UHGV virus genome: UHGV-0164982 | Length of the DNA stretch: 64,000 bases | Strand: one strand, 5' to 3' | Source of the DNA: a virus | Shown here: positions 1 through 64,000 of the stretch, piece by piece | How positions within the stretch are numbered: the first letter of the stretch is position 1 | How the letters are laid out: every line of letters starts with the position of its first letter | The notes under the pieces: generated by a model | Told to the model about the DNA's origin: nothing | Database searches by the model: none | The model's input: only the letters and a program-made list of their open reading frames with translations | Position numbers and translations under genes: made by a program

Positions 1-785
1 TCCAGGGCGCGAGTTGATAGCTGGCTGGTGGCAGATGGCGCGGCAACACCATTTTTTCTGACCCGGCAAAACAGGTAGTTATTCGGATCATCAGCTACAC
101 CAGAGACGGAAATCCATCGCTCGACCAGTTTAGTTACCCCCAGGCTAAGTGCCTTCTCTACACCTGCGGTGCTAACCAGCGTTTTCGTTCTGCCAATATG
201 GATTAACATTCTCCCACCGTCAGTACGTGAGATATCTTTAACCCTGATCCTGGCAATTTCGGCTATACGTAACAGGGTGTTATAAGCAATCCCCAGAAAT
301 GCCAGATTACGTATATCCTGGCAGCGATCGCTATTTTCCATGAGTGAACGAACCTGGTCGAAATCAGTGCGTTCGAACGCTAGAGCCTGTTTTGCACGTT
401 CACCGGCATCAACGTTTTCTTTTCGGATCCGCCGCATAACCAGTGAAACAGCATTGCTGTCACTTGGTCGTGGCAGCCCGGACCGACGATGAAGCATGTT
501 TAGCTGGCCCAAATGTTGCTGGATAGTTTTTACTGCCAGACCGCGCGCCTGAAGATATAGAAGATAATCGCGAACATCTTCAGGTTCTGCGGGAAACCAT
601 TTCCGGTTATTCAACTTGCACCATGCCGCCCACGACCGGCAAACGGACAGAAGCATTTTCCAGGTATGCTCAGAAAACGCCTGGCGATCCCTGAACATGT
701 CCATCAGGTTCTTGCGAACCTCATCACTCGTTGCATCGACCGGTAATGCAGGCAAATTTTGGTGTACGGTCAGTAAATTGGACAT
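1..785 (-). CDS. cre: Cre tyrosine recombinase, partial (C-terminal part runs off the window start)
   Basis: Minus-strand translation from ATG at 783-785 reads MSNLLTVHQNLPALPVDATSDEVRKNLMDMFRDRQAFSEHTWKML..., recognised as P1 Cre; no stop before position 1. Confidence 0.95.
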   Translation of the reverse strand, partial: MSNLLTVHQNLPALPVDATSDEVRKNLMDMFRDRQAFSEHTWKMLLSVCRSWAAWCKLNNRKWFPAEPEDVRDYLLYLQARGLAVKTIQQHLGQLNMLHRRSGLPRPSDSNAVSLVMRRIRKENVDAGERAKQALAFERTDFDQVRSLMENSDRCQDIRNLAFLGIAYNTLLRIAEIARIRVKDISRTDGGRMLIHIGRTKTLVSTAGVEKALSLGVTKLVERWISVSGVADDPNNYLFCRVRKNGVAAPSATSQLSTRAL

Positions 786-792
786 TTAACAC

Positions 793-1014
793 TCAGATAA
801 TGGTTTTAAGTAAAGTGTACAGGATCGGCTCTGCCTTTACCTGTTTATGGTTCTCGTCATAGAAACGCCAGCGACCGCGCGTGCGTTCTATTTTCTCTTC
901 ACCGCGCGATAATGACAGTTGGCAACTATCACGATCAAACCCTTTTGCCCGCCAGTAACCACGGTTTTTCTCAAGCTCAAGATGAGTGGACACTTTAGCA
1001 GTTGAATATCCCAT
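793..1014 (-). CDS. hypothetical 73-aa basic protein between loxP and cre
   Basis: Six-frame ORF only; sits where the cre promoters are expected; GATC cluster at 1112-1184 and a 17-bp imperfect inverted repeat at 1046-1100 lie upstream. Confidence 0.25.
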   Translation of the reverse strand: MGYSTAKVSTHLELEKNRGYWRAKGFDRDSCQLSLSRGEEKIERTRGRWRFYDENHKQVKAEPILYTLLKTII

Positions 1015-1203
1015 TTTTCACCTCTGATTGATTGGTGGTGCTAAGTGCGCTACGCGAAATCTGTAGGACTAACACCGCCAATTTTTCACAGATTTTACGT
1101 AGCGCAACCTTGATCAAATGATCAAGTGGTCACTATTTGACCTGCTAAGGTATTGAACTGTATGGATTTACAGGTAAATTGATCATATTCAATAACCCTT
1201 AAT

Positions 1204-1237
1204 ATAACTTCGTATAATGTATGCTATACGAAGTTAT
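1204..1237. other. loxP: loxP site-specific recombination site
   Basis: Exact 34-bp ATAACTTCGTATA-ATGTATGC-TATACGAAGTTAT read directly in the sequence. Confidence 0.98.
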
Positions 1238-1280
1238 CAGGTCCGAAGAGGAGTTTACGTCCAGCTGCGCACAAAAATCA

Positions 1281-1297
1281 ATAATTATTAGAGCAAT
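1281..1297 (-). promoter_or_regulatory. C1 repressor operator-like site (ImmC cluster)
   Basis: 15/17 match to reverse complement of the asymmetric operator consensus ATTGCTCTAATAAATTT as I recall it. Confidence 0.7.
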
Positions 1298-1363
1298 AAA
1301 TTTTGAGAGAAAAATCCCACTCCACCAGCTAAAAACTGGATTGTTTTTCATAGTTGTTTGACA

Positions 1364-1380
1364 ATTGCTCTAATAAATTA
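1364..1380 (+). promoter_or_regulatory. C1 repressor operator-like site (ImmC cluster)
   Basis: ATTGCTCTAATAAATTA, 16/17 to consensus. Confidence 0.75.
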
Positions 1381-1618
1381 TAGTTTTGCCGCCGTTACGT
1401 AATACGACTTTGGATTCACTATTTAATGTGTCTTCAGCGTTGTAGAGCGGCTCAGAAGGAAATGAGCAAACAGGGAAACCTTATACAACGGCATTACAGC
1501 TATGCATTGCTCATCTTACACACAGCGCAATGTTGTTAGATTACCCCAGCATGGATCATGGGTGAAACAGTAGGTCAGAGCTTCAGGCTCTGTGTTGTCA
1601 ATACAGTGAGGCATAATT

Positions 1619-1828
1619 ATGGCTTTCATTCAACCAACCATCGACGACGTTAGACATTGCTCTAACGCTTTATCTGTAGACCCTGCCGAAACCGACGCTG
1701 CCCGCGCCATTGCTGAACACTACTCAAAGATATCCAATCAGGAGTACCGCATCACCCAAGACGACCTGGATGATCTCACTGACACAATCGAATATCTCAT
1801 GGCAACTAACCAGTTAGGCTCACAATAA
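1619..1828 (+). CDS. coi: Coi, C1 inactivator
   Basis: 69-aa ORF directly upstream of c1, same strand; size and position match P1 coi. Confidence 0.8.
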   Translation: MAFIQPTIDDVRHCSNALSVDPAETDAARAIAEHYSKISNQEYRITQDDLDDLTDTIEYLMATNQLGSQ

Positions 1829-1844
1829 ATGCACTAATAAATCT
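1828..1844 (+). promoter_or_regulatory. C1 operator-like site between coi and c1
   Basis: AATGCACTAATAAATCT, 14/17 to consensus. Confidence 0.5.
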
Positions 1845-1938
1845 ATTATTTTTGTTTGATCCCTCTATAATATAGGTCAGTAATGACCGGTTTTCTCAGC
1901 CGGGCGTTATTGACCATGTCAATTCTGGAGGAGGATCA

Positions 1939-2790
1939 ATGATAAATTATGTCTACGGCGAACAACTGTACCAGGAGTTCGTCAGCTTCAGGGATCTCTT
2001 TCTAAAAAAAGCTGTTGCACGCGCCCAACACGTTGATACAGCCAGCGACGGTCGTCCTGTACGCCCGGTTGTCGTTCTACCGTTCAAAGAAACTGACAGC
2101 ATTCAGGCTGAAATTGATAAATGGACTTTAATGGCGCGGGAACTGGAACAGTACCCAGACCTCAATATCCCAAAGACTATTTTATATCCAGTGCCTAACA
2201 TCCTTCGCGGTGTGCGCAAGGTTACAACTTATCAGACAGAAGCTGTGAACAGCGTCAACATGACCGCTGGCCGCATTATTCATCTGATTGATAAGGACAT
2301 TCGCATCCAAAAAAGCGCGGGGATCAATGAGCACAGTGCGAAATACATAGAGAACCTGGAAGCAACAAAAGAGCTAATGAGGCAGTACCCGGAGGATGAA
2401 AAATTCCGTATGCGCGTACACGGCTTTAGCGAAACAATGCTGCGCGTCCACTACATTTCCAGTAGCCCTAACTACAATGATGGTAAATCAGTTAGTTACC
2501 ATGTGCCACTGTGTGGCGTGTTTATCTGCGATGAAACTCTCCGTGATGGAATTATCATCAACGGTGAATTCGAAAAAGCAAAATTTAGCCTTTATGACTC
2601 CATAGAACCGATCATCTGCGACCGCTGGCCGCAAGCAAAAATATATCGCCTGGCAGATATTGAAAATGTAAAAAAACAAATTGCCATCACTCGCGAAGAG
2701 AAAAAGGTTAAGTCAGCCGCATCAGTTACGCGCAGCCGTAAAACCAAGAAGGGGCAGCCAGTAAACGACAACCCCGAAAGCGCGCAATAA
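1939..2790 (+). CDS. c1: C1 repressor of lysis
   Basis: 283-aa product MINYVYGEQLYQEFVSFRDLFLKK... recognised as P1 C1. Confidence 0.95.
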   Translation: MINYVYGEQLYQEFVSFRDLFLKKAVARAQHVDTASDGRPVRPVVVLPFKETDSIQAEIDKWTLMARELEQYPDLNIPKTILYPVPNILRGVRKVTTYQTEAVNSVNMTAGRIIHLIDKDIRIQKSAGINEHSAKYIENLEATKELMRQYPEDEKFRMRVHGFSETMLRVHYISSSPNYNDGKSVSYHVPLCGVFICDETLRDGIIINGEFEKAKFSLYDSIEPIICDRWPQAKIYRLADIENVKKQIAITREEKKVKSAASVTRSRKTKKGQPVNDNPESAQ

Positions 2791-2793
2791 ATT

Positions 2794-2815
2794 ATGCCCG
2801 GCATCAACCGGGCAT
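2794..2815. terminator. hairpin between convergent c1 and ant-like gene
   Basis: ATGCCCGG-CATCAA-CCGGGCAT stem-loop in the 32-bp gap between the two stop codons. Confidence 0.45.
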
Positions 2816-2822
2816 TCTTCCA

Positions 2823-3938
2823 TTATTCAGCCGCCACCGGTTTTAACAAGCCAGCATCGAGCAGTTTACGCGTCAACCACTGCTGGCCTTTACCCGTTAA
2901 TTGAGGCGTCAACCGTATCTGGTAGCCATCTTCATCATCCAGCACCACTTCTTTCACCGTGAAATACCCGGCGTTGATGTATTGCTGGAGCGGTACATTT
3001 TTACGCCCGCCGGACGCAATCAGGATGCCGTTCTCCCGTAACCAGGCAAACAGCGCGTTTTGCTTAAGTCCAACAACCTTTGCAAAATTCCCAATCAGGA
3101 TCCCTTTAGCTACTGATACCCGGTCGGCAAAATCGACTTTAGGAGCGGCGGCCACCAGCTGCTGATTTAGCTGGTGGGCTTTCTGTTCCAGAAGCTGCTT
3201 TTGTTCAGCCAGTTCGGCAGCCAGGCGCAGAGCTTCTGGAAGCGTCTGGGGGATTGCGATCGGTTGCTGTTCTTTTTGTCGGAAGTAGCTGTCTTCCAGT
3301 TTTTCAAAGAATGCCCATGCCTGATCGGTTTCGAGCATTTTAGCGTGACGGGCAGCTCCTCGTTCTGTCCAGAGGATGAGAGAGCGCGCTTTGGGGGAGA
3401 CTGGATTTTGTGAGTAGTTTAAAGCTACCCGCAAATTTTTCAGCTCATCGCCAATAACCTTGAAAAAGTGCTTCGCTTCAACAAAGCGTACTTTGTTCTC
3501 ATGATGATTCTGGCGAATGCGAATCGCTTCTGTACCATACCCCTTAGCAAGAGTTTCGGTTGTTACGACACGCACTCCCTGCCACTCCAGAACGGGAATT
3601 TCATCCGGCTGATTCTGAACAACCACCAGTTCCGATTCCTGAACTGAAGGTGCATAAATTTTTTCTGATTTAACGTTAGTTGCTTTCATTCTGTGTGCCT
3701 CCTTGCGTGCTTCGGCTGCGACGGTTGCGTAATTCAGATGACCCTGTTCGAGCAGGTATTCACGGATATCGGTTAGCAGAATGCGGTGAACCGCGTGTTT
3801 GTCCTTTCTCCGGTAAAGTTGTTTGGTGATCATGAAGTAGTTGGCAATAACGCCAGGTATATCCCTGGTACTGATACAGGCAGTGTGCTGTTCAATTGCC
3901 TCGATCATCTCTTCACGGGTGACTAATGACGTTCTCAT
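2823..3938 (-). CDS. antirepressor-like protein (KilA-C/ANT C-terminal domain), paralog of the ImmI Ant at 50835-51878
   Basis: 371 aa; C-terminal ~150 aa near-identical to ORF 50835-51878 (PQTLPEALRLAAELAEQK...GKGQQWLTRKLLDAGLLKPVA); N-terminus also alignable. Confidence 0.8.
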   Translation of the reverse strand: MRTSLVTREEMIEAIEQHTACISTRDIPGVIANYFMITKQLYRRKDKHAVHRILLTDIREYLLEQGHLNYATVAAEARKEAHRMKATNVKSEKIYAPSVQESELVVVQNQPDEIPVLEWQGVRVVTTETLAKGYGTEAIRIRQNHHENKVRFVEAKHFFKVIGDELKNLRVALNYSQNPVSPKARSLILWTERGAARHAKMLETDQAWAFFEKLEDSYFRQKEQQPIAIPQTLPEALRLAAELAEQKQLLEQKAHQLNQQLVAAAPKVDFADRVSVAKGILIGNFAKVVGLKQNALFAWLRENGILIASGGRKNVPLQQYINAGYFTVKEVVLDDEDGYQIRLTPQLTGKGQQWLTRKLLDAGLLKPVAAE

Positions 3939-4156
3939 AGTCCCTCCTGAGCAGAAGCGTTAACAGGGAGGCACCAGTAACTGAGAGAATTGCGTGAATC
4001 AGTGGAAAAACGGGCAGAGAAAATACATGGGGCGTCAGGAAGCTGAGAACGGGCCTCATCTTCTGTCGGTGCAATAACGAAATGATAGTGACGTTTTTGG
4101 CAGGAGTAAAAGCGCCAGATAAATTCAGGATGAATTAGGGTAGGGACAGTAGCCAT
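3935..4156 (-). CDS. Icd-like small protein, 4-nt overlap with downstream ant-like gene
   Basis: 73 aa, PEFIWRFYSC..HYHFVIA.TEDEARSQLPD motif shared with ORF 51875-52096; ATGA-type coupling to the ant-like start. Confidence 0.7.
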   Translation of the reverse strand: MATVPTLIHPEFIWRFYSCQKRHYHFVIAPTEDEARSQLPDAPCIFSARFSTDSRNSLSYWCLPVNASAQEGL

Positions 4157-4495
4157 AATGGCAGCCTCCTTTGACTAAGTTAAGGAGCTACCGCGTGAGG
4201 TCTCAATCTCAATGGCGGTAGCACTGACTGGGTTGAGACTACCGGCGTCAAAGGGAACCGGCCTGCCTTTCGGCAGCCCAGCCAGCACTACCATTGATTT
4301 CGGAGCTAAACGCTACGTATGGCTGTGCGATGGCATGACACAAAAAAAGACGCTTTCGGCGTCTGTGTCGCCTTTGACATTATCCGGGGTCTCAATCCCG
4401 GCACCCGTTTTACTGAGGTGCCTGATAAGCATAAACCGAAAATGCCTCAAGGCGCAAGAGGTCAGGTTCAATGTAACATCGGTAGTTAAAAAACA
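4157..4495 (-). ncRNA. leader of second icd-ant cassette, candidate c4-like antisense RNA region
   Basis: ORF-free 340-nt leader between a C1 operator-like site and icd-like start, by analogy with the ImmI c4 arrangement; no primary-sequence match to the other leader seen by eye. Confidence 0.25.
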
Positions 4496-4512
4496 CAATT
4501 TATTAGAGCAAA
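4496..4512 (-). promoter_or_regulatory. C1 operator-like site upstream of second icd-ant cassette
   Basis: CAATTTATTAGAGCAAA, 15/17 to reverse consensus. Confidence 0.65.
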
Positions 4513-4515
4513 TAT

Positions 4516-6000
4516 TCATTCATTAAGCCATGCCAGAGCTTCATCAACCTGCGCTTCGTCTTCGACGCTAAGCACTTCATCTTGGGGAACATAGTTCGCC
4601 AACATAGCGAAACAATATGTATCCCAATGGTCCGGTGAGTGCAGGTTGAGTTTTTTCTTCATATCCTCCTTACTCATCACCTTCCATTGACCTGCGGAAT
4701 TTATCCCGACCGGTATCTTTGATGCTTCCTCTATAGTCGCAGCCCCCTTATCAAGCCGCATACGCCCTGATTTTACAGCTTCTGCCGCCTGAATATTCGC
4801 GAAAGCGCGCATATCGAAATAAAGGCTTTTATCTTCACGGCTGTGCATCTTTTTACCCCAGCGGATACGCTGGACGGTAATACCATAGCGTTCGTACATC
4901 AGATCAGCCGTCGATTTCCCCAAGCCATCGCCATCAATAGCTATGGTTATGTTCGGGAACCGTTCTGGGTTACATTCTGCGAAAATCTTGGCGGCTAACT
5001 GCGTTTCTGTAACGTCTGTGTATTCCAGCATACGATAGTTGATTACACGGCGTTTATTTCGCTGGCCGGACACCATCATGATATTAATAACGGACTTATC
5101 TCGCCCTGTGCCACCAGCAACGTCAACACATGCAACCCAGCCCCATCCTTTGGCAATCTTGACCTTTCGCCGCGTCGCCCGCTCAACCTCATCACGACCA
5201 AGAAGAAAGCCATCTTGCGATTTGGGGAATTCACCACGTACTTTGATCATGTACATGGGGTTATCACGACCGCCATACTCCGCAAGTTTTGCTCGTATAA
5301 ATTTTGCATCTACAAGCGGAGATTCTTCACTATTCAGTATTATCGCAGTAAACAATCCATCAGGATTTCCCGGGCGAATAGCTAGTCTGTGGTGTGAATC
5401 GTAGAAATAGCCTGAAGGTCGCGTAGGCTGGGAAAGAAGCAGAATACGGTTATCCTTACCGGTCAGCGCACCTGTTATCACACTGAATGCTTTATCACTC
5501 ACACCCGACGCTTCGTCGATGATATACAAGAGATGATCGGCGTGTTCACCAGCCAACGCCTCCTCATTTCCGGGGCGACAGGACTTTATCAATATTGTCC
5601 AAACACCCTTGCCAGTCACCTCAAAAAAAGACGTTTCTGTAAGAATGAAATACTTCGACAACCACGGGAATCTGCTAACAGCAGTAGCCCAATTGCTCTT
5701 TATGTATTTGAAAATACCATCAAGGACTTGCTGTCTTTTGTTAGCGACCAGAATGACGCGAGCGCCGGGGAAAAACATGATGAAGAGTATTGCAATGATA
5801 CTCGTCATATCCGATTTACCAGTACCATGGCCGGAGGTCACACTTGTCCAACTGCCGTCCTGCTGCGTGGACTCAATGATCTCATCCTGCTGCCAGGTTG
5901 GTGTCTTCCCAAACAACACATCAGCGGCCGCAATCCAGTCATAACGATATAGCGCCACCAGCTCGCGCCAACGTGGGTCCGTTACGCAACTTCTGGCCAT
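4516..6000 (-). CDS. pacB: terminase large subunit PacB
   Basis: 494 aa; size and position immediately downstream of pacA; terminase-like ATPase/nuclease architecture. Confidence 0.85.
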
Positions 6001-7193
6001 TAATCATCATCCCCGTACAGTTTGCGGGTAACTTCTTCGTCTTCCTCCTCGTCTTCGTCCAGATCCTGTTCAAGCCATGCTTCGTTTGATATGCCTTCCG
6101 CATCGACATCACCATAACCACCTGTATCGACGATATCGGCAATTTCTTCTCTACGATGCTCAATCCACAATGCGGCATCAGCGCGGCGGCTGGCGGCCCG
6201 TTCTCGCGCGATTTTATCCAGATCTTCAAGTGATGGAGCGCCAGATGCTGTTTGGTTTTCCTCATCATCGGTATTGGTCTTAGGAGCACGCAGATCGGCT
6301 TTGATTTGCTCCAGCATCAGGGGCGGCACTTTCCCTCCATGCGCCTCGATGAATTCAGCCGCTTCCAGCACTGACCAGTTATTTTCACGCTTTCGTTCGT
6401 ATGCCAGCTTAACAATGCCAGCTTGCCCCATAGACAAAGCGTGCTTTTCCGCCTCCCGGCTTTCTTTTCGATAGTTATTCCGGATGCTGTAAATGGTGTT
6501 GATCAGGCTGCTTATCTGCGCGGAACAGCTGTTTAGCATGCTCGCGATACGGTATTCAGGCGGAGTACCTTCATCATCGTCTTTTTGCTGATCGCGCATT
6601 TCCTGCACCAGGCGAATACACGTATCCCTGGCGTTCTCCAGCATAAGGAGATGAGAAAGAGACTTTTCAAGAAGAGTGGTTTCCAGAACATCGGCCCCGG
6701 ACCGACGCAACATAGCGCGCGCGGCCTTCCGCGCTTCAACGTTATCTATCAGGTAATCGCCAGCTTCGAATTCAAAGCGTTCACCATCATCATCCAGGGT
6801 GTCGCGTTCCAGGCGATCACGTAAGGTCCGGTGGGCGCGGGTGATCACGTCATGATCATCTGAACGATCATTTATGCGCTTATTTTGGCGCTTCGCATTC
6901 TCGACTGCGGCACTGACAACGGCATTAACTCTCTGTTTTTCCGCTATTTCAGCCGCAATATGATCACCTGCATGTTGATCATTAGAGTGATCAATGATCA
7001 TGCTTTTTAGTGGCTTCCTGACTGGCTTATTTGGCTTGCGGCTGTCCGCAGTCCTGGTGTCTTCTTTGAAGGCACGGAGATAACGACGTGCGGTATTAGG
7101 GTTAAGATTAAACTCGGCGGCATACTGTGCGATGGTGTAACCACCATCTCGCGCCAGGCGAGCAAAATTCTTTTTGTGATCGTCCCAGGTCAC
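6000..7193 (-). CDS. pacA: terminase small subunit PacA (contains pac site)
   Basis: 397 aa, acidic C-terminus; clusters of TGATCA hexamers inside the 5-prime part of the gene. Confidence 0.85.
6815..7002. other. pac: pac packaging site (Dam-methylatable hexamer clusters flanking the cleavage region)
   Basis: GATC at 6815, 6843, 6854, 6866 and four TGATCA at 6961-7002. Confidence 0.7.
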
Positions 7194-7278
7194 TTATGCT
7201 TCCTTTCGTAAAAACTCTTTTTGACGCGAGGGTAACGAAAGTCACATGTCAAAAGGCCCGGAACGGGCAAGCAATCAA

Positions 7279-7731
7279 TCAGATACGTGCGGATGTGGCA
7301 TTACCGTAATGACGGTGCTGACGGGCCACCTTATTGAAAAGTTGACGCGCCATTACCCAAGGCTGGTGCTCCCGGCGTTCCTTTTCGTCCTGCGTCATAT
7401 AGAGTTCGTTCTGGAGTTTTTCATCAAACCGGCGCGGAGCGCGGCTACGGCGAAAGAATTCAGGATTCAGAGAGTGGATCTGAAATCTACGTGGGCGTGT
7501 ACTGTCATCAATCAAAACAGACGAATACTTAGACACAGCGATAGCCTTTAAGCGCAGATAAACATCGCGCTTATCGACATCCAGATGCGGGTATTCCTTT
7601 TCAAGAATTGCTGCGAGTTCTTTCGCTGATAGAAGAGATTTAGTGCGGATCATGTAATCCGCAATCTCGTACGATGTTATTCGTGAGTGATTTATTTCCA
7701 TGAAGTGGCGTCCCTGCCAGTTAAGTAACAT
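7279..7731 (-). CDS. lpa: late promoter activator Lpa (gp10)-like
   Basis: 150-aa ORF upstream of pacA with a C1 operator-like site just upstream; position as in P1. Confidence 0.65.
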   Translation of the reverse strand: MLLNWQGRHFMEINHSRITSYEIADYMIRTKSLLSAKELAAILEKEYPHLDVDKRDVYLRLKAIAVSKYSSVLIDDSTRPRRFQIHSLNPEFFRRSRAPRRFDEKLQNELYMTQDEKERREHQPWVMARQLFNKVARQHRHYGNATSARI

Positions 7732-7801
7732 CCTGTCACCTACTGATTAGCCCATGTCAACTAATCAACGTCGAATATAATACCCTAGATTAAAGAAATA
7801 G

Positions 7802-7818
7802 CAATACATTAGAGCAAT
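7802..7818 (-). promoter_or_regulatory. C1 operator-like site upstream of lpa
   Basis: CAATACATTAGAGCAAT, 14/17. Confidence 0.55.
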
Positions 7819-7819
7819 T

Positions 7820-8863
7820 TTATCTAACGCTCGACGAATGACTTGTGATAGCGCCGACTCCAAGCGCGTAATCAAAGAACAATCGTTGATGCATCGCCAG
7901 CCTACCGTGCGTCTTCTCCCAATTATCGCGGTCACGCTCAATATCACGCTGGCATGACTGGCACAGAGGAATAGCATAAATGTCATGCGCGCATAATCGA
8001 CTATGACGAACGATATAAGGCGTAATGTGAGCGCCAGCTCCCGCAGCTCCACAGCCACAGCATGGACGGGAAGCCACAAAATCCATGTACTCGGGCAATT
8101 TTAGCGATTGAAGTTTTGGTATTTTGAAATGCGCCATGCCAGGGTCGGAGTCAACATCCACAGGGCATACTTTTGCACGCATCGGCGCGGCGCGTTCTTC
8201 CATCATCTGAACATATGCTGTAGCGCGATCGTCATACGGGCGAATATCCGCCTCTTTCAGAGGTCCGCTATCCTGCGTTGCGGCTTTCATCTTATTTATT
8301 GATATACGGCAAACTTCTTCCGGCATCAGGTGCATCATGTTGCGCATGAAAGCCCACCAGCACAGTTCCTGAATACTTAAATCATGGCCATCTGAAAGCC
8401 CCATTTCCTGACGGGCGACATCCAGTATCCAGTTAACGCGATTATTATGCAGCGTTTCTTTCAGCTCATTAAAACCACGCATCCGGTAATGGTTATCGTG
8501 ATGCCAGCACAACAACACCGCGCTATTGTCTCGTTCAGCGTGGACAATATGGTTGTCACACCAACTACGATCTGCGGCCTGGCATTGCCCCTCTTTCCTG
8601 CGCAACCACGCCACCAGCGAGTCAATTCCACCAATACGGCGAAACAGTTCATCGCTGTTAAAAAACGGCTGCAACGCCTCATTTGTTGCCATAGTTTGCT
8701 CGGAAACAACGAGGCCGTCGTCCATGTGCTCGATTAACTCACGCGGCACCGGCTCCATAATAAATTTACGGCCAGCCTCCACCAGCTTTCTGACTTCCTG
8801 ATCCACTTTGAATGTGGCGACGCCAAGCTCTTTTTGTACAAAGGGAGTAATTACGGCTTTCAC
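7820..8863 (-). CDS. conserved P1-family protein (pdcB position) with Cys-rich HNH-like C-terminus
   Basis: 347 aa, GTG start with AAAGGTG RBS; PCCGCG...C..H...C..C motifs. Confidence 0.6.
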
Positions 8864-8890
8864 ATCACACCTTTCATCACTGATTGGGCT

Positions 8891-9070
8891 TTATCTGCTG
8901 CCCGGCATTCTCTGTTTAAGCACAACCATTTCCTGACGGCATAACACAGCAATAGCGGTCCTGGCACCAATTTGCTTACCAACCAGGTATTGCTTTACCT
9001 CGCGGCGACTCACGCCATCAAGAAGCATCTTTAACGCTTCACGGGACAATTTGTTGTATTTACGTGCCAT
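8891..9070 (-). CDS. small basic protein (pdcA position)
   Basis: 59 aa from ATG 9070 with GGAG RBS; immediately downstream of doc. Confidence 0.4.
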   Translation of the reverse strand: MARKYNKLSREALKMLLDGVSRREVKQYLVGKQIGARTAIAVLCRQEMVVLKQRMPGSR

Positions 9071-9074
9071 TAAT

Positions 9075-9455
9075 CTACTCCGCGGAACCATACAATCTAC
9101 GTAACGTGTCGGCGACAGAAGATACAGATATCTCTCCGGTCGCAGCCCCTACGGTAAGGTCTGCCAGTTCAGGTGAATCAAATACCTGCACCCCGTTACG
9201 GCGTAGAAATAACAGCGCACTGTTTAGCGCGGTACGCTTATTGGCATCATTGAATATATGCCCTCTCGCAGTAGCCACCAGGTAGGTTGCGGAGACTTCG
9301 AAAAGGTCGGTAATCTCTTCGTAGGCAACTCTGGCCTGAACTCTCCCGATAATGGCCTCTGCCCTACCCGGATCTGACATTCCCGGCAGGCCGCCGTAGC
9401 GGTTTATATTCGCATCATGAAGCGCAATAAGTTCTTCCGGTGATATATGCCTCAT
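9075..9455 (-). CDS. doc: Doc toxin (death on curing)
   Basis: 126 aa [38 protein letters not shown]... recognised as P1 Doc. Confidence 0.95.
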
Positions 9456-9676
9456 TATCGGTTAACCAGTTCCTTGTTGGTGGAGTCCAGGGTGTCAAAC
9501 AGGGATGCAAATTCAGCATCCAGCGCCGCTTTTTTGTAGGCTTCGAAAGTAGCCTTGCTGACAATTACTGCTGGCTCACGGCCTCTGCGGGTGATTTCAA
9601 CCTCTTCCCCGGCTTCAACATTGTTGAGCACTTCAGAAAGGTTGCCGCGCGCGGTACGGAAGTTAATGGATTGCAT
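9455..9676 (-). CDS. phd: Phd antitoxin
   Basis: 73 aa [39 protein letters not shown]... recognised as P1 Phd; GAGGTG RBS. Confidence 0.95.
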
Positions 9677-9682
9677 AAACAC

Positions 9683-9710
9683 CTCGTGTACTCGTTATGT
9701 GTACACAACT
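9683..9710. promoter_or_regulatory. phd-doc operator palindromes
   Basis: Two GTGTAC-containing palindromic sites immediately upstream of phd. Confidence 0.4.
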
Positions 9711-9748
9711 ATAAACTTCACAGGCATAAAGCACCAGCACTTTGCAGC

Positions 9749-10138
9749 TTAAATCACCGGACAATCATCAAATTCCCCACTTCGGGCATCATTAATGACA
9801 TGAGTGATCACACCAAACACAGCATTACTCCCCGTGCATCCATCGTCATCCACTGGTAACGCCTCTTTCTTCCCAGTGCTTAAATCCTCCAGGTGCTGGC
9901 GCGGATACTTTCGGTATCTCTTTATGCGATATTCACCCTCCATAGCGCACACAAGCAGAGAACCATCAACCGGAGTAAGCGAGGAATCAACCACCAGCAA
10001 AGCACCCTGCAATATTCCCTCACGGTGATGGCTATCAGCTGCCCGCATGAAGTAGGTTGCTGATGGATGCCTGATTAGTTGCTGATCAAGAGAAATTCGG
10101 CTTTCAACATAATCCGCCGCAGGAGAAGGGAAGCCCAT
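9749..10138 (-). CDS. humD: HumD, UmuD-prime homolog
   Basis: 129 aa, UmuD-like; SOS box directly upstream. Confidence 0.8.
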   Translation of the reverse strand: MGFPSPAADYVESRISLDQQLIRHPSATYFMRAADSHHREGILQGALLVVDSSLTPVDGSLLVCAMEGEYRIKRYRKYPRQHLEDLSTGKKEALPVDDDGCTGSNAVFGVITHVINDARSGEFDDCPVI

Positions 10139-10155
10139 AGCGTTTTCACCTCAAC

Positions 10156-10175
10156 AATACTGTTCATTTATACAG
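10156..10175. promoter_or_regulatory. LexA (SOS) box shared by divergent humD and lxr-like genes
   Basis: TACTGTTCATTTATACAGTA, CTGT-N8-ACAG. Confidence 0.75.
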
Positions 10176-10312
10176 TATACATTAAAGAGACACCTTTGGT
10201 GCAAACGCGTTACGTACATCAACAACCGCTGATGATTTTGTGCGCTTTGCTACTATTCATCACCAACGGATCAGCGTAACCTCGTTGCCAATCAGTTAAT
10301 AAGGAATTAGCT

Positions 10313-10885
10313 ATGCCTAATCGCATTCCTCTCGATCCTGTATTGCCCAAAAATTTTGACTGCACTCCTAACGAGAAACGCTCTAAAGCTCAGCTGGACG
10401 CCTGGTGGGACCATCCCTATGGGGTTACAGAACATGACGGGAAAATTGTTGTTTATTGTCTGAATGGTGGCGCGTGGGACCGTCCATCCGTGCTTGGTTT
10501 GGCAAATAACTATGATGAAGCCTGTGAGCTTGCCGAAAGACAGCAGGCTAGATGGGTGAAAACACGGTCACAGCCGACATTCATGTTTTCAAAAGAACCG
10601 CCATTTATACTGGCGAGGATGCCGCAGCGACCGGATCATCAACAAGAAATTGTTGCTGAATTTTCCTCAAGGGATGAGATGAATCTCTTCTCATTAAAGC
10701 AGGAAGAAAGGGAGCGCGTCGAAGTGTCTCCAACTCTCGACCACAACCGGATGAACCTGGCCCAACTCGCCTGGTACAGCAAAGAATTAGAGATGTCTAT
10801 TGCCCGACTTGAAAACGAAAAAGCCGCTATCCAAGCCCAGCATGAAGCTGTCATTGCCAGGATACGAGAAGTTCAAAACGGTTAA
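10313..10885 (+). CDS. LexA-regulated protein (lxr position)
   Basis: 190-aa ORF divergent from humD across the SOS box. Confidence 0.5.
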   Translation: MPNRIPLDPVLPKNFDCTPNEKRSKAQLDAWWDHPYGVTEHDGKIVVYCLNGGAWDRPSVLGLANNYDEACELAERQQARWVKTRSQPTFMFSKEPPFILARMPQRPDHQQEIVAEFSSRDEMNLFSLKQEERERVEVSPTLDHNRMNLAQLAWYSKELEMSIARLENEKAAIQAQHEAVIARIREVQNG

Positions 10886-10891
10886 CTACCG

Positions 10892-11155
10892 CTATTTCTT
10901 TACGGCATCATCTTTCTGATATGCCGGATCGCTCCCTTTTGGCAACTGGAGGCTTAACTGCCGGTAGTGCCGTAGCCGTTCCATGAAATAGGTGCGCAGA
11001 TTCTCTGGTTGCTCGCGGGCTACCTGTTCAGCTATGACAGGTATGTTCAATCGCTCTTTGTACGCCACACCGCTGGCAGCCAGATCAACGTTAACCTTAT
11101 CCCGTTCTTCCTGACTTTTAGCTGCAATATTCCAATCGTGCATATCAAATCCCAT
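10892..11155 (-). CDS. hot: Hot, homolog of DNA polymerase III theta subunit
   Basis: [36 protein letters not shown] aligns to E. coli HolE. Confidence 0.85.
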
Positions 11156-11592
11156 CCAGAATAATTGAGTAACGACTATTATTTAACCAGCAAAGTAACT
11201 TTTAATTTTTTTTCTTCTCCCATTGATTTTTGTGCACAGCTTATCTGCCTTGCCGTGCGCAGAATCAACTTTTTTCTTCCTGATTTATCCACAAAGTTAT
11301 GCACTTGCAAGAGGGCCATTTTCTAAATATTGTGATGTTTCACAAATGAAATGAATTTTGATTAATGAAGATAAGGAGAAAATTTGAGATGCAATCATGA
11401 CGTTAATAGATAGGGTCTGCATTACAGACCCCATCCGCATCAAGGAATTAGCCGTTCCCTGATGTTGTTCCGAAAACATGTGCCGTAAGCTCACGTTAAC
11501 GACTTTCTTTCACCGAATCCAACTATATAGGGGTTGGGTTTCTACGTCAACGTGAGCAAGTGCTCCTTTACATTTGACAAGGAACCACCTTA

Positions 11593-11730
11593 ATGACTGC
11601 TTTTTTTCAGTTCCTGAGTGCATTTTTAGATGCGCCTGTTATTAGCCAGATTCTGGCGATCATCCTCATCATCGTTTTGATTTTGCTTTTAAGGTCAGTA
11701 AAAAATGGAATTATGCACTGGCTTACTTAA
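11593..11730 (+). CDS. small hydrophobic peptide (45 aa, single predicted TM helix)
   Basis: MTAFFQFLSAFLDAPVISQILAIILIIVLILLLRSVKNGIMHWLT; below the ORF-track size cutoff, found by hand. Confidence 0.35.
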   Translation: MTAFFQFLSAFLDAPVISQILAIILIIVLILLLRSVKNGIMHWLT

Positions 11731-11804
11731 TGTTCAGTGAAACATTAAAATCTCCTTGATGTGGAAACAATCATTTTCTGTATGTGCTGGTGGGTACCTG
11801 TAGT

Positions 11805-12167
11805 TCAGCTTTCGTTGGCATTTAACTTCGTCTTTGCTTTCTCCACCAGCAACTTCCAGATGCCTATTTCATTAGCAGCCGCCTTGATGGCGGCATAAAA
11901 AGCATCTTGCTGATCGTAACGCTGAATCTGTTTTTTCAGTTTTGCCTCCACCAATTTAATTTCATTACGTGCTTTCTGAAGCCGCAGCGCCGCCCGGTTA
12001 CGTCTGTTCTTGTATAGCGCGTTAATCTCTGACAATTGCTTTAATTTACCAGCCTGACTGCGGATTATCGCCTCTCTGACTTCTGCCGTGCGTCTCATCT
12101 GATCTCTTAAGAGTTCACCGTTTTCGATAATTCTTTCAAGGTGTTTGATGTGATCTGCAACTCTCAT
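11805..12167 (-). CDS. coiled-coil protein (P1 pmg-type early operon)
   Basis: 120-aa ORF, overlapping stop/start with upstream gene. Confidence 0.5.
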   Translation of the reverse strand: MRVADHIKHLERIIENGELLRDQMRRTAEVREAIIRSQAGKLKQLSEINALYKNRRNRAALRLQKARNEIKLVEAKLKKQIQRYDQQDAFYAAIKAAANEIGIWKLLVEKAKTKLNANES

Positions 12168-13135
12168 ACTTCACCCTCGCTTGTATCGCCAGCATCCACC
12201 AGCGGCAATAAAGCCCTGGCCATCTTATGAACCAATAGTGCATCAATAATGCCAAGCGTATGCCCCGGCTTAATGTTTAATGCCGCCTCAAGGTGACACC
12301 TTTCCAAGCCACTTTTCTCGGCTTGTTTATGATGATCTGGCGTAATAACGTCGCCCAAAACACGGCTAATTCTTTCTCGTAATTGCTGGGTGCCCGCACA
12401 CTTGATCGCTGTATCGTGGAGACGGTTAACCAGTTCGCGATAAACATGCGGTTTAATGCGGATACGTTCACCGGTGACGCCCTTTCCTGGCCCTGGCACC
12501 GAACTATCCGGAATATCCGGATAGTTGCCATTCACAAGGTCAGCTCGAACATATAGTGTGTCATCATGGTGCTGATTGTGGCTGCACCACGTTAATTCGC
12601 TTAACTCGCCATCTTCTGGCCATACTCCAGCTGTTTGCAGCCAGATATGGGCTGGCGCATCTTGGCAAGGTGTATTAACTGGCAACTTGTAAGTTTGGCT
12701 TACAGGTTCAGCACCATGAAGCATGGCGTCGCTCCGCTCTATGCCATCCAGCGCGATTCGCAGTGCCTGAATTGTGGTAGAGCTATCGTTTGGGGCTATT
12801 CCATATCGCTCGAATACAGCTAAATGGTTGCGCATAATCTCAGGCGTAAGCTCTTTGTAAGCATAAGCAAGAGGCTCTGATGCATTATCCGGCACAACCG
12901 ACGCAGGCGCGGCAGCATAAACAGGAATAACGTCAGCTTGCTCTTTATTGCTTTCATCCGTTAAAGCCCAGAATAATTTCCCGGCAGGATGTTTGAAAAT
13001 ATAAGCAACTGGATCTGCTTCCAGCGATGCAAGTGCAATTTCATAAGCACGGTGCTCAATATTGTCTCGAACGTCCAGGCCGCCTATGCGCTCTTTGATT
13101 TCTTTAATCAGTTCTTTGTCGGTAAAAGTGGTCAT
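12164..13135 (-). CDS. hypothetical protein (P1 pmg-type early operon)
   Basis: 323-aa ORF, translationally coupled to neighbours. Confidence 0.55.
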   Translation of the reverse strand: MTTFTDKELIKEIKERIGGLDVRDNIEHRAYEIALASLEADPVAYIFKHPAGKLFWALTDESNKEQADVIPVYAAAPASVVPDNASEPLAYAYKELTPEIMRNHLAVFERYGIAPNDSSTTIQALRIALDGIERSDAMLHGAEPVSQTYKLPVNTPCQDAPAHIWLQTAGVWPEDGELSELTWCSHNQHHDDTLYVRADLVNGNYPDIPDSSVPGPGKGVTGERIRIKPHVYRELVNRLHDTAIKCAGTQQLRERISRVLGDVITPDHHKQAEKSGLERCHLEAALNIKPGHTLGIIDALLVHKMARALLPLVDAGDTSEGEV

Positions 13136-13647
13136 GCCGCATTTCCTTCTTGCTTATTAACAATTACACCGTCATATATTTCATTAAGGTGCCCTCTCAA
13201 CTCCATGCGCCTTAATGCAGATAACATGTAATCGCATTCAACCTGCTTATTTCCAGTAAATGGCTTATCGTCAGGATTACCCCAACAGCAATTACCCTTG
13301 GGCCACCCATGTACTTTCCGTACTCTTCCGTTAACAACGTGAAGTAATCCCCAGCCAGCTGGTAAATCCTCAACTGAAATAATTCCCGGCTCACTAATAA
13401 AGAATCGCCAGTCGCCCATTCCAAGAGACGGATTTTTACGGAAACGCTTTTTTCTATCTGCCAACAAGTCAGCACGAGAACACTTCGCCTCTATCAGGCA
13501 TGATGCTGAATTTCTGAATCCCATAGCATCTGGCTGTTCTCCGGTACTGGTTACAGCTATAAAGCGGTCATGAAAACAAACCTTGAACCCGTTGCGCTTA
13601 AGGAACTTGTACGCAATCTGACAGAGTTCGCGGTGTGTTAACGCCAT
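13132..13647 (-). CDS. hypothetical protein
   Basis: Start ATG 13647 with AAGGAGAG RBS (MALTHRELCQ...), 171 aa. Confidence 0.55.
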   Translation of the reverse strand: MALTHRELCQIAYKFLKRNGFKVCFHDRFIAVTSTGEQPDAMGFRNSASCLIEAKCSRADLLADRKKRFRKNPSLGMGDWRFFISEPGIISVEDLPAGWGLLHVVNGRVRKVHGWPKGNCCWGNPDDKPFTGNKQVECDYMLSALRRMELRGHLNEIYDGVIVNKQEGNAA

Positions 13648-13648
13648 A

Positions 13649-13837
13649 TCACTCTCCTTTAGTGCGCAAATGGTTTTTCCAGCGGTTTTGCGCCGCGCTG
13701 GGCTTTTTGCAAAAACCACAATCCATCATCCCGTAATGTTTCATTAACCCCATCCGTCGGTTGCTGAGTCTCACCCACTGCCAGACGCCAGGAGCGTTTC
13801 TACGAACTAACAGAATCTTTGCTTTACGGTTTTTCAT
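13649..13837 (-). CDS. small basic protein
   Basis: 62-aa ORF abutting downstream gene start. Confidence 0.3.
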   Translation of the reverse strand: MKNRKAKILLVRRNAPGVWQWVRLSNRRMGLMKHYGMMDCGFCKKPSAAQNRWKNHLRTKGE

Positions 13838-14009
13838 CGTTTTGCTCTCCTGCGTCTCTTTGCTGCTCGTCGTGCCGATGCAATACCGGTATGGCGGCGC
13901 TTTGGTGCCGGGATGATGTTGTCAGCCATCAGGACATGTGGCTTTGCAATTAGCGCAGAAGCCCAAAAACGAGTCGGGTACGGTAACAAGCCGATACATG
14001 CCACACGCA

Positions 14010-14624
14010 TTACTCACCTCCTTTGATGCGAATGCCAGCGGCGCGTGGCACATTAACTTCCACGATGCGCACAGTTGGTTTGTACATCTCAATCGCAGTC
14101 AGCCAGTCAGCGCCAGTCATGCGCTTTTCTGCATCGCCATTAGTCCACTTAACCGGTACACCAATAGCCTTCATCGCGATTTCTATTTCCCCGGCAATGG
14201 CGCTTTTTCCGCAACCAGTAAAACCAGATACAACGACCAGAACTTCACCTTTGGCTGGTTTTATTCCCCGCGCTTCCAGTTCTGCTATGCGCTTACTTCC
14301 ATCCGAGATAACACCTTCGTAATACTCACGCTGCTCGTTGAGTTTTGATTTTGCCAACTCCAGTTGTTTTGTTAGTTCCGCAATACGGCAAACATCGTTG
14401 ATACGCGTTTCCTCTAATGCGTTGATCTCATCCAGTAGTGCCAGCACGGTTTCTGGTCCGGCCAGAAATTTGAAGGCGTTGAGGGCATCAATATCAACAC
14501 CGCTATCTTTAAGTTCCTGTTCGCTTATCAGATCATCATCAACTGGCAACATTAACAGGCGTTCCATTGCCGGAATTGCACGTTCCGCCGCCTCACGCAG
14601 TGCCTGGTAATTAATTTCGCTCAC
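14010..14624 (-). CDS. Ead/Ea22-like protein with C-terminal P-loop
   Basis: N-terminus MSEINYQALREAAERA typical of Ea22-like proteins; GFTGCGKS Walker-A-like motif. Confidence 0.6.
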   Translation of the reverse strand: MSEINYQALREAAERAIPAMERLLMLPVDDDLISEQELKDSGVDIDALNAFKFLAGPETVLALLDEINALEETRINDVCRIAELTKQLELAKSKLNEQREYYEGVISDGSKRIAELEARGIKPAKGEVLVVVSGFTGCGKSAIAGEIEIAMKAIGVPVKWTNGDAEKRMTGADWLTAIEMYKPTVRIVEVNVPRAAGIRIKGGE

Positions 14625-15292
14625 TGGTTGCCTCCTTTGCGAAGCTGTTCAGCAATACTTACGCATATCTCTGCGCCTCTAATCAGCCCCGGAACGTTCT
14701 TGTTTGGCCCAACTTCACCATCAACAAAATCAATCATCGCGTTACGAGCCATATCCACCCCCTGCGCCCGAACTTCAGCCAGGAAAGCGTCGGTGGCTGG
14801 AATTTGCGGCATCCCTCCGTCTGTTGCGCAGATATACGCATCAGATATTTCATCCTGCTGGCCATCAAACACGTAGCAACAGCCCCTGATAAACAGCTTC
14901 ATTGAGGCATTCTCCACTGCCAGCGCCGTGCGATTACCATCCAGCTCTGCAATGCGCTGTTTTGCGGCATCCAGTTCAATCGACAATTTTTCCAACTGCT
15001 CTTGATGCTTCTTGTATTCCTGATATGCGTGCCAAGACTGACCTTTGCGCACACTATCAGTGATATCAGTAATCTGTTCTGGTGTTAGCGTGGCCAGTGG
15101 CTGTGATGGGAAAATAAGCACTTTCCCGGAATCCCAATCAAAACCAGCGTGAATTGACTGAACCTCAACTGAAGGTGTTGAACCAATGCTGCCAGGCGAA
15201 TGAACAACGATCGTTACATCCATATCGCGACGATGGCTGTGGTTGTTGGACAAAATACGATTCACCAACTCAGAAAATTTGGAAAATTTCAT
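14621..15292 (-). CDS. Ea22-like paralog (C-terminal module)
   Basis: Shares ATDAFLAEVRA and AEQLRKGGNQ-type C-terminus with ORF 15576-16394. Confidence 0.55.
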   Translation of the reverse strand: MKFSKFSELVNRILSNNHSHRRDMDVTIVVHSPGSIGSTPSVEVQSIHAGFDWDSGKVLIFPSQPLATLTPEQITDITDSVRKGQSWHAYQEYKKHQEQLEKLSIELDAAKQRIAELDGNRTALAVENASMKLFIRGCCYVFDGQQDEISDAYICATDGGMPQIPATDAFLAEVRAQGVDMARNAMIDFVDGEVGPNKNVPGLIRGAEICVSIAEQLRKGGNQ

Positions 15293-15612
15293 GCTGATTC
15301 CCCTTTCTCTGCTCTCTCCTGTCGGAACATCACTATCATCAGGTCGCCTTTTGTCGCTATCCTGGCTGTTGTACCTGGTTCAATGCGGCTAAGCTCAAAT
15401 GCGTCATAGAACGCTTCTAATGCCTTCTGGCGTAGTTCCTGTTTGCGCCGTTTTTTCCACTGTTTTAGGAAAATGGAACCCAGCCATCGCCATGTACGGG
15501 ACATGATGTAAAGCCAACCGAGAAGTGCCAGACCGGTATTTAGGAGCGTATCGATCGTTATTGTCGTGTCGATATTCACTGGCTGCTTCCTTTGCGAATC
15601 TGTTCCGCCCAT
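15289..15612 (-). CDS. small membrane protein
   Basis: 107-aa ORF with hydrophobic segment LLNTGLALLGWLYI; overlaps neighbours. Confidence 0.3.
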   Translation of the reverse strand: MGGTDSQRKQPVNIDTTITIDTLLNTGLALLGWLYIMSRTWRWLGSIFLKQWKKRRKQELRQKALEAFYDAFELSRIEPGTTARIATKGDLMIVMFRQERAEKGESA

Positions 15613-16453
15613 TCTTCAAGGGATTTCTCCGCATATTCACCAGACAGGCCATCAATCGGATGCGCTTCATTAGCCAACTCTTCTTTCGCTGACAAAATCA
15701 TGCGTGTAACGTCGAAAACTTCACGCAAAGACTTATTGATAAATCCGTGATTGAACGCAGCAGCAAGACGGCTGGCGGTATAGTTAATCCCCTCGTTGCG
15801 TGCTTCAGCACGTACTTCAGCAAGGAAAGCATCGGTGGCTGGGGTTTCGACATTAGGTCGAAGCTCATAATCACAAACTCTTTCAATCCATGGTGATACT
15901 CTGTCGCATTTCCTCTTCTTGCGTTCACCGACCTTGGTTGCCTGCTGAATAATTACCCCCCAGCAAATGCTTTCGACCTCTTCGCTCCATCCATCGCAAG
16001 CATCGCCTCTATAGTCGTCAATTGCAGCCTCAGCAGCAGCGATAGCCTCCTCAGCAGTTTTGTGACACTCGAAACTAAATTCAGAGCCATATGAGAAATA
16101 CATAGCCCCGGCCTTCAGTCTTGCATTCTCCGCTGCCAGCGCCGCGCACTTGGCCTCAAGAGCGGCAACCACTTCCTGATGGTCTTTGTACTTAACGTAT
16201 GAGCCGGAGATGTCATCACCTTCGGTGTTTAGCCATGCGTCATTGCAATTCACTGCGTAGGTTCTGATGCTCATGCTGATGCTCTCCCGCCCCTGACAGA
16301 CACCAGGCCAGTCAATAAAGTATCCGCAATGCCTACCCTCAGACGTGCGCGCAGGATAAATGCCGTTATGACCGGCAAAATATATGCTACCCATTCATCT
16401 TGCGTTGCCTGTTCCGCCGCCTCGCGCAGTTCTTGATAGTTAATTTTGCTCAC
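15576..16453 (-). pseudogene. Ea22-like gene with apparent frameshift near 16395
   Basis: ORF 16271-16453 starts MSKINYQELREAAEQATQDEW then degenerates; protein-like sequence continues in ORF 15576-16394 in another frame. Confidence 0.45.
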
Positions 16454-17027
16454 TGGTTGCCCCCTGAATACGCTTAAACTCGATTACCCACACCCAAGGA
16501 TTAGCGTTCCAACTATCTTCGCCATAAATTGATTTCCATAGGCTACGGAAACTTGGGTAATGCTTATCGCCAATGAGGGTCGATTCTGTTGGTGCGCCCT
16601 CAGCCCTTGCATCGCATTCGCTGATATCGTTCAACCGCTCAACGCGCACGTTGGTAATTTCCAGAAGAATGCGCGATGCCCAGCGCGGCATGTGAATTGA
16701 TGGCGTCCACTTTTCTGATACTGGTTTATTACAAACCTCGACCGGAACCCGGTGCGTTTGTTCTGTCCAGGAGTTACGCACGCTTGCGCGATAAACCAGC
16801 GTTGCGACGTCCGTCGCTTTGCCATGTACCCGGTAGGTTTCGCGAACCCAAATACGATCGCCCGGTTGACCATATGGACAATGCTTGGCAAGCAACTCTG
16901 CGGCCACTGCCCGTCCATAGAATTTTTCTTCAACAATCCTGCGAGTCTGTGTTTTATTCCCGCCAAGAATTGCCCGGACCATCTCATCGTTAAAAATCAT
17001 GCCGCGCTCTTTCACTTCGCCTTTCAT
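16440..17027 (-). CDS. conserved phage protein of unknown function
   Basis: 195-aa ORF (MIFNDEMVRAILGGNKTQTRR...), first sizeable gene downstream of operator at 17206. Confidence 0.5.
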   Translation of the reverse strand: MKGEVKERGMIFNDEMVRAILGGNKTQTRRIVEEKFYGRAVAAELLAKHCPYGQPGDRIWVRETYRVHGKATDVATLVYRASVRNSWTEQTHRVPVEVCNKPVSEKWTPSIHMPRWASRILLEITNVRVERLNDISECDARAEGAPTESTLIGDKHYPSFRSLWKSIYGEDSWNANPWVWVIEFKRIQGATSEQN

Positions 17028-17205
17028 GCATCCCCCTTACCCATGTGCGACGATGCCGCCAAAAGTGATAGAGAACAGCCAGAAATAGATCGCGGCCATA
17101 ATGATTTTGAATGCCGTGTTCATATTTTCAGCTCCTGTGATTGATTGGATACATGCCGCGCCTTGCGGCATGTTTTTATTTTCACTTTCTCTGTTTTAAA
17201 AATCA

Positions 17206-17222
17206 ATATTTATTAGAGCAAT
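17206..17222 (-). promoter_or_regulatory. C1 operator-like site
   Basis: ATATTTATTAGAGCAAT, 16/17. Confidence 0.7.
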
Positions 17223-17728
17223 TATTGTTGATGGAGAAGCGCGTTTTCATACTCCCTGACCATTAACGTAAGCACGCCGTGCCTCCTGAAAACACGCGCC
17301 ACTTCAATCTTATCTTCCAGCGCGAACGCAATTTTACTTAGACCAATTTTCTTAAGGAGATCAATCTTTGCTGGACCGTCATTTCTGTCATCGGTGGCAG
17401 GACGCATAGATAGCAAAGGCTCAGCCCCATTTGTTACGTGCTTACGCAACCAGGCTCGTGTTTTATCCCTGGCTATCTCACAGCGCCCGGTTACAAACCA
17501 GAGGGTGTAAATGCCGGACAACTGGCGCACCATATCAATAACTGGAGTGATGGGAGCATCAGTGTCACAGGCAAGGTTAAACTCGTTCCAGTGCTCTGTT
17601 AATGCACCTTTGCCAGGTGGTGGAAGTAAATGCAGCCTGTCTTCCGTTGCCTCTGATATCGTCCCATCAATATCTACTATGACGATGTACGGACGTTCCT
17701 GGTGTGCGTGTTTATTGAAAATACTCAA
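17222..17728 (-). CDS. HAD-superfamily phosphatase (pap position)
   Basis: 168 aa with VDIDGTI (DxDGT) motif. Confidence 0.55.
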   Translation of the reverse strand: MSIFNKHAHQERPYIVIVDIDGTISEATEDRLHLLPPPGKGALTEHWNEFNLACDTDAPITPVIDMVRQLSGIYTLWFVTGRCEIARDKTRAWLRKHVTNGAEPLLSMRPATDDRNDGPAKIDLLKKIGLSKIAFALEDKIEVARVFRRHGVLTLMVREYENALLHQQ

Positions 17729-17800
17729 ATGCCCTCCTCATTGGACGAAAAAAATGCTGGTGGGAGCACTCCACCAGCATTAAAAGTGACACTGTAACTA

Positions 17801-19063
17801 TCAGCGAACGTAAATAGTGCCGCCGTTCTCTTTTTCCCATGCATCGCTACGTGCATAGCAAACATCGAGAAGTCTTCTTGCCGCAGTTTCCTCTAAACCC
17901 AATTCGACAACCAACTGCTCATGACGGCGGGTAACCACATCAAACAGGGTATGCAGCCCTTTAGTTGCCAGATCATCAATGAATTCCGGTTCGAACGGCA
18001 GCTCTGCATCTGCCAACATAACCTCTTGCGCCCACTCGACACGGCGGACCAGTTCCGGGCGGCGGCTTTCCATCTCTTTACAGATCAATTCATGGAAGAA
18101 CTCTACCCAACCTTCCGGCTGGAACTCGCGGAAAATTGCCAACGGCTGGAAGTTTGGCATCAACCATTCGTTGATTCGGATATCAATGGCGTAGCCCATG
18201 TCGCAGCAGAACTGATAAGCAAAGTCCAGCTTAGAAACGATATAAGGACGCTCGTTATTGAACTCTTTAGGCGATGAGATCCCATAAGCCAGGAGACGCG
18301 GGAAGAAGGAGATTTGCCCTAACGTCGGATGAAGTTTGCTTGCAGGGAAACGGTGCTCAGTAATGCCATACATTTCCTTCTTGAGCGTCGCAAATTTGGC
18401 ATTCTCATTAACCAGCGCGGTAACCTCTGCTTTTTTATTAGCAAATGCCACGCGCGCCTCGCTTGCATCTTTAATAGTTTTTTTGAGCTGTTGGTTAAGG
18501 TCGGCGACCTGCTTACGCAGTTCCTGTCGCTCGCTTTTAGCTTTGTTATAGCGTTTCTCAAGGTTAAAAGGATCAAGTTTCATGATCTCTTTATATTGAG
18601 ATTTTAGCGTTGAAATCTGTGAGTTCCGCAGTTCAACCATCGCGGTCATTTCATTGAGTTTTGTTTCCAGCTCAATGCTTATACGTTCGGCATTATCAGC
18701 ACGCTGGTTGGCGTCATGCGTCGCATCGTCGATCGCGTCCTGTTGCTGGCGTTTCAAATGTTCAATTTCCAGCTGAAGCTCTTCAATTTCTTTACCCTTC
18801 AGACCGAGATCCAACTGCATATTTTCAGCTGCATCTACCAGGGAGTTATGGCTATCAGCTTCTGCGTTATAAACATCAATAAGCTGTGCGTGAAGCATCT
18901 CCGCTGACTGAACCGCATTATCAAAAAAACGCGCTGTGAGGTCATCACAACTAACGCGGCGTTGCGCGGCCCGGATGTTCTGGATAATGGCCGGGATACC
19001 GGCATTCAGGACGTCAGGGATAGATACATTTTCGATTGATTGGTTTTGTGCTGAAGTGCTCAT
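17801..19063 (-). CDS. hypothetical protein with N-terminal coiled coil
   Basis: 420-aa ORF downstream of operator pair. Confidence 0.5.
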   Translation of the reverse strand: MSTSAQNQSIENVSIPDVLNAGIPAIIQNIRAAQRRVSCDDLTARFFDNAVQSAEMLHAQLIDVYNAEADSHNSLVDAAENMQLDLGLKGKEIEELQLEIEHLKRQQQDAIDDATHDANQRADNAERISIELETKLNEMTAMVELRNSQISTLKSQYKEIMKLDPFNLEKRYNKAKSERQELRKQVADLNQQLKKTIKDASEARVAFANKKAEVTALVNENAKFATLKKEMYGITEHRFPASKLHPTLGQISFFPRLLAYGISSPKEFNNERPYIVSKLDFAYQFCCDMGYAIDIRINEWLMPNFQPLAIFREFQPEGWVEFFHELICKEMESRRPELVRRVEWAQEVMLADAELPFEPEFIDDLATKGLHTLFDVVTRRHEQLVVELGLEETAARRLLDVCYARSDAWEKENGGTIYVR

Positions 19064-19297
19064 TTCAAAGTTCCGTATTAGCTTGTGCTTCGGTCATTTT
19101 TCCTAAGTATGAAGGAGGAAGGACTACGCAATTTGTATCCAGTCCCTCACCTATGGCAGCCTGTAAAATTCTGGCTAAGGTGAGTCTCTTGTTGCGATAC
19201 CTGGTGATGACATGCCTGATACCGCCGGTCGGCGTAACAAAGGCGATCAGCCAGTAGTGATATTTCCGTCGGAATGGCCACATAGTGCACCTTGTAG

Positions 19298-19314
19298 ATT
19301 GCTCTAATAAAAAA
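19298..19314 (+). promoter_or_regulatory. C1 operator-like site
   Basis: ATTGCTCTAATAAAAAA, 14/17. Confidence 0.55.
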
Positions 19315-19339
19315 CGTGATGAGTGTACATCACGTTTTA
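19311..19339 (-). terminator. rho-independent terminator-like hairpin between two operator-like sites
   Basis: AAAACGTGATG-N7-CATCACGTTTT followed by T-run on minus strand. Confidence 0.45.
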
Positions 19340-19346
19340 AAAATAT

Positions 19347-19363
19347 GGAATTATTAGAGCAAT
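19347..19363 (-). promoter_or_regulatory. C1 operator-like site
   Basis: GGAATTATTAGAGCAAT, 14/17. Confidence 0.5.
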
Positions 19364-19364
19364 A

Positions 19365-20066
19365 TTATTCTGATTCTCGCTCAAAAAATGAGCTGATAAG
19401 GGGAAGCCAATCCTCTGACACTTCGCGAGGTCGCGGTTTGCCGTGGAAAAAGATTATTCGGCAGTCTTTTGGTAATGCCCCATTCCCCCTGGAGTAACGC
19501 GCGCTCGCATATTTTGAACCAGGTTCCACAACATCGGCCTTGTAACTTACAAACCATCCTGGATACAGATCCTGAAATGCTGGTGTATCATCGCCCATAA
19601 CCTTTCGTAAGAACCCCTGGTCACCCCAACACTCAGTAGTGACACAACGAGAAATCCAACCTTCCGGATCTTGCCAGAATGCACTCCAGATATGCGCTTT
19701 AACACTATTTGGTATCCACAGGGCACCGCTGCCACGATATTGTGGATGGTAAAAATCCCTAAGCATGGTGAAGCTGGTTGGTGGATGCTCTAGGATTGGG
19801 CGTATATCACCGGCAATAACCGTGTCCAAATCCAGATAGAACAGATCATCGGTTATATCCGGTCGGAACAACTCGATTTTCGCCCACCAGCCACGGCACT
19901 TTTGCCACTGGTTGATCAATGGGACAACTTTGACGCCAGGTACATGTAAACGCTTCAGGTCTGTCAGGCAAATAATTTCATAGCCTTTTGGCAGTTGATT
20001 AACCAGCCACTGCACATCGGAAGCGTTATAGTCACCACCAGAGCGAAAAACTAAAGCAATCTTCAT
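19365..20066 (-). CDS. putative glycosyltransferase-like protein (DxD motif)
   Basis: 233 aa; YLDLDTVI motif; fold assignment from pattern only. Confidence 0.35.
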
Positions 20067-20755
20067 GCTGCACCATCACCTTTCACTTTCATCAATGTCA
20101 GGTTTCCGCAAAATACGGCACCAGTGTCGATATACTGCTGATTCCAGAATGTCTTCGGGCTTTTCACCGGAGTGTGACCAAAGATAAAACGATCTGCGCC
20201 CGAAATTTCGCCACCAATATCATCCATCGAATCACTGATACGCTCGCGCGCCCAGACAACGTTGAAAAGCGGCACCTCCTTACCGAATTGGTATTCATTA
20301 TCCGGATAGTCGGCATGGGCTATAACGATAGTTTCTTGCCCGGTGTTCAACTCAATGATATAGGGCAGACGCTTTACCAGCTCCACCAGCGCCCAGGCTA
20401 ATATTTCCTGATCAGTGTCCAGCATGAAGAACCATTGTCCGCCATTCATTAGCCAGTTATTCACGTTGCCATCAGGACTTAACGCATCGAGCATCAACCG
20501 CTCATGGTTCCCCATTACTGCCCTGAACCAGGGCATCTGCAATAGTTCCAGACATTCGACATTTTCAGTACCGCGATCGATAAGGTCGCCGACCGATATC
20601 AGTAAATCCTGCGCCGGGTCAAAATCCACACGATGGAGTTCGGATATCAGTCTGGTGTAGCAACCATGCAGATCACCAACAACCCAGATATTCCTGTATT
20701 TGGTACCGTCGATACGGTGATAAATTGTTGGTGCCATCATGTATTCTTCAGCCAT
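20063..20755 (-). CDS. ppp: Ser/Thr protein phosphatase (lambda PP-like)
   Basis: GDLHGC, GDLIDRG, GNHE metallophosphatase motifs. Confidence 0.85.
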
Positions 20756-33039: not shown

Positions 33040-35294
33040 ATTGCTATAACGTCATGAGCAACACCACGAGTGTCTCCCTTACAAGACACAGAACGTCTGG
33101 CAAAAAGAGGTTCCACTCTGAAGCCACTGTCCTGATAAAGTTCTCTGATGTTTGGCGCGCCACTGTTAGTAATGAGAACCTTTGCACCTCGGCGATGAGC
33201 ATCCGTCAACAGAGACACCAGGCGTTTTTGCTCTTCAAACTTAAAGTCATGACCGGAATAGTTCGTGAACCCCTCTGTATTGGGGAGCGGTTCATACGGC
33301 GGATCGCAAAAGATGACATCTCCTTCTCCGGCAGCTTCAATCACCGCTGCAAAATCACCGCATACAAACTCAGACCGCCCTTCCGCACCGAGGAAGGCTT
33401 CCATCTCCTGTAATGGAAAATGCGTAGACTTATACTTCCCATACCCGACATTGAACTCACCGGCCTGGTTGTAGCGCGTCAATCCATTAAAACAATGTCG
33501 GTTCAGGAACAAAAACGCCGCTGCGCGATGTAAATCATCATAGACTTGTTTGTTAAACGCATTCCGTACTGCCAGGAATCCCTCCTGGGTGTTGTAGTCC
33601 AGGAAGAAACGATGTGCCAGAGTGATAAGTGAATGCGCCTCGCGTTGCAGAGTCTTGTAAAAGTTAATCAGGTCAGCATTCACATCATTTAGCAGATTTT
33701 CCTGATATCCGGCATTCATGAAGACAGCTCCGCCACCAACGAAAGGTTCAATCAGGCGCTTCCCTTCTGGCAAATAGCGAAAGATTTGTTCCAGAACACC
33801 AAATTTTCCACCAGCCCATTTGAATATGGGCCGTTCGAATTCTGCCGCTGGTTTAACCTTTCGCTCTTTTGTTTCACTCCCTTCTTTTTGCCGACATGCA
33901 GCCTTAGTAATCCGATCGCCAATCCAGCGCATTACTGGTATTGCCATACTATTGCCGATCGCTTTGTAACGCGGTCCGTCAGCTGCAAGCATCGCGGCCT
34001 CTTCTTCGCTTAAATCTGGATAGTGATTGCGAAGATATGCCAGTTCATCTGAATTAACTTTTTTACGCTTTTCCGTCGGGATCAACGTATGCCCATCAGG
34101 AAAACCTTGCAGCCTTTCACATTCGACAGGGGTAAGACGGCGGACAGCTACTTCTGCGTTTCTTACTTCATAGCAAACAGCTGTTGGATTTTTAGCCATT
34201 AGAGATGGTGAAGTATTCTTAGTTGCAGCATGTTGTGTACCGCTCATACGCTCAGGAAAAGCCAATGTAACAAGATGCTCATGGCTTTCTTGCTCACGTG
34301 CCCGCAATGTACCATGCCCTTCTGACCAAAAACCTGCTCCTGTGCTGCTAAAAACGGCAAGGTCAGTGGCATCTTTAAAATCTCTTGCCTTTACTGTCGA
34401 TGCGGTTTCATCGTCAATATATTCCCCAAATGCCGCCATCCTGAAAGCGTTTACGGCTTTCGTCGATTTCATACCGGGTGGCATGTCAGCGTGTAGGCAT
34501 GGATTTAGGCTTTCGCCACTGATTGCAGCGCCATTTGCAATAATGGCGGAAGCGATTTCCTTCTTTTTTCGGCTCGGCGCAATATTCCGGCGCACGCCTT
34601 CGAACTCAAAAAGTACCGTTGCGGGATCGAGGTCTGTTCGAGCACTTGCGACAACAAACACGCGTCGGCGTCGTTGTGCCACTCCGAAGTATTGGGCATC
34701 AAGGATTCTCCAGGCCACCTTTCGCTGCGGTCCATAAATACAACCACACTGCGGCCACTTTGGAGCATGGCAACCGGTTTTGACATCCCACCGCCAGAAC
34801 GTGTTACTTTTTCGTGATTCAGGTCGATCACCAGGTTCGAATGGCGCATCTTCTCCAGCCAATCCGGCAAGGAAACATCCGAACGCGTTGTCTGCTGATG
34901 ACAGGACTCCTGGGACATTTTCCCAGACGATAACTGTCGGTTTGAGGAAGGACTCAGACCGTTTGTCGTCAATTGCATTTGCAAGCTCCACATACTTCAA
35001 AGTTAGCGCGCCGCGTTCATCATCAAGCCCACCACGTAAGCCCGCGATACTGAATGCCTGACAAGGCGTACCCCCGACGAGCACATCAGGGGCTTCAATT
35101 TCTCCGGCCTGGACTTTTTGGGCGAGTTTTGTCATGTCGCCAAGGTTCGCGACATGGGGCCAGCGGTGCGCAAGAACGGCAGATGGAAAAGGCTCGATTT
35201 CAGCAAACCACGCCGGACGCATACCCAACGGTTCCCATGCAATGCTCGCGGCTTCAATTCCACTGCAAACAGATCCATAGCACAGCTCTCTCAC
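33030..35294 (-). CDS. dmt: bifunctional DNA methyltransferase Dmt (C5-cytosine MTase N-domain fused to Dam-like N6-adenine MTase)
   Basis: 754 aa; [12 protein letters not shown] and ENV motifs N-terminal; KWAGGK and DPPY motifs C-terminal. Confidence 0.85.
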
Positions 35295-36199
35295 TGCTTA
35301 GCCTCTCCGCCCAGGGCATTTACCAGAGCATCAACCAGGCAAGAAATTTCACTGGTTAACAGGAAGAAATCTGCGTCCAGTCGCTGCGCAACATCTTCAC
35401 TATCAATATCAGAGTTCTGCTCAAGCAATTCATCCGCAAATTTGACGCTGGTAAGGCTGAAATTATGGTCCAGTGTAAATTTAATGCGGTTCTGCCAGTC
35501 GAGTGCCAACTTTGTGACGAGCTTGCCAGCTTCCAGGTGTGTGGAAATTTCATCGCTTCCCAAATCCTGCTTTTTCACTCGGGCGATACCGCCATCCTCA
35601 AGCACGGCCTTAAGTTCTGCCGCATCCCCCATTTGAAATCCCTGTGGAGCACTAGCATCACGTACCCAGTCGGTCAGCGTTAACTCAATGGGATTTTCAA
35701 CACTTAGTGGCACAACAGGAAGAGAACCCAGAGACTTACGCATAAGCGCGAGCATATCCTCTGCCTGCCGCGCGCTGGCATTGATATAGATGCGTTTAGT
35801 TGAACCGTCGTAGATCGCCTGGATAACAGAAAACTTTGAAAAAGCCCGTGGCAGAAGAGAATGTAGAACTTCGTCTTTCAGGGAGTCCTTCTCTGTTTTC
35901 TTCAGTTTACGCGCTTGTTCTTGCTCAAGTTTTTCAATTTTCTCTTGAATAGCTCGCTGGATAACCGGCGGGGGAAGAATTTTTGTTTCGCGCTTTGCTT
36001 CAACAAGGATAAAACCATTTCCATGCATAGCGATAACTTCGGAATTATCGCCAAATGGAGATACAAAACCGAACTTGGCCATATCCTGACTACCGCATGG
36101 CGTGAAAAGGATCATTTTCTTTTTATCTTCTAAGTCGGTCAGATCCGCCTCACGAGAAAGTTTATAAATAGTAATGTTTTTCCAGTGCTTAAACATGTT
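35291..36199 (-). CDS. hrdC: RdgC homolog
   Basis: [20 protein letters not shown] matches the RdgC N-terminus; start taken at internal ATG 36199. Confidence 0.75.
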
Positions 36200-36545
36200 G
36201 TAACCCTTGAATATCAACCACAGAAAGCTCGTCTTTGTAGAAAAAGGCCAGGTTGTGGCACCCCCTCGTTTGAGCGTATGAGCTGGGACCAATTTCGTTC
36301 TTCCAGACAAATGGCTTCAAATCCGTACGGCGAAGCATAAAAACGCGATTTGTTCCGCTCTGATTCCCAATGAGGCAAAAGCCTTCTTTCACCTTGATAG
36401 CCTGCAAGTTGTCGAGTTCACCGCTGGTTACACGGCTATCGAACTCCTTGCGGCTTATTAGCTCCATCTGCATCTGACGACTCCAAACAAATGCCCATTG
36501 AAGGGCGATGGCTGAATGGTACCGAAAATACGACATAAAAAACAA
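36189..36545 (-). CDS. hypothetical protein upstream of hrdC (uhr position)
   Basis: 118-aa ORF, first gene after operator at 36545. Confidence 0.4.
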
Positions 36546-36561
36546 TATTTATTAGAGCAAT
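36545..36561 (-). promoter_or_regulatory. C1 operator-like site for the uhr-hrdC-dmt operon
   Basis: ATATTTATTAGAGCAAT, 16/17. Confidence 0.7.
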
Positions 36562-36642
36562 TTTGTAATAAGTAAACGCCATACAGACCACAAATAACCT
36601 AAGTTAAAATAACGAAAATCAGAGCAAATAATTGGTGATGGC

Positions 36643-36927
36643 GTGGCAAGTATTGCAACAAAAGACAGCATTTGTTCGGGGCACGGAGGATTCCCATCCA
36701 GGCCTCCTGTAGAGAGTGAACCACTACTTAAAGTCAACGGAGTCGAAGTGTTAGTTGATGGTAAGCAATATGCACAGCATACCGATGGAAACAGTACGCA
36801 CGGTGGGCAAGCTATATCAACCAGGGCATGGTTTACCGTCAATGGTAAAGGGATCGTATGCGTTGGTGACCCTGTTTCATGCGGATCTACCGTAGCGTCC
36901 GGAGACGGCCTGGTTCAGGTAAGTTAG
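36643..36927 (+). CDS. PAAR-like spike-tip protein
   Basis: 94 aa; repeated G-rich beta motifs SICSGHGG and VGDPVSCG. Confidence 0.4.
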   Translation: MASIATKDSICSGHGGFPSRPPVESEPLLKVNGVEVLVDGKQYAQHTDGNSTHGGQAISTRAWFTVNGKGIVCVGDPVSCGSTVASGDGLVQVS

Positions 36928-36935
36928 GAGATATC

Positions 36936-37718
36936 ATGCTGGAAAAAGACTACCAGTTATCCGCATATAAAAAATTGGCCGCCGCCGGTGGGATGAAAAC
37001 ACCTGGTGCCATAACATCGGCACGAAACAGTGCTAACACAGCAAAACTGCTTGCAGAAGAATTGACCGGATTAATTCTGGATACAATTGTCTATCCCAAC
37101 ACTATTACCAGCTATGTTTCAACGATCAAAACAACCACAACCGGCTTAACGAACATTGGAGAACTGGCAACTAAGCACGCGGACCTGTTGGCTGGTTATG
37201 CAGATCTGTCAATGCTGCTTCAACTCGATATTGGTTGGGATGTTTACTGCCGTGCTAATGAGCGAGAAGTTTCAGAACTGCCGATCTCTATTGCCATTGG
37301 TGATGTGAATATTACTAAATCGCTTGAGGACACTGTTAACGCGCTTAATACATCAAGTTTAGTCGCTGCTATGGGGGAGATTAACCAGACCCTTAACACT
37401 GGCTCAGGAAGCTCGTCAGGCTCTGGTTCAGGCGGTGGCACTCCCCCACCAACACTAACAGAAGAGCAAATTGAATCTCTGAAAGTAGCAACTGAACAGT
37501 TTGGGGTTGTTTTCAACCAGACAATAGCGCCCACAACTGCGTTACAACAGCAGTATGAACGAGCGAATGAAAGCGCCAACGTAGCCATAACTGCTTATAA
37601 CCATGCTATCAGTACCGCGCTTGCGGAAGCATCAGCAAATAAGGCCAGCACAGCCAGCGCAGTTGCCGCTTTGGTTCCTGATTCTGTTCTTAATGAATTA
37701 AACAAAGCGGCACAGTAA
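36936..37718 (+). CDS. hypothetical protein with Ser/Gly-rich linker
   Basis: Start ATG 36936 with TAGGAG RBS; 260 aa. Confidence 0.5.
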   Translation: MLEKDYQLSAYKKLAAAGGMKTPGAITSARNSANTAKLLAEELTGLILDTIVYPNTITSYVSTIKTTTTGLTNIGELATKHADLLAGYADLSMLLQLDIGWDVYCRANEREVSELPISIAIGDVNITKSLEDTVNALNTSSLVAAMGEINQTLNTGSGSSSGSGSGGGTPPPTLTEEQIESLKVATEQFGVVFNQTIAPTTALQQQYERANESANVAITAYNHAISTALAEASANKASTASAVAALVPDSVLNELNKAAQ

Positions 37719-37757
37719 CAAAGGACTTCATTGATAATTTTTCTTCAGGAGGAAGAC

Positions 37758-38180
37758 ATGTCATTCTTTTCTACGTTAAAAACAGCTTTGTCTTTGAAGG
37801 AGAAACTTGCTGCTACTGGTGTTCTTGTTCTGATTTGCGCACTTGTTGGTGCTGGGTTTGCATGGGAACGTCATCAGCTAAAGCAAGCCATGGAGAAAAT
37901 TGGCAGTCTTGATCAGGCTGTTAAGGAACGTGATAAGTCAATAATGGATCTTAACCAGACCATTGAGACGATGAACAAAGCAGATCAACATTTTCACAGC
38001 CAGGAAGTGAAAAATGAATCAGAGCAAGCCAAGTATGCTGACAGGCAAATGGAACGAAAAGCAGAAGTTCAGAAACAACTGGTTGCGGCGGGTAATGTTC
38101 GCCAGCGCATTCCTGCTGACACTCAGCGGTTGCTCCGGGAGTCGATCAGCGAATTTAACGCCGACGCCGACAAAGGTTAA
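37758..38180 (+). CDS. i-spanin (Rz-like): N-terminal TM helix plus coiled coil
   Basis: AGGAGG RBS; TM LAATGVLVLICALVGAGFAW; 140 aa. Confidence 0.5.
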   Translation: MSFFSTLKTALSLKEKLAATGVLVLICALVGAGFAWERHQLKQAMEKIGSLDQAVKERDKSIMDLNQTIETMNKADQHFHSQEVKNESEQAKYADRQMERKAEVQKQLVAAGNVRQRIPADTQRLLRESISEFNADADKG

Positions 38181-38346
38181 CCACCCTGCCCCCAAAAGTG
38201 CATTTATGTGCAGGATGCCGGAGTTTAGCAGTGAATATTTTGATGATCTGCCAGCGTATATCCTCGATACAGAAACGATGCTGATGGGGATTAACAGGAA
38301 GAATCGCAACGTTAATGATTACAACCGCGCTATCAGCGGTAACTAA
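38095..38346 (+). CDS. o-spanin (Rz1-like) lipoprotein overlapping the i-spanin 3-prime end in the +1 frame
   Basis: MFASAFLLTLSGC lipobox, Pro-rich mature part; 86-nt overlap. Confidence 0.5.
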   Translation: MFASAFLLTLSGCSGSRSANLTPTPTKVNHPAPKSAFMCRMPEFSSEYFDDLPAYILDTETMLMGINRKNRNVNDYNRAISGN

Positions 38347-38357
38347 AAGGGATTTTT

Positions 38358-38750
38358 ATGTCTGATAAAGTAACAGTTAAGCAAACTATCAACAAAGCGA
38401 CTTCAATCTATAAAATTGAGCAAATCACTGTTGGCAAGCCAGGATCTGAACAATACCGTCATGCTTTCGAACTTGCTGATCAGCTTGGTTTAAAACATCC
38501 AGATTGTATCGAGCATGTATTTCCAACTTATGCTGATGAGCAATGTAATCAAGTGCTTATTGAAGAGGATTTTTTCAGCACTGAAGAACGAGAAGGCGTT
38601 GATCGCTGCATTGGTGTGATTTGTTCTTCGGTAAGTGATGATTTATTCCCTAATGTTCCGGAAGGTGGTGGTGTTGGATACCAATTCCTGTATGAAGGCG
38701 ATGAGCTTAAATGTTATGAACATGGTCTTCTTATCGAAAGCGTAGAATAA
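38358..38750 (+). CDS. hypothetical protein
   Basis: 130-aa ORF. Confidence 0.45.
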   Translation: MSDKVTVKQTINKATSIYKIEQITVGKPGSEQYRHAFELADQLGLKHPDCIEHVFPTYADEQCNQVLIEEDFFSTEEREGVDRCIGVICSSVSDDLFPNVPEGGGVGYQFLYEGDELKCYEHGLLIESVE

Positions 38751-38790
38751 TACGGTTTCCTTCTAACCGGCTTTGTTGGCCGGTTTTTCA

Positions 38791-38875
38791 CTTATCCACA
38801 TTATCCACTGAGTAGATCCAATAATTAGGTCCATACAGATCCCAATTAGATCCATATAGATCCCTGATCGTTGCA
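38791..38875. promoter_or_regulatory. oriR: oriR core: tandem DnaA boxes and five GATC-containing heptamer repeats
   Basis: TTATCCACA TTATCCACT then repeated AGATCC units. Confidence 0.75.
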
Positions 38876-38908
38876 GGCCGCGCCACGTCTGGCTTAGAAG
38901 TGTATCGC

Positions 38909-39012
38909 GATGTGTGCTGGAGGGAAATCGATGTGTGCTGGAGGGATAAAAATGTGTGCTGACGGGTTGCTAATGTGTGCTGGCGGGATATAGGATGTGT
39001 GCTGACGGGAAA
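38909..39012 (+). repeat. incC: incC, five 19-bp RepA iterons
   Basis: Five copies of GATGTGTGCTGGAGGGAAA-like repeats. Confidence 0.9.
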
Positions 39013-39068
39013 GCCTGGGTAGTTATCACCGCTTATAAAAACTATCCACATAATTCGGAAAAAGTAAT

Positions 39069-39929
39069 ATGAATCAATCCTTTATCTCCGATATTCTTTA
39101 CGCAGACATTGAAAGTAAGGCAAAAGAACTAACAGTTAATTCAAACAACACTGTGCAGCCTGTAGCGTTGATGCGCTTGGGGGTATTCGTGCCGAAGCCA
39201 TCAAAGAGCAAAGGAGAAAGTAAAGAGATTGATGCCACCAAAGCGTTTTCCCAGCTGGAGATAGCTAAAGCCGAGGGTTACGATGATATTAAAATCACCG
39301 GTCCTCGACTCGATATGGATACTGATTTCAAAACGTGGATCGGTGTCATCTACGCGTTCAGCAAATACGGCTTGTCCTCAAACACCATCCAGTTATCGTT
39401 TCAGGAATTCGCTAAAGCCTGTGGTTTCCCCTCAAAACGTCTGGATGCGAAACTGCGTTTAACCATTCATGAATCACTTGGACGCTTACGTAACAAGGGT
39501 ATCGCTTTTAAGCGCGGAAAAGATGCTAAAGGCGGCTATCAGACTGGTCTGCTAAAGGTCGGTCGTTTTGATGCTGACCTTGATCTGATAGAGCTGGAGG
39601 CTGATTCGAAGCTGTGGGAGCTGTTCCAGCTTGATTATCGCGTTCTGTTGCAACACCACGCCTTGCGTGCCCTTCCGAAGAAAGAAGCTGCACAAGCCAT
39701 TTACACTTTCATCGAAAGCCTTCCGCAGAATCCGTTGCCGCTATCTTTCGCCCGAATCCGTGAGCGCCTGGCTTTGCAGTCAGCTGTTGGCGAGCAAAAC
39801 CGTATCATTAAGAAAGCGATAGAACAGCTTAAAACAATCGGCTATCTCGACTGTTCAATTGAGAAGAAAGGCCGGGAAAGTTTTGTAATCGTCCATTCTC
39901 GCAATCCAAAGCTGAAACTTCCCGAATAA
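39069..39929 (+). CDS. repA: plasmid replication initiator RepA
   Basis: 286 aa flanked by iteron arrays; recognised as P1 RepA. Confidence 0.9.
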   Translation: MNQSFISDILYADIESKAKELTVNSNNTVQPVALMRLGVFVPKPSKSKGESKEIDATKAFSQLEIAKAEGYDDIKITGPRLDMDTDFKTWIGVIYAFSKYGLSSNTIQLSFQEFAKACGFPSKRLDAKLRLTIHESLGRLRNKGIAFKRGKDAKGGYQTGLLKVGRFDADLDLIELEADSKLWELFQLDYRVLLQHHALRALPKKEAAQAIYTFIESLPQNPLPLSFARIRERLALQSAVGEQNRIIKKAIEQLKTIGYLDCSIEKKGRESFVIVHSRNPKLKLPE

Positions 39930-40213
39930 GTGTGTGCTGGAGGGAAGATGCATTAAAAAAATGTGTGCTGACGGGAAGGCTTGTCCAATTTCCTGTTTTT
40001 GATGTGCGCTGGAGGGGGACGCCCCGCAGTTTGCCCAGACTTTCCCTCCAGCACACATCTGTCCATCCGTTTTTCCCTCCAGTGCACATGTAATTCTCTG
40101 CCTTTCCCTCCAGCACACATATTTGATACCGGCGATCCCTCCACAGCACATAATTCAATGCGACTTCCCTCTATCGCACATCTTAGACTTTTATTCTCCC
40201 TCCAGCACACATC
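39928..40213. repeat. incA: incA, nine RepA iterons (three direct, six inverted)
   Basis: Nine 19-bp iteron copies counted by eye. Confidence 0.9.
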
Positions 40214-40486
40214 GAAGCTGCCGGGCAAGTCGTTCTCACCAGTTGATAGAGAGTGAAGCCGGGCTGCCCGTTGAAGCAGGAAATCACCAAAATGATTCAG
40301 GCTACAACCTGAACATAGAAGAAATCCGCGTCCTTTACGCGTGGAGGATGCCAAAGCATGTTGTGACACACTTGGCAAAGGAGTAAACATGCAGGGAATG
40401 CTATGTACAAGCATCTACGCATACATTATTATTTTATGCAGCATTTTTAATTAAATTCAAAAATACAGCATAAAGGATGACTTTCG

Positions 40487-41683
40487 ATGAGTGATTCCAG
40501 CCAGCTTCACAAGGTTGCTCAAAGAGCAAACAGAATGCTCAATGTTCTGACTGAACAAGTACAGTTGCAAAAGGATGAGCTACACGCGAACGAGTTTTAC
40601 CAGGTCTATGCGAAAGCGGCACTGGCAAAATTGCCTCTACTGACTCGAGCGAACGTTGACTATGCCGTAAGTGAAATGGAAGAAAAGGGTTATGTTTTCG
40701 ATAAACGCCCTGCTGGCTCTTCAATGAAATATGCGATGTCAATTCAGAACATCATTGACATATATGAACATCGCGGAGTGCCAAAATACCGGGATCGCTA
40801 CAGCGAAGCGTATGTGATTTTCATCTCCAATCTTAAAGGCGGTGTGTCAAAAACTGTATCGACGGTTTCTCTGGCGCATGCAATGCGTGCCCACCCTCAT
40901 CTTCTGATGGAAGATTTAAGAATTCTGGTTATTGACCTTGATCCGCAATCTTCAGCAACGATGTTTTTAAGCCATAAACACTCTATTGGTATCGTAAACG
41001 CAACATCTGCACAGGCTATGTTGCAGAATGTAAGCCGTGAAGAGCTGTTAGAGGAGTTTATTGTTCCTTCTGTTGTACCTGGGGTTGACGTTATGCCTGC
41101 GTCGATTGACGATGCCTTTATTGCATCCGATTGGAGAGAGCTGTGCAATGAGCATCTACCGGGTCAGAACATCCATGCAGTCCTGAAAGAAAATGTGATT
41201 GATAAGCTGAAGAGCGATTATGACTTTATCCTCGTTGATAGTGGTCCTCACCTTGACGCCTTCCTGAAAAATGCTTTGGCCTCGGCCAATATACTGTTTA
41301 CACCTCTGCCGCCTGCAACGGTTGATTTCCACTCATCGCTTAAATACGTTGCCCGCCTTCCTGAGTTGGTGAAACTCATTTCGGATGAAGGCTGCGAGTG
41401 CCAGCTTGCGACTAACATTGGTTTTATGTCCAAGTTGAGTAACAAGGCAGACCATAAGTATTGCCATAGCCTGGCTAAAGAAGTGTTCGGTGGGGATATG
41501 CTTGATGTCGTCCTCCCTCGCCTTGACGGTTTTGAACGCTGCGGCGAGTCTTTTGACACTGTTATTTCAGCTAACCCGGCAACGTATGTTGGTAGTGCTG
41601 ATGCATTGAAGAACGCGCGAATTGCCGCGGAAGATTTTGCTAAAGCAGTTTTTGACCGTATTGAATTTATCAGATCTAACTGA
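40487..41683 (+). CDS. parA: partition ATPase ParA
   Basis: 398 aa with deviant Walker A KGGVSKT. Confidence 0.9.
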   Translation: MSDSSQLHKVAQRANRMLNVLTEQVQLQKDELHANEFYQVYAKAALAKLPLLTRANVDYAVSEMEEKGYVFDKRPAGSSMKYAMSIQNIIDIYEHRGVPKYRDRYSEAYVIFISNLKGGVSKTVSTVSLAHAMRAHPHLLMEDLRILVIDLDPQSSATMFLSHKHSIGIVNATSAQAMLQNVSREELLEEFIVPSVVPGVDVMPASIDDAFIASDWRELCNEHLPGQNIHAVLKENVIDKLKSDYDFILVDSGPHLDAFLKNALASANILFTPLPPATVDFHSSLKYVARLPELVKLISDEGCECQLATNIGFMSKLSNKADHKYCHSLAKEVFGGDMLDVVLPRLDGFERCGESFDTVISANPATYVGSADALKNARIAAEDFAKAVFDRIEFIRSN

Positions 41684-41699
41684 GGAGTAAGAAACCCCC

Positions 41700-42701
41700 A
41701 TGTCAAAGAAAAACAGACCAACAATTGGGCGAACCCTTAATCCTTCAATATTAAGCGGATTTGATAGTTCTTCAGCCTCTGGCGATCGAGTCGAGCAGGT
41801 ATTCAAGTTATCAACTGGTCGCCAGGCCACATTTATTGAAGAGGTAATACCTCCGAACCAGGTAGAAAGCGATACCTTTGTTGATCAGCATAACAACGGG
41901 CGTGACCAGGCATCTCTTACGCCAAAATCATTAAAAAGTATCCGAAGCACTATTAAGCATCAGCAATTTTACCCTGCAATAGGTGTTAGACGGGCTACAG
42001 GGAAAATTGAAATTTTGGATGGTTCCCGGCGTCGAGCTTCTGCCATCTTAGAGAACGTAGGGTTGCGGGTTTTAGTCACGGACCAGGAGATCAGCGTTCA
42101 GGAAGCGCAAAATTTAGCGAAAGACGTTCAGACAGCATTGCAGCACAGCATTCGAGAAATAGGTCTGCGTTTGATGCGAATGAAAAATGATGGGATGAGT
42201 CAGAAGGATATTGCAGCCAAAGAAGGGCTGTCTCAGGCGAAGGTCACGCGTGCTCTCCAGGCAGCGAGTGCTCCGGAAGAATTAGTCGCCCTTTTCCCTG
42301 TGCAGTCGGAATTAACCTTTTCGGACTACAAAACGCTTTGTGCTGTTGGCGACGAAATGGGGAACAAGAATTTAGAGTTTGATCAGCTTATTCAAAACAT
42401 ATCCCCGGAAATAAACGACATCTTATCCATTGAAGAAATGGCCGAAGATGAAGTTAAAAATAAAATCCTGCGCTTGATAACAAAGGAAGCCTCACTACTC
42501 ACGGATAAAGGTTCTAAAGATAAGTCCGTAGTTACTGAATTATGGAAATTTGAGGACAAGGATCGCTTTGCAAGGAAGCGCGTGAAAGGCCGTGCATTTT
42601 CTTATGAGTTTAATCGACTCTCAAAAGAGTTACAGGAAGAACTCGACAGGATGATTGGGCATATCCTTAGAAAGAGCCTCGATAAAAAGCCGAAGCCTTA
42701 A
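41700..42701 (+). CDS. parB: partition protein ParB
   Basis: 333 aa immediately downstream of parA. Confidence 0.9.
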   Translation: MSKKNRPTIGRTLNPSILSGFDSSSASGDRVEQVFKLSTGRQATFIEEVIPPNQVESDTFVDQHNNGRDQASLTPKSLKSIRSTIKHQQFYPAIGVRRATGKIEILDGSRRRASAILENVGLRVLVTDQEISVQEAQNLAKDVQTALQHSIREIGLRLMRMKNDGMSQKDIAAKEGLSQAKVTRALQAASAPEELVALFPVQSELTFSDYKTLCAVGDEMGNKNLEFDQLIQNISPEINDILSIEEMAEDEVKNKILRLITKEASLLTDKGSKDKSVVTELWKFEDKDRFARKRVKGRAFSYEFNRLSKELQEELDRMIGHILRKSLDKKPKP

Positions 42702-42709
42702 ACTTTCGC

Positions 42710-42800
42710 CATTCAAATTTCACTATTAACTGACTGTTTTTAAAGTAAATTACTCTAAAATTTCAAGGTGAAATCGCCACGATTTCACCTTGGATTTTAC
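42710..42800. other. parS: parS centromere
   Basis: ATTTCAC heptamers and TCGCCA hexamers around an AT-rich core. Confidence 0.8.
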
Positions 42801-42905
42801 CTTCCTCCCCTCCTCCCGAAAAAAATAAAAAAATTGCTTGTCACGAGAAAGTCAACAAGTGACTTTCAATAAAATCTCTTCCGAAAAGGGATTCACACAA
42901 GTGCC

Positions 42906-44633
42906 TTGTGTTTAAGGAAGAGTAAATTGAGTAACTTACGCGAATACCAGAATCGTATTGCAGATATCGCAAAACGCTCTAAAGCTGTGCTTGGCTGGGC
43001 AAGCACTGCGCAGTTCGGTACTGATAACCAATTCATTAAAGATGATGCCGCGCGTGCCGCATCTATCCTTGAAGCTGCACGTAAAGACCCGGTTTTTGCG
43101 GGTATCTCTGATAATGCCACCGCTCAAATCGCTACAGCGTGGGCAAGTGCACTGGCTGACTACGCCGCAGCACATAAATCTATGCCGCGTCCGGAAATTC
43201 TGGCCTCCTGCCACCAGACGCTGGAAAACTGCCTGATAGAGTCCACCCGCAATAGCATGGATGCCACTAATAAAGCGATGCTGGAATCCGTCGCAGCAGA
43301 GATGATGAGCGTTTCTGACGGTGTTATGCGTCTGCCTTTATTCCTCGCGATGATCCTGCCTGTTCAGTTGGGGGCAGCTACCGCTGATGCGTGTACCTTC
43401 ATTCCGGTTACGCGTGACCAGTCCGACATCTATGAAGTCTTTAACGTGGCAGGTTCCTCTTTTGGTTCTTATGCTGCTGGTGATGTTCTGGACATGCAAT
43501 CCGTCGGTGTGTACAGCCAGTTACGTCGCCGCTATGTGCTGGTGGCAAGCTCCGATGGCACTAGCAAAACCGCAACCTTCAAGATGGAAGACTTCGAAGG
43601 CCAGAATGTACCAATCCGAAAAGGTCGCACTAACATCTACGTTAACCGTATTAAGTCTGTTGTTGATAACGGTTCCGGCAGCCTACTTCACTCGTTTACT
43701 AATGCTGCTGGTGAGCAAATCACTGTTACCTGCTCTCTGAACTACAACATTGGTCAGATTGCCCTGTCGTTCTCCAAAGCGCCGGATAAAGGCACTGAGA
43801 TTGCAATTGAGACGGAAATCAATATTGAAGCCGCTCCTGAGCTGATCCCGCTGATCAACCACGAAATGAAGAAATACACCCTGTTCCCAAGTCAGTTCGT
43901 TATCGCGGCTGAGCACACTGTACAGGCGGCGTATGAAGCACAGCGTGAGTTTGGTCTGGACCTGGGTTCCCTACAGTTCCGCACCCTGAAGGAATACCTG
44001 TCTCATGAACAGGATATGCTGCGTCTTCGCATTATGATCTGGCGTACTCTTGCGACCGACTCCTTTGACATCGCTCTGCCGGTTAACCAGTCCTTTGATG
44101 TATGGGCAACCATCATTCGTGGCAAATTCCAGACTGTATATCGCGACATTATTGAGCGCGTTAAATCTTCTGGTGCGATGGGGATGTTTGCTGGTGCTGA
44201 TGCAGCATCTTTCTTCAAACAGTTGCCGAAGGATTTCTTCCAGCCAGCCGAAGACTATATCCAGACTCCGTATGTTCACTACATCGGTACCCTGTTCGGT
44301 AACGTGAAAGTGTACGAAGTACCTGCTGGTATTTGTAAAAACTTAACGACAGAGAACATTCAGTTCAGCTCGATGGATGTGCTGTGCTACGTCCGTGATG
44401 AAAATCCGGGTAAAGCAGGCTTCGTGACTGGTGATGCTGTCCCGGCCATCCCGTTCCAGCATCCGACCACTCCGGCGCTGGTCAACCGTACCACGCTGTG
44501 GGGTTCGGCTATCAACGATATGCACCCACGCAACGGCGCTGATTACTTCACTCGTGTAACGCTGACAATGGCCAAAAAAGGCGGGCTTAACTTCATAAGC
44601 GGCGACACGATTGATGCCGGTGACTCTGAGTAA
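42906..44633 (+). CDS. major virion structural protein (P1 gene 23 position)
   Basis: 575-aa ORF; TTG at 42906 or 42927 (RBS AAGGAAGAG) as start. Confidence 0.55.
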   Translation: MCLRKSKLSNLREYQNRIADIAKRSKAVLGWASTAQFGTDNQFIKDDAARAASILEAARKDPVFAGISDNATAQIATAWASALADYAAAHKSMPRPEILASCHQTLENCLIESTRNSMDATNKAMLESVAAEMMSVSDGVMRLPLFLAMILPVQLGAATADACTFIPVTRDQSDIYEVFNVAGSSFGSYAAGDVLDMQSVGVYSQLRRRYVLVASSDGTSKTATFKMEDFEGQNVPIRKGRTNIYVNRIKSVVDNGSGSLLHSFTNAAGEQITVTCSLNYNIGQIALSFSKAPDKGTEIAIETEINIEAAPELIPLINHEMKKYTLFPSQFVIAAEHTVQAAYEAQREFGLDLGSLQFRTLKEYLSHEQDMLRLRIMIWRTLATDSFDIALPVNQSFDVWATIIRGKFQTVYRDIIERVKSSGAMGMFAGADAASFFKQLPKDFFQPAEDYIQTPYVHYIGTLFGNVKVYEVPAGICKNLTTENIQFSSMDVLCYVRDENPGKAGFVTGDAVPAIPFQHPTTPALVNRTTLWGSAINDMHPRNGADYFTRVTLTMAKKGGLNFISGDTIDAGDSE

Positions 44634-44693
44634 TCAGGGGAAGTTCTCCGTTTAACATAGCGCCCCCGTGCGGGGCGCATAACAGGGAAAGTT

Positions 44694-46283
44694 ATGTCTC
44701 AATATTCAATTCAACAGTCATTAGGTAATGCATCCGGCGTCGCGGTTAGCCCGATCAATGCCGATGCGACGTTATCTACCGGTGTTGCATTAAATAGCAG
44801 CTTGTGGGCTGGTATTGGCGTATTTGCGCGTGGCAAGCCGTTTACTGTTCTTGCGGTTACTGAGTCCAATTACGAAGATGTTCTCGGCGAACCGCTGAAG
44901 CCGTCTTCCGGCTCACAGTTCGAACCAATTCGCCATGTATACGAAGCTATTCAGCAAACGTCAGGTTATGTTGTTCGTGCTGTTCCGGATGATGCGAAGT
45001 TCCCGATTATTATGTTCGATGAATCAGGCGAACCGGCTTACAGTGCGTTGCCATACGGTTCTGAAATTGAACTTGATAGCGGCGAAGCCTTTGCTATCTA
45101 CGTTGATGATGGTGATCCGTGTATTTCACCTACCCGTGAGTTAACCATCGAAACGGCAACAGCGGACAGCGCAGGTAATGAACGCTTCCTCCTGAAACTG
45201 ACCCAGACGACTTCGCTCGGCGTGGTAACGACCCTGGAGACACACACTGTGTCTTTGGCGGAAGAAGCGAAAGATGACATGGGCCGCTTGTGTTATCTGC
45301 CTACGGCTCTGGAAGCCCGTTCTAAATATCTGCGCGCGGTTGTTAATGAAGAGCTGATTTCGACGGCGAAAGTAACAAATAAAAAATCGCTGGCGTTCAC
45401 TGGCGGTACCAACGGCGATCAGTCGAACATTTCCACTGCTGCTTACCTGCGTGCGGTGAAAGTGCTGAACAATGCGCCGTACATGTACACCGCTGTTCTC
45501 GGCCTGGGTTGCTATGACAATGCGGCGATCACTGCGTTAGGTAATATCTGTTCTGATCGCTTGATTGATGGCTTCTTTGATGTCAAACCGACATTGACGT
45601 ACACGGAAGCGATCTCTGCTGTTGAAGATACCGGTTTACTTGGTACCGATTATGTAAGCTGTGCTGTCTATCATTTCCCGTTCTCCTGCAAAGACAAATG
45701 GACCCAATCCCGCGTGGTCTTCGGTCTGTCTGGCGCGGCGTATGCAGCGAAAGCTCGTGGCGTCAAGAAAAACTCCGATGTCGGCGGTTGGCATTACTCA
45801 CCGGCTGGTGAAGAACGTGCCGTCATTGCTCGTGCATCACTTCAACCGCTGTATCCGGAAGACACCCCGGACGAAGAAGCTATGGTCAAGGGCCGACTCA
45901 ATAAAGTATCTGTAGGTACTTCTGGCCAGATGATCATCGACGATGCTTTAACTTGCTGCACGCAGGATAACTATCTGCACTTCCAGCACGTCCCATCCCT
46001 GATGAATGCAATCAGCCGTTTCTTTGTCCAGTTAGCCCGACAGATGAAGCATAGCCCGGACGGTATTACTGCGGCTGGCCTGACTAAAGGGATGACCAAA
46101 CTTTTAGATCGCTTTGTCGCCTCCGGCGCTCTGGTGGCTCCTCGTGATCCTGATGCTGACGGTACAGAACCGTATGTGCTGAAAGTTACGCAGGCGGAAT
46201 TCGATAAATGGGAAGTAGTCTGGGCCTGCTGCCCGACTGGCGTAGCCCGTCGTATCCAGGGCGTACCGCTGCTTATTAAGTAA
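44694..46283 (+). CDS. probable tail sheath protein (P1 gene 22 position)
   Basis: 529 aa, size and position. Confidence 0.5.
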   Translation: MSQYSIQQSLGNASGVAVSPINADATLSTGVALNSSLWAGIGVFARGKPFTVLAVTESNYEDVLGEPLKPSSGSQFEPIRHVYEAIQQTSGYVVRAVPDDAKFPIIMFDESGEPAYSALPYGSEIELDSGEAFAIYVDDGDPCISPTRELTIETATADSAGNERFLLKLTQTTSLGVVTTLETHTVSLAEEAKDDMGRLCYLPTALEARSKYLRAVVNEELISTAKVTNKKSLAFTGGTNGDQSNISTAAYLRAVKVLNNAPYMYTAVLGLGCYDNAAITALGNICSDRLIDGFFDVKPTLTYTEAISAVEDTGLLGTDYVSCAVYHFPFSCKDKWTQSRVVFGLSGAAYAAKARGVKKNSDVGGWHYSPAGEERAVIARASLQPLYPEDTPDEEAMVKGRLNKVSVGTSGQMIIDDALTCCTQDNYLHFQHVPSLMNAISRFFVQLARQMKHSPDGITAAGLTKGMTKLLDRFVASGALVAPRDPDADGTEPYVLKVTQAEFDKWEVVWACCPTGVARRIQGVPLLIK

Positions 46284-46292
46284 GGGAATACA

Positions 46293-47108
46293 ATGAGCAA
46301 AAACTTTTTTCAATCCGGGGCATTTTTGGGGAATGGACTGTCTCGTTTCGCTTTGAACTCTGATCCTGTGCAGCTGATGGAGTCTGCCCGAGCAAGCGCC
46401 GAACCGCCAACAGATCCGGTTATTAATAATAATCCGGAACCGGCGGCACAGACTTACGATAACGTTCCATCTGCCCCGGCTCCTGAGCAAATCCTGGAAG
46501 GGAAAGACGGTAAAGAATGGACCGTCGAACAGGCGCACCAGATGATTCTGGAAGCCGCAAATCGAAGTGCTATGCAGAATGCGTTGAGTGATGCGGCCGA
46601 CGCCGTTTTCGCCTGGGCTGATAGCGGTGATCTGACTTTCGACTCCCTTGATGGTTTCGTTCAGGCTATCGCTGGTATCTCTGATGACGACGACTCCGAA
46701 GTTACAGAAGAACAGGACGATGCCTATAACGAAGCATGGGCAAATGTTGCTGACTTCCTCGCAGCATGCGGTGTAGATGATGACCTGATCGAAGCACTGG
46801 CTGACGATGAAGACGACGACGCAGCTGCTGATGTTGGTGCCTCTATTGCTGGTTTAGATAGCGACGACCGCGACGAACTGGAAGCGGCGTTTGTTGTTGC
46901 TGGCACTTCTGATGAAATGCTGACTGAAGCATTTAAGAAGGTTGTTCGTAACGGTGAGATCAAACTCATCCGTAAACGCCTGCGTAAAAAACGTCTGACT
47001 GCGGCTCAAAAATCGGCGCTGAAAAAAGCGCGTCGAAAAGCCCAGACCGGTGCGGCAAAACTTGCCCGCAAAAAGTCAATGAAACTGCGCCGTAAGCGCC
47101 TTGGCTAA
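46293..47108 (+). CDS. acidic protein with basic C-terminal tail
   Basis: 271-aa ORF. Confidence 0.45.
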   Translation: MSKNFFQSGAFLGNGLSRFALNSDPVQLMESARASAEPPTDPVINNNPEPAAQTYDNVPSAPAPEQILEGKDGKEWTVEQAHQMILEAANRSAMQNALSDAADAVFAWADSGDLTFDSLDGFVQAIAGISDDDDSEVTEEQDDAYNEAWANVADFLAACGVDDDLIEALADDEDDDAAADVGASIAGLDSDDRDELEAAFVVAGTSDEMLTEAFKKVVRNGEIKLIRKRLRKKRLTAAQKSALKKARRKAQTGAAKLARKKSMKLRRKRLG

Positions 47109-47143
47109 AGGAGGAGGCCGGAGAACTCCGGCCTTTAACTTGA

Positions 47144-47725
47144 ATGGCACCTATACCTTATGGGGTTTACAGCCAGGCTGACGGTGTATCGCCATTTCTG
47201 AAAGTTACTTTAACGAACTCTCAGTACCAGGTTACCGGATATATCAGCCAGGGGGCAGCAATGAACATGGCCCAGAATTGGGAAGCGCCGTTTACCGGTA
47301 TGTCCATGGGGTCTGTTGCTGGTGCCTTCAGTGGTTTTGCGCAGGTTGGTACTGAAACAACGTCGGTGGCCCGTTGGAACAGCTTAATGGTTTGGGAGGG
47401 GGGAACACCGCCGACTTTCACGCTGCCAGTAACTTTCATCGCTTTGTTTGATCCATTCACGGAGGTTTCAGGAGCTATCGCCGCATTGTCAGCGATGATT
47501 AGCCCGGAACTTAAAGATGCCAGTATTGGTGGTCGAATCCCGGAGCGTGTGACGCTAAACATTGGTCGCCGGATCAACATCATTGATGTCGCTATCCAGG
47601 ACATAAGTTTCGATCTCGATGCGCCCAGGGACAGCAATGGGCATTTCCTGAAAAACACCGTCAACCTCCAGTTGACCGGTTCTTCGATATATAACAGCTC
47701 CGATATTGTTCGGGCGTTCCAGTAA
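47144..47725 (+). CDS. structural protein
   Basis: 193-aa ORF. Confidence 0.45.
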   Translation: MAPIPYGVYSQADGVSPFLKVTLTNSQYQVTGYISQGAAMNMAQNWEAPFTGMSMGSVAGAFSGFAQVGTETTSVARWNSLMVWEGGTPPTFTLPVTFIALFDPFTEVSGAIAALSAMISPELKDASIGGRIPERVTLNIGRRINIIDVAIQDISFDLDAPRDSNGHFLKNTVNLQLTGSSIYNSSDIVRAFQ

Positions 47726-47736
47726 AAGGATTTTAT

Positions 47737-48246
47737 ATGGGGCACAATAACACTAAGGGAAACCGTAAATTTATTAAGGGCCGCTATACTGCCAACGCGG
47801 CCAAAGGCGAACGACTGGTATCTTCTGAATTCCAGCTCACTTTTGCAGGCCATGAAGATATCAGCGTACTGGTTCGCACGTCGCAAATTCCTGAAATGAC
47901 CCGCGAGGATGTGGAGGACTATGGTCCGAATGGTGTGAAGTTCAACCAGCACGGTCCAATTCGAAACTCTGGGGAAATCCAGGTCCAGTGCGTGGAGACT
48001 ATCGAAGGCGATATTCTTCAGTTCATCAAGGATCGCATTGCGGCGAAGGACTATGTTGATATCACGATGGCTGCGACCCCTGAATCCAAATCTTCCGGGG
48101 TTAACGCTGTGACAAAAGCTGCTACAACAATTGAAATGTTGGACTGCAAAATCTACAGTGATGCAATCGACTTTAGTACCGAAGATGTGACTGCCGCTGT
48201 GCGCCCGTCACTTCGTATCGTCTACAACTGGATTGAGTGGGATTAA
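47737..48246 (+). CDS. structural protein
   Basis: 169-aa ORF followed by terminator. Confidence 0.45.
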   Translation: MGHNNTKGNRKFIKGRYTANAAKGERLVSSEFQLTFAGHEDISVLVRTSQIPEMTREDVEDYGPNGVKFNQHGPIRNSGEIQVQCVETIEGDILQFIKDRIAAKDYVDITMAATPESKSSGVNAVTKAATTIEMLDCKIYSDAIDFSTEDVTAAVRPSLRIVYNWIEWD

Positions 48247-48265
48247 GAGTCATCCCTTGTATTTT

Positions 48266-48290
48266 AAAGCTCCTTCGGGAGCTTTTTTAT
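48266..48290 (+). terminator. rho-independent terminator
   Basis: AAAGCTCC-TTCG-GGAGCTTT then T-run. Confidence 0.7.
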
Positions 48291-48361
48291 TTGGAGAGGA
48301 AAGGGTGCATTGAGGATACCTGACACACGAAGAGTGGCGGGATCTCTCCCCGCCAGGTCTC

Positions 48362-48517
48362 TTACCTTTCAGATTCGTAGGCTGTGAAGACAGTGACCTC
48401 CGTCTGGCCGGTTCGGATTCGTACCTCGCAGAGGTCTTTCCTCGTTACCAGTGCCGTCACAATGACGGTTAAACAGATGACGATCAGAGCGATTAACATC
48501 GCTTTTTGCTGCTTCAT
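48362..48517 (-). CDS. hok: Hok/Gef-family type I toxin
   Basis: MKQQKAMLIALIVICLTVIVTALVTRKDLCEVRIRTGQTEVTVFTAYESER, hand-translated; below ORF-track cutoff. Confidence 0.85.
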   Translation of the reverse strand: MKQQKAMLIALIVICLTVIVTALVTRKDLCEVRIRTGQTEVTVFTAYESER

Positions 48518-48575
48518 AGCCTGCTTCTCCTTGACCTTTTGGTCGGTAAGAGGCTAATCTACGTATGCTAAGCAT
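48369..48575 (-). CDS. mok: Mok-like overlapping reading frame
   Basis: 68-aa ORF overlapping hok in another frame, starting upstream. Confidence 0.55.
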   Translation of the reverse strand: MLSIRRLASYRPKGQGEAGYEAAKSDVNRSDRHLFNRHCDGTGNEERPLRGTNPNRPDGGHCLHSLRI

Positions 48576-48698
48576 AGATATGGCCTCAGATTAATGTTAA
48601 GCGTCTTGCAGGACGCGTAATGTTATCTGGGGCTTTCTTCTATCTGCTTTTCGGGTAATGCCTGAAGCAGATAGCCTCAAGCACCCGCAACGATTGTA

Positions 48699-49025
48699 TC
48701 AATGTCTGGCTTTTTTTCTATAGAAATCACCAGGTAGGGTGAATATCCACATCAGAAGAAATGTTGCAGCAAACATGATCCCTAATGGCCAGACCGCGCC
48801 AAAGAAAATCCATACTAAGATCTCCTCTGCTCGTTCTTTGCGGTCGATATCGACAAGCATTTTTCGGCTGATCATGTATACACAGAAGCCAATACAAACA
48901 TATCCTGCAAAAGCGATCGCTAACTGTAAAAAATCAGATTGCATCTCCGACCTCAAACTGAAAACGCCAGGTGACTCCAGATTAGAGCAATCTATCACCC
49001 TCTGAATCCTGCCGGTATACCCCAT
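48699..49025 (-). CDS. small membrane protein
   Basis: 108-aa ORF with two hydrophobic segments. Confidence 0.35.
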   Translation of the reverse strand: MGYTGRIQRVIDCSNLESPGVFSLRSEMQSDFLQLAIAFAGYVCIGFCVYMISRKMLVDIDRKERAEEILVWIFFGAVWPLGIMFAATFLLMWIFTLPGDFYRKKARH

Positions 49026-49840
49026 TGTTCGTTATCTTTATTTTTGGCTAAAACCGCATTAAGAGCTTCGTTTACCGTCATGCAATGCGGCAGATTATCG
49101 AAGTTTGATACCCCGCCAATATCAGGAGAACGCTTGTTCTTCAGGTAAGCATATTTCCGCGCTGCCGCCTCTACCTTCTGCTTGAACTCATGTTTTTGAG
49201 CGCGTTTTTTGGATAAACGCAGATTGTCGGCCTTTGCTTTTGCCCCAGCGATCCATGAAGTCAATTTTTTGAGTTTGGTCGTTCCGGCAGCGCCGGAAAC
49301 TGATCTTTTTGTTTTTTTAAATTGTGACTTCTTATTCTTTATTGCCACGTCATCCTGACAGGGGGAGGGGGTATCATTTTGACATGGGGGTGTGGATAAA
49401 AAATCAAATAAAGCCAATGTCTTAGCGAGAACAGCTTTAACCTTGGTTGCGGCTGAAGAGATCTTTAATTTGCTTTCAATCAGCGCATTTTGGGCTTGTT
49501 GTGCGAAGGCCAAAAAGGATGGGGTAAACCGGTACAGGTTAGCGCGACGTTCACGGTGATCGCCGATAACAATCTCTACTGACAGGATTCCTTTGTTTAC
49601 AGCTTCACGGAATGCACGAACGACGGTTGATTGGCTATAACCAGTTTCTGCCGCGATCAGGCGGTGAGGCTTGTGAATGAAGTATTCACTGGTTGTTGCC
49701 GCGAGATTTGCACATTGCGACAGGATATGCCCGGCGCTACGGGATAGACCGGAGTGTGTTACAAAGCAGGCCAATTCATAGCCAGAAAAAGTAAAATCGC
49801 TCATCGTTATACAGCTAAGGAAAGTGACTTTAGCCAGCAT
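48995..49840 (-). CDS. repL: lytic replication initiator RepL
   Basis: 281 aa, downstream of kilA under the operator at 50740. Confidence 0.75.
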   Translation of the reverse strand: MLAKVTFLSCITMSDFTFSGYELACFVTHSGLSRSAGHILSQCANLAATTSEYFIHKPHRLIAAETGYSQSTVVRAFREAVNKGILSVEIVIGDHRERRANLYRFTPSFLAFAQQAQNALIESKLKISSAATKVKAVLAKTLALFDFLSTPPCQNDTPSPCQDDVAIKNKKSQFKKTKRSVSGAAGTTKLKKLTSWIAGAKAKADNLRLSKKRAQKHEFKQKVEAAARKYAYLKNKRSPDIGGVSNFDNLPHCMTVNEALNAVLAKNKDNEQWGIPAGFRG

Positions 49841-49869
49841 TACAATGCTGGTGGTTCTTACTACGTCTG

Positions 49870-50670
49870 TTAGCGCGTTGCCGCGACAGGTACCAGCACA
49901 CCAGCATCAAGCAATCGCTTCATCAGCCACTGCTGACCTTTGCCGGTTATACGAGTCGTGAAAGAAATCCTGCTTCCATTGCTTGTATCGATCACGGTTT
50001 CTTTAAGGGTGAAATACCCACGGGATATGTATTCTTGTTTGGGGACGTTCCTGCGTTCACCGGTTGCGATCAGAATTCCGTTATCACGCAACCAGGTGAA
50101 GAGATAGTTTTGGCCCAGACCGAGCACTTTGGCATAGTTGCCGATTAGAACCCCGCTGGCGGTAGCAACGCGTTCGGCGAATTCGACTTTAGGTGCATCC
50201 ATAAGCATTTTTTGCTCCAGCCGTTGCTTTTGCTCTGCCAGGTCGGCAGCCAAACGGAGAGCTTCAGGGAGACTCTGCGGAATAGCAGGTTGTAATCTTC
50301 CGGCTCGATAGTCGATAAATGTCTGGTTTACCTTCAGCCGAAACGCGGGAGAAATCCAACCAGCGTACTCCACTGCGAGCAATTCATGGGCAAAAGTGCC
50401 GCCGCCACGGCCTTCGAACGAAACTATGCAATTCTGCATAGTTTCTTTTTCAAGCTCTTCGATGAGCTGTTTAGCTGACAGCGTTCTTAGCCATTGAGCT
50501 GGCGCTTTATGGGCACCGAGTCCGCTCGCTCTGTGTAGAGCATTAAGGTTGTAACGGCCAGCGCGGTCGGTCGTAATTTCAACACCACAAATAACGGGCA
50601 GAGTGGTTGAAGGATCGACATTTTGATGAAGGTTTGATATATTCATATCCGCATTGAATGTTTGTTGCAT
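49870..50670 (-). CDS. kilA: KilA (KilA-N domain plus ANT C-terminal domain)
   Basis: 266 aa; C-terminal domain shared with both ant genes. Confidence 0.75.
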   Translation of the reverse strand: MQQTFNADMNISNLHQNVDPSTTLPVICGVEITTDRAGRYNLNALHRASGLGAHKAPAQWLRTLSAKQLIEELEKETMQNCIVSFEGRGGGTFAHELLAVEYAGWISPAFRLKVNQTFIDYRAGRLQPAIPQSLPEALRLAADLAEQKQRLEQKMLMDAPKVEFAERVATASGVLIGNYAKVLGLGQNYLFTWLRDNGILIATGERRNVPKQEYISRGYFTLKETVIDTSNGSRISFTTRITGKGQQWLMKRLLDAGVLVPVAATR

Positions 50671-50739
50671 TTTTTCTCCAAATTTGCATCAACCTTCAAT
50701 CACCAGCTCGAAATGGTGATTCTTTGCACTTAGAAAACG

Positions 50740-50756
50740 AAATTTATTAGAGCAAA
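50740..50756 (-). promoter_or_regulatory. C1 operator-like site for kilA-repL
   Basis: AAATTTATTAGAGCAAA, 16/17. Confidence 0.75.
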
Positions 50757-50834
50757 TTTTTCTGACTCGATCCAGATCGGGTTGGACGATCTGCTCAGAA
50801 ACCTGCCAGTTTGCTGGCAGGTTTTTTTCTTTTG

Positions 50835-51878
50835 TTAACCTATTGCTACTGGTTTTAACAAACCAGCATCAAGTAGCTTGCGAGTTAACCACTGCTGGCC
50901 TTTACCCGTTAATTGGGGCGTCAGCCGTATCTGGTAGCCATTTTCATCATCCAGCACCACTTCTTTCACCGTGAAATACCCGGCGTTGATGTACTGTTGG
51001 CGCGGTACGTTTTTGCGCGCACCAAAAGCCATGAGAATGCCGTTCTGGCGCAACCATGAGAAAAGGGCGTTTTGCTTAAGTCCAACGACCTTTGCAAAGT
51101 TCCCGATCAGGATTCCATTGGCCACTGATACCCGGTCGGCAAAATCGACTTTAGGGGCTGCGGCCACCAGCTGTTGTTCCAGCTGCATTTTCTGTTCTGC
51201 CAACTCGGCAGCCAGGCGTAGAGCTTCTGGTAATGTTTGGGGGATCGATGGGGCAGGGGAGTTTGCCTGCTGCAATTCTTCCAGTTTGTCGATCAGCGAA
51301 CGGCGGACGGCTTTTGATTCGCGTGCGGCGACTCGCAGGGCTTGTTTGTAGGTCATGGTTATGACAACCATAGGCGTACCGCCACCTGGCGGCACGGTTG
51401 CACTTTTTGTGTAACCGTCCTCACCTTCTAATTCGTCGAGTATTTTTTCGATGAATTTGTTGTTCCGAACCTCTGGTTCCCCACATAACTTACGCGCTTC
51501 ATTGACCATCTTTAACAGTGTCAGGCTGTCGATTGTGTCTCCGGTGTTGGGGATGATATTCACGGCTGGTGCTGGCGTAGCTGACGTAACAGGTGCTGTT
51601 TTTTCAACATTCAAATTATTACCGGTCATTCTATGTGCCTCCTTTCTCATTTCTGCTGCCACTGTTGCGTAACGTAGACGTCCTTGTTCAATCAAATAAT
51701 CCCTGATCTCGGCTATCAGTAGCTTGTTGATCACAGCCTTATCTGTTCGGGTATAAAAACGTCTGGTTATCATGAAATAGTTGGCAATTGCGCCGGGGAT
51801 CTCCCGTGTCGGCATACAGGCAGTATGCAGGGCGATCGCTTCGGCTATGTCATTACGGGTGACGAGAGGTTTTTTCAT
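50835..51878 (-). CDS. ant: antirepressor Ant (ImmI)
   Basis: 347 aa; coupled to upstream icd; canonical position next to kilA-repL. Confidence 0.8.
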   Translation of the reverse strand: MKKPLVTRNDIAEAIALHTACMPTREIPGAIANYFMITRRFYTRTDKAVINKLLIAEIRDYLIEQGRLRYATVAAEMRKEAHRMTGNNLNVEKTAPVTSATPAPAVNIIPNTGDTIDSLTLLKMVNEARKLCGEPEVRNNKFIEKILDELEGEDGYTKSATVPPGGGTPMVVITMTYKQALRVAARESKAVRRSLIDKLEELQQANSPAPSIPQTLPEALRLAAELAEQKMQLEQQLVAAAPKVDFADRVSVANGILIGNFAKVVGLKQNALFSWLRQNGILMAFGARKNVPRQQYINAGYFTVKEVVLDDENGYQIRLTPQLTGKGQQWLTRKLLDAGLLKPVAIG

Positions 51879-52096
51879 AAACCCCCCTGAACGTCGGCAG
51901 AGAAGGGGAGGCTCCAGTAACTAAGTGAATTGCGCGAGTTAGTTGAAAAACGGGCAGTAAAAATGCAGGGGCCGTCAGGCAATTGAGAGCGTGCTTCGTC
52001 TTCTGTTGCTGCGATAACGAAGTGATAGTGGTGTTTTTTACAGGAATAGAAACGCCAGATGAATTCTGGGCGTGCGCAAGGATTGGCATTAACCAT
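51875..52096 (-). CDS. icd: Icd
   Basis: 73 aa, 4-nt overlap with ant start. Confidence 0.75.
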   Translation of the reverse strand: MVNANPCARPEFIWRFYSCKKHHYHFVIAATEDEARSQLPDGPCIFTARFSTNSRNSLSYWSLPFSADVQGGL

Positions 52097-52410
52097 AGTT
52101 ACGGCCTCACAATCAGGTTTAACAACCTGCTACCCGCTGTCAAACAGGTGGCAGGACGTGACAGGGTTGACAGACTGGCGATTGTGAAACCAGCAGGCCG
52201 AAGCCTCCCCATCACGCCCCACCATAATTTGGGCGTAACGCGGTTTAACGGACACAAAAATACCGCAATATCGGAAATCTGCGGTTGTCCGCACAATCAT
52301 TCAGGCTGTCAAACCTGGTCGCAGAATTTGCTACGACGGCGAAACTATAAGCCTGAACGATTAAAAGGTCAATATGATGCGAAAAGATAGCATTCGCGAC
52401 TTAAAAATAC
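52097..52410 (-). ncRNA. c4: ImmI leader, expected location of c4 antisense repressor RNA
   Basis: ORF-free leader between operator and icd; placement by analogy with P1 ImmI, RNA ends not determined. Confidence 0.4.
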
Positions 52411-52427
52411 AAATTTATTAGAGCAGG
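52411..52427 (-). promoter_or_regulatory. C1 operator-like site for ImmI
   Basis: AAATTTATTAGAGCAGG, 15/17. Confidence 0.65.
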
Positions 52428-52708
52428 CGAGTGTCGTGCAATAGATGTATTATTTGTGATGAAAAATAATGCAGAGGGATATTGTTACTTTAAGATGGAT
52501 ATCAATAGTCGATACATAAATTAAGTTAGCAATAAACTATTAACTTAAGAAATAATGCAGATGGTGAACTTATCTCTGACTTTTCAGCTATACACAATAA
52601 GTTAGGGATAGCTTATAAAAAGTTGATTATTTGATATAAGTCAATGGGAGTATTCTTGTTTACTTTCCGTTCTCGTGGTAACTTCTCGCCGGTTTTTGTT
52701 TTTCTGGG

Positions 52709-53230
52709 ATGATTCTTATGTCTAAAAAGTATACTTTATGCGCTCTTGTTGTATCTGCAATTCTTCTTTCTGGGTGTCAATCTAGCGGTGCTGATTATGC
52801 TGCCGATGTTTATGATACCGCTCAATTGAATTCGAAGCAGGAAACAAAGACAGTCAATATTATCTCTGTGCTTCCAGCTAAAGTGAAAGTTGATAATAAA
52901 GCTAATAAAGAAGCGGCACAGACATTTGGTGCGGTACTGGGAGCTGTTGCTGGGGGCGTTGCCGGTTATAATGTTAAAGGCACATCGACACTGGGTGCTG
53001 TAGCTGGCGGTACTGGTGGTGCGGCTCTTGGTGCAGCGGCTGGTTCTTTGGTTAGTGATAAAACAATTGTTGAAGGTGTTTCACTGACTTATAAAGAAGG
53101 AACTAAGGTGTTCACTTCAACTCAAGTTGGTAAAGCATGCCAGTTTACAACGGGGCTTGCTGTGCTTATTTCAACTAAAGATAATGAAACTCGAATTCAG
53201 CCAAATGCTACTTGTCCAGAAAAGAAATAA
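52709..53230 (+). CDS. glycine-zipper lipoprotein (AT-rich cargo)
   Basis: Lipobox LLSGC; Gly-rich GAVLGAVAGGVAGY and GAVAGGTGGAALGAAAG segments. Confidence 0.6.
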   Translation: MILMSKKYTLCALVVSAILLSGCQSSGADYAADVYDTAQLNSKQETKTVNIISVLPAKVKVDNKANKEAAQTFGAVLGAVAGGVAGYNVKGTSTLGAVAGGTGGAALGAAAGSLVSDKTIVEGVSLTYKEGTKVFTSTQVGKACQFTTGLAVLISTKDNETRIQPNATCPEKK

Positions 53231-53233
53231 TTT

Positions 53234-53773
53234 ATGAATAAAATTATTTTATTTCTAATCTTTTCTACGTTTAGTGTAGGCACTGCCTTGGCTAACTCGT
53301 TGCAAAGTCAAATTGCTGCTATTGCTCAGGCGGAAAATGAAGGGCGAGCTAAAGAGCAGCAAGCTGAGGATGCCAGAAAAGAACTTATTCGCCAACAAGC
53401 ACAAGCTGAACGTATTAGAAGAGAAAAAGCAGCATCTGCCGCTGCTGCACGCGAAAAACAGCGTGTTGCTGCAGAAAATGAACGTAGAGCGAAACGAGAA
53501 GCCGAGCTAGCAAATGACAAGAAGCGAGATCAAGCTTATGAGGATGAGCTTCGCAAGCTGCAACTCGAAAGCATGAAACTCGAACTGCAAGCAAAAGCGG
53601 CTCGTGTCCAGCGAGAAAACGATTTTATAGAGCAGGAGTTGAAGGAGAGAGCAGCTAAGACAGATGTAATTCAGTCTGAGGCTGATGCAAATAGAAATAT
53701 TTCTACAGGAAGTAAAGATTTACTGCAAAGCGAAGGAAAAGCTAGAGAGAAGAAAGCTAGCAGTTGGTGGTAG
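53234..53773 (+). CDS. secreted, highly charged coiled-coil protein (AT-rich cargo)
   Basis: Signal peptide MNKIILFLIFSTFSVGTALA; Ala/Glu/Arg/Lys-rich repeats. Confidence 0.55.
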   Translation: MNKIILFLIFSTFSVGTALANSLQSQIAAIAQAENEGRAKEQQAEDARKELIRQQAQAERIRREKAASAAAAREKQRVAAENERRAKREAELANDKKRDQAYEDELRKLQLESMKLELQAKAARVQRENDFIEQELKERAAKTDVIQSEADANRNISTGSKDLLQSEGKAREKKASSWW

Positions 53774-53829
53774 TAATCACTACGATTGCGAGCATACTAT
53801 CACAAATGACAACTCGTAGAATCTGTTAA

Positions 53830-54420
<591 letters not shown>

Positions 54421-54430
54421 GGGGGCTGAT

Positions 54431-55042
54431 ATGGGGCTTAATGTTGCTTCAGTAAAGTCTTATGTATCTTCGGCATTAACGACGACATTATTTGGCTCCG
54501 GCGTTGGTGAGCGGGAAGTTGGTAAGCTGACGTCAATCATCATGAACAAAATGCTGTTCGCGCAAGGATGGCAGTTCTCTGTCGAAGTTGATGGACTGGA
54601 GGGGGCAGACTTCTTTGCCAAAGACATTACCTACCACGATTACAGCATCGAATATGAAACGATTAAAATCGGCGGAGGGAATATCCTTCAACCAACGGAG
54701 CGTTCGCCTGGGCAGATAACAATGATGGTCAGGGATACCGTTGATGGCCTCGTTTTAGACTGGTTTAAGACGGCAAAAAGTCGGGTGATCAATCCGGACG
54801 GTACCGGGAATATACCGTCTAAATATTTGCTCAATGTGCGTATTTATCGGTTGCTGTCTTCCGGCTTAACCAAACTGGAAAATGAGATGACGGTATTCCC
54901 GGTCACTACCGGCGATGTCACCTATGCGCGGGATCAGGTTACGGAATTTAAGTCATTCCCAATGACCTTCGCATTGCACAGCACGTTTAACCAATCCTCA
55001 AGTTCTTTGGCTTCCCTTCTGGGCTTTAGTTTTTCTCTTTGA
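54431..55042 (+). CDS. probable tail tube protein
   Basis: 203 aa; size and position. Confidence 0.4.
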   Translation: MGLNVASVKSYVSSALTTTLFGSGVGEREVGKLTSIIMNKMLFAQGWQFSVEVDGLEGADFFAKDITYHDYSIEYETIKIGGGNILQPTERSPGQITMMVRDTVDGLVLDWFKTAKSRVINPDGTGNIPSKYLLNVRIYRLLSSGLTKLENEMTVFPVTTGDVTYARDQVTEFKSFPMTFALHSTFNQSSSSLASLLGFSFSL

Positions 55043-55056
55043 ATTAAGGAGCAAGG

Positions 55057-55938
55057 ATGCTTTTACCCCTTTTCCCGCTACCATCGCGGCCAACTGAATT
55101 GATCCAGTTCCGTCAGCCAAATATTGCTGATGCGATGCGTTTCAACTCGATAACACCGGAGGAACAAGAACAACAGACAACGGCGTATTTAAAAGCCTTG
55201 CTGGCTGAACCCGCGAAACATGATCCCCTGACATGGACGGCGCAGGACCGGATTACCGCGTTATGGTGGATATTTACCGGCTCCCGTGAAACACCGGTCG
55301 AGACATTCACCTACACCTGTAAACATTGCGGTAAAGAGCATTATTACGATTGCGATATGAATGCTCTGGCTGAAGATATCCAGGTCCTGGAAGTGGAACC
55401 TTTCATTGACGATATTGAGGTGTCTGTAGAGGGAGTACCTTATCAATGGCGTATCGTGCCGCTTGATGGTTGGGCAATGGAAATGCTGGAGATGCGCCGT
55501 GCAGCATTGCCACCTGAAGACGACGCGGAATTCAAAGAAGCGATCGTTGATTTGCGTTTTTGGGAATTCGCTTATCAGTGTGAGCTTTATAACGATGTTA
55601 GCGGTACTCGTGAAGATCAGGCCGAGCGTCGTTATGAAACGATTAAACGGATGGCCATTGATACTGAATTTATGAAGCTGGCGGCACACATCCGACTGGC
55701 TCATGAAAAGCTCGAACATGGTTTACCGTGCTACATCGATAAAGGCGAAATGCGTCTTCGTCTCCCGCCGCACAAATGCCCAAACCAGGATACAAAGGAG
55801 TCCACAGAGGGTGCGTATACCCGTCTGTGGGTGCCCTTTCGGGCTACCGACTTCATTCCACAGGTGGGGATTGAAAAGCTATCAGACCTTAGTGTCCAAC
55901 CTGGTTTTGTATGGGGGTATACCGATTCAGGACGCTGA
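55057..55938 (+). CDS. structural/assembly protein upstream of sit
   Basis: 293-aa ORF. Confidence 0.45.
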   Translation: MLLPLFPLPSRPTELIQFRQPNIADAMRFNSITPEEQEQQTTAYLKALLAEPAKHDPLTWTAQDRITALWWIFTGSRETPVETFTYTCKHCGKEHYYDCDMNALAEDIQVLEVEPFIDDIEVSVEGVPYQWRIVPLDGWAMEMLEMRRAALPPEDDAEFKEAIVDLRFWEFAYQCELYNDVSGTREDQAERRYETIKRMAIDTEFMKLAAHIRLAHEKLEHGLPCYIDKGEMRLRLPPHKCPNQDTKESTEGAYTRLWVPFRATDFIPQVGIEKLSDLSVQPGFVWGYTDSGR

Positions 55939-56019
55939 AAGGCTCACTGAATCCTATGCGTTTTTCCTGTTGGAGAAACTGGAAGAAAAACTTAAACCGA
56001 AGCGGTAGGCGATAAGATC

Positions 56020-59000
56020 ATGGAAAGAAAAAACGCCAACATTGACGATGTGATAAGGACGGTTGAAACCGCCAGCGCAAAAGAGCTGGAAGAGCTTGCA
56101 GGTATTCGGGAAGCCGTTGAAGATTTGAAAGGGGGGCGAGTTGCTACAGTTGATCCTGTCTCTCGCAGTGTGTCGGCATTAAATCGCACAATCGAAAATT
56201 CCCAGCCAGACTTTGTGGCCAATGCGCCATCAGTGGACCCTATTGTTGAGGCAATGAAACGGCTTAATTTAGGGGACGTTTCTCGTGTAGTTCAGGAGGA
56301 TGTTGCTCTACAGGAACCGCAGGCCAAATCAACTACGCGAAAGGGTAAAAAACGACGCAAGAAGGCTATAACAGAAGATGTAAAGGCGCAACGGACCGAA
56401 GCAGCCGAACACGCTCGCGAAATGTTCGGTCAAAAAGACGGTGCGCAAAAAAGCCAAAACCAACGCGATGCGCGTGGTCGTTTTATTGGAAAGTCAGGGA
56501 GTAAGGCCGCAGCGGAAGATGCCCGTGCTGAACGTGCTGAAAAGGACAGGCGCAAAGAGGATGATGAGCGTCTAAATGCTGAATCAGGTTTATTAAAAAA
56601 ACTGTCAAAAGTAGCTGAAGGCATAGGTAACCCTTCAGAGACTCGTGCCGTCGATGCGTTAGGTTATGCCGTTGCTGGTCCATTGTGGGCCGCAGGGAAG
56701 GAGCTTGGCGGGATATCAAAAGAAGTTGGTGGATCGCTTAATGGTGCCAGAAAGTCTATTGCCGATGTGATTCGTGGCAATGACGATAACAGCCGTAGAA
56801 AAGGTTTTTTTAGGCGTAAATCGCAAAATAGTGCCGATGTCGTTCAGGTTAACACCCAAAAACGGACGGTTCAGGAACTTCAGGAGCAGACCAGCGAAAT
56901 TAAAGAGGGCAATGACAAGATTCTCAGCGCCCTTGATCAGATAGCCAAAAACACCGGGAAAAAGAAGGGCGGCTTGCTGTCCAAATTATTTAGCCTGTTA
57001 GGGAAGGGGGCCGGTGGCGTCGCGTCGTTGTTAATGGGGCGTGGCATGCTGAAAAAAGCTGGAGCACTCGCTTTTGGCGCTCTGGGGGCAAAGAAACTTG
57101 TAGGAATGCTACGCGGTGGTGGCAAGAAGACTCTCGCCCATGAAGGCGGAGATTTGGCTGCCCGGGCAGCAGGTAAACTTGGATTAAAGGCAGTTGGTAA
57201 AGGGGCGTTACGCGCAATTCCCCTGGTCGGCACAGTGGCTGGAGGTATTTATGATGCGGTAACCGGTTGGAATGATACAGAAGCGCAACGTCGAGCGTTT
57301 GGGCTTAAATCAGGACAAGATCCATCATTCCAGCAAAAAGCCGCTTATACGTTAGCTAATGTTCTTGATATGGGGGGGCTTGTATCTGGTATTAGCAGCG
57401 CCATTGGTGAGGTTCTCAAATCACTTGGATTTGAGGATATCGGCAATATGTTGCAATCATTTTCGACGGAAAGTATTGCCCAGGCCATTGATAGTGGGAT
57501 TACCAACTTAGAAACATATATTTCTAACCTTGGCGACACGATTTCTACCAAGTTCGATGATTACACAGCAAAGATTGGTGATGCTGTTTCAGCATGGTTT
57601 AGCGATACATCTAATAAGCTGCTTGAAAAGCTGGATGCCATCAAAGACTTCTTTACTGTCGATAACCTGAAACAGGTTTTCAGTGATGCAATTGATAGTG
57701 CAATTGATTTCATTAAGAACCCAGGGAAACACATTAAAGAGGCGGCTGGTAATATTTGGGATGGGGTTAAAAATTTACCCGGTAAAGCATTAGATGCAGC
57801 GTTTGATGCCGTTAAAAATACCCCTGCGGCAATGATTGTATCAAAAATACCCAATCCGATCGGCGAGGCTAATGCGAAAGAAATCACTCCAGAGTTAAAA
57901 GCTCTGGTTAATAGCCACCAGGAGACGTCTGATTCTAAAACTGAATCCGATGCCAAACAGAGTAATATTGCTACCCGCGTGATAAATGCGGCACTGGACA
58001 CGGCGAAAGATAGCAATAAAACAGTTAAACAAACTGCCAATCAGATTATCAATGCAAATGCAGTAGAAACGGGCAATAGCGCGTTGCAGAAAATTGATAA
58101 AGCTATTGGTCAAAATAGCTCGTCATCATCGTCGCTTAATACCACTGGCACCAGGAATGACATTCAGAAAGCTGCGGATACCTACAATAATGGCAACTTG
58201 GATGTAAAAGTCGGAAGTCTTGGCGCTGAAGGTAAGGCAAATCTCGATAAGTTGGCTCCGTATTTTGCTGAACTAGAGAATAAATATGACCTTCCTGAAG
58301 GTACTCTTTACGCGATCGCTGCAACTGAATCTGGTGGTAATCCTAACGCAAAATCTACGCTTACAAGATCACCAAATGGAAAGCTAAGTGGTGGCGCTCT
58401 CGGAATGTTCCAGTTTACGAGCGTTGCTCGTGAGGAAACTGGATTATCCCGGGAAGATTCTTTTAATCCGGAAAAATCGGCAGAAGCTGCGGCTCTTCTC
58501 ATGAGCAAGTATCTGAAGCAAGCCAATGGAGACTTAAACGAGGCCATCACTGCATATAACGCTGGGTTTGGCACTATCAATAAGTGGAAAAAAGGCACAG
58601 GTGACTTATCGAAAGAAAACCGTGAGTACGCGATCAAGGTCAATACTCATCGTGCTCGCTATTTAGGTGGTGAAATCTATACACCTGGAGCAGGAGCACA
58701 GGGTGGGGCGCAATATGGAGTGAGGGGACCACTGCCTGATAACGCTGTTATCGATCAGTCTACTGGCCTGGCGTTTACCCCTGGTGATAGCCCGTTTGAG
58801 AAAGGCGGTCTGGTAGACAAAATCGGCAATGCTGTTGGCGTTAACGATCTGGTCAACAAATTCATGAATGGCCGGGGTATGCGTCGGGAAGTCGTTCAGG
58901 GAACGCTCGAAGAACGTGCACGAGGGAAGGGGACCGCAACAGCAGCTGGCAATGTGTATGTTGATACTCCGATGCCAGTTGAAGAGGCGCGTCCGGTGGC

Positions 59001-59442
59001 CAGCAACTCAAGTTACTTTGACCAGCTCGGCGCACAAATGGGGATTGATGGACTGTATGACAAACTCATTAATGCCCGGGGAATGCGCTCAAATAATTCT
59101 CCTCAACCAGCCTCCACGTCCCAGGTGACGACTGCCGCCAACGATTTGCAGCAACCAACCGGTCGTATGCAGATAGACGGGCAGGTTATTAGTGACCTTG
59201 GCGGTTCCGGTGCCAAGCCGACAATGCAGTTGGCTGATAATACCGTTTCACTTGATGGTGAAACGAAGCGGCTGTTTGCGCAGATGACCTCATTGCTTGC
59301 CAGGATTGAAGAGCACACCAAAGACTCGGCGAAAGGCCAGGGAACTGTCGTAAAGGTCAGCACGCCTCAGCCGGGCGTTATGCGCACGGTACCACTGTCA
59401 ATTGATGATCCGTTGATGAATGACTACGCGAGAGTTGATTGA
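56020..59442 (+). CDS. sit: Sit, tape-measure-like injection protein with lytic transglycosylase domain
   Basis: 1140 aa; transglycosylase motif ATESGGNPNA...GMFQFT in the C-terminal third. Confidence 0.85.
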   Translation: MERKNANIDDVIRTVETASAKELEELAGIREAVEDLKGGRVATVDPVSRSVSALNRTIENSQPDFVANAPSVDPIVEAMKRLNLGDVSRVVQEDVALQEPQAKSTTRKGKKRRKKAITEDVKAQRTEAAEHAREMFGQKDGAQKSQNQRDARGRFIGKSGSKAAAEDARAERAEKDRRKEDDERLNAESGLLKKLSKVAEGIGNPSETRAVDALGYAVAGPLWAAGKELGGISKEVGGSLNGARKSIADVIRGNDDNSRRKGFFRRKSQNSADVVQVNTQKRTVQELQEQTSEIKEGNDKILSALDQIAKNTGKKKGGLLSKLFSLLGKGAGGVASLLMGRGMLKKAGALAFGALGAKKLVGMLRGGGKKTLAHEGGDLAARAAGKLGLKAVGKGALRAIPLVGTVAGGIYDAVTGWNDTEAQRRAFGLKSGQDPSFQQKAAYTLANVLDMGGLVSGISSAIGEVLKSLGFEDIGNMLQSFSTESIAQAIDSGITNLETYISNLGDTISTKFDDYTAKIGDAVSAWFSDTSNKLLEKLDAIKDFFTVDNLKQVFSDAIDSAIDFIKNPGKHIKEAAGNIWDGVKNLPGKALDAAFDAVKNTPAAMIVSKIPNPIGEANAKEITPELKALVNSHQETSDSKTESDAKQSNIATRVINAALDTAKDSNKTVKQTANQIINANAVETGNSALQKIDKAIGQNSSSSSSLNTTGTRNDIQKAADTYNNGNLDVKVGSLGAEGKANLDKLAPYFAELENKYDLPEGTLYAIAATESGGNPNAKSTLTRSPNGKLSGGALGMFQFTSVAREETGLSREDSFNPEKSAEAAALLMSKYLKQANGDLNEAITAYNAGFGTINKWKKGTGDLSKENREYAIKVNTHRARYLGGEIYTPGAGAQGGAQYGVRGPLPDNAVIDQSTGLAFTPGDSPFEKGGLVDKIGNAVGVNDLVNKFMNGRGMRREVVQGTLEERARGKGTATAAGNVYVDTPMPVEEARPVASNSSYFDQLGAQMGIDGLYDKLINARGMRSNNSPQPASTSQVTTAANDLQQPTGRMQIDGQVISDLGGSGAKPTMQLADNTVSLDGETKRLFAQMTSLLARIEEHTKDSAKGQGTVVKVSTPQPGVMRTVPLSIDDPLMNDYARVD

Positions 59443-59798
59443 TGGCCAACAATAACGAAATTGATCCTTTGCTGACGCTGGAGTTATCCGGCGTAAAAAC
59501 GTATGAGTCCCAGGAGGAGGCCTGGGGCGCTCGTTTATATGAGTGGCTAAACACTTATCAGGGTGAGGTATACGGAGATCCGTCATGGGGCAATGTTTTA
59601 CCGCAGTTTAAACACGAACCGACCAACTTGTCGCATGTTCAAATTGCGGTTGAGGCAATGCTGTTGCAAAAACTGACGGTAGATTTACCCGACATACCGA
59701 TTTCTGGCTTGTCAGTAGCCGAGGGAGATGCTTTTGATAAGTTGAAAATATCCATTCGTATCAGGGATATAACTATCACACAGGACGTGGTGCTATGA
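59439..59798 (+). CDS. baseplate protein
   Basis: 119 aa, coupled to sit stop. Confidence 0.5.
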   Translation: MMANNNEIDPLLTLELSGVKTYESQEEAWGARLYEWLNTYQGEVYGDPSWGNVLPQFKHEPTNLSHVQIAVEAMLLQKLTVDLPDIPISGLSVAEGDAFDKLKISIRIRDITITQDVVL

Positions 59799-61228
59799 GT
59801 AAAACAACACCGACTAAAGACAGTATTCGTGCAGAGTTTGAAGTGCTTGTCGAGAAAGATTCATTCTGGTCGAAGTTTGTCGGCTCTCAATTTGTCTCGA
59901 TGCTGACATTGTTTATTACCCAGATTGTATACAGGTGTTTTCAATATGCCGATGCGGCGCTGGCTGAAGGCTTTATATCGACCGCGACGCGGCGTTCCTC
60001 TATCCTGGCTGCGGCAGAAACGAACAGTTATGTTGGTACCAAGCCAACACCGTCATCGGGGATGATTGAGATCACCGCCACAAGTGAAGATGCCCCAGCG
60101 GTAATTCCCAAAAACATGCCTTTAATATCTGACGACCAGTACCCTTACATGACTATGGATGTATGCAGGTTGGTTGACGGCACCGGTACGGTAGAAGTGG
60201 CACAGTTGGAAATCCAAGAGGTGACATATACCGTTACGGCAGCCAAAGAATTTCTGGAAGTCGTGTTATCAAAGGCTCTCACTGCTGTCTGCTATAAGCT
60301 GGAAGTATTCGTGACGACCGATGGTAAGACCACGCAGTGGTCTTCCAGCACTATGTTCCGGTTAGCCGGTAGTAAAAGCCAGGTCTACGTTGAGTTTTAT
60401 AAACCATCCGAGCAGTTGGGGGTTCGATTCGGCGATGGGCTAATTGGGCAAATACCGCCAGAAGGCTCGACAATTACGCTTAAGGTATGGTGCACCAATG
60501 GCGATATAACCCTGGTTGCTGGCCAAAACCTGACGCCTGTCGATTCTGCGGCTAATTTAGCTAATTTGATTTCAGTTAAGACAACGACACCTATAACCGC
60601 AGGTACCGATGCCGAAACAACGGAGATCACACGTAATCGTGCACAATATTACCTTGCCTATGATGATCAGGTCGTATGGGGCGGGGACTATACGTATTTT
60701 CTGGTGCGTAACATCCCGGGACTGTCCTGGGTAAAGGCATGGGGCGAAGGCCAGCAAGAGAAATTAGATGGTGCTTATAATGTTCGGAATATCAATAAGA
60801 TATTTATTTCAGGATGGCATCCAAACAAAAGCCAGTCAGAGCTTGAAGAAATGATCCTGACTGCCTTTAAGAAGGTACCGAATGAACTGAACAAGAAATT
60901 CTCTTATAAAGAGGTCAGAAAACTACCCTTTAAGATCACCATCACCGGACGGATATCGGCAAGCCTGACCATTGAGAATGTGACCGATGAGCTGAAGTCG
61001 GCACTGGAAACAAAATTTGGGCGCGATTCAACTTTTTTTGATCCGAACCGCGTCGGAAAGTACATCCTGATTAAGAAAAAAGACGTTTGGGCGTTTATCG
61101 AAACGCTGGGTTATTTCCGCGACTTTTATCTGGAATTTGTCGGGTGGAATGAGTCCAACGGCTTTTACGATTTCGTTTATCTGGATACAGAAAACTCCAC
61201 CTTTAATATTTCGTATGAGGAGGAGTGA
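59795..61228 (+). CDS. baseplate protein (bplA position)
   Basis: 477-aa ORF. Confidence 0.55.
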   Translation: MSKTTPTKDSIRAEFEVLVEKDSFWSKFVGSQFVSMLTLFITQIVYRCFQYADAALAEGFISTATRRSSILAAAETNSYVGTKPTPSSGMIEITATSEDAPAVIPKNMPLISDDQYPYMTMDVCRLVDGTGTVEVAQLEIQEVTYTVTAAKEFLEVVLSKALTAVCYKLEVFVTTDGKTTQWSSSTMFRLAGSKSQVYVEFYKPSEQLGVRFGDGLIGQIPPEGSTITLKVWCTNGDITLVAGQNLTPVDSAANLANLISVKTTTPITAGTDAETTEITRNRAQYYLAYDDQVVWGGDYTYFLVRNIPGLSWVKAWGEGQQEKLDGAYNVRNINKIFISGWHPNKSQSELEEMILTAFKKVPNELNKKFSYKEVRKLPFKITITGRISASLTIENVTDELKSALETKFGRDSTFFDPNRVGKYILIKKKDVWAFIETLGYFRDFYLEFVGWNESNGFYDFVYLDTENSTFNISYEEE

Positions 61229-62064
61229 TGCAGCGTTCCTGGTTTAATAACCGGCTTACATCAGCTAAGCAAAAGTCATTGCTCTATAAATCATTGGCTG
61301 ATTTGGTTCAGTCAATGATGGACACCTTTGTTGACCCATGGTTGGAGCGAATTACCAACCGGAAGTCTATTTTCTCCATGAGCAAGGAGGATCTGGAGAC
61401 CAGGACAAATGAACTTGGCCAGTTCTTTACTATCAGAACGTCGAACTCATCTTCCGTTCCGATGTTGTTACAACAGCGTCTTGATGAGATTCACTTTAAG
61501 GGGACTGAACGCCCTATAAACCAGACAATTTACCGCGAATTTAACGGTATTTCTGTTTTATGGGATCCGATATATGCACCGGTGGACCTTGAGCGTCATC
61601 CCTATGGCACGGTTCTAATACCAGAAAGCACACTGGAGACTACCGGCGGCACATTCGGCGAGATGTTTCTGACTTCCAGAGGGATGATCAGTATTCCCAT
61701 AAACGACCTGGCCCGGACAATGGGGATTACTGGCACGATAGATCAGTCCGCAATTACAGAAGAAATTCTCAGAAAGTTTAATCAGTTCGTAAAGCCTCTA
61801 CTGCCACTGCATATAGTGTTTGATGGGCTTACGCTCTATTTGTCGGTTGTTGTAAATGAACACGCCGACATGATCACTTTGAACGAGATTTCTGATACCG
61901 AAAAAGCGTACTGCTGGTTTGAAACTTCGGATACAACTTCGCTTACTGGAGTTACGTCGATTAGCGCTCCGATCACTGCAACGCCGGGCGGCACTATTGT
62001 GAAAGCAACGCCTACGTTTGATCGCACCCGCGCAGATGATTTGCTGCTGGATAGCGATGCCTGA
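61225..62064 (+). CDS. baseplate/tail fibre attachment protein
   Basis: 279-aa ORF. Confidence 0.5.
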   Translation: MMQRSWFNNRLTSAKQKSLLYKSLADLVQSMMDTFVDPWLERITNRKSIFSMSKEDLETRTNELGQFFTIRTSNSSSVPMLLQQRLDEIHFKGTERPINQTIYREFNGISVLWDPIYAPVDLERHPYGTVLIPESTLETTGGTFGEMFLTSRGMISIPINDLARTMGITGTIDQSAITEEILRKFNQFVKPLLPLHIVFDGLTLYLSVVVNEHADMITLNEISDTEKAYCWFETSDTTSLTGVTSISAPITATPGGTIVKATPTFDRTRADDLLLDSDA

Positions 62065-62142
62065 CAATCACCCCGTCCGTAGGGCGGGGTGACAAGTTAC
62101 TTCTCTTACAATGAGGCTTCACAACATTGATTAGGGAAAATC

Positions 62143-62577
62143 ATGTCTGACGTCTCAACAAACCTCTATAAGAGTCAGTTGTTGGACTATTACTATCAGC
62201 GGCGCGCTGAATCGTCCATTAACAAAGGCTCTCGATTTTTAATCAGCAAGGCCGTTTTCGGTACCAGTTCGCTGGTTACCAAGAAAGGAGATGGCACTTA
62301 TGAGATTGGAGAACTGCCAAAGGCTTTCGATCTGGCAGAACTGACCAGTCAATTTTGCACCATCAACCTCGTGCCAACCTACTCAGGTGGGATAATTACT
62401 GTCCGAATGGACCTTGATCAAAGCCAGTTGCAGGAAGGGAAAAACTACCCATTCAACACTCTGGTTGTTCTGGATAACGAGAACAAGCCAATCGCCATTA
62501 TTTGTGTCCAGGAAGACTCGCTGTATGTGGGCAAAACATATACCGCAGTTATGGCCATAAACACGACTACAGCATAA
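62143..62577 (+). CDS. tail fibre-associated structural protein (gene R position)
   Basis: 144-aa ORF immediately upstream of the tail-fibre gene. Confidence 0.5.
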   Translation: MSDVSTNLYKSQLLDYYYQRRAESSINKGSRFLISKAVFGTSSLVTKKGDGTYEIGELPKAFDLAELTSQFCTINLVPTYSGGIITVRMDLDQSQLQEGKNYPFNTLVVLDNENKPIAIICVQEDSLYVGKTYTAVMAINTTTA

Positions 62578-62588
62578 GGATATGCTTG

Positions 62589-64000
62589 ATGAATGACGTT
62601 ACAGTTGTCACATCGGTTACTTACCCATCACCCGAGTCGTTGGCTCTGGTGGCTGATGTGCAATACCACGAACCATATCTGTCAGCCGCGCTAAACCGAA
62701 AATTCAGGGGGATTGTTGACCCGGGATTTTATGCCGGTTTCTTACCTAAGCCTGGCGGTGGGATGAACCTGTTAATCACCTCAGTGGATGGTGATAAAAC
62801 CGCAGGCGCGGCGTCGGTGGATATTGGTGAATTCTACCAGGTAACTATTCAGCAACGTAAGGATATTTCTCTTGCACTTAGTGCAGGCAAGAAATATGCA
62901 ATTGTGCTGAAGGGAAGATACCTCCTTGGAGAAGATACCTATCAGGTGAATACCGCGTCACATATTCATGCGGCTGAATTTGTTGCCAGAACCTATACCG
63001 ATTCATATCAGTTAGGAGATGGGGAGCTGCTTGTTTGTACGGTGAATATCCCTGCTGGTGTATCTGCCATTACCCAGGAGATGATTGATACATCCGAGCG
63101 TATCAACCGCACGATCGGCATTGATATTTCAGACTCTGTAACCAGTAGCAGAAGTGATGTTGCTGCAAGTTCGCTGGCAGTTAAAAAAGCTTACGATCTG
63201 GCGAAAAGTAAGTATACGGCGCAGGATGCAAGCACAACGCAAAAGGGATTAGTTCAGCTCAGTAGCGAAACTAACAGCGACAGCGAAACAATGGCGGCTA
63301 CCCCTAAAGCCGTTAAGTCTGTAAAAGATCTTGCTGATACCAAAGCGCCAATAGAAAGCCCGAGTCTGACAGGAACGCCAACCGCGCCGACGGCAGCGCA
63401 AGGTACAAATAGCACGCAGATCGCAAATACAGCCTTTGTTAAGGCAGCTATAACGGCACTTATCAACGGTGCACCTGGCACACTGGATACGCTTAAAGAA
63501 ATAGCTGCTGCGATCAATAACGACCCGAATTTCAGCACAACTATCAACAATGCTCTGGCTCTTAAAGCTCCTTTAGCAAGTCCTGCATTAACGGGAATAC
63601 CTACTGCGCCTACCGCTGCACAGGGTACGAATAACACGCAGATTGCTACGACCGCTTATGTAAGAGCTGCCATATCCGCATTGGTTGGTTCATCACCAGA
63701 AGCTCTTGATACCCTGAATGAGCTTGCCGCAGCACTTGGTAATGACCCGAACTTTGCGACAACAATGACAAATGCGCTGGCAGGCAAACAGCCTCTGGAT
63801 GCAACTTTAACCGCGCTCGCTGGCCTTGCGACTGGTGCAAACAAACTGCCTTATTTCACCGGTAAGGATACGGTAGCGCAGACTGATTTAACGTCAGTTG
63901 GTCGCGATATTCTGGCCAAAACAAGCGTTCTTGCTGTTATCCAATACCTTGGTTTAAGAGAACTCGGTACCAGCGGTGAAAAGATCCCCCTGTTGAGCAC
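62589..64000 (+). CDS. S: tail fibre protein S, N-terminal constant part (partial, runs off window end)
   Basis: Hand-translated open frame from ATG 62589; repeated TAAQGTNSTQIANTAFVKAAI and DPNF motifs typical of phage tail fibres. Confidence 0.8.
   Translation, partial: MNDVTVVTSVTYPSPESLALVADVQYHEPYLSAALNRKFRGIVDPGFYAGFLPKPGGGMNLLITSVDGDKTAGAASVDIGEFYQVTIQQRKDISLALSAGKKYAIVLKGRYLLGEDTYQVNTASHIHAAEFVARTYTDSYQLGDGELLVCTVNIPAGVSAITQEMIDTSERINRTIGIDISDSVTSSRSDVAASSLAVKKAYDLAKSKYTAQDASTTQKGLVQLSSETNSDSETMAATPKAVKSVKDLADTKAPIESPSLTGTPTAPTAAQGTNSTQIANTAFVKAAITALINGAPGTLDTLKEIAAAINNDPNFSTTINNALALKAPLASPALTGIPTAPTAAQGTNNTQIATTAYVRAAISALVGSSPEALDTLNELAAALGNDPNFATTMTNALAGKQPLDATLTALAGLATGANKLPYFTGKDTVAQTDLTSVGRDILAKTSVLAVIQYLGLRELGTSGEKIPLLS

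Follow-up and report, generated by a model that had tools for sequence, protein, structure and literature searches.

A second icd–ant cassette with IsrK- and C4-type leader RNAs between c1 and pacB in a P1-like virus genome

The window analyzed here, that is, the whole 64,000-nucleotide stretch of UHGV virus genome UHGV-0164982, holds 1,725 bp between the stop codons of the flanking repressor gene c1 (1939-2790, plus strand) and the flanking packaging gene pacB (4516-6000, minus strand), against 24 bp in phage P1. This insert (2791-4515), which stands in place of P1's 24-bp c1/pacB spacer, presents on the minus strand, where all features described below are located unless otherwise indicated, and from 5′ to 3′, a C1-operator-like site, P51a-like and P51b-like promoter elements, an IsrK-like RNA, a C4-type RNA, the target sequences a2 and b2, an icd-like gene, and an ant-like gene. 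A second icd–ant cassette between c1 and pacB had been described in a first-pass annotation of this DNA, of which the open reading frames, their 4-nt overlap, and the operator-like site were all found in place. The accompanying suggestion that P1 has no ant gene at this position also proved right in view of its 24-bp spacer, and the c1–pacB records of P7 and phiW39 match the flanks only, the cassette being absent from both P1 and P7.

The icd-like gene (3935..4156) encodes 73 amino acids and was assigned through NCBIfam (NF033153 phage_ICD_like, 49.8 bits; cut-off, 25), Pfam holding no Icd model. The ant-like gene (2823..3938) encodes 371 amino acids and is coupled to icd, at the sequence level, by the same 4-nt ATGA overlap as in P1. 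Within it, an Ant2-type internal start lies at codon 84 (ATG, 3689..3687), preceded by AAGGAGG plus 8 nt; the canonical copy and the annotated ant2 of P1 have the same Shine-Dalgarno sequence, spacing, and ATG. Nested in-frame ant1/ant2 starts are present here as well. A PLSDB gene table gave a 110-amino acid fragment for ant, but the pseudogene that this would imply was rejected, as the current RefSeq record and the list of open reading frames both give an intact gene of 371 codons. Between the convergent c1 and ant genes, inside the insert and 4 nt past the c1 stop codon, a GC-rich inverted repeat (2794..2815), called by a terminator scan with a 9-bp stem on the minus strand, is probably a bidirectional terminator. 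The GC content of the insert does not differ from that of its flanks and does not mark it as foreign. For comparison, the canonical ImmI module of the window (50835..52427) holds the usual P1-type location between sim and kilA–repL, away from the c1/pacB site of the cassette, and comprises an Op51-like operator (52427..52411), a c4-a1b1 motif (52350..52298), a C4 RNA (52229..52144), icd (52096..51875), and ant (51878..50835). A third C4 module was sought elsewhere on the same plasmid and was not found.

The C1-operator-like site (TTTGCTCTAATAAATTG, 4512..4496) begins 3 nt after the pacB stop codon. As first proposed, it resembles a C1 operator, matching the consensus ATTGCTCTAATAAATTT at 15 of 17 positions; it can be aligned with the canonical Op51 and occupies the same position in all of the related pacB/c1-site loci (58/58). 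Across the window, matches to this consensus with at most three mismatches number 15, when 0.35 would be expected by chance. The cassette had also been credited with a 340-nt leader of its own: such a leader is present, but it measures 356 nt from operator to icd ATG and holds both C4 and IsrK RNAs. Two putative promoters are recognizable within it. The counterpart of P51a, presumed to be C1 controlled (4470..4498), combines a −35 TTGTGT (4498..4493) and a −10 TACATT (4475..4470) across a 17-nt spacer, and matches in position and alignment the annotated P1 promoter P2c4/P51a, whose −35 runs into the end of the operator. The putative constitutive promoter, counterpart of P51b/PisrK (4428..4457), with a −35 TTGCGC (4457..4452), an 18-nt spacer, and a −10 TATGCT (4433..4428), corresponds column for column, in the alignment, to the canonical promoter TTGACC-17-TATAGT, is kept in the plasmid prophage D6 and in related plasmids without the operator, and has a predicted +1 at 4421, where the Rfam isrK match also has its 5′ end. 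A generic sigma-70 scan of the leader called no promoter, the hexamers of both elements being weak, and we therefore assigned them by alignment with the annotated P1 promoters. Both promoters would be used, and C1 would bind the operator-like site.

Downstream of the second promoter, the IsrK-like small RNA (4343..4421; Rfam RF01394, 59.5 bits; gathering score, 50) carries the targets a1 (TTGAGAC, 4395..4389) and b1 (GTCAAAGG, 4378..4371), and ends, according to the terminator scan, in an intrinsic terminator made of a hairpin (4364..4348) followed by seven T. In its predicted fold, a1 lies in a hairpin loop, and among 22 distinct sequences, all of its stems are paired in every cell (100%). 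The a1 and b1 sites thus sit in an isrK-class rather than a c4-a1b1-class element, and they co-vary with the a′ and b′ elements of the C4-type antisense RNA that follows (4211..4298; Rfam RF01695, 75.4 bits over the full model 1-87; gathering score, 45). In the latter, b′ (CCUUUGAC, 4254..4247) is in the loop of hairpin 2 and a′ (GUCUCAA, 4239..4233) in a single-stranded linker; the predicted fold reaches −45 kcal/mol, and the outer stem shows seven compensatory pairs among relatives. By analogy with the 77-nt C4 of P1, the mature RNA would be about 4292..4217. The downstream target region (4165..4206) then brings a2 (TTGAGAC, 4206..4200) and b2 (GTCAAAGG, 4175..4168), the second of which overlaps the icd Shine-Dalgarno sequence AAGGAGG (4171..4165).

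Within the cassette, a1, a′, and a2 are Watson-Crick complementary at 7/7 positions, and b1, b′, and b2 at 8/8. Among 22 distinct leaders, compensatory changes are found at 4 of the 7 positions of a and 3 of the 8 positions of b, in both contacts and with no unpaired cell (0), so that 100% of cells are paired in the true contacts against 25–49% in slid-partner controls. The canonical C4 (a′ CUGUCAA, b′ CACAAUC, against GUCUCAA and CCUUUGAC in the cassette) likewise shows full complementarity to both target pairs of its own module, and each C4 pairs poorly with the targets of the other module, with a cross-complementarity of 5/7 for a and 1–2/8 for b. The comparison of the two c4-like RNAs thus bears out the suspicion that the leaders encode different antisense RNAs and that the cassette is no simple duplication. 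As the a/b alleles of the cassette (GAGAC/GTCAAAGG) differ from the canonical ones (GACAG/GATTGTG), independent regulation of the two modules is to be expected. The corresponding scores for the P1/P7 pair are 5–6/7 and 5/7, the cassette/canonical pair being further apart, and the heteroimmunity of P1 and P7 is experimentally established; by this precedent and by sequence complementarity, the cassette may confer a second immunity specificity. Duplex energies of full-length C4 and leader RNAs were rejected as a measure of specificity in favor of element-by-element complementarity, as they failed to discriminate, because they ignore intramolecular structure.

On the protein side, the Icd proteins of the two modules have diverged, as had been noted, yet they retain 73% identity. 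The cassette antirepressor (Ant-2 below) matches phrog_63 "anti-repressor Ant" over its full length (437 bits) and consists of a P1-family N-terminal segment (residues 1–95), an ORF6N domain (residues 116–201; PF10543, 69.3 bits against a gathering score of 27.8), and an ANT/KilAC domain (residues 259–360; PF03374, 110.7 bits against 25.3). Its C-terminal ~140 residues are near-identical to those of the canonical and P1 Ant, in agreement with the earlier reading; the accompanying claim of simply diverged N-termini needs revision, since residues 1–95 are homologous to canonical Ant (about 61–64% identity), and it is the central segment that has been swapped, an ORF6N domain of ~115 residues standing where the P1-specific center stood. 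The N-terminal segment is found in P1-like phages only (21 of 50,697 records).

The cassette is neither rare nor unrecorded: it is common among natural P1 relatives and belongs to a known kind of system. It occurs intact in at least 301 of the 702 c1-bearing PLSDB plasmids (≥43%), almost only in such plasmids, and it is likewise intact in the sequenced phages RCS47, JL22, and 673R5, being annotated in RCS47. An ant insertion between pacB and c1 has been mentioned (Venturini et al. 2019, PMC6906374); in the literature, we found besides this only a 2019 note on a second c4–icd region in a D6-like plasmid, and the D6 genome paper may already treat c4 specificity types (Gilcrease and Casjens 2018). 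More broadly, genomes carry one to four intact ImmI-type modules, located at several sites (pacB/c1, kilA-adjacent, on the cre side, and near window position 28–29 kb); some are mosaics joining a P1-class leader to a second-type icd/ant, and both genes are intact at every locus inspected, including those of a contig with four modules.

When confronted with known systems, the cassette is closest in layout to the ImmI modules of P1 and P7, with which it shares the order of parts, including a C1-operator-like site overlapping the first putative promoter and a homologous second one, a C4 RNA of the RF01695 family with two 7–8-nt target pairs located upstream and over the icd ribosome-binding site (the P1 record annotates a1, b1, c4, a2, and b2), a 73-amino acid Icd, the ATGA overlap, the nested Ant2 start, and homologous N- and C-terminal Ant segments. 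It differs from them by its location at c1/pacB rather than beside kilA–repL, by its a/b specificity, by the placement of a1/b1 not in a c4-a1b1 motif but in an RNA of the IsrK class that has a strong intrinsic terminator, and by the ORF6N center of its Ant; outside the conserved core, only ~50–60% of its leader can be aligned with that of P1. This leader is closely related to that of the plasmid prophage D6 (MF356679; orf83 icd, orf82 antirepressor), with 94–95% DNA identity over window positions 4095–4422, from the IsrK start to ~60 nt into icd, and with the same a allele. However, the b allele of D6 differs by 2 nt at each of its three occurrences (GCAAAAGG against GTCAAAGG), no C1 operator is present upstream in D6, and the downstream gene of D6 is of the Rha/Roi/KilA type and not a P1-type Ant. 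The isrK–orf45–anrP locus of Salmonella Gifsy-1 (PMC4825925) also resembles the cassette, sequence similarity being assessed here solely via the Rfam model: the terminator at the end of an IsrK-family RNA lets part of the transcription through into an antirepressor operon, a processed RNA further downstream (STnc1160) takes the place that C4 has here, and a short upstream open reading frame is translationally coupled to the antirepressor gene. There, however, this upstream frame has 45 codons and overlaps the RNA, whereas here it is a 73-amino acid Icd homolog located after C4, and the Gifsy-1 system targets a lambdoid-type circuit through AntQ, whereas control by P1 C1 is predicted for the cassette.

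Taken together, these features make it probable, in our judgment, that the insert is a complete and autonomous second P1-type ImmI operon with an IsrK/D6-class leader, forming an independent antirepressor/immunity module under C1 and antisense control; the insertion itself is real and probably functional. Transcription would start from the constitutive promoter, with a +1 near 4421, and, when the C1 repressor is absent, from the operator-overlapping promoter as well. The IsrK terminator would stop most transcripts, yielding an RNA of ~79 nt that displays a1 and b1, and the C4-type RNA would be carried on read-through transcripts, from which C4 is processed out in P1. As a strong terminator separates a1/b1 from C4, the supply of C4 would depend on this read-through. 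The a′ and b′ elements of C4 would then bind a2 and b2, masking the icd ribosome-binding site, and blocking icd translation would in turn block Ant1/Ant2-type synthesis via the ATGA coupling (in P1, also via Rho-dependent polarity). Conversely, the short a1/b1 RNA may titrate C4, in the manner of IsrK in Salmonella Gifsy-1, and turn the module on. In Gifsy-1, and in that system only, IsrK is known to activate orf45–anrP translation in trans on its own read-through mRNA and to bind Hfq; as a counterpoint, the homologous Gifsy-1 leader has been read as forming alternative cis structures and not a free antisense RNA (PMC4825925). At the level of immunity, a prophage with both modules would silence incoming relatives of either specificity, and an infecting phage could produce one Ant or more in lysogens without the corresponding C4. 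We infer C4 processing, the translational block, and these immunity effects, and likewise that Ant-2 acts on C1.

For this last step an alternative can be considered: the replacement of the P1-specific center by an ORF6N domain means that binding to C1 is not assured. The RNA control could operate as described while Ant-2 is aimed, through its ~115-residue ORF6N center, at another repressor or at DNA, giving rise to cross-talk with resident lambdoid prophages or serving some other regulatory task. The DNA of this center is indeed 78–90% identical, over 100–250 nt, to antirepressor genes (ORF6N plus P22AR-C or KilAC) of Stx-converting and other lambdoid phages and of chromosomal prophages, many of which are also preceded by IsrK and C4 leaders, and the same ANT/KilAC domain is borne by P1 KilA. 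The latter is not known to be a C1 antagonist. However, these lambdoid antirepressors have neither the P1-family N-terminal 95 residues nor a C1 operator, when Ant-2 combines this P1-family-specific segment and its nested Ant1/Ant2 starts with a C-terminus of ~140 residues near-identical to P1 Ant, the C1-operator-like site has been acquired and kept at 58/58 pacB/c1 loci, and the cassette is nearly confined to c1-bearing plasmids. We regard a target other than C1 as unlikely, if by no means negligible.

A different regulatory step could also be envisaged, in which the leader works like P4 CI with seqA/seqC and the C4-type RNA causes premature transcription termination instead of a translational block. 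C4 and P4 CI belong to the same Rfam clan, in P4, as predicted for the cassette, an antisense RNA cut from the leader pairs on both sides of itself, the P4 cI region is 76% identical to the leader over 149 nt, and the authors of the IsrK work name P4 seqA as a structural homolog of IsrK. Yet the P4 system, which has no icd or ant, ends transcription ahead of the replication genes, whereas b2 lies here over the icd Shine-Dalgarno sequence exactly as b2 of P1 does, and icd–ant coupling is conserved; for P1, Biere, Citron, and Schuster reportedly arrived in 1992 at translational repression followed by polarity. We give termination of the P4 kind a low probability; it bears on a single step, and in all else it agrees with a second ImmI operon. 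Finally, the cassette could be a selfish or neutral mobile duplicate without any role for the plasmid, silenced by C1 and C4 and diversified by recombination and drift, as the multiple sites, the mosaic modules, and the flank-like GC content would allow. Drift would nevertheless break both complementarity and reading frames, and both are kept: icd and ant are intact wherever inspected, and the three copies of each specificity element co-vary at 153/153 loci. With the operator-like site present at 58/58 loci and the cassette in at least 43% of c1-bearing plasmids, such a passive passenger appears very improbable.

From a broader perspective, P1 immunity is the textbook three-part circuit derived from two laboratory phages with a single ImmI module each. 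In nearly half of the sampled natural P1-like plasmids, we find a second module, and in some a third or a fourth, every one of them having an antisense specificity of its own. Provided that their function is what the anatomy indicates, these modules would decide which P1-like elements superinfect, induce, or exclude one another; in Escherichia coli and Salmonella, such elements frequently carry resistance genes. The modules would then also offer a simple system in which the diversification of immunity specificity can be followed in sequences, because 2-nt changes in three co-varying sites define the alleles, and phage-plasmid typing could come to include specificity typing. More tentatively, and with chances that we put at less than even, ImmI-type cassettes could make up a combinatorial RNA "immunity code": mobile modules with reassorting a and b elements, for which pacB/c1 would be the main site adding specificities, where escape from and resistance to the immunity of relatives would be selected and rare alleles favored, with the terminated IsrK-like RNA as an anti-antisense switch. 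All of the typed related loci (153/153) are fully self-complementary, and they distribute over 16 specificity alleles. None of the sampled genomes carries one allele twice, and module pairs within a contig never share an allele (0/28), although most of these pairs compare different leader classes and only 5 of the 28 are of the same class. Across these loci, a and b reassort freely: of the 12 P1-class combinations that could be formed, 11 are present, together with 5 of the IsrK class.

The window represents a P1-like IncY phage-plasmid and is, over the region tested, 100% identical to E. coli pXJW9B263-2 (NZ_CP067401.1). In this genome, c1 (1939-2790, plus strand) faces pacB (6000..4516) and pacA (7193..6000), both on the minus strand, and 1,725 bp lie between the pacB and c1 stop codons, against 24 bp in phage P1. 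The extra DNA runs from immediately past the c1 stop to 3 nt short of the pacB stop, and all of its features lie on the minus strand, which is also that of pacAB. The second icd-ant cassette that the first-pass annotation had placed between c1 and pacB is real, and its suggestion that P1 has no ant gene at this position agrees with a sequence search, in which P1 and P7 both lacked the cassette and matched it only through the ANT domain of the canonical locus or the c1/pacB flanks. The cassette shares the pacAB strand, and its operator follows the pacB stop at a distance of only 3 nt (window 4513-4518), so late transcripts started at the pac promoter could read into the IsrK/C4 leader. On the c1 side, ant and c1 are convergent, and a terminator scan placed a single GC-rich hairpin (2794-2815) between the two genes.

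This second module has the parts of the P1 ImmI operon in the same order. The module opens with a C1-operator-like site, TTTGCTCTAATAAATTG (4512..4496, minus), that agrees with the C1 operator consensus at 15 of 17 positions; sites with at most three mismatches number 15 in the window, against 0.35 expected. A promoter-like TTGTGT-17-TACATT element (4498..4470, minus) overlaps the operator end as P51a overlaps Op51 in P1, and a second one, TTGCGC-18-TATGCT (4457..4428, minus), has a column-for-column counterpart in the P51b-type promoter of the canonical module, the usual ImmI operon adjoining kilA-repL, and puts the predicted +1 at 4421. Since the hexamers of both elements are weak and a generic promoter scan of the leader called neither, we regard both as putative promoters. 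Downstream lie an IsrK-family RNA (4421..4343, minus; Rfam 59.5 bits, gathering score 50), whose 3' end is a GC-rich hairpin followed by seven T, a C4 antisense RNA (4298..4211, minus; 75.4 bits, gathering score 45), icd (4156..3935, minus; 73 aa; NCBIfam NF033153, 49.8 bits against a cut-off of 25), whose product is 73% identical to the canonical Icd, and ant (3938..2823, minus; 371 aa), which overlaps icd through ATGA. Lying entirely over the C4 RNA is a RefSeq CDS for a 39-aa "ash family protein" (WP_001376634.1; window 4175-4294, minus), which matches none of the NCBIfam HMMs and probably represents an RNA gene miscalled as protein-coding; hundreds of plasmid records repeat this call over C4.

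Released from the leader by cleavage, the C4 RNA of P1 base-pairs with the downstream target sites a2/b2, so that icd translation is blocked and ant is not expressed, and one of the two ImmI promoters is under C1 control. Likewise, the C4 of the second module would be excised from its leader, pair with a2/b2 and block icd translation, thereby keeping ant off, and one of the two promoters would be controlled by C1. Unlike in P1 ImmI, the element carrying the upstream sites a1/b1 is here a separately terminated IsrK-family small RNA, which would act by titrating C4. In Gifsy-1, IsrK activates in trans the translation of its own read-through mRNA (PMC4825925).

The annotated P1 sites, TTGACAG (a1/a2) and GTTAGTG(C/A) (b1/b2), are complementary to two exposed C4 stretches. 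In the second module, the corresponding C4 stretches are b' CCUUUGAC, in the loop of the second hairpin, and a' GUCUCAA, in the linker past it, and their exact complements, TTGAGAC and GTCAAAGG, occur twice, in the IsrK-like RNA and just upstream of icd, where the GTCAAAGG copy overlaps the icd Shine-Dalgarno. The canonical module (window 52144-52350) combines the P1 a allele TTGACAG with the P7 b allele GATTGTG, and as this mixed combination is consistent across a1/a'/a2 and b1/b'/b2, the module fits neither the P1 nor the P7 type; 10 IMG/VR loci share this combination. The two leaders, which had been suspected of encoding different antisense RNAs, are indeed each self-matched, with a cross-complementarity between modules of 5/7 for a and 1-2/8 for b, when P1 and P7 score 5-6/7 and 5/7. 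The heteroimmunity of P1 and P7 is reportedly due to their c4 differences, and with this pair as a yardstick, no cross-regulation between the two modules is expected.

The proposed pairings also covary, which points to selection on them. All cells of all proposed pairs are standard pairs when 29 leaders (22 distinct) are aligned, with compensatory changes at 4/7 positions for a1-a' and a'-a2 and at 3/8 for b1-b' and b'-b2; sliding the partner by 1-3 columns leaves 25-49% paired. D6, RCS47 and several plasmids have the same leader with other alleles of a or b, the three copies always changing together. Among the 153 typable loci retrieved by two IMG/VR scans with the two Icd proteins as queries, all of them fully self-complementary in all four contacts, we distinguished 16 alleles, 5 of the IsrK class (the leader type of the second module and D6) and 11 of the P1 class (with a c4-a1b1 motif), out of the 12 that two a alleles and six b alleles can form. 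More than one module is present on 21 IMG/VR contigs, including one with three (3300045988_147834) and one with four; in all modules checked, the 73-aa icd, the ATGA overlap and the 344-372-aa ant are intact, and none of 28 within-contig pairs shares an allele, only 5 of these pairs being of the same leader class. The four intact modules of the 97-kb P1-like IMGVR_UViG_2703718869_000013, one IsrK-class and three P1-class, have four specificities.

From self-complementarity, covariation and the lack of cross-complementarity, the earlier suggestion of a possible second immunity specificity holds at the sequence level, and the second module is most likely an antirepressor switch under regulation of its own, separate from that of the canonical module. 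If so, a prophage would silence the ant of a wider range of incoming relatives, and a phage would gain a second chance of expressing Ant in a foreign lysogen.

The weakest link of this model is the target of the second antirepressor, Ant-2, as the centre of this protein is not the one found in P1 Ant but an ORF6N domain that closely resembles those of antirepressors from Stx phages. Residues 1-95 are 61-64% identical to P1 Ant1, and this segment is found in only 21 records, all P1-like, among 50,697 phage records; codon 84 is an internal start (AAGGAGG-8 nt-ATG) identical to that of P1 ant2. The C-terminal ~140 residues are near-identical to P1 Ant, in keeping with the near-identity first noticed between the two modules. 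A P1-specific N-terminus, a C-terminus of the P1 type, retention of the Ant1/Ant2 design and conservation of the C1 operator favour C1 as the putative target.

The cassette is a mosaic, judging from its alignments: the stretch between the IsrK start and a point ~60 nt inside icd shares 94-95% identity with the ImmI-like region of D6, and the operator and first promoter are similar to Op51/P51a of P1. The E. coli E17 plasmid p1 (locus L009) has an IsrK-class leader (2780-3140) with icd at the usual kilA-adjacent site, driving a 469-aa Ant (L009:1161-2570) in which both the P1-specific and the ORF6N centres are present. Loci L075-L090 (e.g., L083:2738-4278 and L090:2740-4288) are chimeras in which a P1-class leader joins, early in icd, an icd/ant of the second-cassette type. 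These lie at other sites: the downstream flank of L082, L083 and L086 matches window 1-1090, and L090 is flanked by segments matching window ~29.0-29.5 kb and 25.9-27.8 kb.

The cassette is an ImmI-type, C4/IsrK-controlled icd-ant operon of a known kind, which occurs commonly and has been recorded before, as an "ant insertion". At ≥80% coverage, it is present in phages RCS47 (two records), JL22 and vB_EcoM-673R5; it also occurs in at least 301 PLSDB plasmids (c1-bearing ones number 702) and in 311 of 5,426 complete E. coli genomes. The RCS47 record annotates its gene as ant, Venturini et al. (PMC6906374) mention the insertion without analyzing its control, and a second c4-icd region was noted in a D6-like plasmid paper. 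Its RNA specificity is not treated in the literature searched, the D6 genome paper lying outside its reach, and neither this separate specificity nor the wider combinatorial allele diversity appears to have been analyzed in the papers searched.

No third C4 was found in the remainder of this plasmid. At window 48512-48686 (minus), a match to the Rfam sok antitoxin RNA (114.9 bits) points to a candidate killer locus of the hok/sok type immediately downstream of repL. A 173-aa ORF (window 52709-53230, plus) with a lipoprotein-type signal (LSGC), oriented divergently from the canonical ImmI operator, is placed like upf50.5 in P7, and unlike the sim genes in P1.

Follow-up and report, generated by a model that had tools for sequence, protein, structure and literature searches.

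A probable P1-family early accessory operon with mosaic Ea22-family cargo and a likely split gene copy in virus genome UHGV-0164982

The genes described here lie on the minus strand of virus genome UHGV-0164982 (the window, i.e., the whole stretch of 64,000 nucleotides that was analysed), in the order pap, the C1 operator Op88 with promoters, a small hydrophobic ORF, a pmgT-like gene, a cassette of about 4.4 kb, and pmgV. The operator ATTGCTCTAATAAATAT (17222-17206) directly follows pap (17728-17222), sharing the last base of its stop codon, and overlaps the predicted pmgT promoters. According to alignment and the annotation of the P1 and P7 records, it matches P7 Op(hea) at 17 of 17 bases and P1 OpmgT/Op88 at 16 of 17, which bears out an earlier note, made from the sequence alone, that placed an array of Ea22-like genes downstream of a C1-type operator. 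The leader region (17037-17173) contains a GC-rich hairpin (17173-17151) and the small hydrophobic ORF, which has 28 aa when read from the ATG at 17122 or 44 aa from the ATG at 17171. This stretch is near-identical in P1, P7, and JL22, with only two variable alignment columns; the ORF is annotated as gp98 in JL22 and carries no annotation in the P1 record NC_005856. The first long gene (16440-17027) encodes a PmgT homolog of 195 aa, a short allele of the P7 Upf86.8 type, which shares 47% identity with aa 1-232 of P1 PmgT (E 2e-57) and matches phrog_874 (E 2e-87). Homology to P1 runs from 19500 to 16972 and starts again only at 12530, within a 323-aa gene; pmgV (12167-11805), hot, humD, and phd come after the cassette. 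Thus, a 17-bp C1 operator right after pap and a downstream pmgV, the marks of membership in the Op88 operon, are both present.

Besides three loci of the Ea22 family, the cassette contains genes for a DUF4752, a 171-aa, and an EaA-like protein as well as two micro-ORFs; 425 phage records, mostly of Stx and lambdoid phages, gave partial matches. The DUF4752 protein (15289-15579; PF15944, E 2.4e-42) has 96 aa from a GTG that overlaps the previous stop, in agreement with the PGAP start in locus L001, while in the ORF list it has 107 aa, counted from the ATG at 15612. The two micro-ORFs (13649-14010; 58 aa at 14010-13834 and 62 aa at 13837-13649; phrog_13831 and phrog_1380) form a segment of about 350 bp that is missing in the closest plasmids and common behind the Ea22 genes of Stx/lambdoid phages. 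The 171-aa gene (P7 Upf89.0 type) and the 323-aa EaA-like gene (together 12164-13647) close the cassette, and P1 PmgU corresponds to the final 111 aa of the EaA-like protein. Eleven minus-strand genes follow the operator, and ten of their starts overlap the preceding stop or lie within 2 nt of it (ATGA, GTGA, TAATG), the sole exception being a 9-nt gap between the small leader ORF and the pmgT-like gene. All eleven starts have an upstream Shine-Dalgarno sequence embedded in the final codons of the preceding gene; the codons for the C-terminal ends of the 204-aa (KGGE), 62-aa (TKGE), 223-aa (RKGGNQ), and 232-aa (RKGSSQ) products form the Shine-Dalgarno sequence of the next gene in every case. 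No strong internal minus-strand terminator was found in the operon.

An Ea22-type N-terminus was identified in a 60-aa ORF (16453-16271; MSKINYQELREAAEQ) and in the 204-aa ORF (14624-14010; MSEINYQALREAAER). The Pfam profile PF13935 (gathering threshold 27 bits) matches the 204-aa protein with 82.7 bits and the 60-aa ORF with 35.7 bits, the latter over profile positions 1-28 only. The 232-aa (15576-16274) and 223-aa (14621-15292) proteins have no Pfam match, and their tie to the family comes only via phrog_368/614 and the shared linkers. The 223-aa protein has no Ea22 N-terminus; it consists of an N-module (MKFSKFSELV...), a coiled coil, PATDAFLAEVRA, and a short C-terminal domain ending AEQLRKGGNQ, and it matches phrog_368 (E 1.7e-62) over profile positions 16-239 of 239. 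The module running from PATDAFLAEVRA to AEQxRKGxxQ is present both in this ORF and in the 232/272-aa ORF ending at 15576. The earlier note described the three loci as tandem, recombining paralogs, and they do belong to one family, share motifs, and recombine at them; however, they are not paralogs over their whole length. What they share is confined to short linkers (MSxINYQxLREAAE, the AALAAENA coil, PATDAFLAEVRA, and AEQxRKGxxQ-stop), and a BLASTP alignment of the 232-aa and 223-aa proteins covers 28 residues only. At the DNA level, four minus-strand direct repeats were found: D1 (14576-14636 and 16405-16465; 61 nt, 85%), which spans the ...GGNQ-stop of the previous gene, the GTG start, and the MSxINYQxLREAAE codons, D2 (14897-14952 and 16113-16168; 56 nt, 73%), D3 (14766-14805 and 15808-15847; 40 nt, 85%), and D4 (14621-14653 and 15576-15608; 33 nt, 88%). 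Module swaps in database chimeras fall exactly at the linkers. For example, P0081 joins the N-module of the 223-aa gene to the body of the 232-aa gene, P0200 combines the intact N-module with the coil and the P-loop from the 204-aa gene, and P0109 and P0113 are also chimeras. Such sequence comparisons show that the Ea22-family genes are mosaic, with four short and conserved DNA linkers as their joints.

The 204-aa protein (14010-14624) comprises an N-terminal domain, a coiled-coil helix (aa 57-118), and a C-terminal module of about 85 aa ending KGGE, and is 100% identical to P0121, which is present on 33 contigs. Its AF2 model contains N-terminal helices, then a long helix of 62 residues (57-118) predicted with confidence (block-mean pLDDT 65-90, best up to aa 100), and a C-terminal module set apart from it, and follows the three-part architecture described for Ea22, namely a short N-terminal region, a long central coiled coil, and a separate C-terminal domain (PMC10834534). 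The P-loop GFTGCGKS pointed out previously is indeed present (aa 134-141, nt 14225-14202), and in the model this Walker A motif has the expected strand-loop-helix context (strand 127-132, helix 140-153), with pLDDT of 31-60 over aa 120-204. The motif is invariant in 24 homologs, which is uninformative because the whole module is near-invariant. The match to Pfam APS_kinase (17.6 bits) stays under the 21.1-bit cut-off, and the module has only about 85 aa. No PDB match for the C-terminal modules was found by sequence or profile. Both C-terminal modules were modelled poorly, with pLDDT below 50 for the P-loop module and a mean pLDDT of 42 for the 232-aa protein, in which only one helix (26-55) is predicted, at low confidence.

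One Ea22-family copy was reported as frameshifted in the earlier note. The split is real, but the lesion lies at 16372-16373 instead of 16380-16400: a 1-nt deletion (GGG to GG) turns CCGGGTCAT of intact alleles, whose protein reads ...DEWVAYILPGHNGIYPARTSEGRH... at this site, into CCGGTCAT. The resulting 60-aa ORF contains 27 native-frame residues of the Ea22 N-module followed by a 33-aa out-of-frame tail, and its UGA stop overlaps the next AUG (AUGA). The 232-aa protein (MSIRTY...) starts at this AUG and is composed of a short leader, the AALAAENA coiled coil, M1 (GAMYFSYGSEF...), and M2 (PATDAFLAEVRA...AEQIRKGSSQ); M1 and M2 are separable, each being found without the other in many of the 880 matching clusters (E ≤ 0.001, clustered at 50% identity). 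Its start is preceded by the Shine-Dalgarno sequence GGGAGAG at a distance of about 9 nt, which is close to the upper limit of what is usual, whereas the longer 272-aa ORF from the ATG at 16394 has none. The 232-aa protein is identical over the aligned region to cluster P0001 (232 aa, 26 members), and the same body occurs without the Ea22 N-domain in the relatives P0083, P0085-P0087, and P0090. Among 235 complete-genome records of Escherichia coli, the exact GG form was detected in 22 (identical, in both chromosomes and plasmids) and the exact GGG form in 193. The split allele was also found in 7 of 81 IMG/VR loci and in a chromosomal prophage, between an anti-RecBCD gene and xis/int. Considering the AUGA overlap, the Shine-Dalgarno sequence, and the intact downstream ORF in all 22 complete frameshift loci, the copy is most likely a split gene with coupled restart at AUGA.

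Of the other readings, a dead pseudogene, with the 60-aa and 232-aa ORFs as annotation artefacts and the remnant hitch-hiking in the operon, deserves the most attention; it was already raised in the earlier note, and we regard it as possible but rather unlikely. The deletion does cut the Ea22 N-domain after 27 native residues, the split allele is the minority form, and the N-module is broken in other ways elsewhere (a +TG allele, a deletion in locus L029, and rearrangements in loci L025 and L030/L035), suggesting relaxed constraint. However, no second lesion has entered the downstream ORF in any of the 22 loci, which have seven different C-terminal ends, and the AUG of the 232-aa gene is placed in the AUGA overlap behind a Shine-Dalgarno sequence. 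Natural full-length relatives also have the same body without the Ea22 N-domain, and a second, independent indel (+TG), located 42 nt downstream of the first, leads into the same UGA. On the other hand, a recent mutation carried around by recombination, and not selection, could account for the intact downstream ORF.

A further reading, which we consider improbable, takes the array for an island of anti-phage defence or counter-defence genes and not for a module of developmental tuning. The locus belongs to a temperate element, in which it is a hypervariable hot spot for accessory genes (PMC9603915), the C-terminal modules are rapidly shuffled, one of them carries a P-loop motif, and homologs in lambdoid prophages adjoin ral and anti-RecBCD genes. 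Nevertheless, none of 10 proteins matched PADLOC-DB at E up to 0.01, and nothing suggesting an enzyme was found (no NCBIfam match, and in Pfam only P-loop hits below threshold). Moreover, repression by C1 would silence a defence in the lysogen, though it would suit counter-defence.

A base-call or assembly error hiding an intact Ea22-like gene of about 292 aa is very improbable: the deletion affects a short run of G, a context in which some platforms drop bases, but unrelated projects have recovered the identical 61-nt allele in the 22 complete-genome records, it is also present in 7 IMG/VR contigs, and the plasmids NZ_CP101271.1 and NZ_CP070907.1 share 99.8% identity across the same 911 nt. 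RefSeq annotates the allele as two genes with non-redundant proteins (WP_001354544.1 for the 60-aa product and WP_000027853.1), and the 60-aa product has its own PHROGs family (phrog_14804, E 8e-41). No intact 292-aa parent with the exact body was present among the 120 best-scoring proteins of a search of 5.8 billion, where the best full-length match was 83% identical. The locus is not a set of ordinary, intact P1 pmg genes with a base-call error, only the 195-aa gene being a pmgT homolog. Programmed -1 ribosomal frameshifting or transcriptional slippage that yields a full-length Ea22-like protein is the least plausible reading, since, even though the body is read in the -1 frame relative to the start, this frame stays open through the entire 120-nt overlap, and the split arrangement is widespread, the overlap (16453-16271) contains neither an X XXY YYZ heptamer nor a homopolymer of at least 5, the majority GGG allele encodes the fusion directly, and the +TG allele implies that no shift site is conserved.

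Taken as a whole, the interval is probably the cargo of a P1-family early accessory operon that starts at the C1 operator Op88 (pmgT operon of P1, hea operon of P7), with a mosaic cassette of about 4.4 kb whose genes come from the lambdoid/P22-like exo-xis ("ea/ead") pool and a split copy with restart; we hold this combined explanation with good, though not high, confidence. C1 control is suggested by the identity of the operator and the P1/P7 annotation, and bound C1 would keep the operon silent in the plasmid prophage, whereas soon after infection or induction it would be transcribed as a single unit. Termination-reinitiation at AUGA would yield the 232-aa protein, which lacks an Ea22 N-domain like many of its natural relatives. 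By analogy, the Ea22-like proteins may be coiled-coil oligomers that show interchangeable C-terminal modules to host partners, and may tune the balance of lysis and lysogeny or of host takeover while being dispensable for plaque formation. P1 pmgT, pmgU, and pmgV are non-essential (PMC10695390). Because P1 has no integration step, a "pro-lysogenic" role may not carry over. The functional analogy is taken from the Ea22 proteins of lambda and Stx phages, whose C-terminal domains are unrelated to those in the window.

The stretch from pmgT to humD is the published highly variable region 8 of P1-like phage-plasmids (PMC9603915), at which the reference P1 looks like a deletion derivative. The earlier note called tandem, recombining paralogs unusual for the P1 backbone; this view is not supported, since P7 has the Ead-like upf88.3 behind Op(hea) and JL22 has ra22 at the same place. 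The locus represents an already known hypervariable early operon with shuffled Ea22-like genes from lambda-like phages, and the finding is essentially ordinary.

Lambda Ea22 is a pro-lysogenic tetramer composed of an N-terminal segment, a coiled coil, and a C-terminal domain (PMC10834534, PMC7093339), and Ea22 has a terminal K/R-G-E motif (PMC7093339); tetramer formation and the pro-lysogenic phenotype come from experiments on lambda and Stx phages. The window genes resemble lambda/Stx Ea22 in the N-terminal motif (PF13935), the central coiled coil, the interchangeable C-terminal domains, and, as predicted from the operator sequence, early expression under a prophage repressor; an ending of the basic-Gly-Glu type may be shared by the 204-aa protein (KGGE), while the 223-aa and 232-aa proteins end in RKGGNQ and RKGSSQ. 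However, they lie behind a C1 operator in a P1-type plasmid prophage instead of behind pL, and form three tandem family members, two of them without the Ea22 N-domain. The P7 hea operon (AF503408, upf86.8-upf89.5) has the same operator and flanks (pap upstream, a pmgV-like gene downstream), a short PmgT homolog, an Ea22/Ead-family gene (Upf88.3), and Upf89.0/Upf89.5 types, but it carries one Ead-like gene and a putative phosphatase in place of the three Ea22-family loci, the DUF4752 gene, and the two micro-ORFs, and DNA identity is lost between 16449 and 13660. In JL22, variable region 6/8 (gp99-gp101-adsM-ra22-gp104; PMC9603915) likewise has pmgT replaced by a cassette with Ea22, 171-aa, and EaA-type genes, but contains a methyltransferase and a single Ea22 gene without a split copy. 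P1-sized plasmids among the best matches mostly have two Ea22-like genes at region 8, and two together with DUF4752 are common. The plasmids pEC21Z048-103K (NZ_CP101271.1) and NZ_CP070907.1 share the gene order from pap to the second Ea22-like gene and the identical 60-aa plus 232-aa split, whereas they cover only 82% of 12100-17300, lack the micro-ORF segment, and have a last Ea22-like gene 18 nt longer than that of the window.

The array begins at a 17-bp operator, ATTGCTCTAATAAATAT (17222-17206, minus strand, as are all genes and sites described here), within which the end of the upstream pap gene (17728-17222; HAD_PNKP) falls. Alignment with P1, P7, and JL22 reveals that it matches the P7 operator annotated Op(hea) without mismatch and differs by one base from P1 OpmgT (formerly Op88), which is annotated as monovalent, C1-controlled, and overlapping two predicted sigma-70 promoters; the array is probably C1-controlled, as the earlier note proposed. 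A GC-rich hairpin (17173-17151) lies between the operator and a pmgT-like gene, and is followed by a small hydrophobic ORF, MNTAFKIIMAAIYFWLFSITFGGIVAHG (from ATG 17122, within 17037-17173, with the Shine-Dalgarno (SD) sequence AGGAG). The stretch 17037-17173 has only two variable alignment columns across P1, P7, and JL22, and this small ORF is annotated as gp98 in JL22 and unannotated in the P1 RefSeq record. Downstream of it, ten ORFs follow with zero intergenic space: a 195-aa short PmgT homolog (17027-16440), ORFs of 60 aa (16453-16271) and 232 aa (16274-15576), a DUF4752 ORF (15579-15289), ORFs of 223 aa (15292-14621), 204 aa (14624-14010), 58 aa (14010-13834), 62 aa (13837-13649), and 171 aa (13647-13132), and a 323-aa EaA-like ORF (13135-12164), after which come pmgV (12167-11805), hot, humD, and phd. 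ORF starts overlap or abut the preceding stops (ATGA, GTGA, TAATG), and each is preceded by a purine-rich SD sequence inside the final codons of the upstream gene. The operon would probably be a single transcript, made early once infection or induction has occurred and shut off by C1 while the element is a plasmid prophage.

Sequences of the AAAGGAGG type, 5-9 nt ahead of the next start codon, encode the conserved basic-Gly-Gly/Glu protein ends RKGGNQ, RKGSSQ, KGGE, and TKGE, and AAAGGAGG-like SD sequences are found at the junctions at 16274, 15579, 15292, 14624, 14010, 13837, 13647, and 13135. Where Ea22 proteins end in K-G-G or K-G-E, the codons thus lie on the site at which ribosomes bind for the next, overlapping gene, which plausibly accounts for the terminal "+GE" motif of Ea22, whose significance has been called unknown (PMC7093339). 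The same overlap also offers a reason why recombination linkers lie at gene ends. The 62-aa micro-ORF ends in AAQNRWKNHLRTKGE, which also closes a 146-aa Ea22-family product in the comparison locus L037, so that micro-ORFs too have junction linkers in common with Ea22 genes.

Three of these genes had been described in the earlier note as recombining paralogs, and this description needs to be divided. Shared stretches are present, but the genes are not whole-length duplicates, and their likeness is confined to short linkers: the N-termini have 15 of 27 residues identical, and PATDAFLAEVRA yields a pairwise alignment of 28 residues, similarity being restricted to stretches of this kind. At the DNA level they correspond to four direct repeats of 33-61 nt with 73-88% identity. 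In Pfam, Ead_Ea22 (PF13935) scores 82.7 bits on the 204-aa protein and 35.7 bits on residues 1-28 of the 60-aa ORF, and no match was obtained for the 232-aa and 223-aa proteins. All four match phrog_368 in PHROGs, each at a different part of the profile. That the genes are recombining family members is borne out by database proteins, in which recombination exactly at the shared linkers is evident from sequence. P0081 consists of the N-module of the 223-aa gene and the body of the 232-aa gene, joined at AALAAENA; in P0200 the 204-aa gene supplies the coil and P-loop module, which are joined to the intact form of the split N-module; and in P0083, P0085-P0087, and P0090 the 232-aa body stands behind N-modules without the Ea22 motif. 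When the C-terminal half of the 232-aa protein was compared with the library, matches to 880 clusters (50% identity) fell into two separable blocks of the query (aa 1-110 and aa 87-178), which makes the family a kit of modules rather than a set of duplicated genes. Pieces of the cassette match chiefly Stx-converting and other lambdoid phages. A chromosomal prophage carries the same 60-aa allele and two further Ea22-like genes between an anti-RecBCD gene and xis/int, where ea/ead genes classically reside.

The frameshift described in the earlier note is genuine, and a single Ea22-family gene is divided between the 60-aa and 232-aa ORFs. When the protein with the frameshift mended was used as a query, full-length relatives of 285-293 aa covered 100% of it, and their alignment gave the native sequence as ...QDEWVAYILPGHNGIYPARTSEGRHCGYFIDWPG..., so that the native frame passes through VAYILP and the lesion lies directly after it, at 16372-16373, where the window has CCGGTCAT and intact copies have CCGGGTCAT (GG versus GGG). 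A shift at the GGG of GAATGGGTA (16393-16391) was considered and rejected, since the native frame of intact relatives continues via VAYILP. A pattern scan of IMG/VR yielded 81 loci, 74 with GGG and seven with GG, and among 235 module-carrying E. coli complete-genome records (chromosomes and plasmids) GGG was exact in 193 and GG in 22; since clonal strains are included in both IMG/VR and RefSeq, how often a frameshift allele occurs cannot be taken as a sign of selection. The intact form accounts for ~80-90% of copies. One of the seven GG loci is identical to the window across the compared stretch, and two plasmids have 99.8% identity to it across the whole locus. A second, independent split allele, a TG duplication (CATTG[TG]CGG) 42 nt downstream of the first lesion site, was found in 19 IMG/VR loci (including L006, L012, L013, L016, and L021), all intact at the first site; it leads into the same alternative frame and a 61-aa ORF ending at the same UGA. 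The same N-module has a third lesion, a 1-nt deletion, in L029 and is present as three rearranged or interrupted copies in L025 and L030/L035.

It is most likely, judging from these sequences, that the split copy is functional, its second half being translated by coupled re-initiation. The shared UGA overlaps an AUG (AUGA) that is preceded by GGGAGAG, the ORF from this start runs without a break in each of the 22 complete frameshift loci despite seven different C-terminal ends, an intact 292-aa version of exactly the window gene is absent among the 120 best-scoring hits listed in the protein search, and relatives free of the N-domain exist. Alternatively, the copy may be a young pseudogene that has been spread by recombination, which we consider less likely; allele counts are unreadable as selection because strain collections are clonal, and against a pseudogene stand the same intact ORFs and AUGA start. 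A bolder proposal is that the split is adaptive rather than a product of decay, indels having been repeatedly selected that end on the AUGA and release the effector and a 60-aa peptide, and this we regard as improbable. It would mean that in this particular N-module the Ea22 N-domain had beforehand been cut short behind ...DWPG and joined to a leader of foreign origin, that independent indels (the loss of G and the added TG) were chosen for terminating exactly at the AUGA, and that the products are a coupled, N-domain-free effector and a new 60-aa peptide with a hydrophobic out-of-frame tail; if so, Ea22 modules would regularly be re-sorted through gene fission caused by frameshifts. Programmed frameshifting, raised earlier as a recoding site, is disfavoured: neither an X XXY YYZ heptamer nor a homopolymer of at least 5 nt occurs in the overlap of the two ORFs, and the two different lesions (GG and +TG) imply that the shift site is not conserved. 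A one-off base-call error is excluded because the identical allele or its halves recur in the IMG/VR loci and E. coli records, in RefSeq (WP_001354544.1, 60 aa; WP_000027853.1, 232 aa), and in a 60-residue PHROGs family for the first half. RefSeq already contains near-identical copies. The result is mostly a clean negative, in that the array needs no read-level rescue and gives no recoding signal.

The products may be coiled-coil oligomers that offer exchangeable C-terminal modules to host partners, by analogy with Ea22 of lambda and Stx phages. Scanned with Pfam, 40 diverse relatives of the C-terminal half had no family in common, every PHROGs family matched is of "unknown function", NCBIfam gave no meaningful match, and no defence-system model was matched in PADLOC. 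From the PDB, chance-level coiled-coil matches were obtained for the sequences of 204, 232, and 223 aa and for a profile built from 40 sequences of the C-terminal half. The P-loop motif of the 204-aa protein (GFTGCGKS, aa 134-141, nt 14225-14202) is real; it belongs to a module of ~85 residues with an APS_kinase score under the Pfam threshold and without a relative in the PDB, and in the AlphaFold2 model it is flanked by a strand and a helix, the setting expected of a Walker A loop, in a module whose pLDDT of 31-60 makes it unfit for a fold search. The whole module is near-invariant in all homologs retrieved, so that a conserved Walker A motif does not speak for function. The model of the 232-aa protein (mean pLDDT 42) is unusable. 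Residues 14-83 of the 223-aa protein weakly resemble a multi-ubiquitin-domain protein (PDB 9d59) with an E value of 0.011, below significance, and its N-module might have a beta-grasp-like fold. In the 171-aa protein, a D...E-x-K pattern (PDAMGF...LIEAKCS) seen by eye recalls PD-(D/E)xK nucleases; Pfam, NCBIfam, and PADLOC gave no match, and PHROGs 9263 and 631 are matched with function unassigned there.

In E. coli and Salmonella, P1-type phage-plasmids commonly carry resistance genes. In BLAST against reference P1, backbone identity extends from 19500 down to 16972 and resumes from 12530, so that ~4.4 kb in the window takes the place of ~0.65 kb of P1. Comparison of window 12164-13135 and 16440-17027 with 10489-11558 of P1 (L005, NC_005856) shows that the 195-aa protein has 47% identity to aa 1-232 of PmgT, that P1 PmgU is the final 111 residues of the 323-aa EaA-like protein (94% identity), and that PmgT residues 235-308 result when this DNA is read out of frame. 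Because of these relations, pmgT and pmgU of reference P1 look like a deletion scar of the cassette, and P1 itself seems to derive by deletion from an ancestor that bore the cassette rather than to represent a backbone that received an odd insertion in the window. Annotators may be helped by knowing of this apparent scar, of the two ORFs as halves of one gene, and of gene ends as ribosome-binding sites. In P1, pmgT, pmgU, and pmgV are dispensable (PMC10695390), and pmgT-humD is one of eight highly variable regions in a survey of 77 P1-like phage-plasmids (PMC9603915). Among P1-sized PLSDB plasmids, arrays that combine two Ea22-like genes with DUF4752 are routine, and the exact gene combination of the window was found in no record (best coverage 82%). 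Contrary to the earlier impression that such an array is unusual for P1-type elements, the locus is standard shuffled cargo of an already known hot spot: P7 carries upf86.8 through upf89.5 at the same site, including Upf88.3, noted as Ead-like in 2003, and JL22 carries gp99-adsM-ra22-gp104.

Follow-up and report, generated by a model that had tools for sequence, protein, structure and literature searches.

Two partly overlapping genes occupy positions 37758 to 38346 of the window, by which we mean the whole 64-kb stretch of DNA that was analysed. They belong to a rightward operon of five genes, upfC-upfB-ppfA-mlp-upfA, and the features of the operon and its borders are as follows.

36545 to 36561, minus strand: C1 repressor operator (P1 Op68/Odmt), between the divergently oriented genes uhr and upfC
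36592 to 36632, plus strand: candidate promoter region for upfC-upfB-ppfA-mlp-upfA, proposed from sequence
36643 to 36927, plus strand: upfC, PAAR-motif protein, first gene of the operon (phrog_281, 2e-30; P1 annotation)
36937 to 37718, plus strand: upfB, with ATG 36937 as its likely start (phrog_1559, 6.5e-132, aligned from residue 20)
37758 to 38180, plus strand: ppfA, predicted i-spanin of 140 aa from ATG 37758 (phrog_89 'Rz-like spanin', 2.5e-25)
38014 to 38346, plus strand: mlp, predicted o-spanin precursor, 110 aa when read from ATG 38014 (phrog_30284, 1.9e-56)
38014 to 38180, plus strand: dual-coding overlap of 167 nt, read in the ppfA frame and in the +1 frame of mlp
38358 to 38750, plus strand: upfA, last gene of the operon (phrog_1453, 4.5e-59; P1 annotation)
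38765 to 38785, plus strand: intrinsic-terminator-like hairpin with an 8-bp stem, 5 of its pairs G-C, followed by a T run

The source element is a P1-like phage-plasmid (Punavirus). The region is 98% identical at the DNA level to P1, to P7 and to further Punavirus records, in which the two matching genes are labelled either ppfA/mlp or Rz/Rz1, and the gene order is that of P1 (dmt-hrdC-uhr, upfC-upfB-ppfA-mlp-upfA, oriR-repA-parA-parB). PpfA and Mlp share 98.6% and 97.3% of their residues, respectively, with the P1 proteins, and the P1 genes have the same lengths (140 and 110 aa), the same 167-nt +1 overlap, the same Shine-Dalgarno sequences and flanks, and the same distance to oriR/repA. PpfA departs from its P1 counterpart by the substitutions M45I and D76E, and Mlp by S4N, Q17L and A32V, all of which fall in the signal-peptide region and leave mature Mlp unchanged. 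Elsewhere, the element differs from P1 in carrying a TnpB/pPIWI-nuclease segment in place of the tRNA region and in having variant sim and rlf regions. The first-pass annotation, made from the letters of this DNA, had reported an overlapped spanin pair here, and the coordinates it gave (37758-38180 and 38014-38346) were exact. From the sequence, it is highly likely that the pair is ppfA/mlp of a Punavirus and represents a predicted overlapped two-component spanin. P1 gp064 and gp063 have already been catalogued as an overlapped i-spanin and o-spanin (OIS/OOS) pair (Kongari et al. 2018, PMC6139136 Table S1), and the P1 spanin genes have been described as partially overlapping and as part of an operon unlinked to lyz/lydD/lydE and to lydC/lydA/lydB (Bednarek et al. 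2022, PMC9025707). The pair and its unlinked position are thus known for P1, and the observation is correct but ordinary, since it is already known as a peculiarity of that phage that these genes lie far from its other lysis genes.

We compared the two proteins with the criteria for two-component overlapped spanins, which reportedly go back to Summer et al. in 2007, together with Kongari et al. in 2018, and which concern a single type II transmembrane domain (TMD), gene overlap, a periplasmic Cys and placement relative to the holin and endolysin genes. The ppfA start codon is preceded by a Shine-Dalgarno sequence, AGGAGG, at 37747-37752. Kyte-Doolittle hydropathy of PpfA (19-residue window) peaks at 2.35 over residues 17-35, LAATGVLVLICALVGAGFA, with no second hydrophobic segment, which defines an N-terminal TMD at residues 17-36 (nt 37806-37865) behind a Lys-rich N-terminus (Lys8, Lys14 and Lys16). 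This profile, together with an AlphaFold2 helix that is unbroken through the TMD, fits a type II (N-in/C-out) protein with a single TMD. The AlphaFold2 model, which is of moderate confidence (mean pLDDT 68), consists of a helix at residues 13-110, a break at 111-119 and a second helix at 120-138, and the predicted periplasmic domain of 104 aa thus forms a helix, a short linker and a helix, and is devoid of Cys. The best heptad contrast over 28 residues was 0.825, a value reached in only 6 of 2000 shuffles. The description of this gene as encoding an Rz-like protein with a transmembrane helix plus a coiled coil is therefore borne out by hydropathy, AlphaFold2 and the heptad test alike. Neither PpfA nor Mlp matched the Pfam Rz and Rz1 families at E <= 0.1. 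Because direct profile comparisons of PpfA with P2 LysB or lambda Rz gave no significant similarity, its assignment as an i-spanin is based on architecture and one PHROG profile. In a word-indexed protein search, PpfA matches were confined to P1-like elements, the lowest identity being 59%.

The second gene, mlp, is read in the +1 frame relative to ppfA (the start positions of ppfA and mlp are 0 and 1 modulo 3). Its lipobox, LSGC, is encoded by nt 38122-38133, with Cys40 at codon 38131-38133 and a Ser rather than an Asp at position +2. For P1 Mlp, LipoP places the cleavage at residue 39 (PMC6139136 Table S1). Mature Mlp has 71 aa and, beyond the lipobox Cys40, a single Cys at precursor position 66 (Cys66), which supplies the pair with a periplasmic Cys and would be the site of a predicted disulfide. 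A periplasmic Cys in either subunit is present in 507 of 528 spanin systems (PMC6139136). The ORF, its frame and Cys40 could all be located, as expected for the +1-frame overlapping lipoprotein with lipobox LSGC that had been proposed. The further description of this protein as Pro-rich applies in a modest sense, with 6 Pro among the 71 mature residues (8.5%), 5 of them within the first 30.

Three codons come into question as the start of mlp: ATG 38014, TTG 38083 and ATG 38095. With any of them the gene begins within ppfA, which ends at 38180, and runs on to 38346, so that the pair is overlapped rather than embedded. ATG 38014 has a Shine-Dalgarno sequence, and both the codon and this sequence occupy the same position in four lineages, in which the internal starts vary; yet it implies a signal peptide of 39 residues, which Kongari et al. 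flagged as 'too long' (PMC6139136 Table S1). ATG 38095 (MFASAF...), the start implied by the first-pass annotation, is conserved within the P1 lineage only.

To follow the two frames over a greater distance, we used a divergent comparison set consisting of Cronobacter phage JK004 and two contigs, one traced from a protein named for Klebsiella aerogenes and the other part of a Salmonella assembly, whose PpfA proteins are 59-60% identical to that of the window. The gene order around ppfA-mlp is likewise the same in these elements, and all three carry a +1 ORF of 109-110 codons with the same start offset. Across the three divergent lineages, the window and P1, Mlp has 52 invariant columns, which include both Cys residues; its conserved core reads FMCRMPE...DDLPAYILDT, the lipobox Cys is invariant in all five, and the lipoboxes of the divergent relatives are the non-canonical LNAC and LNGC. 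Nucleotide identity to the divergent lineages is 85-86% in the 3' 86 nt of the overlap, compared with about 60% in the part that encodes PpfA only. This stretch of about 85% identity encodes the C-terminal helix of PpfA together with the h-region, lipobox and mature N-terminus of Mlp, and nowhere in the ppfA/mlp pair is the DNA more conserved than in the dual-coding segment. These patterns suggest that both frames are under selection. They also bear on the alternative that ppfA alone is genuine and that the lipoprotein ORF is a frame left open by chance. Such a frame would not be expected to persist at the same offset in four lineages, where PpfA identity falls as low as 59%, with the lipobox Cys, a second Cys and a Shine-Dalgarno sequence ahead of its ATG. 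What speaks for a chance ORF comes from annotation: PGAP makes no mlp call in the close relative NZ_CP196034, other gene callers drop or shorten mlp in L007-L010, and Mlp has no Pfam match. However, o-spanins are documented to be under-annotated, in 196 of 528 systems (PMC6139136), and we consider a chance origin of the frame exceedingly improbable.

With mlp taken as a genuine gene, we compared the pair with characterized spanin systems. The prototype overlapped pair, P2 LysB/LysC, has the same architecture as PpfA/Mlp. In BLASTP, Mlp matched P2 LysC with E = 4e-8 and 37% identity over 68 residues, with the lipobox and the second Cys aligned, a match that again argues against a chance frame. 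Mlp also matched phrog_456 at 1.2e-4, and P2 LysC showed the reciprocal pattern with respect to phrog_456 and phrog_30284. Judged by these alignments, Mlp is homologous to P2 LysC. Its partner PpfA has phrog_89 in common with P2 LysB (2.5e-25 over residues 21-139 of PpfA and 5.8e-61 for LysB); compared directly, PpfA and LysB gave nothing in BLASTP and a probability of 1.5% in hhalign. The two systems differ in their placement, with the P2 pair lying in the lysis cassette right after holin Y, endolysin K and lysA, whereas the P1-type pair belongs to a different operon, next to the plasmid origin.

The link to P2 also brings in the older view that such genes modulate the timing of lysis rather than disrupt the outer membrane. 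This view survives in database records, where P1 mlp is 'possibly involved in regulation of lysis (by homology)' and P2 lysB and lysC are 'nonessential; affects timing of lysis'. The timing description of the P2 genes is older than the spanin concept, and the same P1 and P2 records now read 'Rz-like spanin'. In addition, the topology signals of PpfA and Mlp suit a complex that spans the periplasm and not a regulator of holins. A timing role in place of membrane disruption is, in our judgement, very unlikely.

The experimentally characterized Rz/Rz1 pair of lambda, which is embedded, shares the predicted topology of a type II helical protein combined with a +1-frame outer-membrane lipoprotein, and a membrane-fusion mechanism would presumably be common to both systems by analogy. 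Membership of PpfA and Mlp in the lambda Rz/Rz1 family was considered and rejected on the basis of Pfam, PHROGs, BLASTP and hhalign: the lambda proteins belong to phrog_13 and phrog_3198, families with no match to PpfA or Mlp, and the hhalign probabilities were 1.6% and 4.5%. The systems also differ in that Rz1 lies wholly within Rz, whereas the last 166 nt of mlp are beyond the end of ppfA; lambda Rz has two periplasmic Cys, whereas PpfA has none; and mature Mlp, at 71 aa, is longer than mature Rz1 at 40 aa. Mature Mlp is also less Pro-rich than lambda Rz1.

We then considered the position of the pair relative to other lysis genes. Searches of the 64-kb window by tblastn with P1 Lyz and LydA-E returned a best E value of only 0.058, over 23 residues, and these proteins are thus absent from the window. 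In a close relative, the holin-family genes and the lysozyme gene are annotated outside the part equivalent to the window. We also listed ORFs of 45-260 aa with a hydrophobic segment as holin candidates. The five that we judged plausible or uncertain (48699-49025, 11593-11730, 24786-24983, 20949-21209 and 48362-48517) were compared with PHROGs and matched no lysis family, one being a Hok/Gef-type toxin, one a member of a family without known function and three remaining unmatched. Further hydrophobic ORFs that lie antisense within long genes, such as Sit and the tail-fibre gene S, were taken as spurious. The segments that have no homologous counterpart in the closest plasmid (27.8-32.8 kb and 52.4-53.8 kb) were scanned and yielded no lysis gene, and the sole muralytic domain in the window, an SLT domain, belongs to the virion protein Sit (1140 aa). 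Hence the earlier statement that the window shows no holin or endolysin gene agrees with tblastn, with the annotation of the relative and with the PHROG scan of small membrane ORFs. The absence of a holin is in part an edge effect, because the window ends inside S and lydC-lydA-lydB lie about 3-5 kb beyond this point in relatives, beginning about 3.4 kb past the window end in one close relative. In P1, about 32 kb separate the spanin genes from lydA and about 42 kb separate them from lyz, distances that support the accompanying claim of dispersed lysis functions. The pair accordingly lies apart from a holin-endolysin cassette; a location inside or adjacent to one is typical of spanin genes and not obligatory for them. 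The T4 holin and endolysin genes are likewise at a distance from the spanin genes PseT.3/PseT.2 (PMC6139136, Fig. 8 legend), and an unlinked position is therefore no evidence against spanin function. As in PpfA/Mlp, the T4 i-spanin PseT.3 has no periplasmic Cys and the Cys residues are in the o-spanin; in contrast, the T4 genes are separate and do not overlap, and PseT.2 has two periplasmic Cys where Mlp has one.

Next, we examined the operon and its regulatory sites. Its first product, UpfC, scored 26.4 bits against Pfam PAAR_motif, slightly below the 27-bit cutoff. The longest ORF for upfB begins at 36879, while the homologues from JK004 and the Klebsiella-type element begin MLEKDYQL. The hairpin downstream of upfA would close the operon ahead of oriR/repA. 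Upstream, the C1 operator at 36545-36561 has one mismatch to the 17-bp consensus, is annotated at the equivalent position in P1 and retains its core in the divergent relatives; we give it as context, with no implication that it controls the rightward transcript. The candidate promoter region contains a sigma-70-like sequence, TTAAAA-17-AATAAT, and a degenerate sequence resembling an Lpa late promoter, AAATAACCT-N4-TAAAAT, at 36592-36610 with 2 mismatches. Its TAnnAT hexamer is conserved in four lineages and the -22 element in part. Using the motif AAGTNAYTT-N4-TANNNT, which we derived from the annotated P1 sites LPlyz and LPdar, we found nine matches in the window against 2.3 expected by chance, with exact matches at 42857 and 62094, and this window-wide search gave no match with one mismatch or fewer near the operon.

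Published RNA-seq data for P1vir, which concern P1 and not the present element, give wild-type log fold changes at 10 and 30 min of 5.57 and 11.25 for ppfA and 4.15 and 10.53 for mlp, compared with 6.05 and 11.35 for lyz and 5.21 and 11.77 for lydA (PMC8201110 Table S1). The five operon genes lie between 4.1 and 5.6 at 10 min and between 10.5 and 11.2 at 30 min, kinetics that resemble those of lyz, lydA, lydB, darA, S and 23, while the neighbouring genes uhr, hrdC and dmt have already reached 8.6-9.4 at 10 min (PMC8201110). The operon is thus late in P1, though it has no consensus Lpa promoter upstream.

These data also help in weighing the possibility that the two genes form an envelope module that serves some purpose outside lysis, for example in the prophage or plasmid state, in superinfection exclusion or in virion assembly. 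A role of this kind would explain the siting beside oriR and the operon shared with a PAAR-like tail-tip protein, and it draws on several observations: none of the known P1 lysis genes is linked to the pair, UpfC (PAAR), UpfB and UpfA carry no lysis annotation, there is no canonical Lpa promoter upstream and the P1 annotators predicted sigma-70 promoters only, and the spanin function in P1 is predicted, not experimentally verified (PMC9025707). CRISPRi knockdown of mlp or ppfA caused no plating defect (PMC10695390), a result that is neutral on spanin function because spanins are dispensable in laboratory conditions. Against a non-lysis role, the late expression of the operon tracks lyz and lydA/lydB, unlike that of the adjoining early and maintenance genes; Mlp is related to LysC and PpfA shares a PHROG with LysB, both P2 genes being part of a lysis cassette; the combination of a TMD protein with a +1-frame outer-membrane lipoprotein is specific to spanins; and T4 provides a precedent for unlinked spanin genes. 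We therefore regard a non-lysis role as improbable and favour a predicted spanin.

For the expression of this predicted spanin, we put forward a tentative proposal in two separate parts, which is possible but which we doubt on present evidence. Mlp may be made from ATG 38014, with an unusually long signal peptide of 39 residues whose n-region is strongly basic, and a shorter isoform may be translated from an internal start as well; in the second part, late transcription of the operon may proceed from a non-canonical Lpa-dependent promoter or by another mechanism. If so, the timing of the P1 spanin would be controlled apart from the three holin/endolysin transcription units.

The arrangement suggests how the pair could act in lysis. 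The five-gene operon beside the plasmid origin would be turned on late, at the same time as lyz and lydA/lydB, as in P1vir infection. PpfA would be held in the inner membrane by its N-terminal helix, with its mostly helical domain reaching into the periplasm, while Mlp would be exported, lipid-modified at Cys40, cleaved and, given the Ser and not Asp at position +2, directed to the outer membrane. From the lambda Rz/Rz1 precedent, we infer that Mlp dimers are disulfide-linked through Cys66 and that the periplasmic ends of PpfA and Mlp bind each other, giving a periplasm-spanning complex that the peptidoglycan meshwork keeps inactive. The unlinked SAR endolysin Lyz, the holins LydA, LydC and LydD and the antiholin LydB would be the first to act. 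Once the wall is degraded, the complex would collapse, bringing about fusion between inner and outer membrane as the last step of lysis.

As a textbook-type predicted spanin of a model phage, the pair has little importance beyond its correct annotation. To what was known, the present analysis adds the retention of the lipoprotein frame at about 60% PpfA identity, the link between Mlp and P2 LysC, and the late RNA-seq kinetics. Annotation pipelines still overlook o-spanins, as PGAP does with mlp in the close relative, and P1-like phage-plasmids may consequently often carry an unannotated lysis gene. Finally, among 5426 complete E. coli genomes we found the ppfA-mlp pair in 646 (about 12%), nearly always plasmid-borne, and some of these P1-like phage-plasmids carry resistance genes.

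Two overlapping open reading frames on the forward strand of the window encode a predicted spanin pair, and the first-pass annotation, which had called them an overlapped i-spanin and o-spanin, gave their extent exactly:

37758-38180, + strand: ppfA, ATG to stop, 140 aa, with an AGGAGG Shine-Dalgarno sequence upstream
38014-38346, + strand: mlp, ATG to stop, 110 aa, in the +1 frame relative to ppfA

The membrane helix and coiled coil described for the Rz-like protein are both borne out. PpfA is strongly hydrophobic in one segment, residues 17-35 (Kyte-Doolittle 2.35), with three lysines N-terminal to it, followed by 104 residues of which 36% are charged. An AlphaFold2 model of moderate confidence (18 homologues as input, mean pLDDT 68) predicts an unbroken helix from residue 13 to residue 110 and, after a break at 111-119, another at 120-138, and the heptad hydrophobic contrast of 0.825 in the best 28-residue window was equalled by only 6 of 2000 shuffles. 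The lipobox of Mlp likewise reads LSGC, as annotated. Its Cys is residue 40, the +2 residue is Ser, and the 71-residue mature protein contains one further Cys. The rest of the description also holds, except that "Pro-rich" is only mildly true of a mature part with six prolines (8.5%), five of them within the first 30 residues.

The region around the pair shares ~98% identity with phages P1, P7, RCS47 and SJ46 and with further Punavirus records, which name the genes ppfA and mlp or, in some cases, Rz and Rz1. Window positions 33606-42500 align end to end with the reverse complement of P1 59200-68100 at 97.5% identity, and the gene order is that of P1: dmt-hrdC-uhr on the reverse strand, then upfC-upfB-ppfA-mlp-upfA, oriR, repA, parA and parB. 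Identity to the P1 proteins is 98.6% for PpfA and 97.3% for Mlp, with all three Mlp substitutions lying within the signal peptide. Over its first 27.8 kb the window shares 99.3% identity with the 92-kb E. coli plasmid pFXCREC180-3. In addition, of 5426 complete E. coli genomes examined, 646 carry the 589-bp pair, at 662 places of which 645 are on plasmids, and some copies are 100% identical.

The spanin pair is already catalogued for the model phage P1, so the annotation was a correct reading of a known feature. Kongari et al. 2018 enter P1 (NC_005856) as "ovl" and place gp064/gp063 in a family of their own, "P1". They give the i-spanin, gp064, 140 aa, of which 104 are periplasmic and none of these is Cys, and the o-spanin, gp063, 110 aa, with a signal of 39 residues that LipoP cleaves at 39 and a mature part of 71 residues holding one periplasmic Cys (PMC6139136 Table S1). 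Bednarek et al. 2022 list the P1 spanins as predicted, without experimental verification and with the i and o labels swapped, and describe their genes as partially overlapping and as belonging to an operon separate from the other lysis genes (PMC9025707). Both genes were non-essential in a genome-wide CRISPRi screen (PMC10695390), and both are among the 21 extremely conserved genes in a survey of 77 P1-like phage-plasmids.

We compared the overlap in three diverged lineages in which PpfA identity is only 59-60%: Cronobacter phage JK004, a 91-kb contig whose protein is NCBI-named from Klebsiella aerogenes, and a Salmonella assembly. All three carry a +1-frame ORF of 109-110 codons that starts with an ATG at offset 259 (256 in P1 and the window) and stops beyond ppfA. 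A five-sequence Mlp alignment has 52 invariant columns, including the lipobox Cys, the second Cys and the core FMCRMPE...SEYFDDLPAYIL. Nucleotide identity to the diverged lineages is 60-62% where ppfA alone is encoded and 70-75% where mlp alone is, and reaches 85-86% in an 86-nt dual-coding stretch, which encodes the PpfA C-terminal helix together with the Mlp h-region, lipobox and mature N-terminus. Identity that is highest where both proteins are encoded is the pattern expected if both frames are under selection. This comparative evidence indicates that the overlapped lipoprotein frame is a real gene, and a spurious frame is unlikely. Automatic annotation has missed the o-spanin elsewhere: PGAP has ppfA and no mlp in the close relative NZ_CP196034.1 (5944-6936), and mlp is absent or shortened to 52 aa in gene calls on the metagenome and assembly contigs L007-L010, which carry relatives of the pair (around 6260-6589).

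The mlp ATG at 38014 is conserved in position and has a Shine-Dalgarno sequence, AGGAAG in the window and AGGAGG in JK004. Translation from it would give a signal peptide of 39 residues, its n-region long and basic; Kongari et al. marked the signal sequence of the P1 o-spanin as "too long" (PMC6139136). The start implied by the wording of the first-pass annotation, ATG 38095, is found in the P1 lineage only, and other lineages have an ATG or GTG 16-20 codons upstream of the Mlp Cys at no one conserved position. Divergent homologues on contigs L007 and L009 (both 6260-6589) have Asn at lipobox position -2 (LNAC, LNGC), outside the usual lipobox patterns, with the Cys and mature N-terminus still conserved.

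When the lambda and P2 spanins were searched against the same PHROG library, PpfA and P2 LysB both matched phrog_89, "Rz-like spanin" (2.5e-25 and 5.8e-61). Mlp matched phrog_30284 (1.9e-56) and, weakly, phrog_456, and P2 LysC matched phrog_456 and, weakly, phrog_30284. Mlp also aligns with LysC (E = 4e-8, 37% identity over 68 aa, both Cys included). The shared PHROGs and this alignment relate the pair to the P2 LysB/LysC overlapped spanins, a kinship that is clear for the lipoprotein and is seen at profile level only for the membrane protein; direct comparison of PpfA with LysB and with Rz gave no significant similarity. Membership of the lambda Rz/Rz1 sequence family was rejected, given this result, the different PHROGs of lambda Rz (phrog_13) and Rz1 (phrog_3198), and the lack of a match of either protein to the Pfam Rz and Rz1 families.

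On the best-supported reading, PpfA and Mlp join in a complex across the periplasm. Lyz would first degrade the wall, after which the predicted complex would fuse the inner membrane with the outer one, as has been shown for lambda Rz/Rz1; the steps beyond topology are drawn by analogy with that pair. That these spanin-like proteins instead constitute an envelope module with a role other than lysis is unlikely, and so is a role of the pair in the timing of lysis.

In P1, lyz-lydD-lydE lie at 20.0-20.9 kb, lydC-lydA-lydB at 30.4-31.5 kb and ppfA/mlp at 63.35-63.94 kb. The earlier statement that no holin or endolysin gene is visible in the window is correct: the six P1 lysis proteins had no tblastn match (best E = 0.058), lysis genes are absent from the segments that differ from pFXCREC180-3, and none of the small membrane ORFs falls in a PHROG lysis family. 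The sole muralytic domain in the window is an SLT (lytic transglycosylase) domain (7.9e-26) at residues 748-867 of Sit, which is known as a virion protein and not as an endolysin:

56020-59442, + strand: Sit, 1140 aa, with the SLT domain

The dispersal of lysis functions is real in P1-type genomes but exaggerated by the window edge: in pFXCREC180-3 the two holin-family genes start ~3.4 kb beyond the window end, and a lysozyme gene lies ~12 kb beyond. The 3' end itself falls within a tail-fibre gene, the final 62 nt matching a cix recombination site.

Two other small gene pairs were seen. A Hok/Gef-type toxin ORF (phrog_251, 4.9e-32) and a small protein of phrog_3772, a family of unknown function, adjoin at 48362-48517 (-) and 48699-49025 (-); the latter has two hydrophobic segments and a basic C-terminus, a holin-like shape with no holin-family match. 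At the site of the P1 sim (superimmunity) genes, an envelope pair at 52709-53230 (+) and 53234-53773 (+), with no spanin-family match, comprises a lipoprotein of 173 aa, with an LSGC lipobox, a glycine-zipper and a weak TraT-like match, and a DUF5384 protein of 179 aa, which has a signal sequence and a helical region rich in charged residues. This version is absent from the closest plasmid.

The genes upfC, upfB, ppfA, mlp and upfA lie close together on the same strand, with the following signals:

36604-36632: sigma-70-like match just upstream of upfC
38765-38785: terminator-like hairpin downstream of the operon genes

Also upstream of upfC, at a distance of 82 bp, is a C1 operator, which the P1 annotation assigns to the divergent dmt promoter. 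Nine matches (2.3 expected by chance) were found in the window to an Lpa late-promoter motif built from LPlyz and LPdar, two annotated sites. No match with at most one mismatch lies near the spanin operon, and one with two mismatches, at 36592-36610, is only partially conserved in relatives. Matches include:

42857-42875, + strand: exact, between parB and the + strand genes that follow
62094-62112, + strand: exact, in the tail-gene region near the window 3' end
49812-49840, both strands
7229-7247, - strand
24717-24735, + strand: within a baseplate-region gene, 50 nt 5' of an out-of-frame 65-codon ORF (24786-24983; two hydrophobic segments, no family match, probably spurious)

Expression during P1vir infection (RNA-seq, WT log fold change at 10 and 30 min; PMC8201110 Table S1)
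upfC: 4.86, 10.63
upfB: 4.12, 11.07
ppfA: 5.57, 11.25
mlp: 4.15, 10.53
upfA: 5.21, 11.24
lyz: 6.05, 11.35
lydA: 5.21, 11.77
lydB: 3.37, 11.01
uhr, hrdC, dmt (adjacent early genes): 8.6-9.4, 11.1-12.0

The kinetics of structural late genes resemble those of the spanin operon (PMC8201110). These matching late kinetics indicate that, in P1vir, the operon is co-expressed in time with the lysis genes despite being unlinked to them. The promoter motifs found do not account for the late timing.

The first gene of the operon, upfC (36643-36927, +), encodes a PAAR-motif protein (phrog_281, 2e-30) with 31% identity to T4 ORF 5.4 according to the P1 record, and it is unusual for spanin genes to have a tail-tip-type protein as an operon partner. 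The longest upfB ORF (36879-37718, +) probably does not begin at its true start, as the PHROG profile aligns from residue 20; ATG 36937 (MLEKDYQL, AGGAG upstream) is the probable start, as in JK004 and Klebsiella-type relatives.

Elsewhere, the 27.8-32.8 kb segment is not in the closest plasmid and carries two adjoining genes:

29710-30645, - strand: 311-aa protein matching both Pfam "predicted pPIWI-associating nuclease" domains (1.5e-34, 2.1e-33)
31490-32665, - strand: IS605-type TnpB (OrfB_IS605 and Cas12f1-like TNB)

ARAGORN found no tRNA gene in the whole window; at the place corresponding to this segment the closest plasmid has tRNA genes and P1 has at least trnT. Finally, hundreds of non-P1 phage matches to the first 22 kb arise from a gene block at 13000-17100 (-), made up of ead/Ea22-like, DUF4752 and other small genes. 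This block is common to lambdoid and Stx-converting phages, and its region reportedly varies strongly from one P1-like element to another.

Follow-up and report, generated by a model that had tools for sequence, protein, structure and literature searches.

A two-gene cassette of a P7-type plasmid prophage, lying in the interval where P1 carries its sim genes, is on sequence evidence a xenolog of the core Escherichia coli operon yfgH-yfgI. Our data establish its homology to yfgH-yfgI, the exact replacement of sim, the obligate pairing of the two genes, purifying selection, and recurrence in other prophages. What does such a pair do for the element that carries it? Since the cassette is a diverged copy of yfgH-yfgI, we lean toward viewing it as a lysogenic-conversion module, most likely one by which the outer membrane of the lysogen is strengthened or remodeled. 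Outer-membrane cargo of this sort is ordinary for prophages.

We analyzed a stretch of 64,000 nucleotides of the viral genome UHGV-0164982 (the window). In blastn comparisons with P1 (AF234172), homology ends at position 52425, inside the operator Oc4, and restarts at 53802, at the late promoter LPsit; the cassette junctions were identical when the window was compared with P1 and with phages Ro157c2YLVW and 813R1. An earlier sequence-only reading had placed the pair at the position of sim, and this turned out to be exact, as the pair fills the Oc4-LPsit interval of P1. The two-gene layout that it described was also found, with both open reading frames present on the + strand and a spacer of 3 nt between them, as was the divergence from ImmI: the pair points away from c4-icd-ant. 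An Rfam scan returned the known C4 elements only. The description of the block as AT-rich stood for the 292-nt leader (GC 0.322, below the 1st percentile of the window) but not for the open reading frames (0.42 to 0.44); GC for the whole cassette is 0.406, versus 0.473 for the window.

Table 1. Positions of the features discussed in the text, numbered from the first nucleotide of the window
Feature	Position	Strand	Basis	Remarks
C4 RNA	52144-52229	-	Rfam
a1b1 target of C4 RNA	52298-52350	-	Rfam
C1 repressor operator Oc4 (Op51) of the ImmI operon	52411-52427	-	P7 annotation	Sequence CCTGCTCTAATAAATTT; left cassette boundary
Allelic cassette	52426-53801	+	blastn junctions	1376 bp; replaces P1 simA-simB-simC (1513 bp)
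Partial inverted copy of the repeat core	52446-52455	+		TGTATTATTT
Direct repeat, copy 1	52464-52478	+		AAATAATGCAGAGGG
Direct repeat, copy 2	52550-52564	+		AAATAATGCAGATGG; 86 nt from copy 1
FNR-like palindrome	52631-52644			TTGATATAAGTCAA; candidate regulatory site
10-mer common to the chromosomal E. coli yfgH leader	52659-52668	+		TTTACTTTCC
YfgH-like (predicted) outer-membrane lipoprotein gene (P7 upf50.5)	52718-53230	+		170/173 aa; alternative start 52709
Two predicted glycine-zipper helices	52898-53050	+	AF2 secondary structure; zipper motifs	Residues 61-85 and 91-111
YfgI-like DUF5384 gene (P7 upf50.0)	53234-53773	+		179 aa; signal peptide 53234-53293, then predicted helical rod of ~159 residues
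Late promoter LPsit	53804-53822	+	P7 and P1 annotations	Right boundary, outside the cassette

The pair is an already known sequence and not a new one. Phage P7 (AF503408) has the same locus, with proteins 100% identical, the same flanks, and only a few substitutions in the leader. Its GenBank entry already annotates Upf50.5/Upf50.0 as "similar to putative outer membrane lipoprotein of E. coli"; that annotation gives no function and sets the lipoprotein signal cleavage at residue 31, not at the lipobox. The literature that we searched contained no mention of upf50.5, upf50.0, DUF5384, or PF17358. As for P1 simABC, it shares with the cassette its slot and orientation, low GC, products that all have signal peptides, and the character of dispensable cargo, but it consists of three genes, one of them a remnant, versus two here, and the Sim proteins include no lipoprotein. 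The cassette gave no blastn match to P1 sim, and BLASTP of SimC against either protein yielded E values of at least 0.058 over short chance segments, in line with the earlier judgment that the pair is not simABC. The slot is otherwise occupied by the sim exclusion genes, an observation that speaks for a role directed at phages rather than at stress.

The first protein carries a lipobox (L-S-G-C) that reads LLSGC followed by QS, with the Cys20 codon at 52775 to 52777 and Gln21 at position +2. Lipidation of Cys20 and sorting to the outer membrane are predicted from this sequence, which has no Asp at +2. Cys20 is invariant in 41 homologs, and the protein keeps all residues that are invariant in the family, including C20, C141, and C166. 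It also has two runs of the zipper pattern G/A/SxxxG/A/S (residues 67 to 83 and 90 to 113). The previously proposed glycine-zipper lipoprotein is thus borne out by the lipobox cysteine and the two zipper runs. In an AF2 model of low confidence (pLDDT 55.6), the zipper helices are flanked by strands.

Identity to K-12 YfgH is 69% over 167 residues (E = 5e-73). By both sequence (phmmer) and fold (Foldseek), SlyB was the sole significant relative in the PDB: phmmer gave E = 6.4e-5 against 7ojf, and Foldseek matched the model, at the pLDDT given above, to 7ojf_A with E = 3.9e-6 and TM scores of 0.51/0.59 over 139 columns. SlyB (7ojf/7ojg) and the predicted model of the phage protein have the same topology, a beta domain into which a hairpin of two glycine-zipper helices is inserted, and both are lipoproteins of ~150 residues with ~25% identity. 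Homology, lipobox, and, in the low-confidence model, a two-helix zipper in a beta-rich domain place the protein among the YfgH/SlyB-like lipoproteins. The slyB gene differs in having no DUF5384 partner and in being PhoPQ regulated, and the two mutants, slyB and yfgH, have their suppressors in different pathways, Mla versus clsA (preprint 10.64898/2025.12.22.696046). Profile libraries contributed less: the Pfam Gly-zipper 2TM match to the lipoprotein was below threshold, NCBIfam gave nothing over threshold for the pair, and the PHROGs match, phrog_1277, bears the label "DNA methyltransferase," which we judged to be an annotation error.

The second protein begins with a signal peptide ending in ALA, followed by NS, and 41% of its mature residues are D, E, K, or R. 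It is predicted to form a single continuous helix (residues 3 to 178, pLDDT 88). A secreted protein built of charged helical repeats had been proposed; signal peptide, charge, and helix are all present, but true sequence repeats were not found, TRF reporting one weak 15-nt array. Together with the lipobox of its neighbor, the signal peptide supports the earlier idea of a pair of envelope proteins. The protein matches DUF5384 (PF17358) with 147.8 bits against a cutoff of 25 (E = 3e-43; profile positions 4 to 145 of 145) and is 47% identical to K-12 YfgI. This score and the position of its gene directly downstream of a YfgH-like gene identify it as a member of the DUF5384/YfgI family, whose conserved part is the C-terminal half. 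Searched with a DUF5384 profile, the PDB returned no match.

The E. coli yfgH-yfgI operon and the cassette agree in gene content, gene order, and a short spacer; the host genes encode 172 and 179 residues versus 170 to 173 and 179 in the phage. The likeness extends to the lipobox, the zipper helices, a conserved pair of cysteines, and the conserved C-terminal half of DUF5384. The host operon adjoins guaA, whereas the phage copy lies on a plasmid prophage, additional to the host copy, has a different leader with a private direct repeat, and belongs to a distinct mobile clade. Pairing of the two genes is strict: at 79 of 80 genomic DUF5384 loci, a YfgH-like gene lies directly upstream on the same strand. 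On the basis of this strict pairing, we assign the uncharacterized YfgI to the YfgH pathway, and the data suggest that a complete study of yfgH has to take yfgI into account. As a natural, diverged variant on a plasmid, the phage copy should be useful for dissecting the yfgH-yfgI module.

How widespread is the cassette? It is 99% identical in nucleotide sequence to upf50.5/upf50.0 of phage P7 and occurs in 11 phage and 168 plasmid records, in ~33% of 509 plasmids carrying pmgC, and in 164 of 5,426 complete E. coli genomes. Chromosomal yfgH-yfgI, with ~69% nucleotide identity to the cassette, is present in 5,420 of those genomes. A neighbor-joining tree grouped the P7 cassette with copies that are flanked by insertion sequences (IS), located in islands, or carried by myovirus prophages, apart from the Escherichia chromosomal copies. 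Within this mobile clade, dN/dS was 0.07 to 0.12 for both genes; dS between the clade and the chromosomal copies was saturated. These comparisons place the phage copy in a mobile lineage of its own that is under purifying selection. Members of the lineage occur in islands too, and in prophages of E. coli and Salmonella the pair adjoins a tail-fiber assembly gene and has its own near-consensus sigma-70 promoter. Diverged variants (80 to 84% identity) sit in the same slot of another P1-like element, and in two plasmids an IS lies inside the cassette. Phage TL-2011b was considered as a third phage carrier and set aside, its record including the host flank yfgG-yfgH-yfgI; some 55 IMG/VR contigs seem to be further cases of host flank.

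Work on the host ortholog gives a view of what the lipoprotein may do. According to a 2025 preprint (10.64898/2025.12.22.696046), YfgH is located in the outer membrane and stabilizes it, deletion of yfgH causes sensitivity to SDS/EDTA, and mild overexpression of YfgH rescues depletion of BamA and LptD. The same preprint reports that YfgH pulls down OmpF/C/A, LamB, BamA, LptD, and TonB-dependent receptors and presents YfgH rings as an AF3 prediction. Given the rescue by mild overexpression, an extra copy is plausibly a gain of function. A yfgI mutant is hypersensitive to nalidixic acid (PMC3536626), which would be compatible with a barrier defect.

We propose that the cassette is allelic cargo of P1-family plasmid prophages, carrying a mobile-lineage copy of the bacterial yfgH-yfgI module. 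The lipoprotein would be exported, lipidated at Cys20, and, with Gln at +2, routed to the outer membrane by Lol. There its two glycine-zipper helices may insert as a hairpin and its protomers may form SlyB-like rings that surround lipid patches and outer-membrane proteins. The second protein would be exported by Sec, cleaved after Ala20, and form a helical rod of ~23 nm in the periplasm, its conserved C-terminal half probably working with the periplasmic domain of the lipoprotein. Expressed from the prophage independently of host control, the cassette would give the lysogen an extra, divergent dose of the module, and the outer membrane would be reinforced or remodeled. As a side effect, or as the selected effect, access of other phages to the surface could drop. 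That a second copy is of benefit is an assumption, as yfgHI is already present on the chromosome of nearly every host.

Could the pair instead be a functional replacement of Sim, acting in superinfection exclusion against P1-like or unrelated phages? The ring lipoprotein might mask or enclose receptors or LPS patches, or the rod might obstruct transit of the tail tube or DNA. We consider this possible, though doubtful. The cassette fills the exact sim slot, and all three other alleles seen at the slot encode signal-peptide proteins only (SimA/B/C, two proteins of Ro157c2YLVW, and the variant pair of L118); exclusion stays a live idea because every slot allele seen encodes exported proteins. 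The prophage copies beside tail-fiber genes lie in a place typical of exclusion morons, and protection against some phages has been reported for TraT, likewise a ring lipoprotein (PMC12658005). The binding partners of YfgH listed above also fit such a role. Some of them are phage receptors. P1 itself uses the LPS core as its receptor, not an outer-membrane protein, which speaks against exclusion, as do the dissimilarity to Sim in the blastn and SimC comparisons and the PADLOC-DB search, in which no family matched either protein at E values up to 0.1. In many proteobacteria, moreover, the family is a core chromosomal operon whose role is not exclusion. The sequence-only reading had favored an envelope-located exclusion or entry-blocking function, and this is partly undercut by the homology to yfgH-yfgI and the reported stabilization of the outer membrane by YfgH. 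A resemblance to TraT of F plasmids could also suggest a TraT/Bor-like host-interaction factor that confers on lysogens resistance to serum or complement, or surface exclusion in conjugation. TraT is, like the phage lipoprotein, an outer-membrane lipoprotein borne by a mobile element and having two transmembrane helices; it forms rings, which for the phage protein are predicted, and has pleiotropic barrier effects. The two-helix region, here and in relatives, gives a Pfam TraT match (PF05818; 23.1 bits, E = 6.9e-5), but this is below the gathering threshold of 31, and we rejected membership in that family, since SlyB was the only significant hit in the Foldseek search of the PDB and none of its 75 matches was a TraT chain. 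The core fold of TraT is LptE-like with a beta-hairpin, unlike that predicted for the phage lipoprotein, and TraT has no DUF5384 partner, so we regard such a factor as very unlikely.

Two further readings concern the cassette as a lysis gene pair or as baggage. An outer-membrane lipoprotein with a helical periplasmic protein of ~23 nm superficially resembles the architecture of a two-component spanin, and the cassette lies just upstream of a late operon, as might suit a lysis accessory acting at the end of the lytic cycle. This seems extremely improbable: the neighbors are ImmI and tail genes rather than a lysis cassette, a search upstream of the pair found no Lpa-type late-promoter motif, the helical protein has a cleavable signal peptide (AxA site) and not a membrane anchor, the lipoprotein is a SlyB-like protein of 150 residues and not a short, proline-rich o-spanin, and outside phages the module is found as a conserved operon on the chromosome. 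That the pair is host DNA acquired by chance, with no selected function in the phage, would agree with the IS insertions in two plasmids and with the dispensability of the alternative allele, sim, for P1 growth (PMC10695390). We hold this to be highly improbable in view of the low dN/dS of both genes in the mobile clade, the retention of all family-invariant residues, the diverged variants kept in the same slot of another P1-like element, and the independent acquisition by myovirus prophages.

Beyond lysogenic conversion, one may speculate that at least two kinds of temperate phage, the P1/P7 plasmid prophages and myovirus prophages with P2-type tails, have co-opted a SlyB-family "nanodomain" lipoprotein and its periplasmic rod partner for superinfection exclusion at the envelope, an idea that we think unlikely. 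If true, incoming tails would be unable to engage or penetrate because the rings confine receptors or make the outer membrane stiffer, an exclusion mechanism so far undescribed and interchangeable with Sim at the same slot. About one-third of P1-like phage-plasmids have the pair in place of sim, and in E. coli and Salmonella, mcr-1 and ESBL genes are commonly carried by these elements. If the outer membrane is hardened, lysogens could tolerate bile, detergents, some antibiotics, or serum; if phages are excluded, the host range in phage therapy and P1 transduction into such strains would be affected.

Finally, the leader contains several candidate regulatory sites. The direct repeat noted earlier in the promoter region is real: its 15-nt copies begin at 52464 and 52550 and agree at 14 of 15 positions. 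These were the only two matches in 64 kb, and two matches were reached in 0 of 100 shuffles. Copy 1 is invariant in P7 and pPE15-92K, but because copies of the cassette are only ~2% diverged, conservation cannot assess the repeat; the partial inverted copy is weaker in P7 (TATATTATTT). A 205-bp segment with both copies was found only alongside the P7-type cassette, and the repeat was absent upstream of every related pair examined. A consensus scan found no + strand sigma-70 promoter upstream of the pair, which counts against the proposed conversion role. The FNR-like palindrome, which may be a regulatory site, overlaps an extended -10-like motif, TGnTATAAG (52632 to 52640); the FNR-box motif was not enriched across the family (p about 0.1). 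At the homologous place, the 80% variant L118 has a perfect TTGATATACATCAA. The 10-mer shared with the chromosomal yfgH leader lies at -59 here versus -69 in Escherichia chromosomes, a coincidence of modest significance.

The window is a plasmid prophage of the P1 family, of the P7 type. Alignment with P1 revealed 97 to 98% identity up to position 52425, inside the C1 operator Oc4, and again from position 53802, at the late promoter LPsit, with no match between these two positions. Thus, a 1376-bp cassette replaces the 1513-bp simA-simB-simC at the same junctions. The sequence-only reading had placed an envelope pair at the position of the P1 sim locus and had judged it to be unlike sim. Both statements hold: the junctions coincide with those of P1 simA-simB-simC, nothing inside the cassette aligns with P1 sim, and no similarity of SimC to the lipoprotein or to the second protein was found.

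Features of the sim slot and its flanks in the window
Feature	Coordinates	Strand	Remarks
ant1/2, icd, C4 antisense RNA		(-)	
C4 RNA	52144-52229	(-)	Rfam
isrK-like match	52256-52337	(-)	Salmonella sRNA isrK, sub-threshold in Rfam (43 bits versus gathering score of 50); overlaps the a1b1 region of ImmI, the target of c4
a1b1 target of C4	52298-52350	(-)	Rfam
C1 operator Oc4	52411-52427		followed by two closely packed (+) ORFs
Partial inverted copy of repeat	52446-52455		
Direct repeat	52464-52478, 52550-52564		spacing of 86 nt
FNR-like palindrome	52631-52644		TTGATATAAGTCAA
10-mer shared with yfgH leader	52659-52668		TTTACTTTCC, at -59
Lipoprotein ORF	52718-53230	(+)	170 aa; alternative ATG at 52709
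Second ORF (DUF5384)	53234-53773	(+)	179 aa
Late promoter LPsit	53804-53822		downstream of both ORFs
Hairpin	53813-53847		CTCGTAGAATCTGTT...AACTAGATTCTACGAG
pmgC/tubA, tub, pmgB, sit			tail genes downstream of second ORF, with LPsit

Two further alleles share these junctions. In phage Ro157c2YLVW, a third, unrelated two-gene allele encodes two other signal-peptide proteins (215 and 158 aa). P1 SimA (52 aa; 3059-3217 of the P1 locus L003) is the truncated N terminus of this 215-aa secreted protein (1421-2068 of the Ro157c2YLVW locus L099), consisting of the signal peptide plus ∼25 residues of a protein that is intact in Ro157c2YLVW. The P1-like contig L118 (IMG/VR 2744054872_000001, 6337-9035) carries a variant of the cassette pair (84% and 80% identical) in the same slot; next to it is the gene of a 419-aa protein whose DUF559/REase_MTES_1575 domain is nuclease-like, placed after the pair. 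SimB and SimC have signal peptides as well; therefore, each allele seen there encodes exported proteins. A survey of P1-like phage-plasmids listed sim among eight variable, low-GC regions (PMC9603915), and P1 can grow without sim (PMC10695390).

Phage P7 matches the 1.45-kb block at 99% identity; its two genes are named upf50.5 and upf50.0 there and are annotated as of unknown function. The block is present in 11 phage records, in 168 plasmid records, and in 164 of the 5426 complete E. coli genomes. Because 509 plasmid records contain the neighboring pmgC (298 contain sim-type sequence), about one-third of P1-like plasmids carry the block allele. In two chicken E. coli plasmids (NZ_CP123268 and NZ_CP123261), the match is split in two by the IS5-family element ISKpn26 inside the cassette.

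The first product is the glycine-zipper lipoprotein that had been proposed, with an LLSGC lipobox, Gln at +2, and two glycine/alanine zipper runs (residues 67-83 and 90-113). It has the same length as K-12 YfgH and 69% protein identity to it. Its sole relative among solved structures is SlyB, matched over the full length by sequence (E of 6.4e-5) and by Foldseek (E of 3.9e-6; TM of 0.51/0.59) from a low-confidence query model (pLDDT of 55.6). The second product is a clear DUF5384 member (Pfam, 147.8 bits versus a cutoff of 25), equal in length to K-12 YfgI and 47% identical to it. Its signal peptide ends between ALA and NS, 41% of the mature protein is charged (D/E/K/R), and it is modeled as one unbroken helix (residues 3-178; mean pLDDT of 88) that, at 1.5 Å per residue, would be ∼23 nm long. 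The earlier description of a secreted, charged, helical protein is therefore upheld, except that no sequence repeats were found as its building blocks. Every family-invariant residue is kept in both products, including the lipoprotein Cys141-Cys166 pair, whose conservation suggests a periplasmic disulfide. In four RefSeq records (NC_050152, NC_042128, NC_031129, and NC_019445), the lipoprotein is labeled "DNA methyltransferase," the label of phrog_1277, and the pair appears as "minor tail protein" and "tail tip protein" in the phi456 record; these names are annotation errors.

The pair is securely placed in the YfgH/YfgI family. When all complete E. coli genomes were searched with sensitive blastn, the chromosomal yfgH-yfgI was matched at ∼69% identity in 5420 of 5426. 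Across Gamma-, Beta-, and Alphaproteobacteria (one genome per species), a YfgH-like gene lies directly upstream of DUF5384 on the same strand at 79 of 80 loci, the exception being a 336-bp contig; therefore, the two genes form an obligate module. Is the phage copy a recent capture from E. coli? The sequence comparison argues that it is not, because synonymous sites are saturated between the phage and chromosomal copies and the nearest species-level chromosomal relatives are distant (∼55 to 63% identity for DUF5384; up to 80%, in Pantoea, for the lipoprotein). All closer relatives are carried by mobile DNA and group in a single clade of a neighbor-joining tree: an IS/AlpA-flanked copy (92 to 97% identity), an island with an integrase, IS elements, and a GGDEF gene (78 to 90%), and E. 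coli and Salmonella myovirus prophages, in which the pair adjoins a tail-fiber assembly gene at the prophage end and has a near-consensus sigma-70 promoter of its own (TTGACA-16-TATATT).

In addition to the guaA-linked pair, some Escherichia genomes have another, divergent yfgHI-like pair on the chromosome: Escherichia sp. E1V33 (L022, where the lipoprotein match is only partial, and L047) and E. coli ECMA0423 (L067). The last genes in the phage TL-2011b record (L098, JQ011317, 41360-42935) are yfgG-yfgH-yfgI of the host; the prophage therefore lies between yfgI and guaA, with host flank inside "viral" sequence. A DUF5384 match at ∼47% identity, in most cases close to a contig end, occurs on some 55 IMG/VR contigs (L124-L180), which look like host flank of the same kind.

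For the host ortholog YfgH, a 2025 preprint (10.64898/2025.12.22.696046) reports outer-membrane fractionation. Its loss causes SDS/EDTA sensitivity and raised permeability; cells depleted of BamA or LptD are rescued by its mild overexpression, and BamA, LptD, OmpF/C/A, LamB, and TonB-dependent receptors copurify with it. The same preprint gives SlyB-like YfgH rings as an AF3 prediction and leaves YfgI unmentioned. A mutant in yfgI shows hypersensitivity to nalidixic acid (PMC3536626), which, because YfgI is secreted, we would attribute to a defective barrier rather than to faulty DNA repair. The orthologous pair of S. Typhi, srgIL, is induced by SdiA with AHL (PMC11619404).

Taken with these reports, our analysis points to lysogenic conversion of the envelope as the most likely role of the cassette. 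The prophage would supply an extra, divergent, and independently controlled dose of a yfgHI-type module, the host version of which stabilizes the outer membrane and protects when overexpressed. The sequence-only reading had favored superinfection exclusion, for which the support is circumstantial: the slot behaves like one dedicated to exported proteins, the pair adjoins tail-fiber genes in other prophages, and several of the partners that copurify with YfgH are phage receptors. Against it, the ancestral role of the YfgH/YfgI family is a different one, and homology to a host lipoprotein of known function, which that reading had named, together with a lack of exclusion phenotype, as contrary evidence, is present insofar as the lipoprotein is homologous to YfgH (69%). 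A SlyB-type exclusion device may be kept as a testable minority reading.

We reject TraT membership of the lipoprotein and consider a TraT-like function unlikely; the Pfam TraT match is weak (23.1 bits versus a cutoff of 31), is confined to the helical hairpin, and finds no support in the fold search. To read this lipoprotein and its secreted partner as spanin-like also seems unlikely, as does a neutral passenger; dN/dS within the mobile clade is 0.07 to 0.12 for both genes. The P7 entry had already brought the sequence, with its likeness to an E. coli lipoprotein, into GenBank, and no mention of upf50.5, upf50.0, or DUF5384 was found in the literature searched. The present analysis adds that the cassette is exchanged for sim at exact junctions, that YfgH and DUF5384 genes are obligately paired, and that a mobile clade of the pair exists, under selection, in phages of several types; it also connects the cassette with the function recently reported for YfgH.

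The block had been described as strongly AT rich, which applies to the 292-nt leader (GC of 0.322) and not to the ORFs (0.42 to 0.44; cassette, 0.406; window, 0.473). The direct repeat noticed in the promoter region proved genuine: its copies agree at 14 of 15 positions, the whole window contains these two matches and no others, and 0 of 100 shuffles reached two. Leader homology with the L118 variant starts only at 52631; hence, the repeat-bearing 205-bp segment is private to the window allele, and it occurs nowhere else in E. coli. Neither a consensus sigma-70 promoter nor an Lpa-type late promoter was found upstream of the pair. The FNR-like palindrome, with one mismatch to TTGAT-N4-(A/G)TCAA, overlaps a TGnTATAAG motif; the homologous site in L118 (around 6300) is a perfect FNR box, and the myovirus-prophage copies L004 and L095 have a palindrome with one or two mismatches upstream of the lipoprotein gene, with its center ∼61.5 nt ahead of the start predicted for their sigma-70 promoter. 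FNR boxes are not enriched across the whole family (4 of 84 versus 1.65 expected), and we regard the palindrome as a candidate regulatory site and a lead only. The 10-mer also occurs in the Escherichia chromosomal yfgH leader (L002, 3857-3866), about as far from the start codon (-69); the K-12 copy fits into a TTTACT-17-TTAAAT promoter, the -10 of which is not kept in the phage. Within the part shared with P1, a hairpin with a 15-bp perfect stem (z-score of -5.15) overlaps the LPsit -10 directly 5' of pmgC/tubA.
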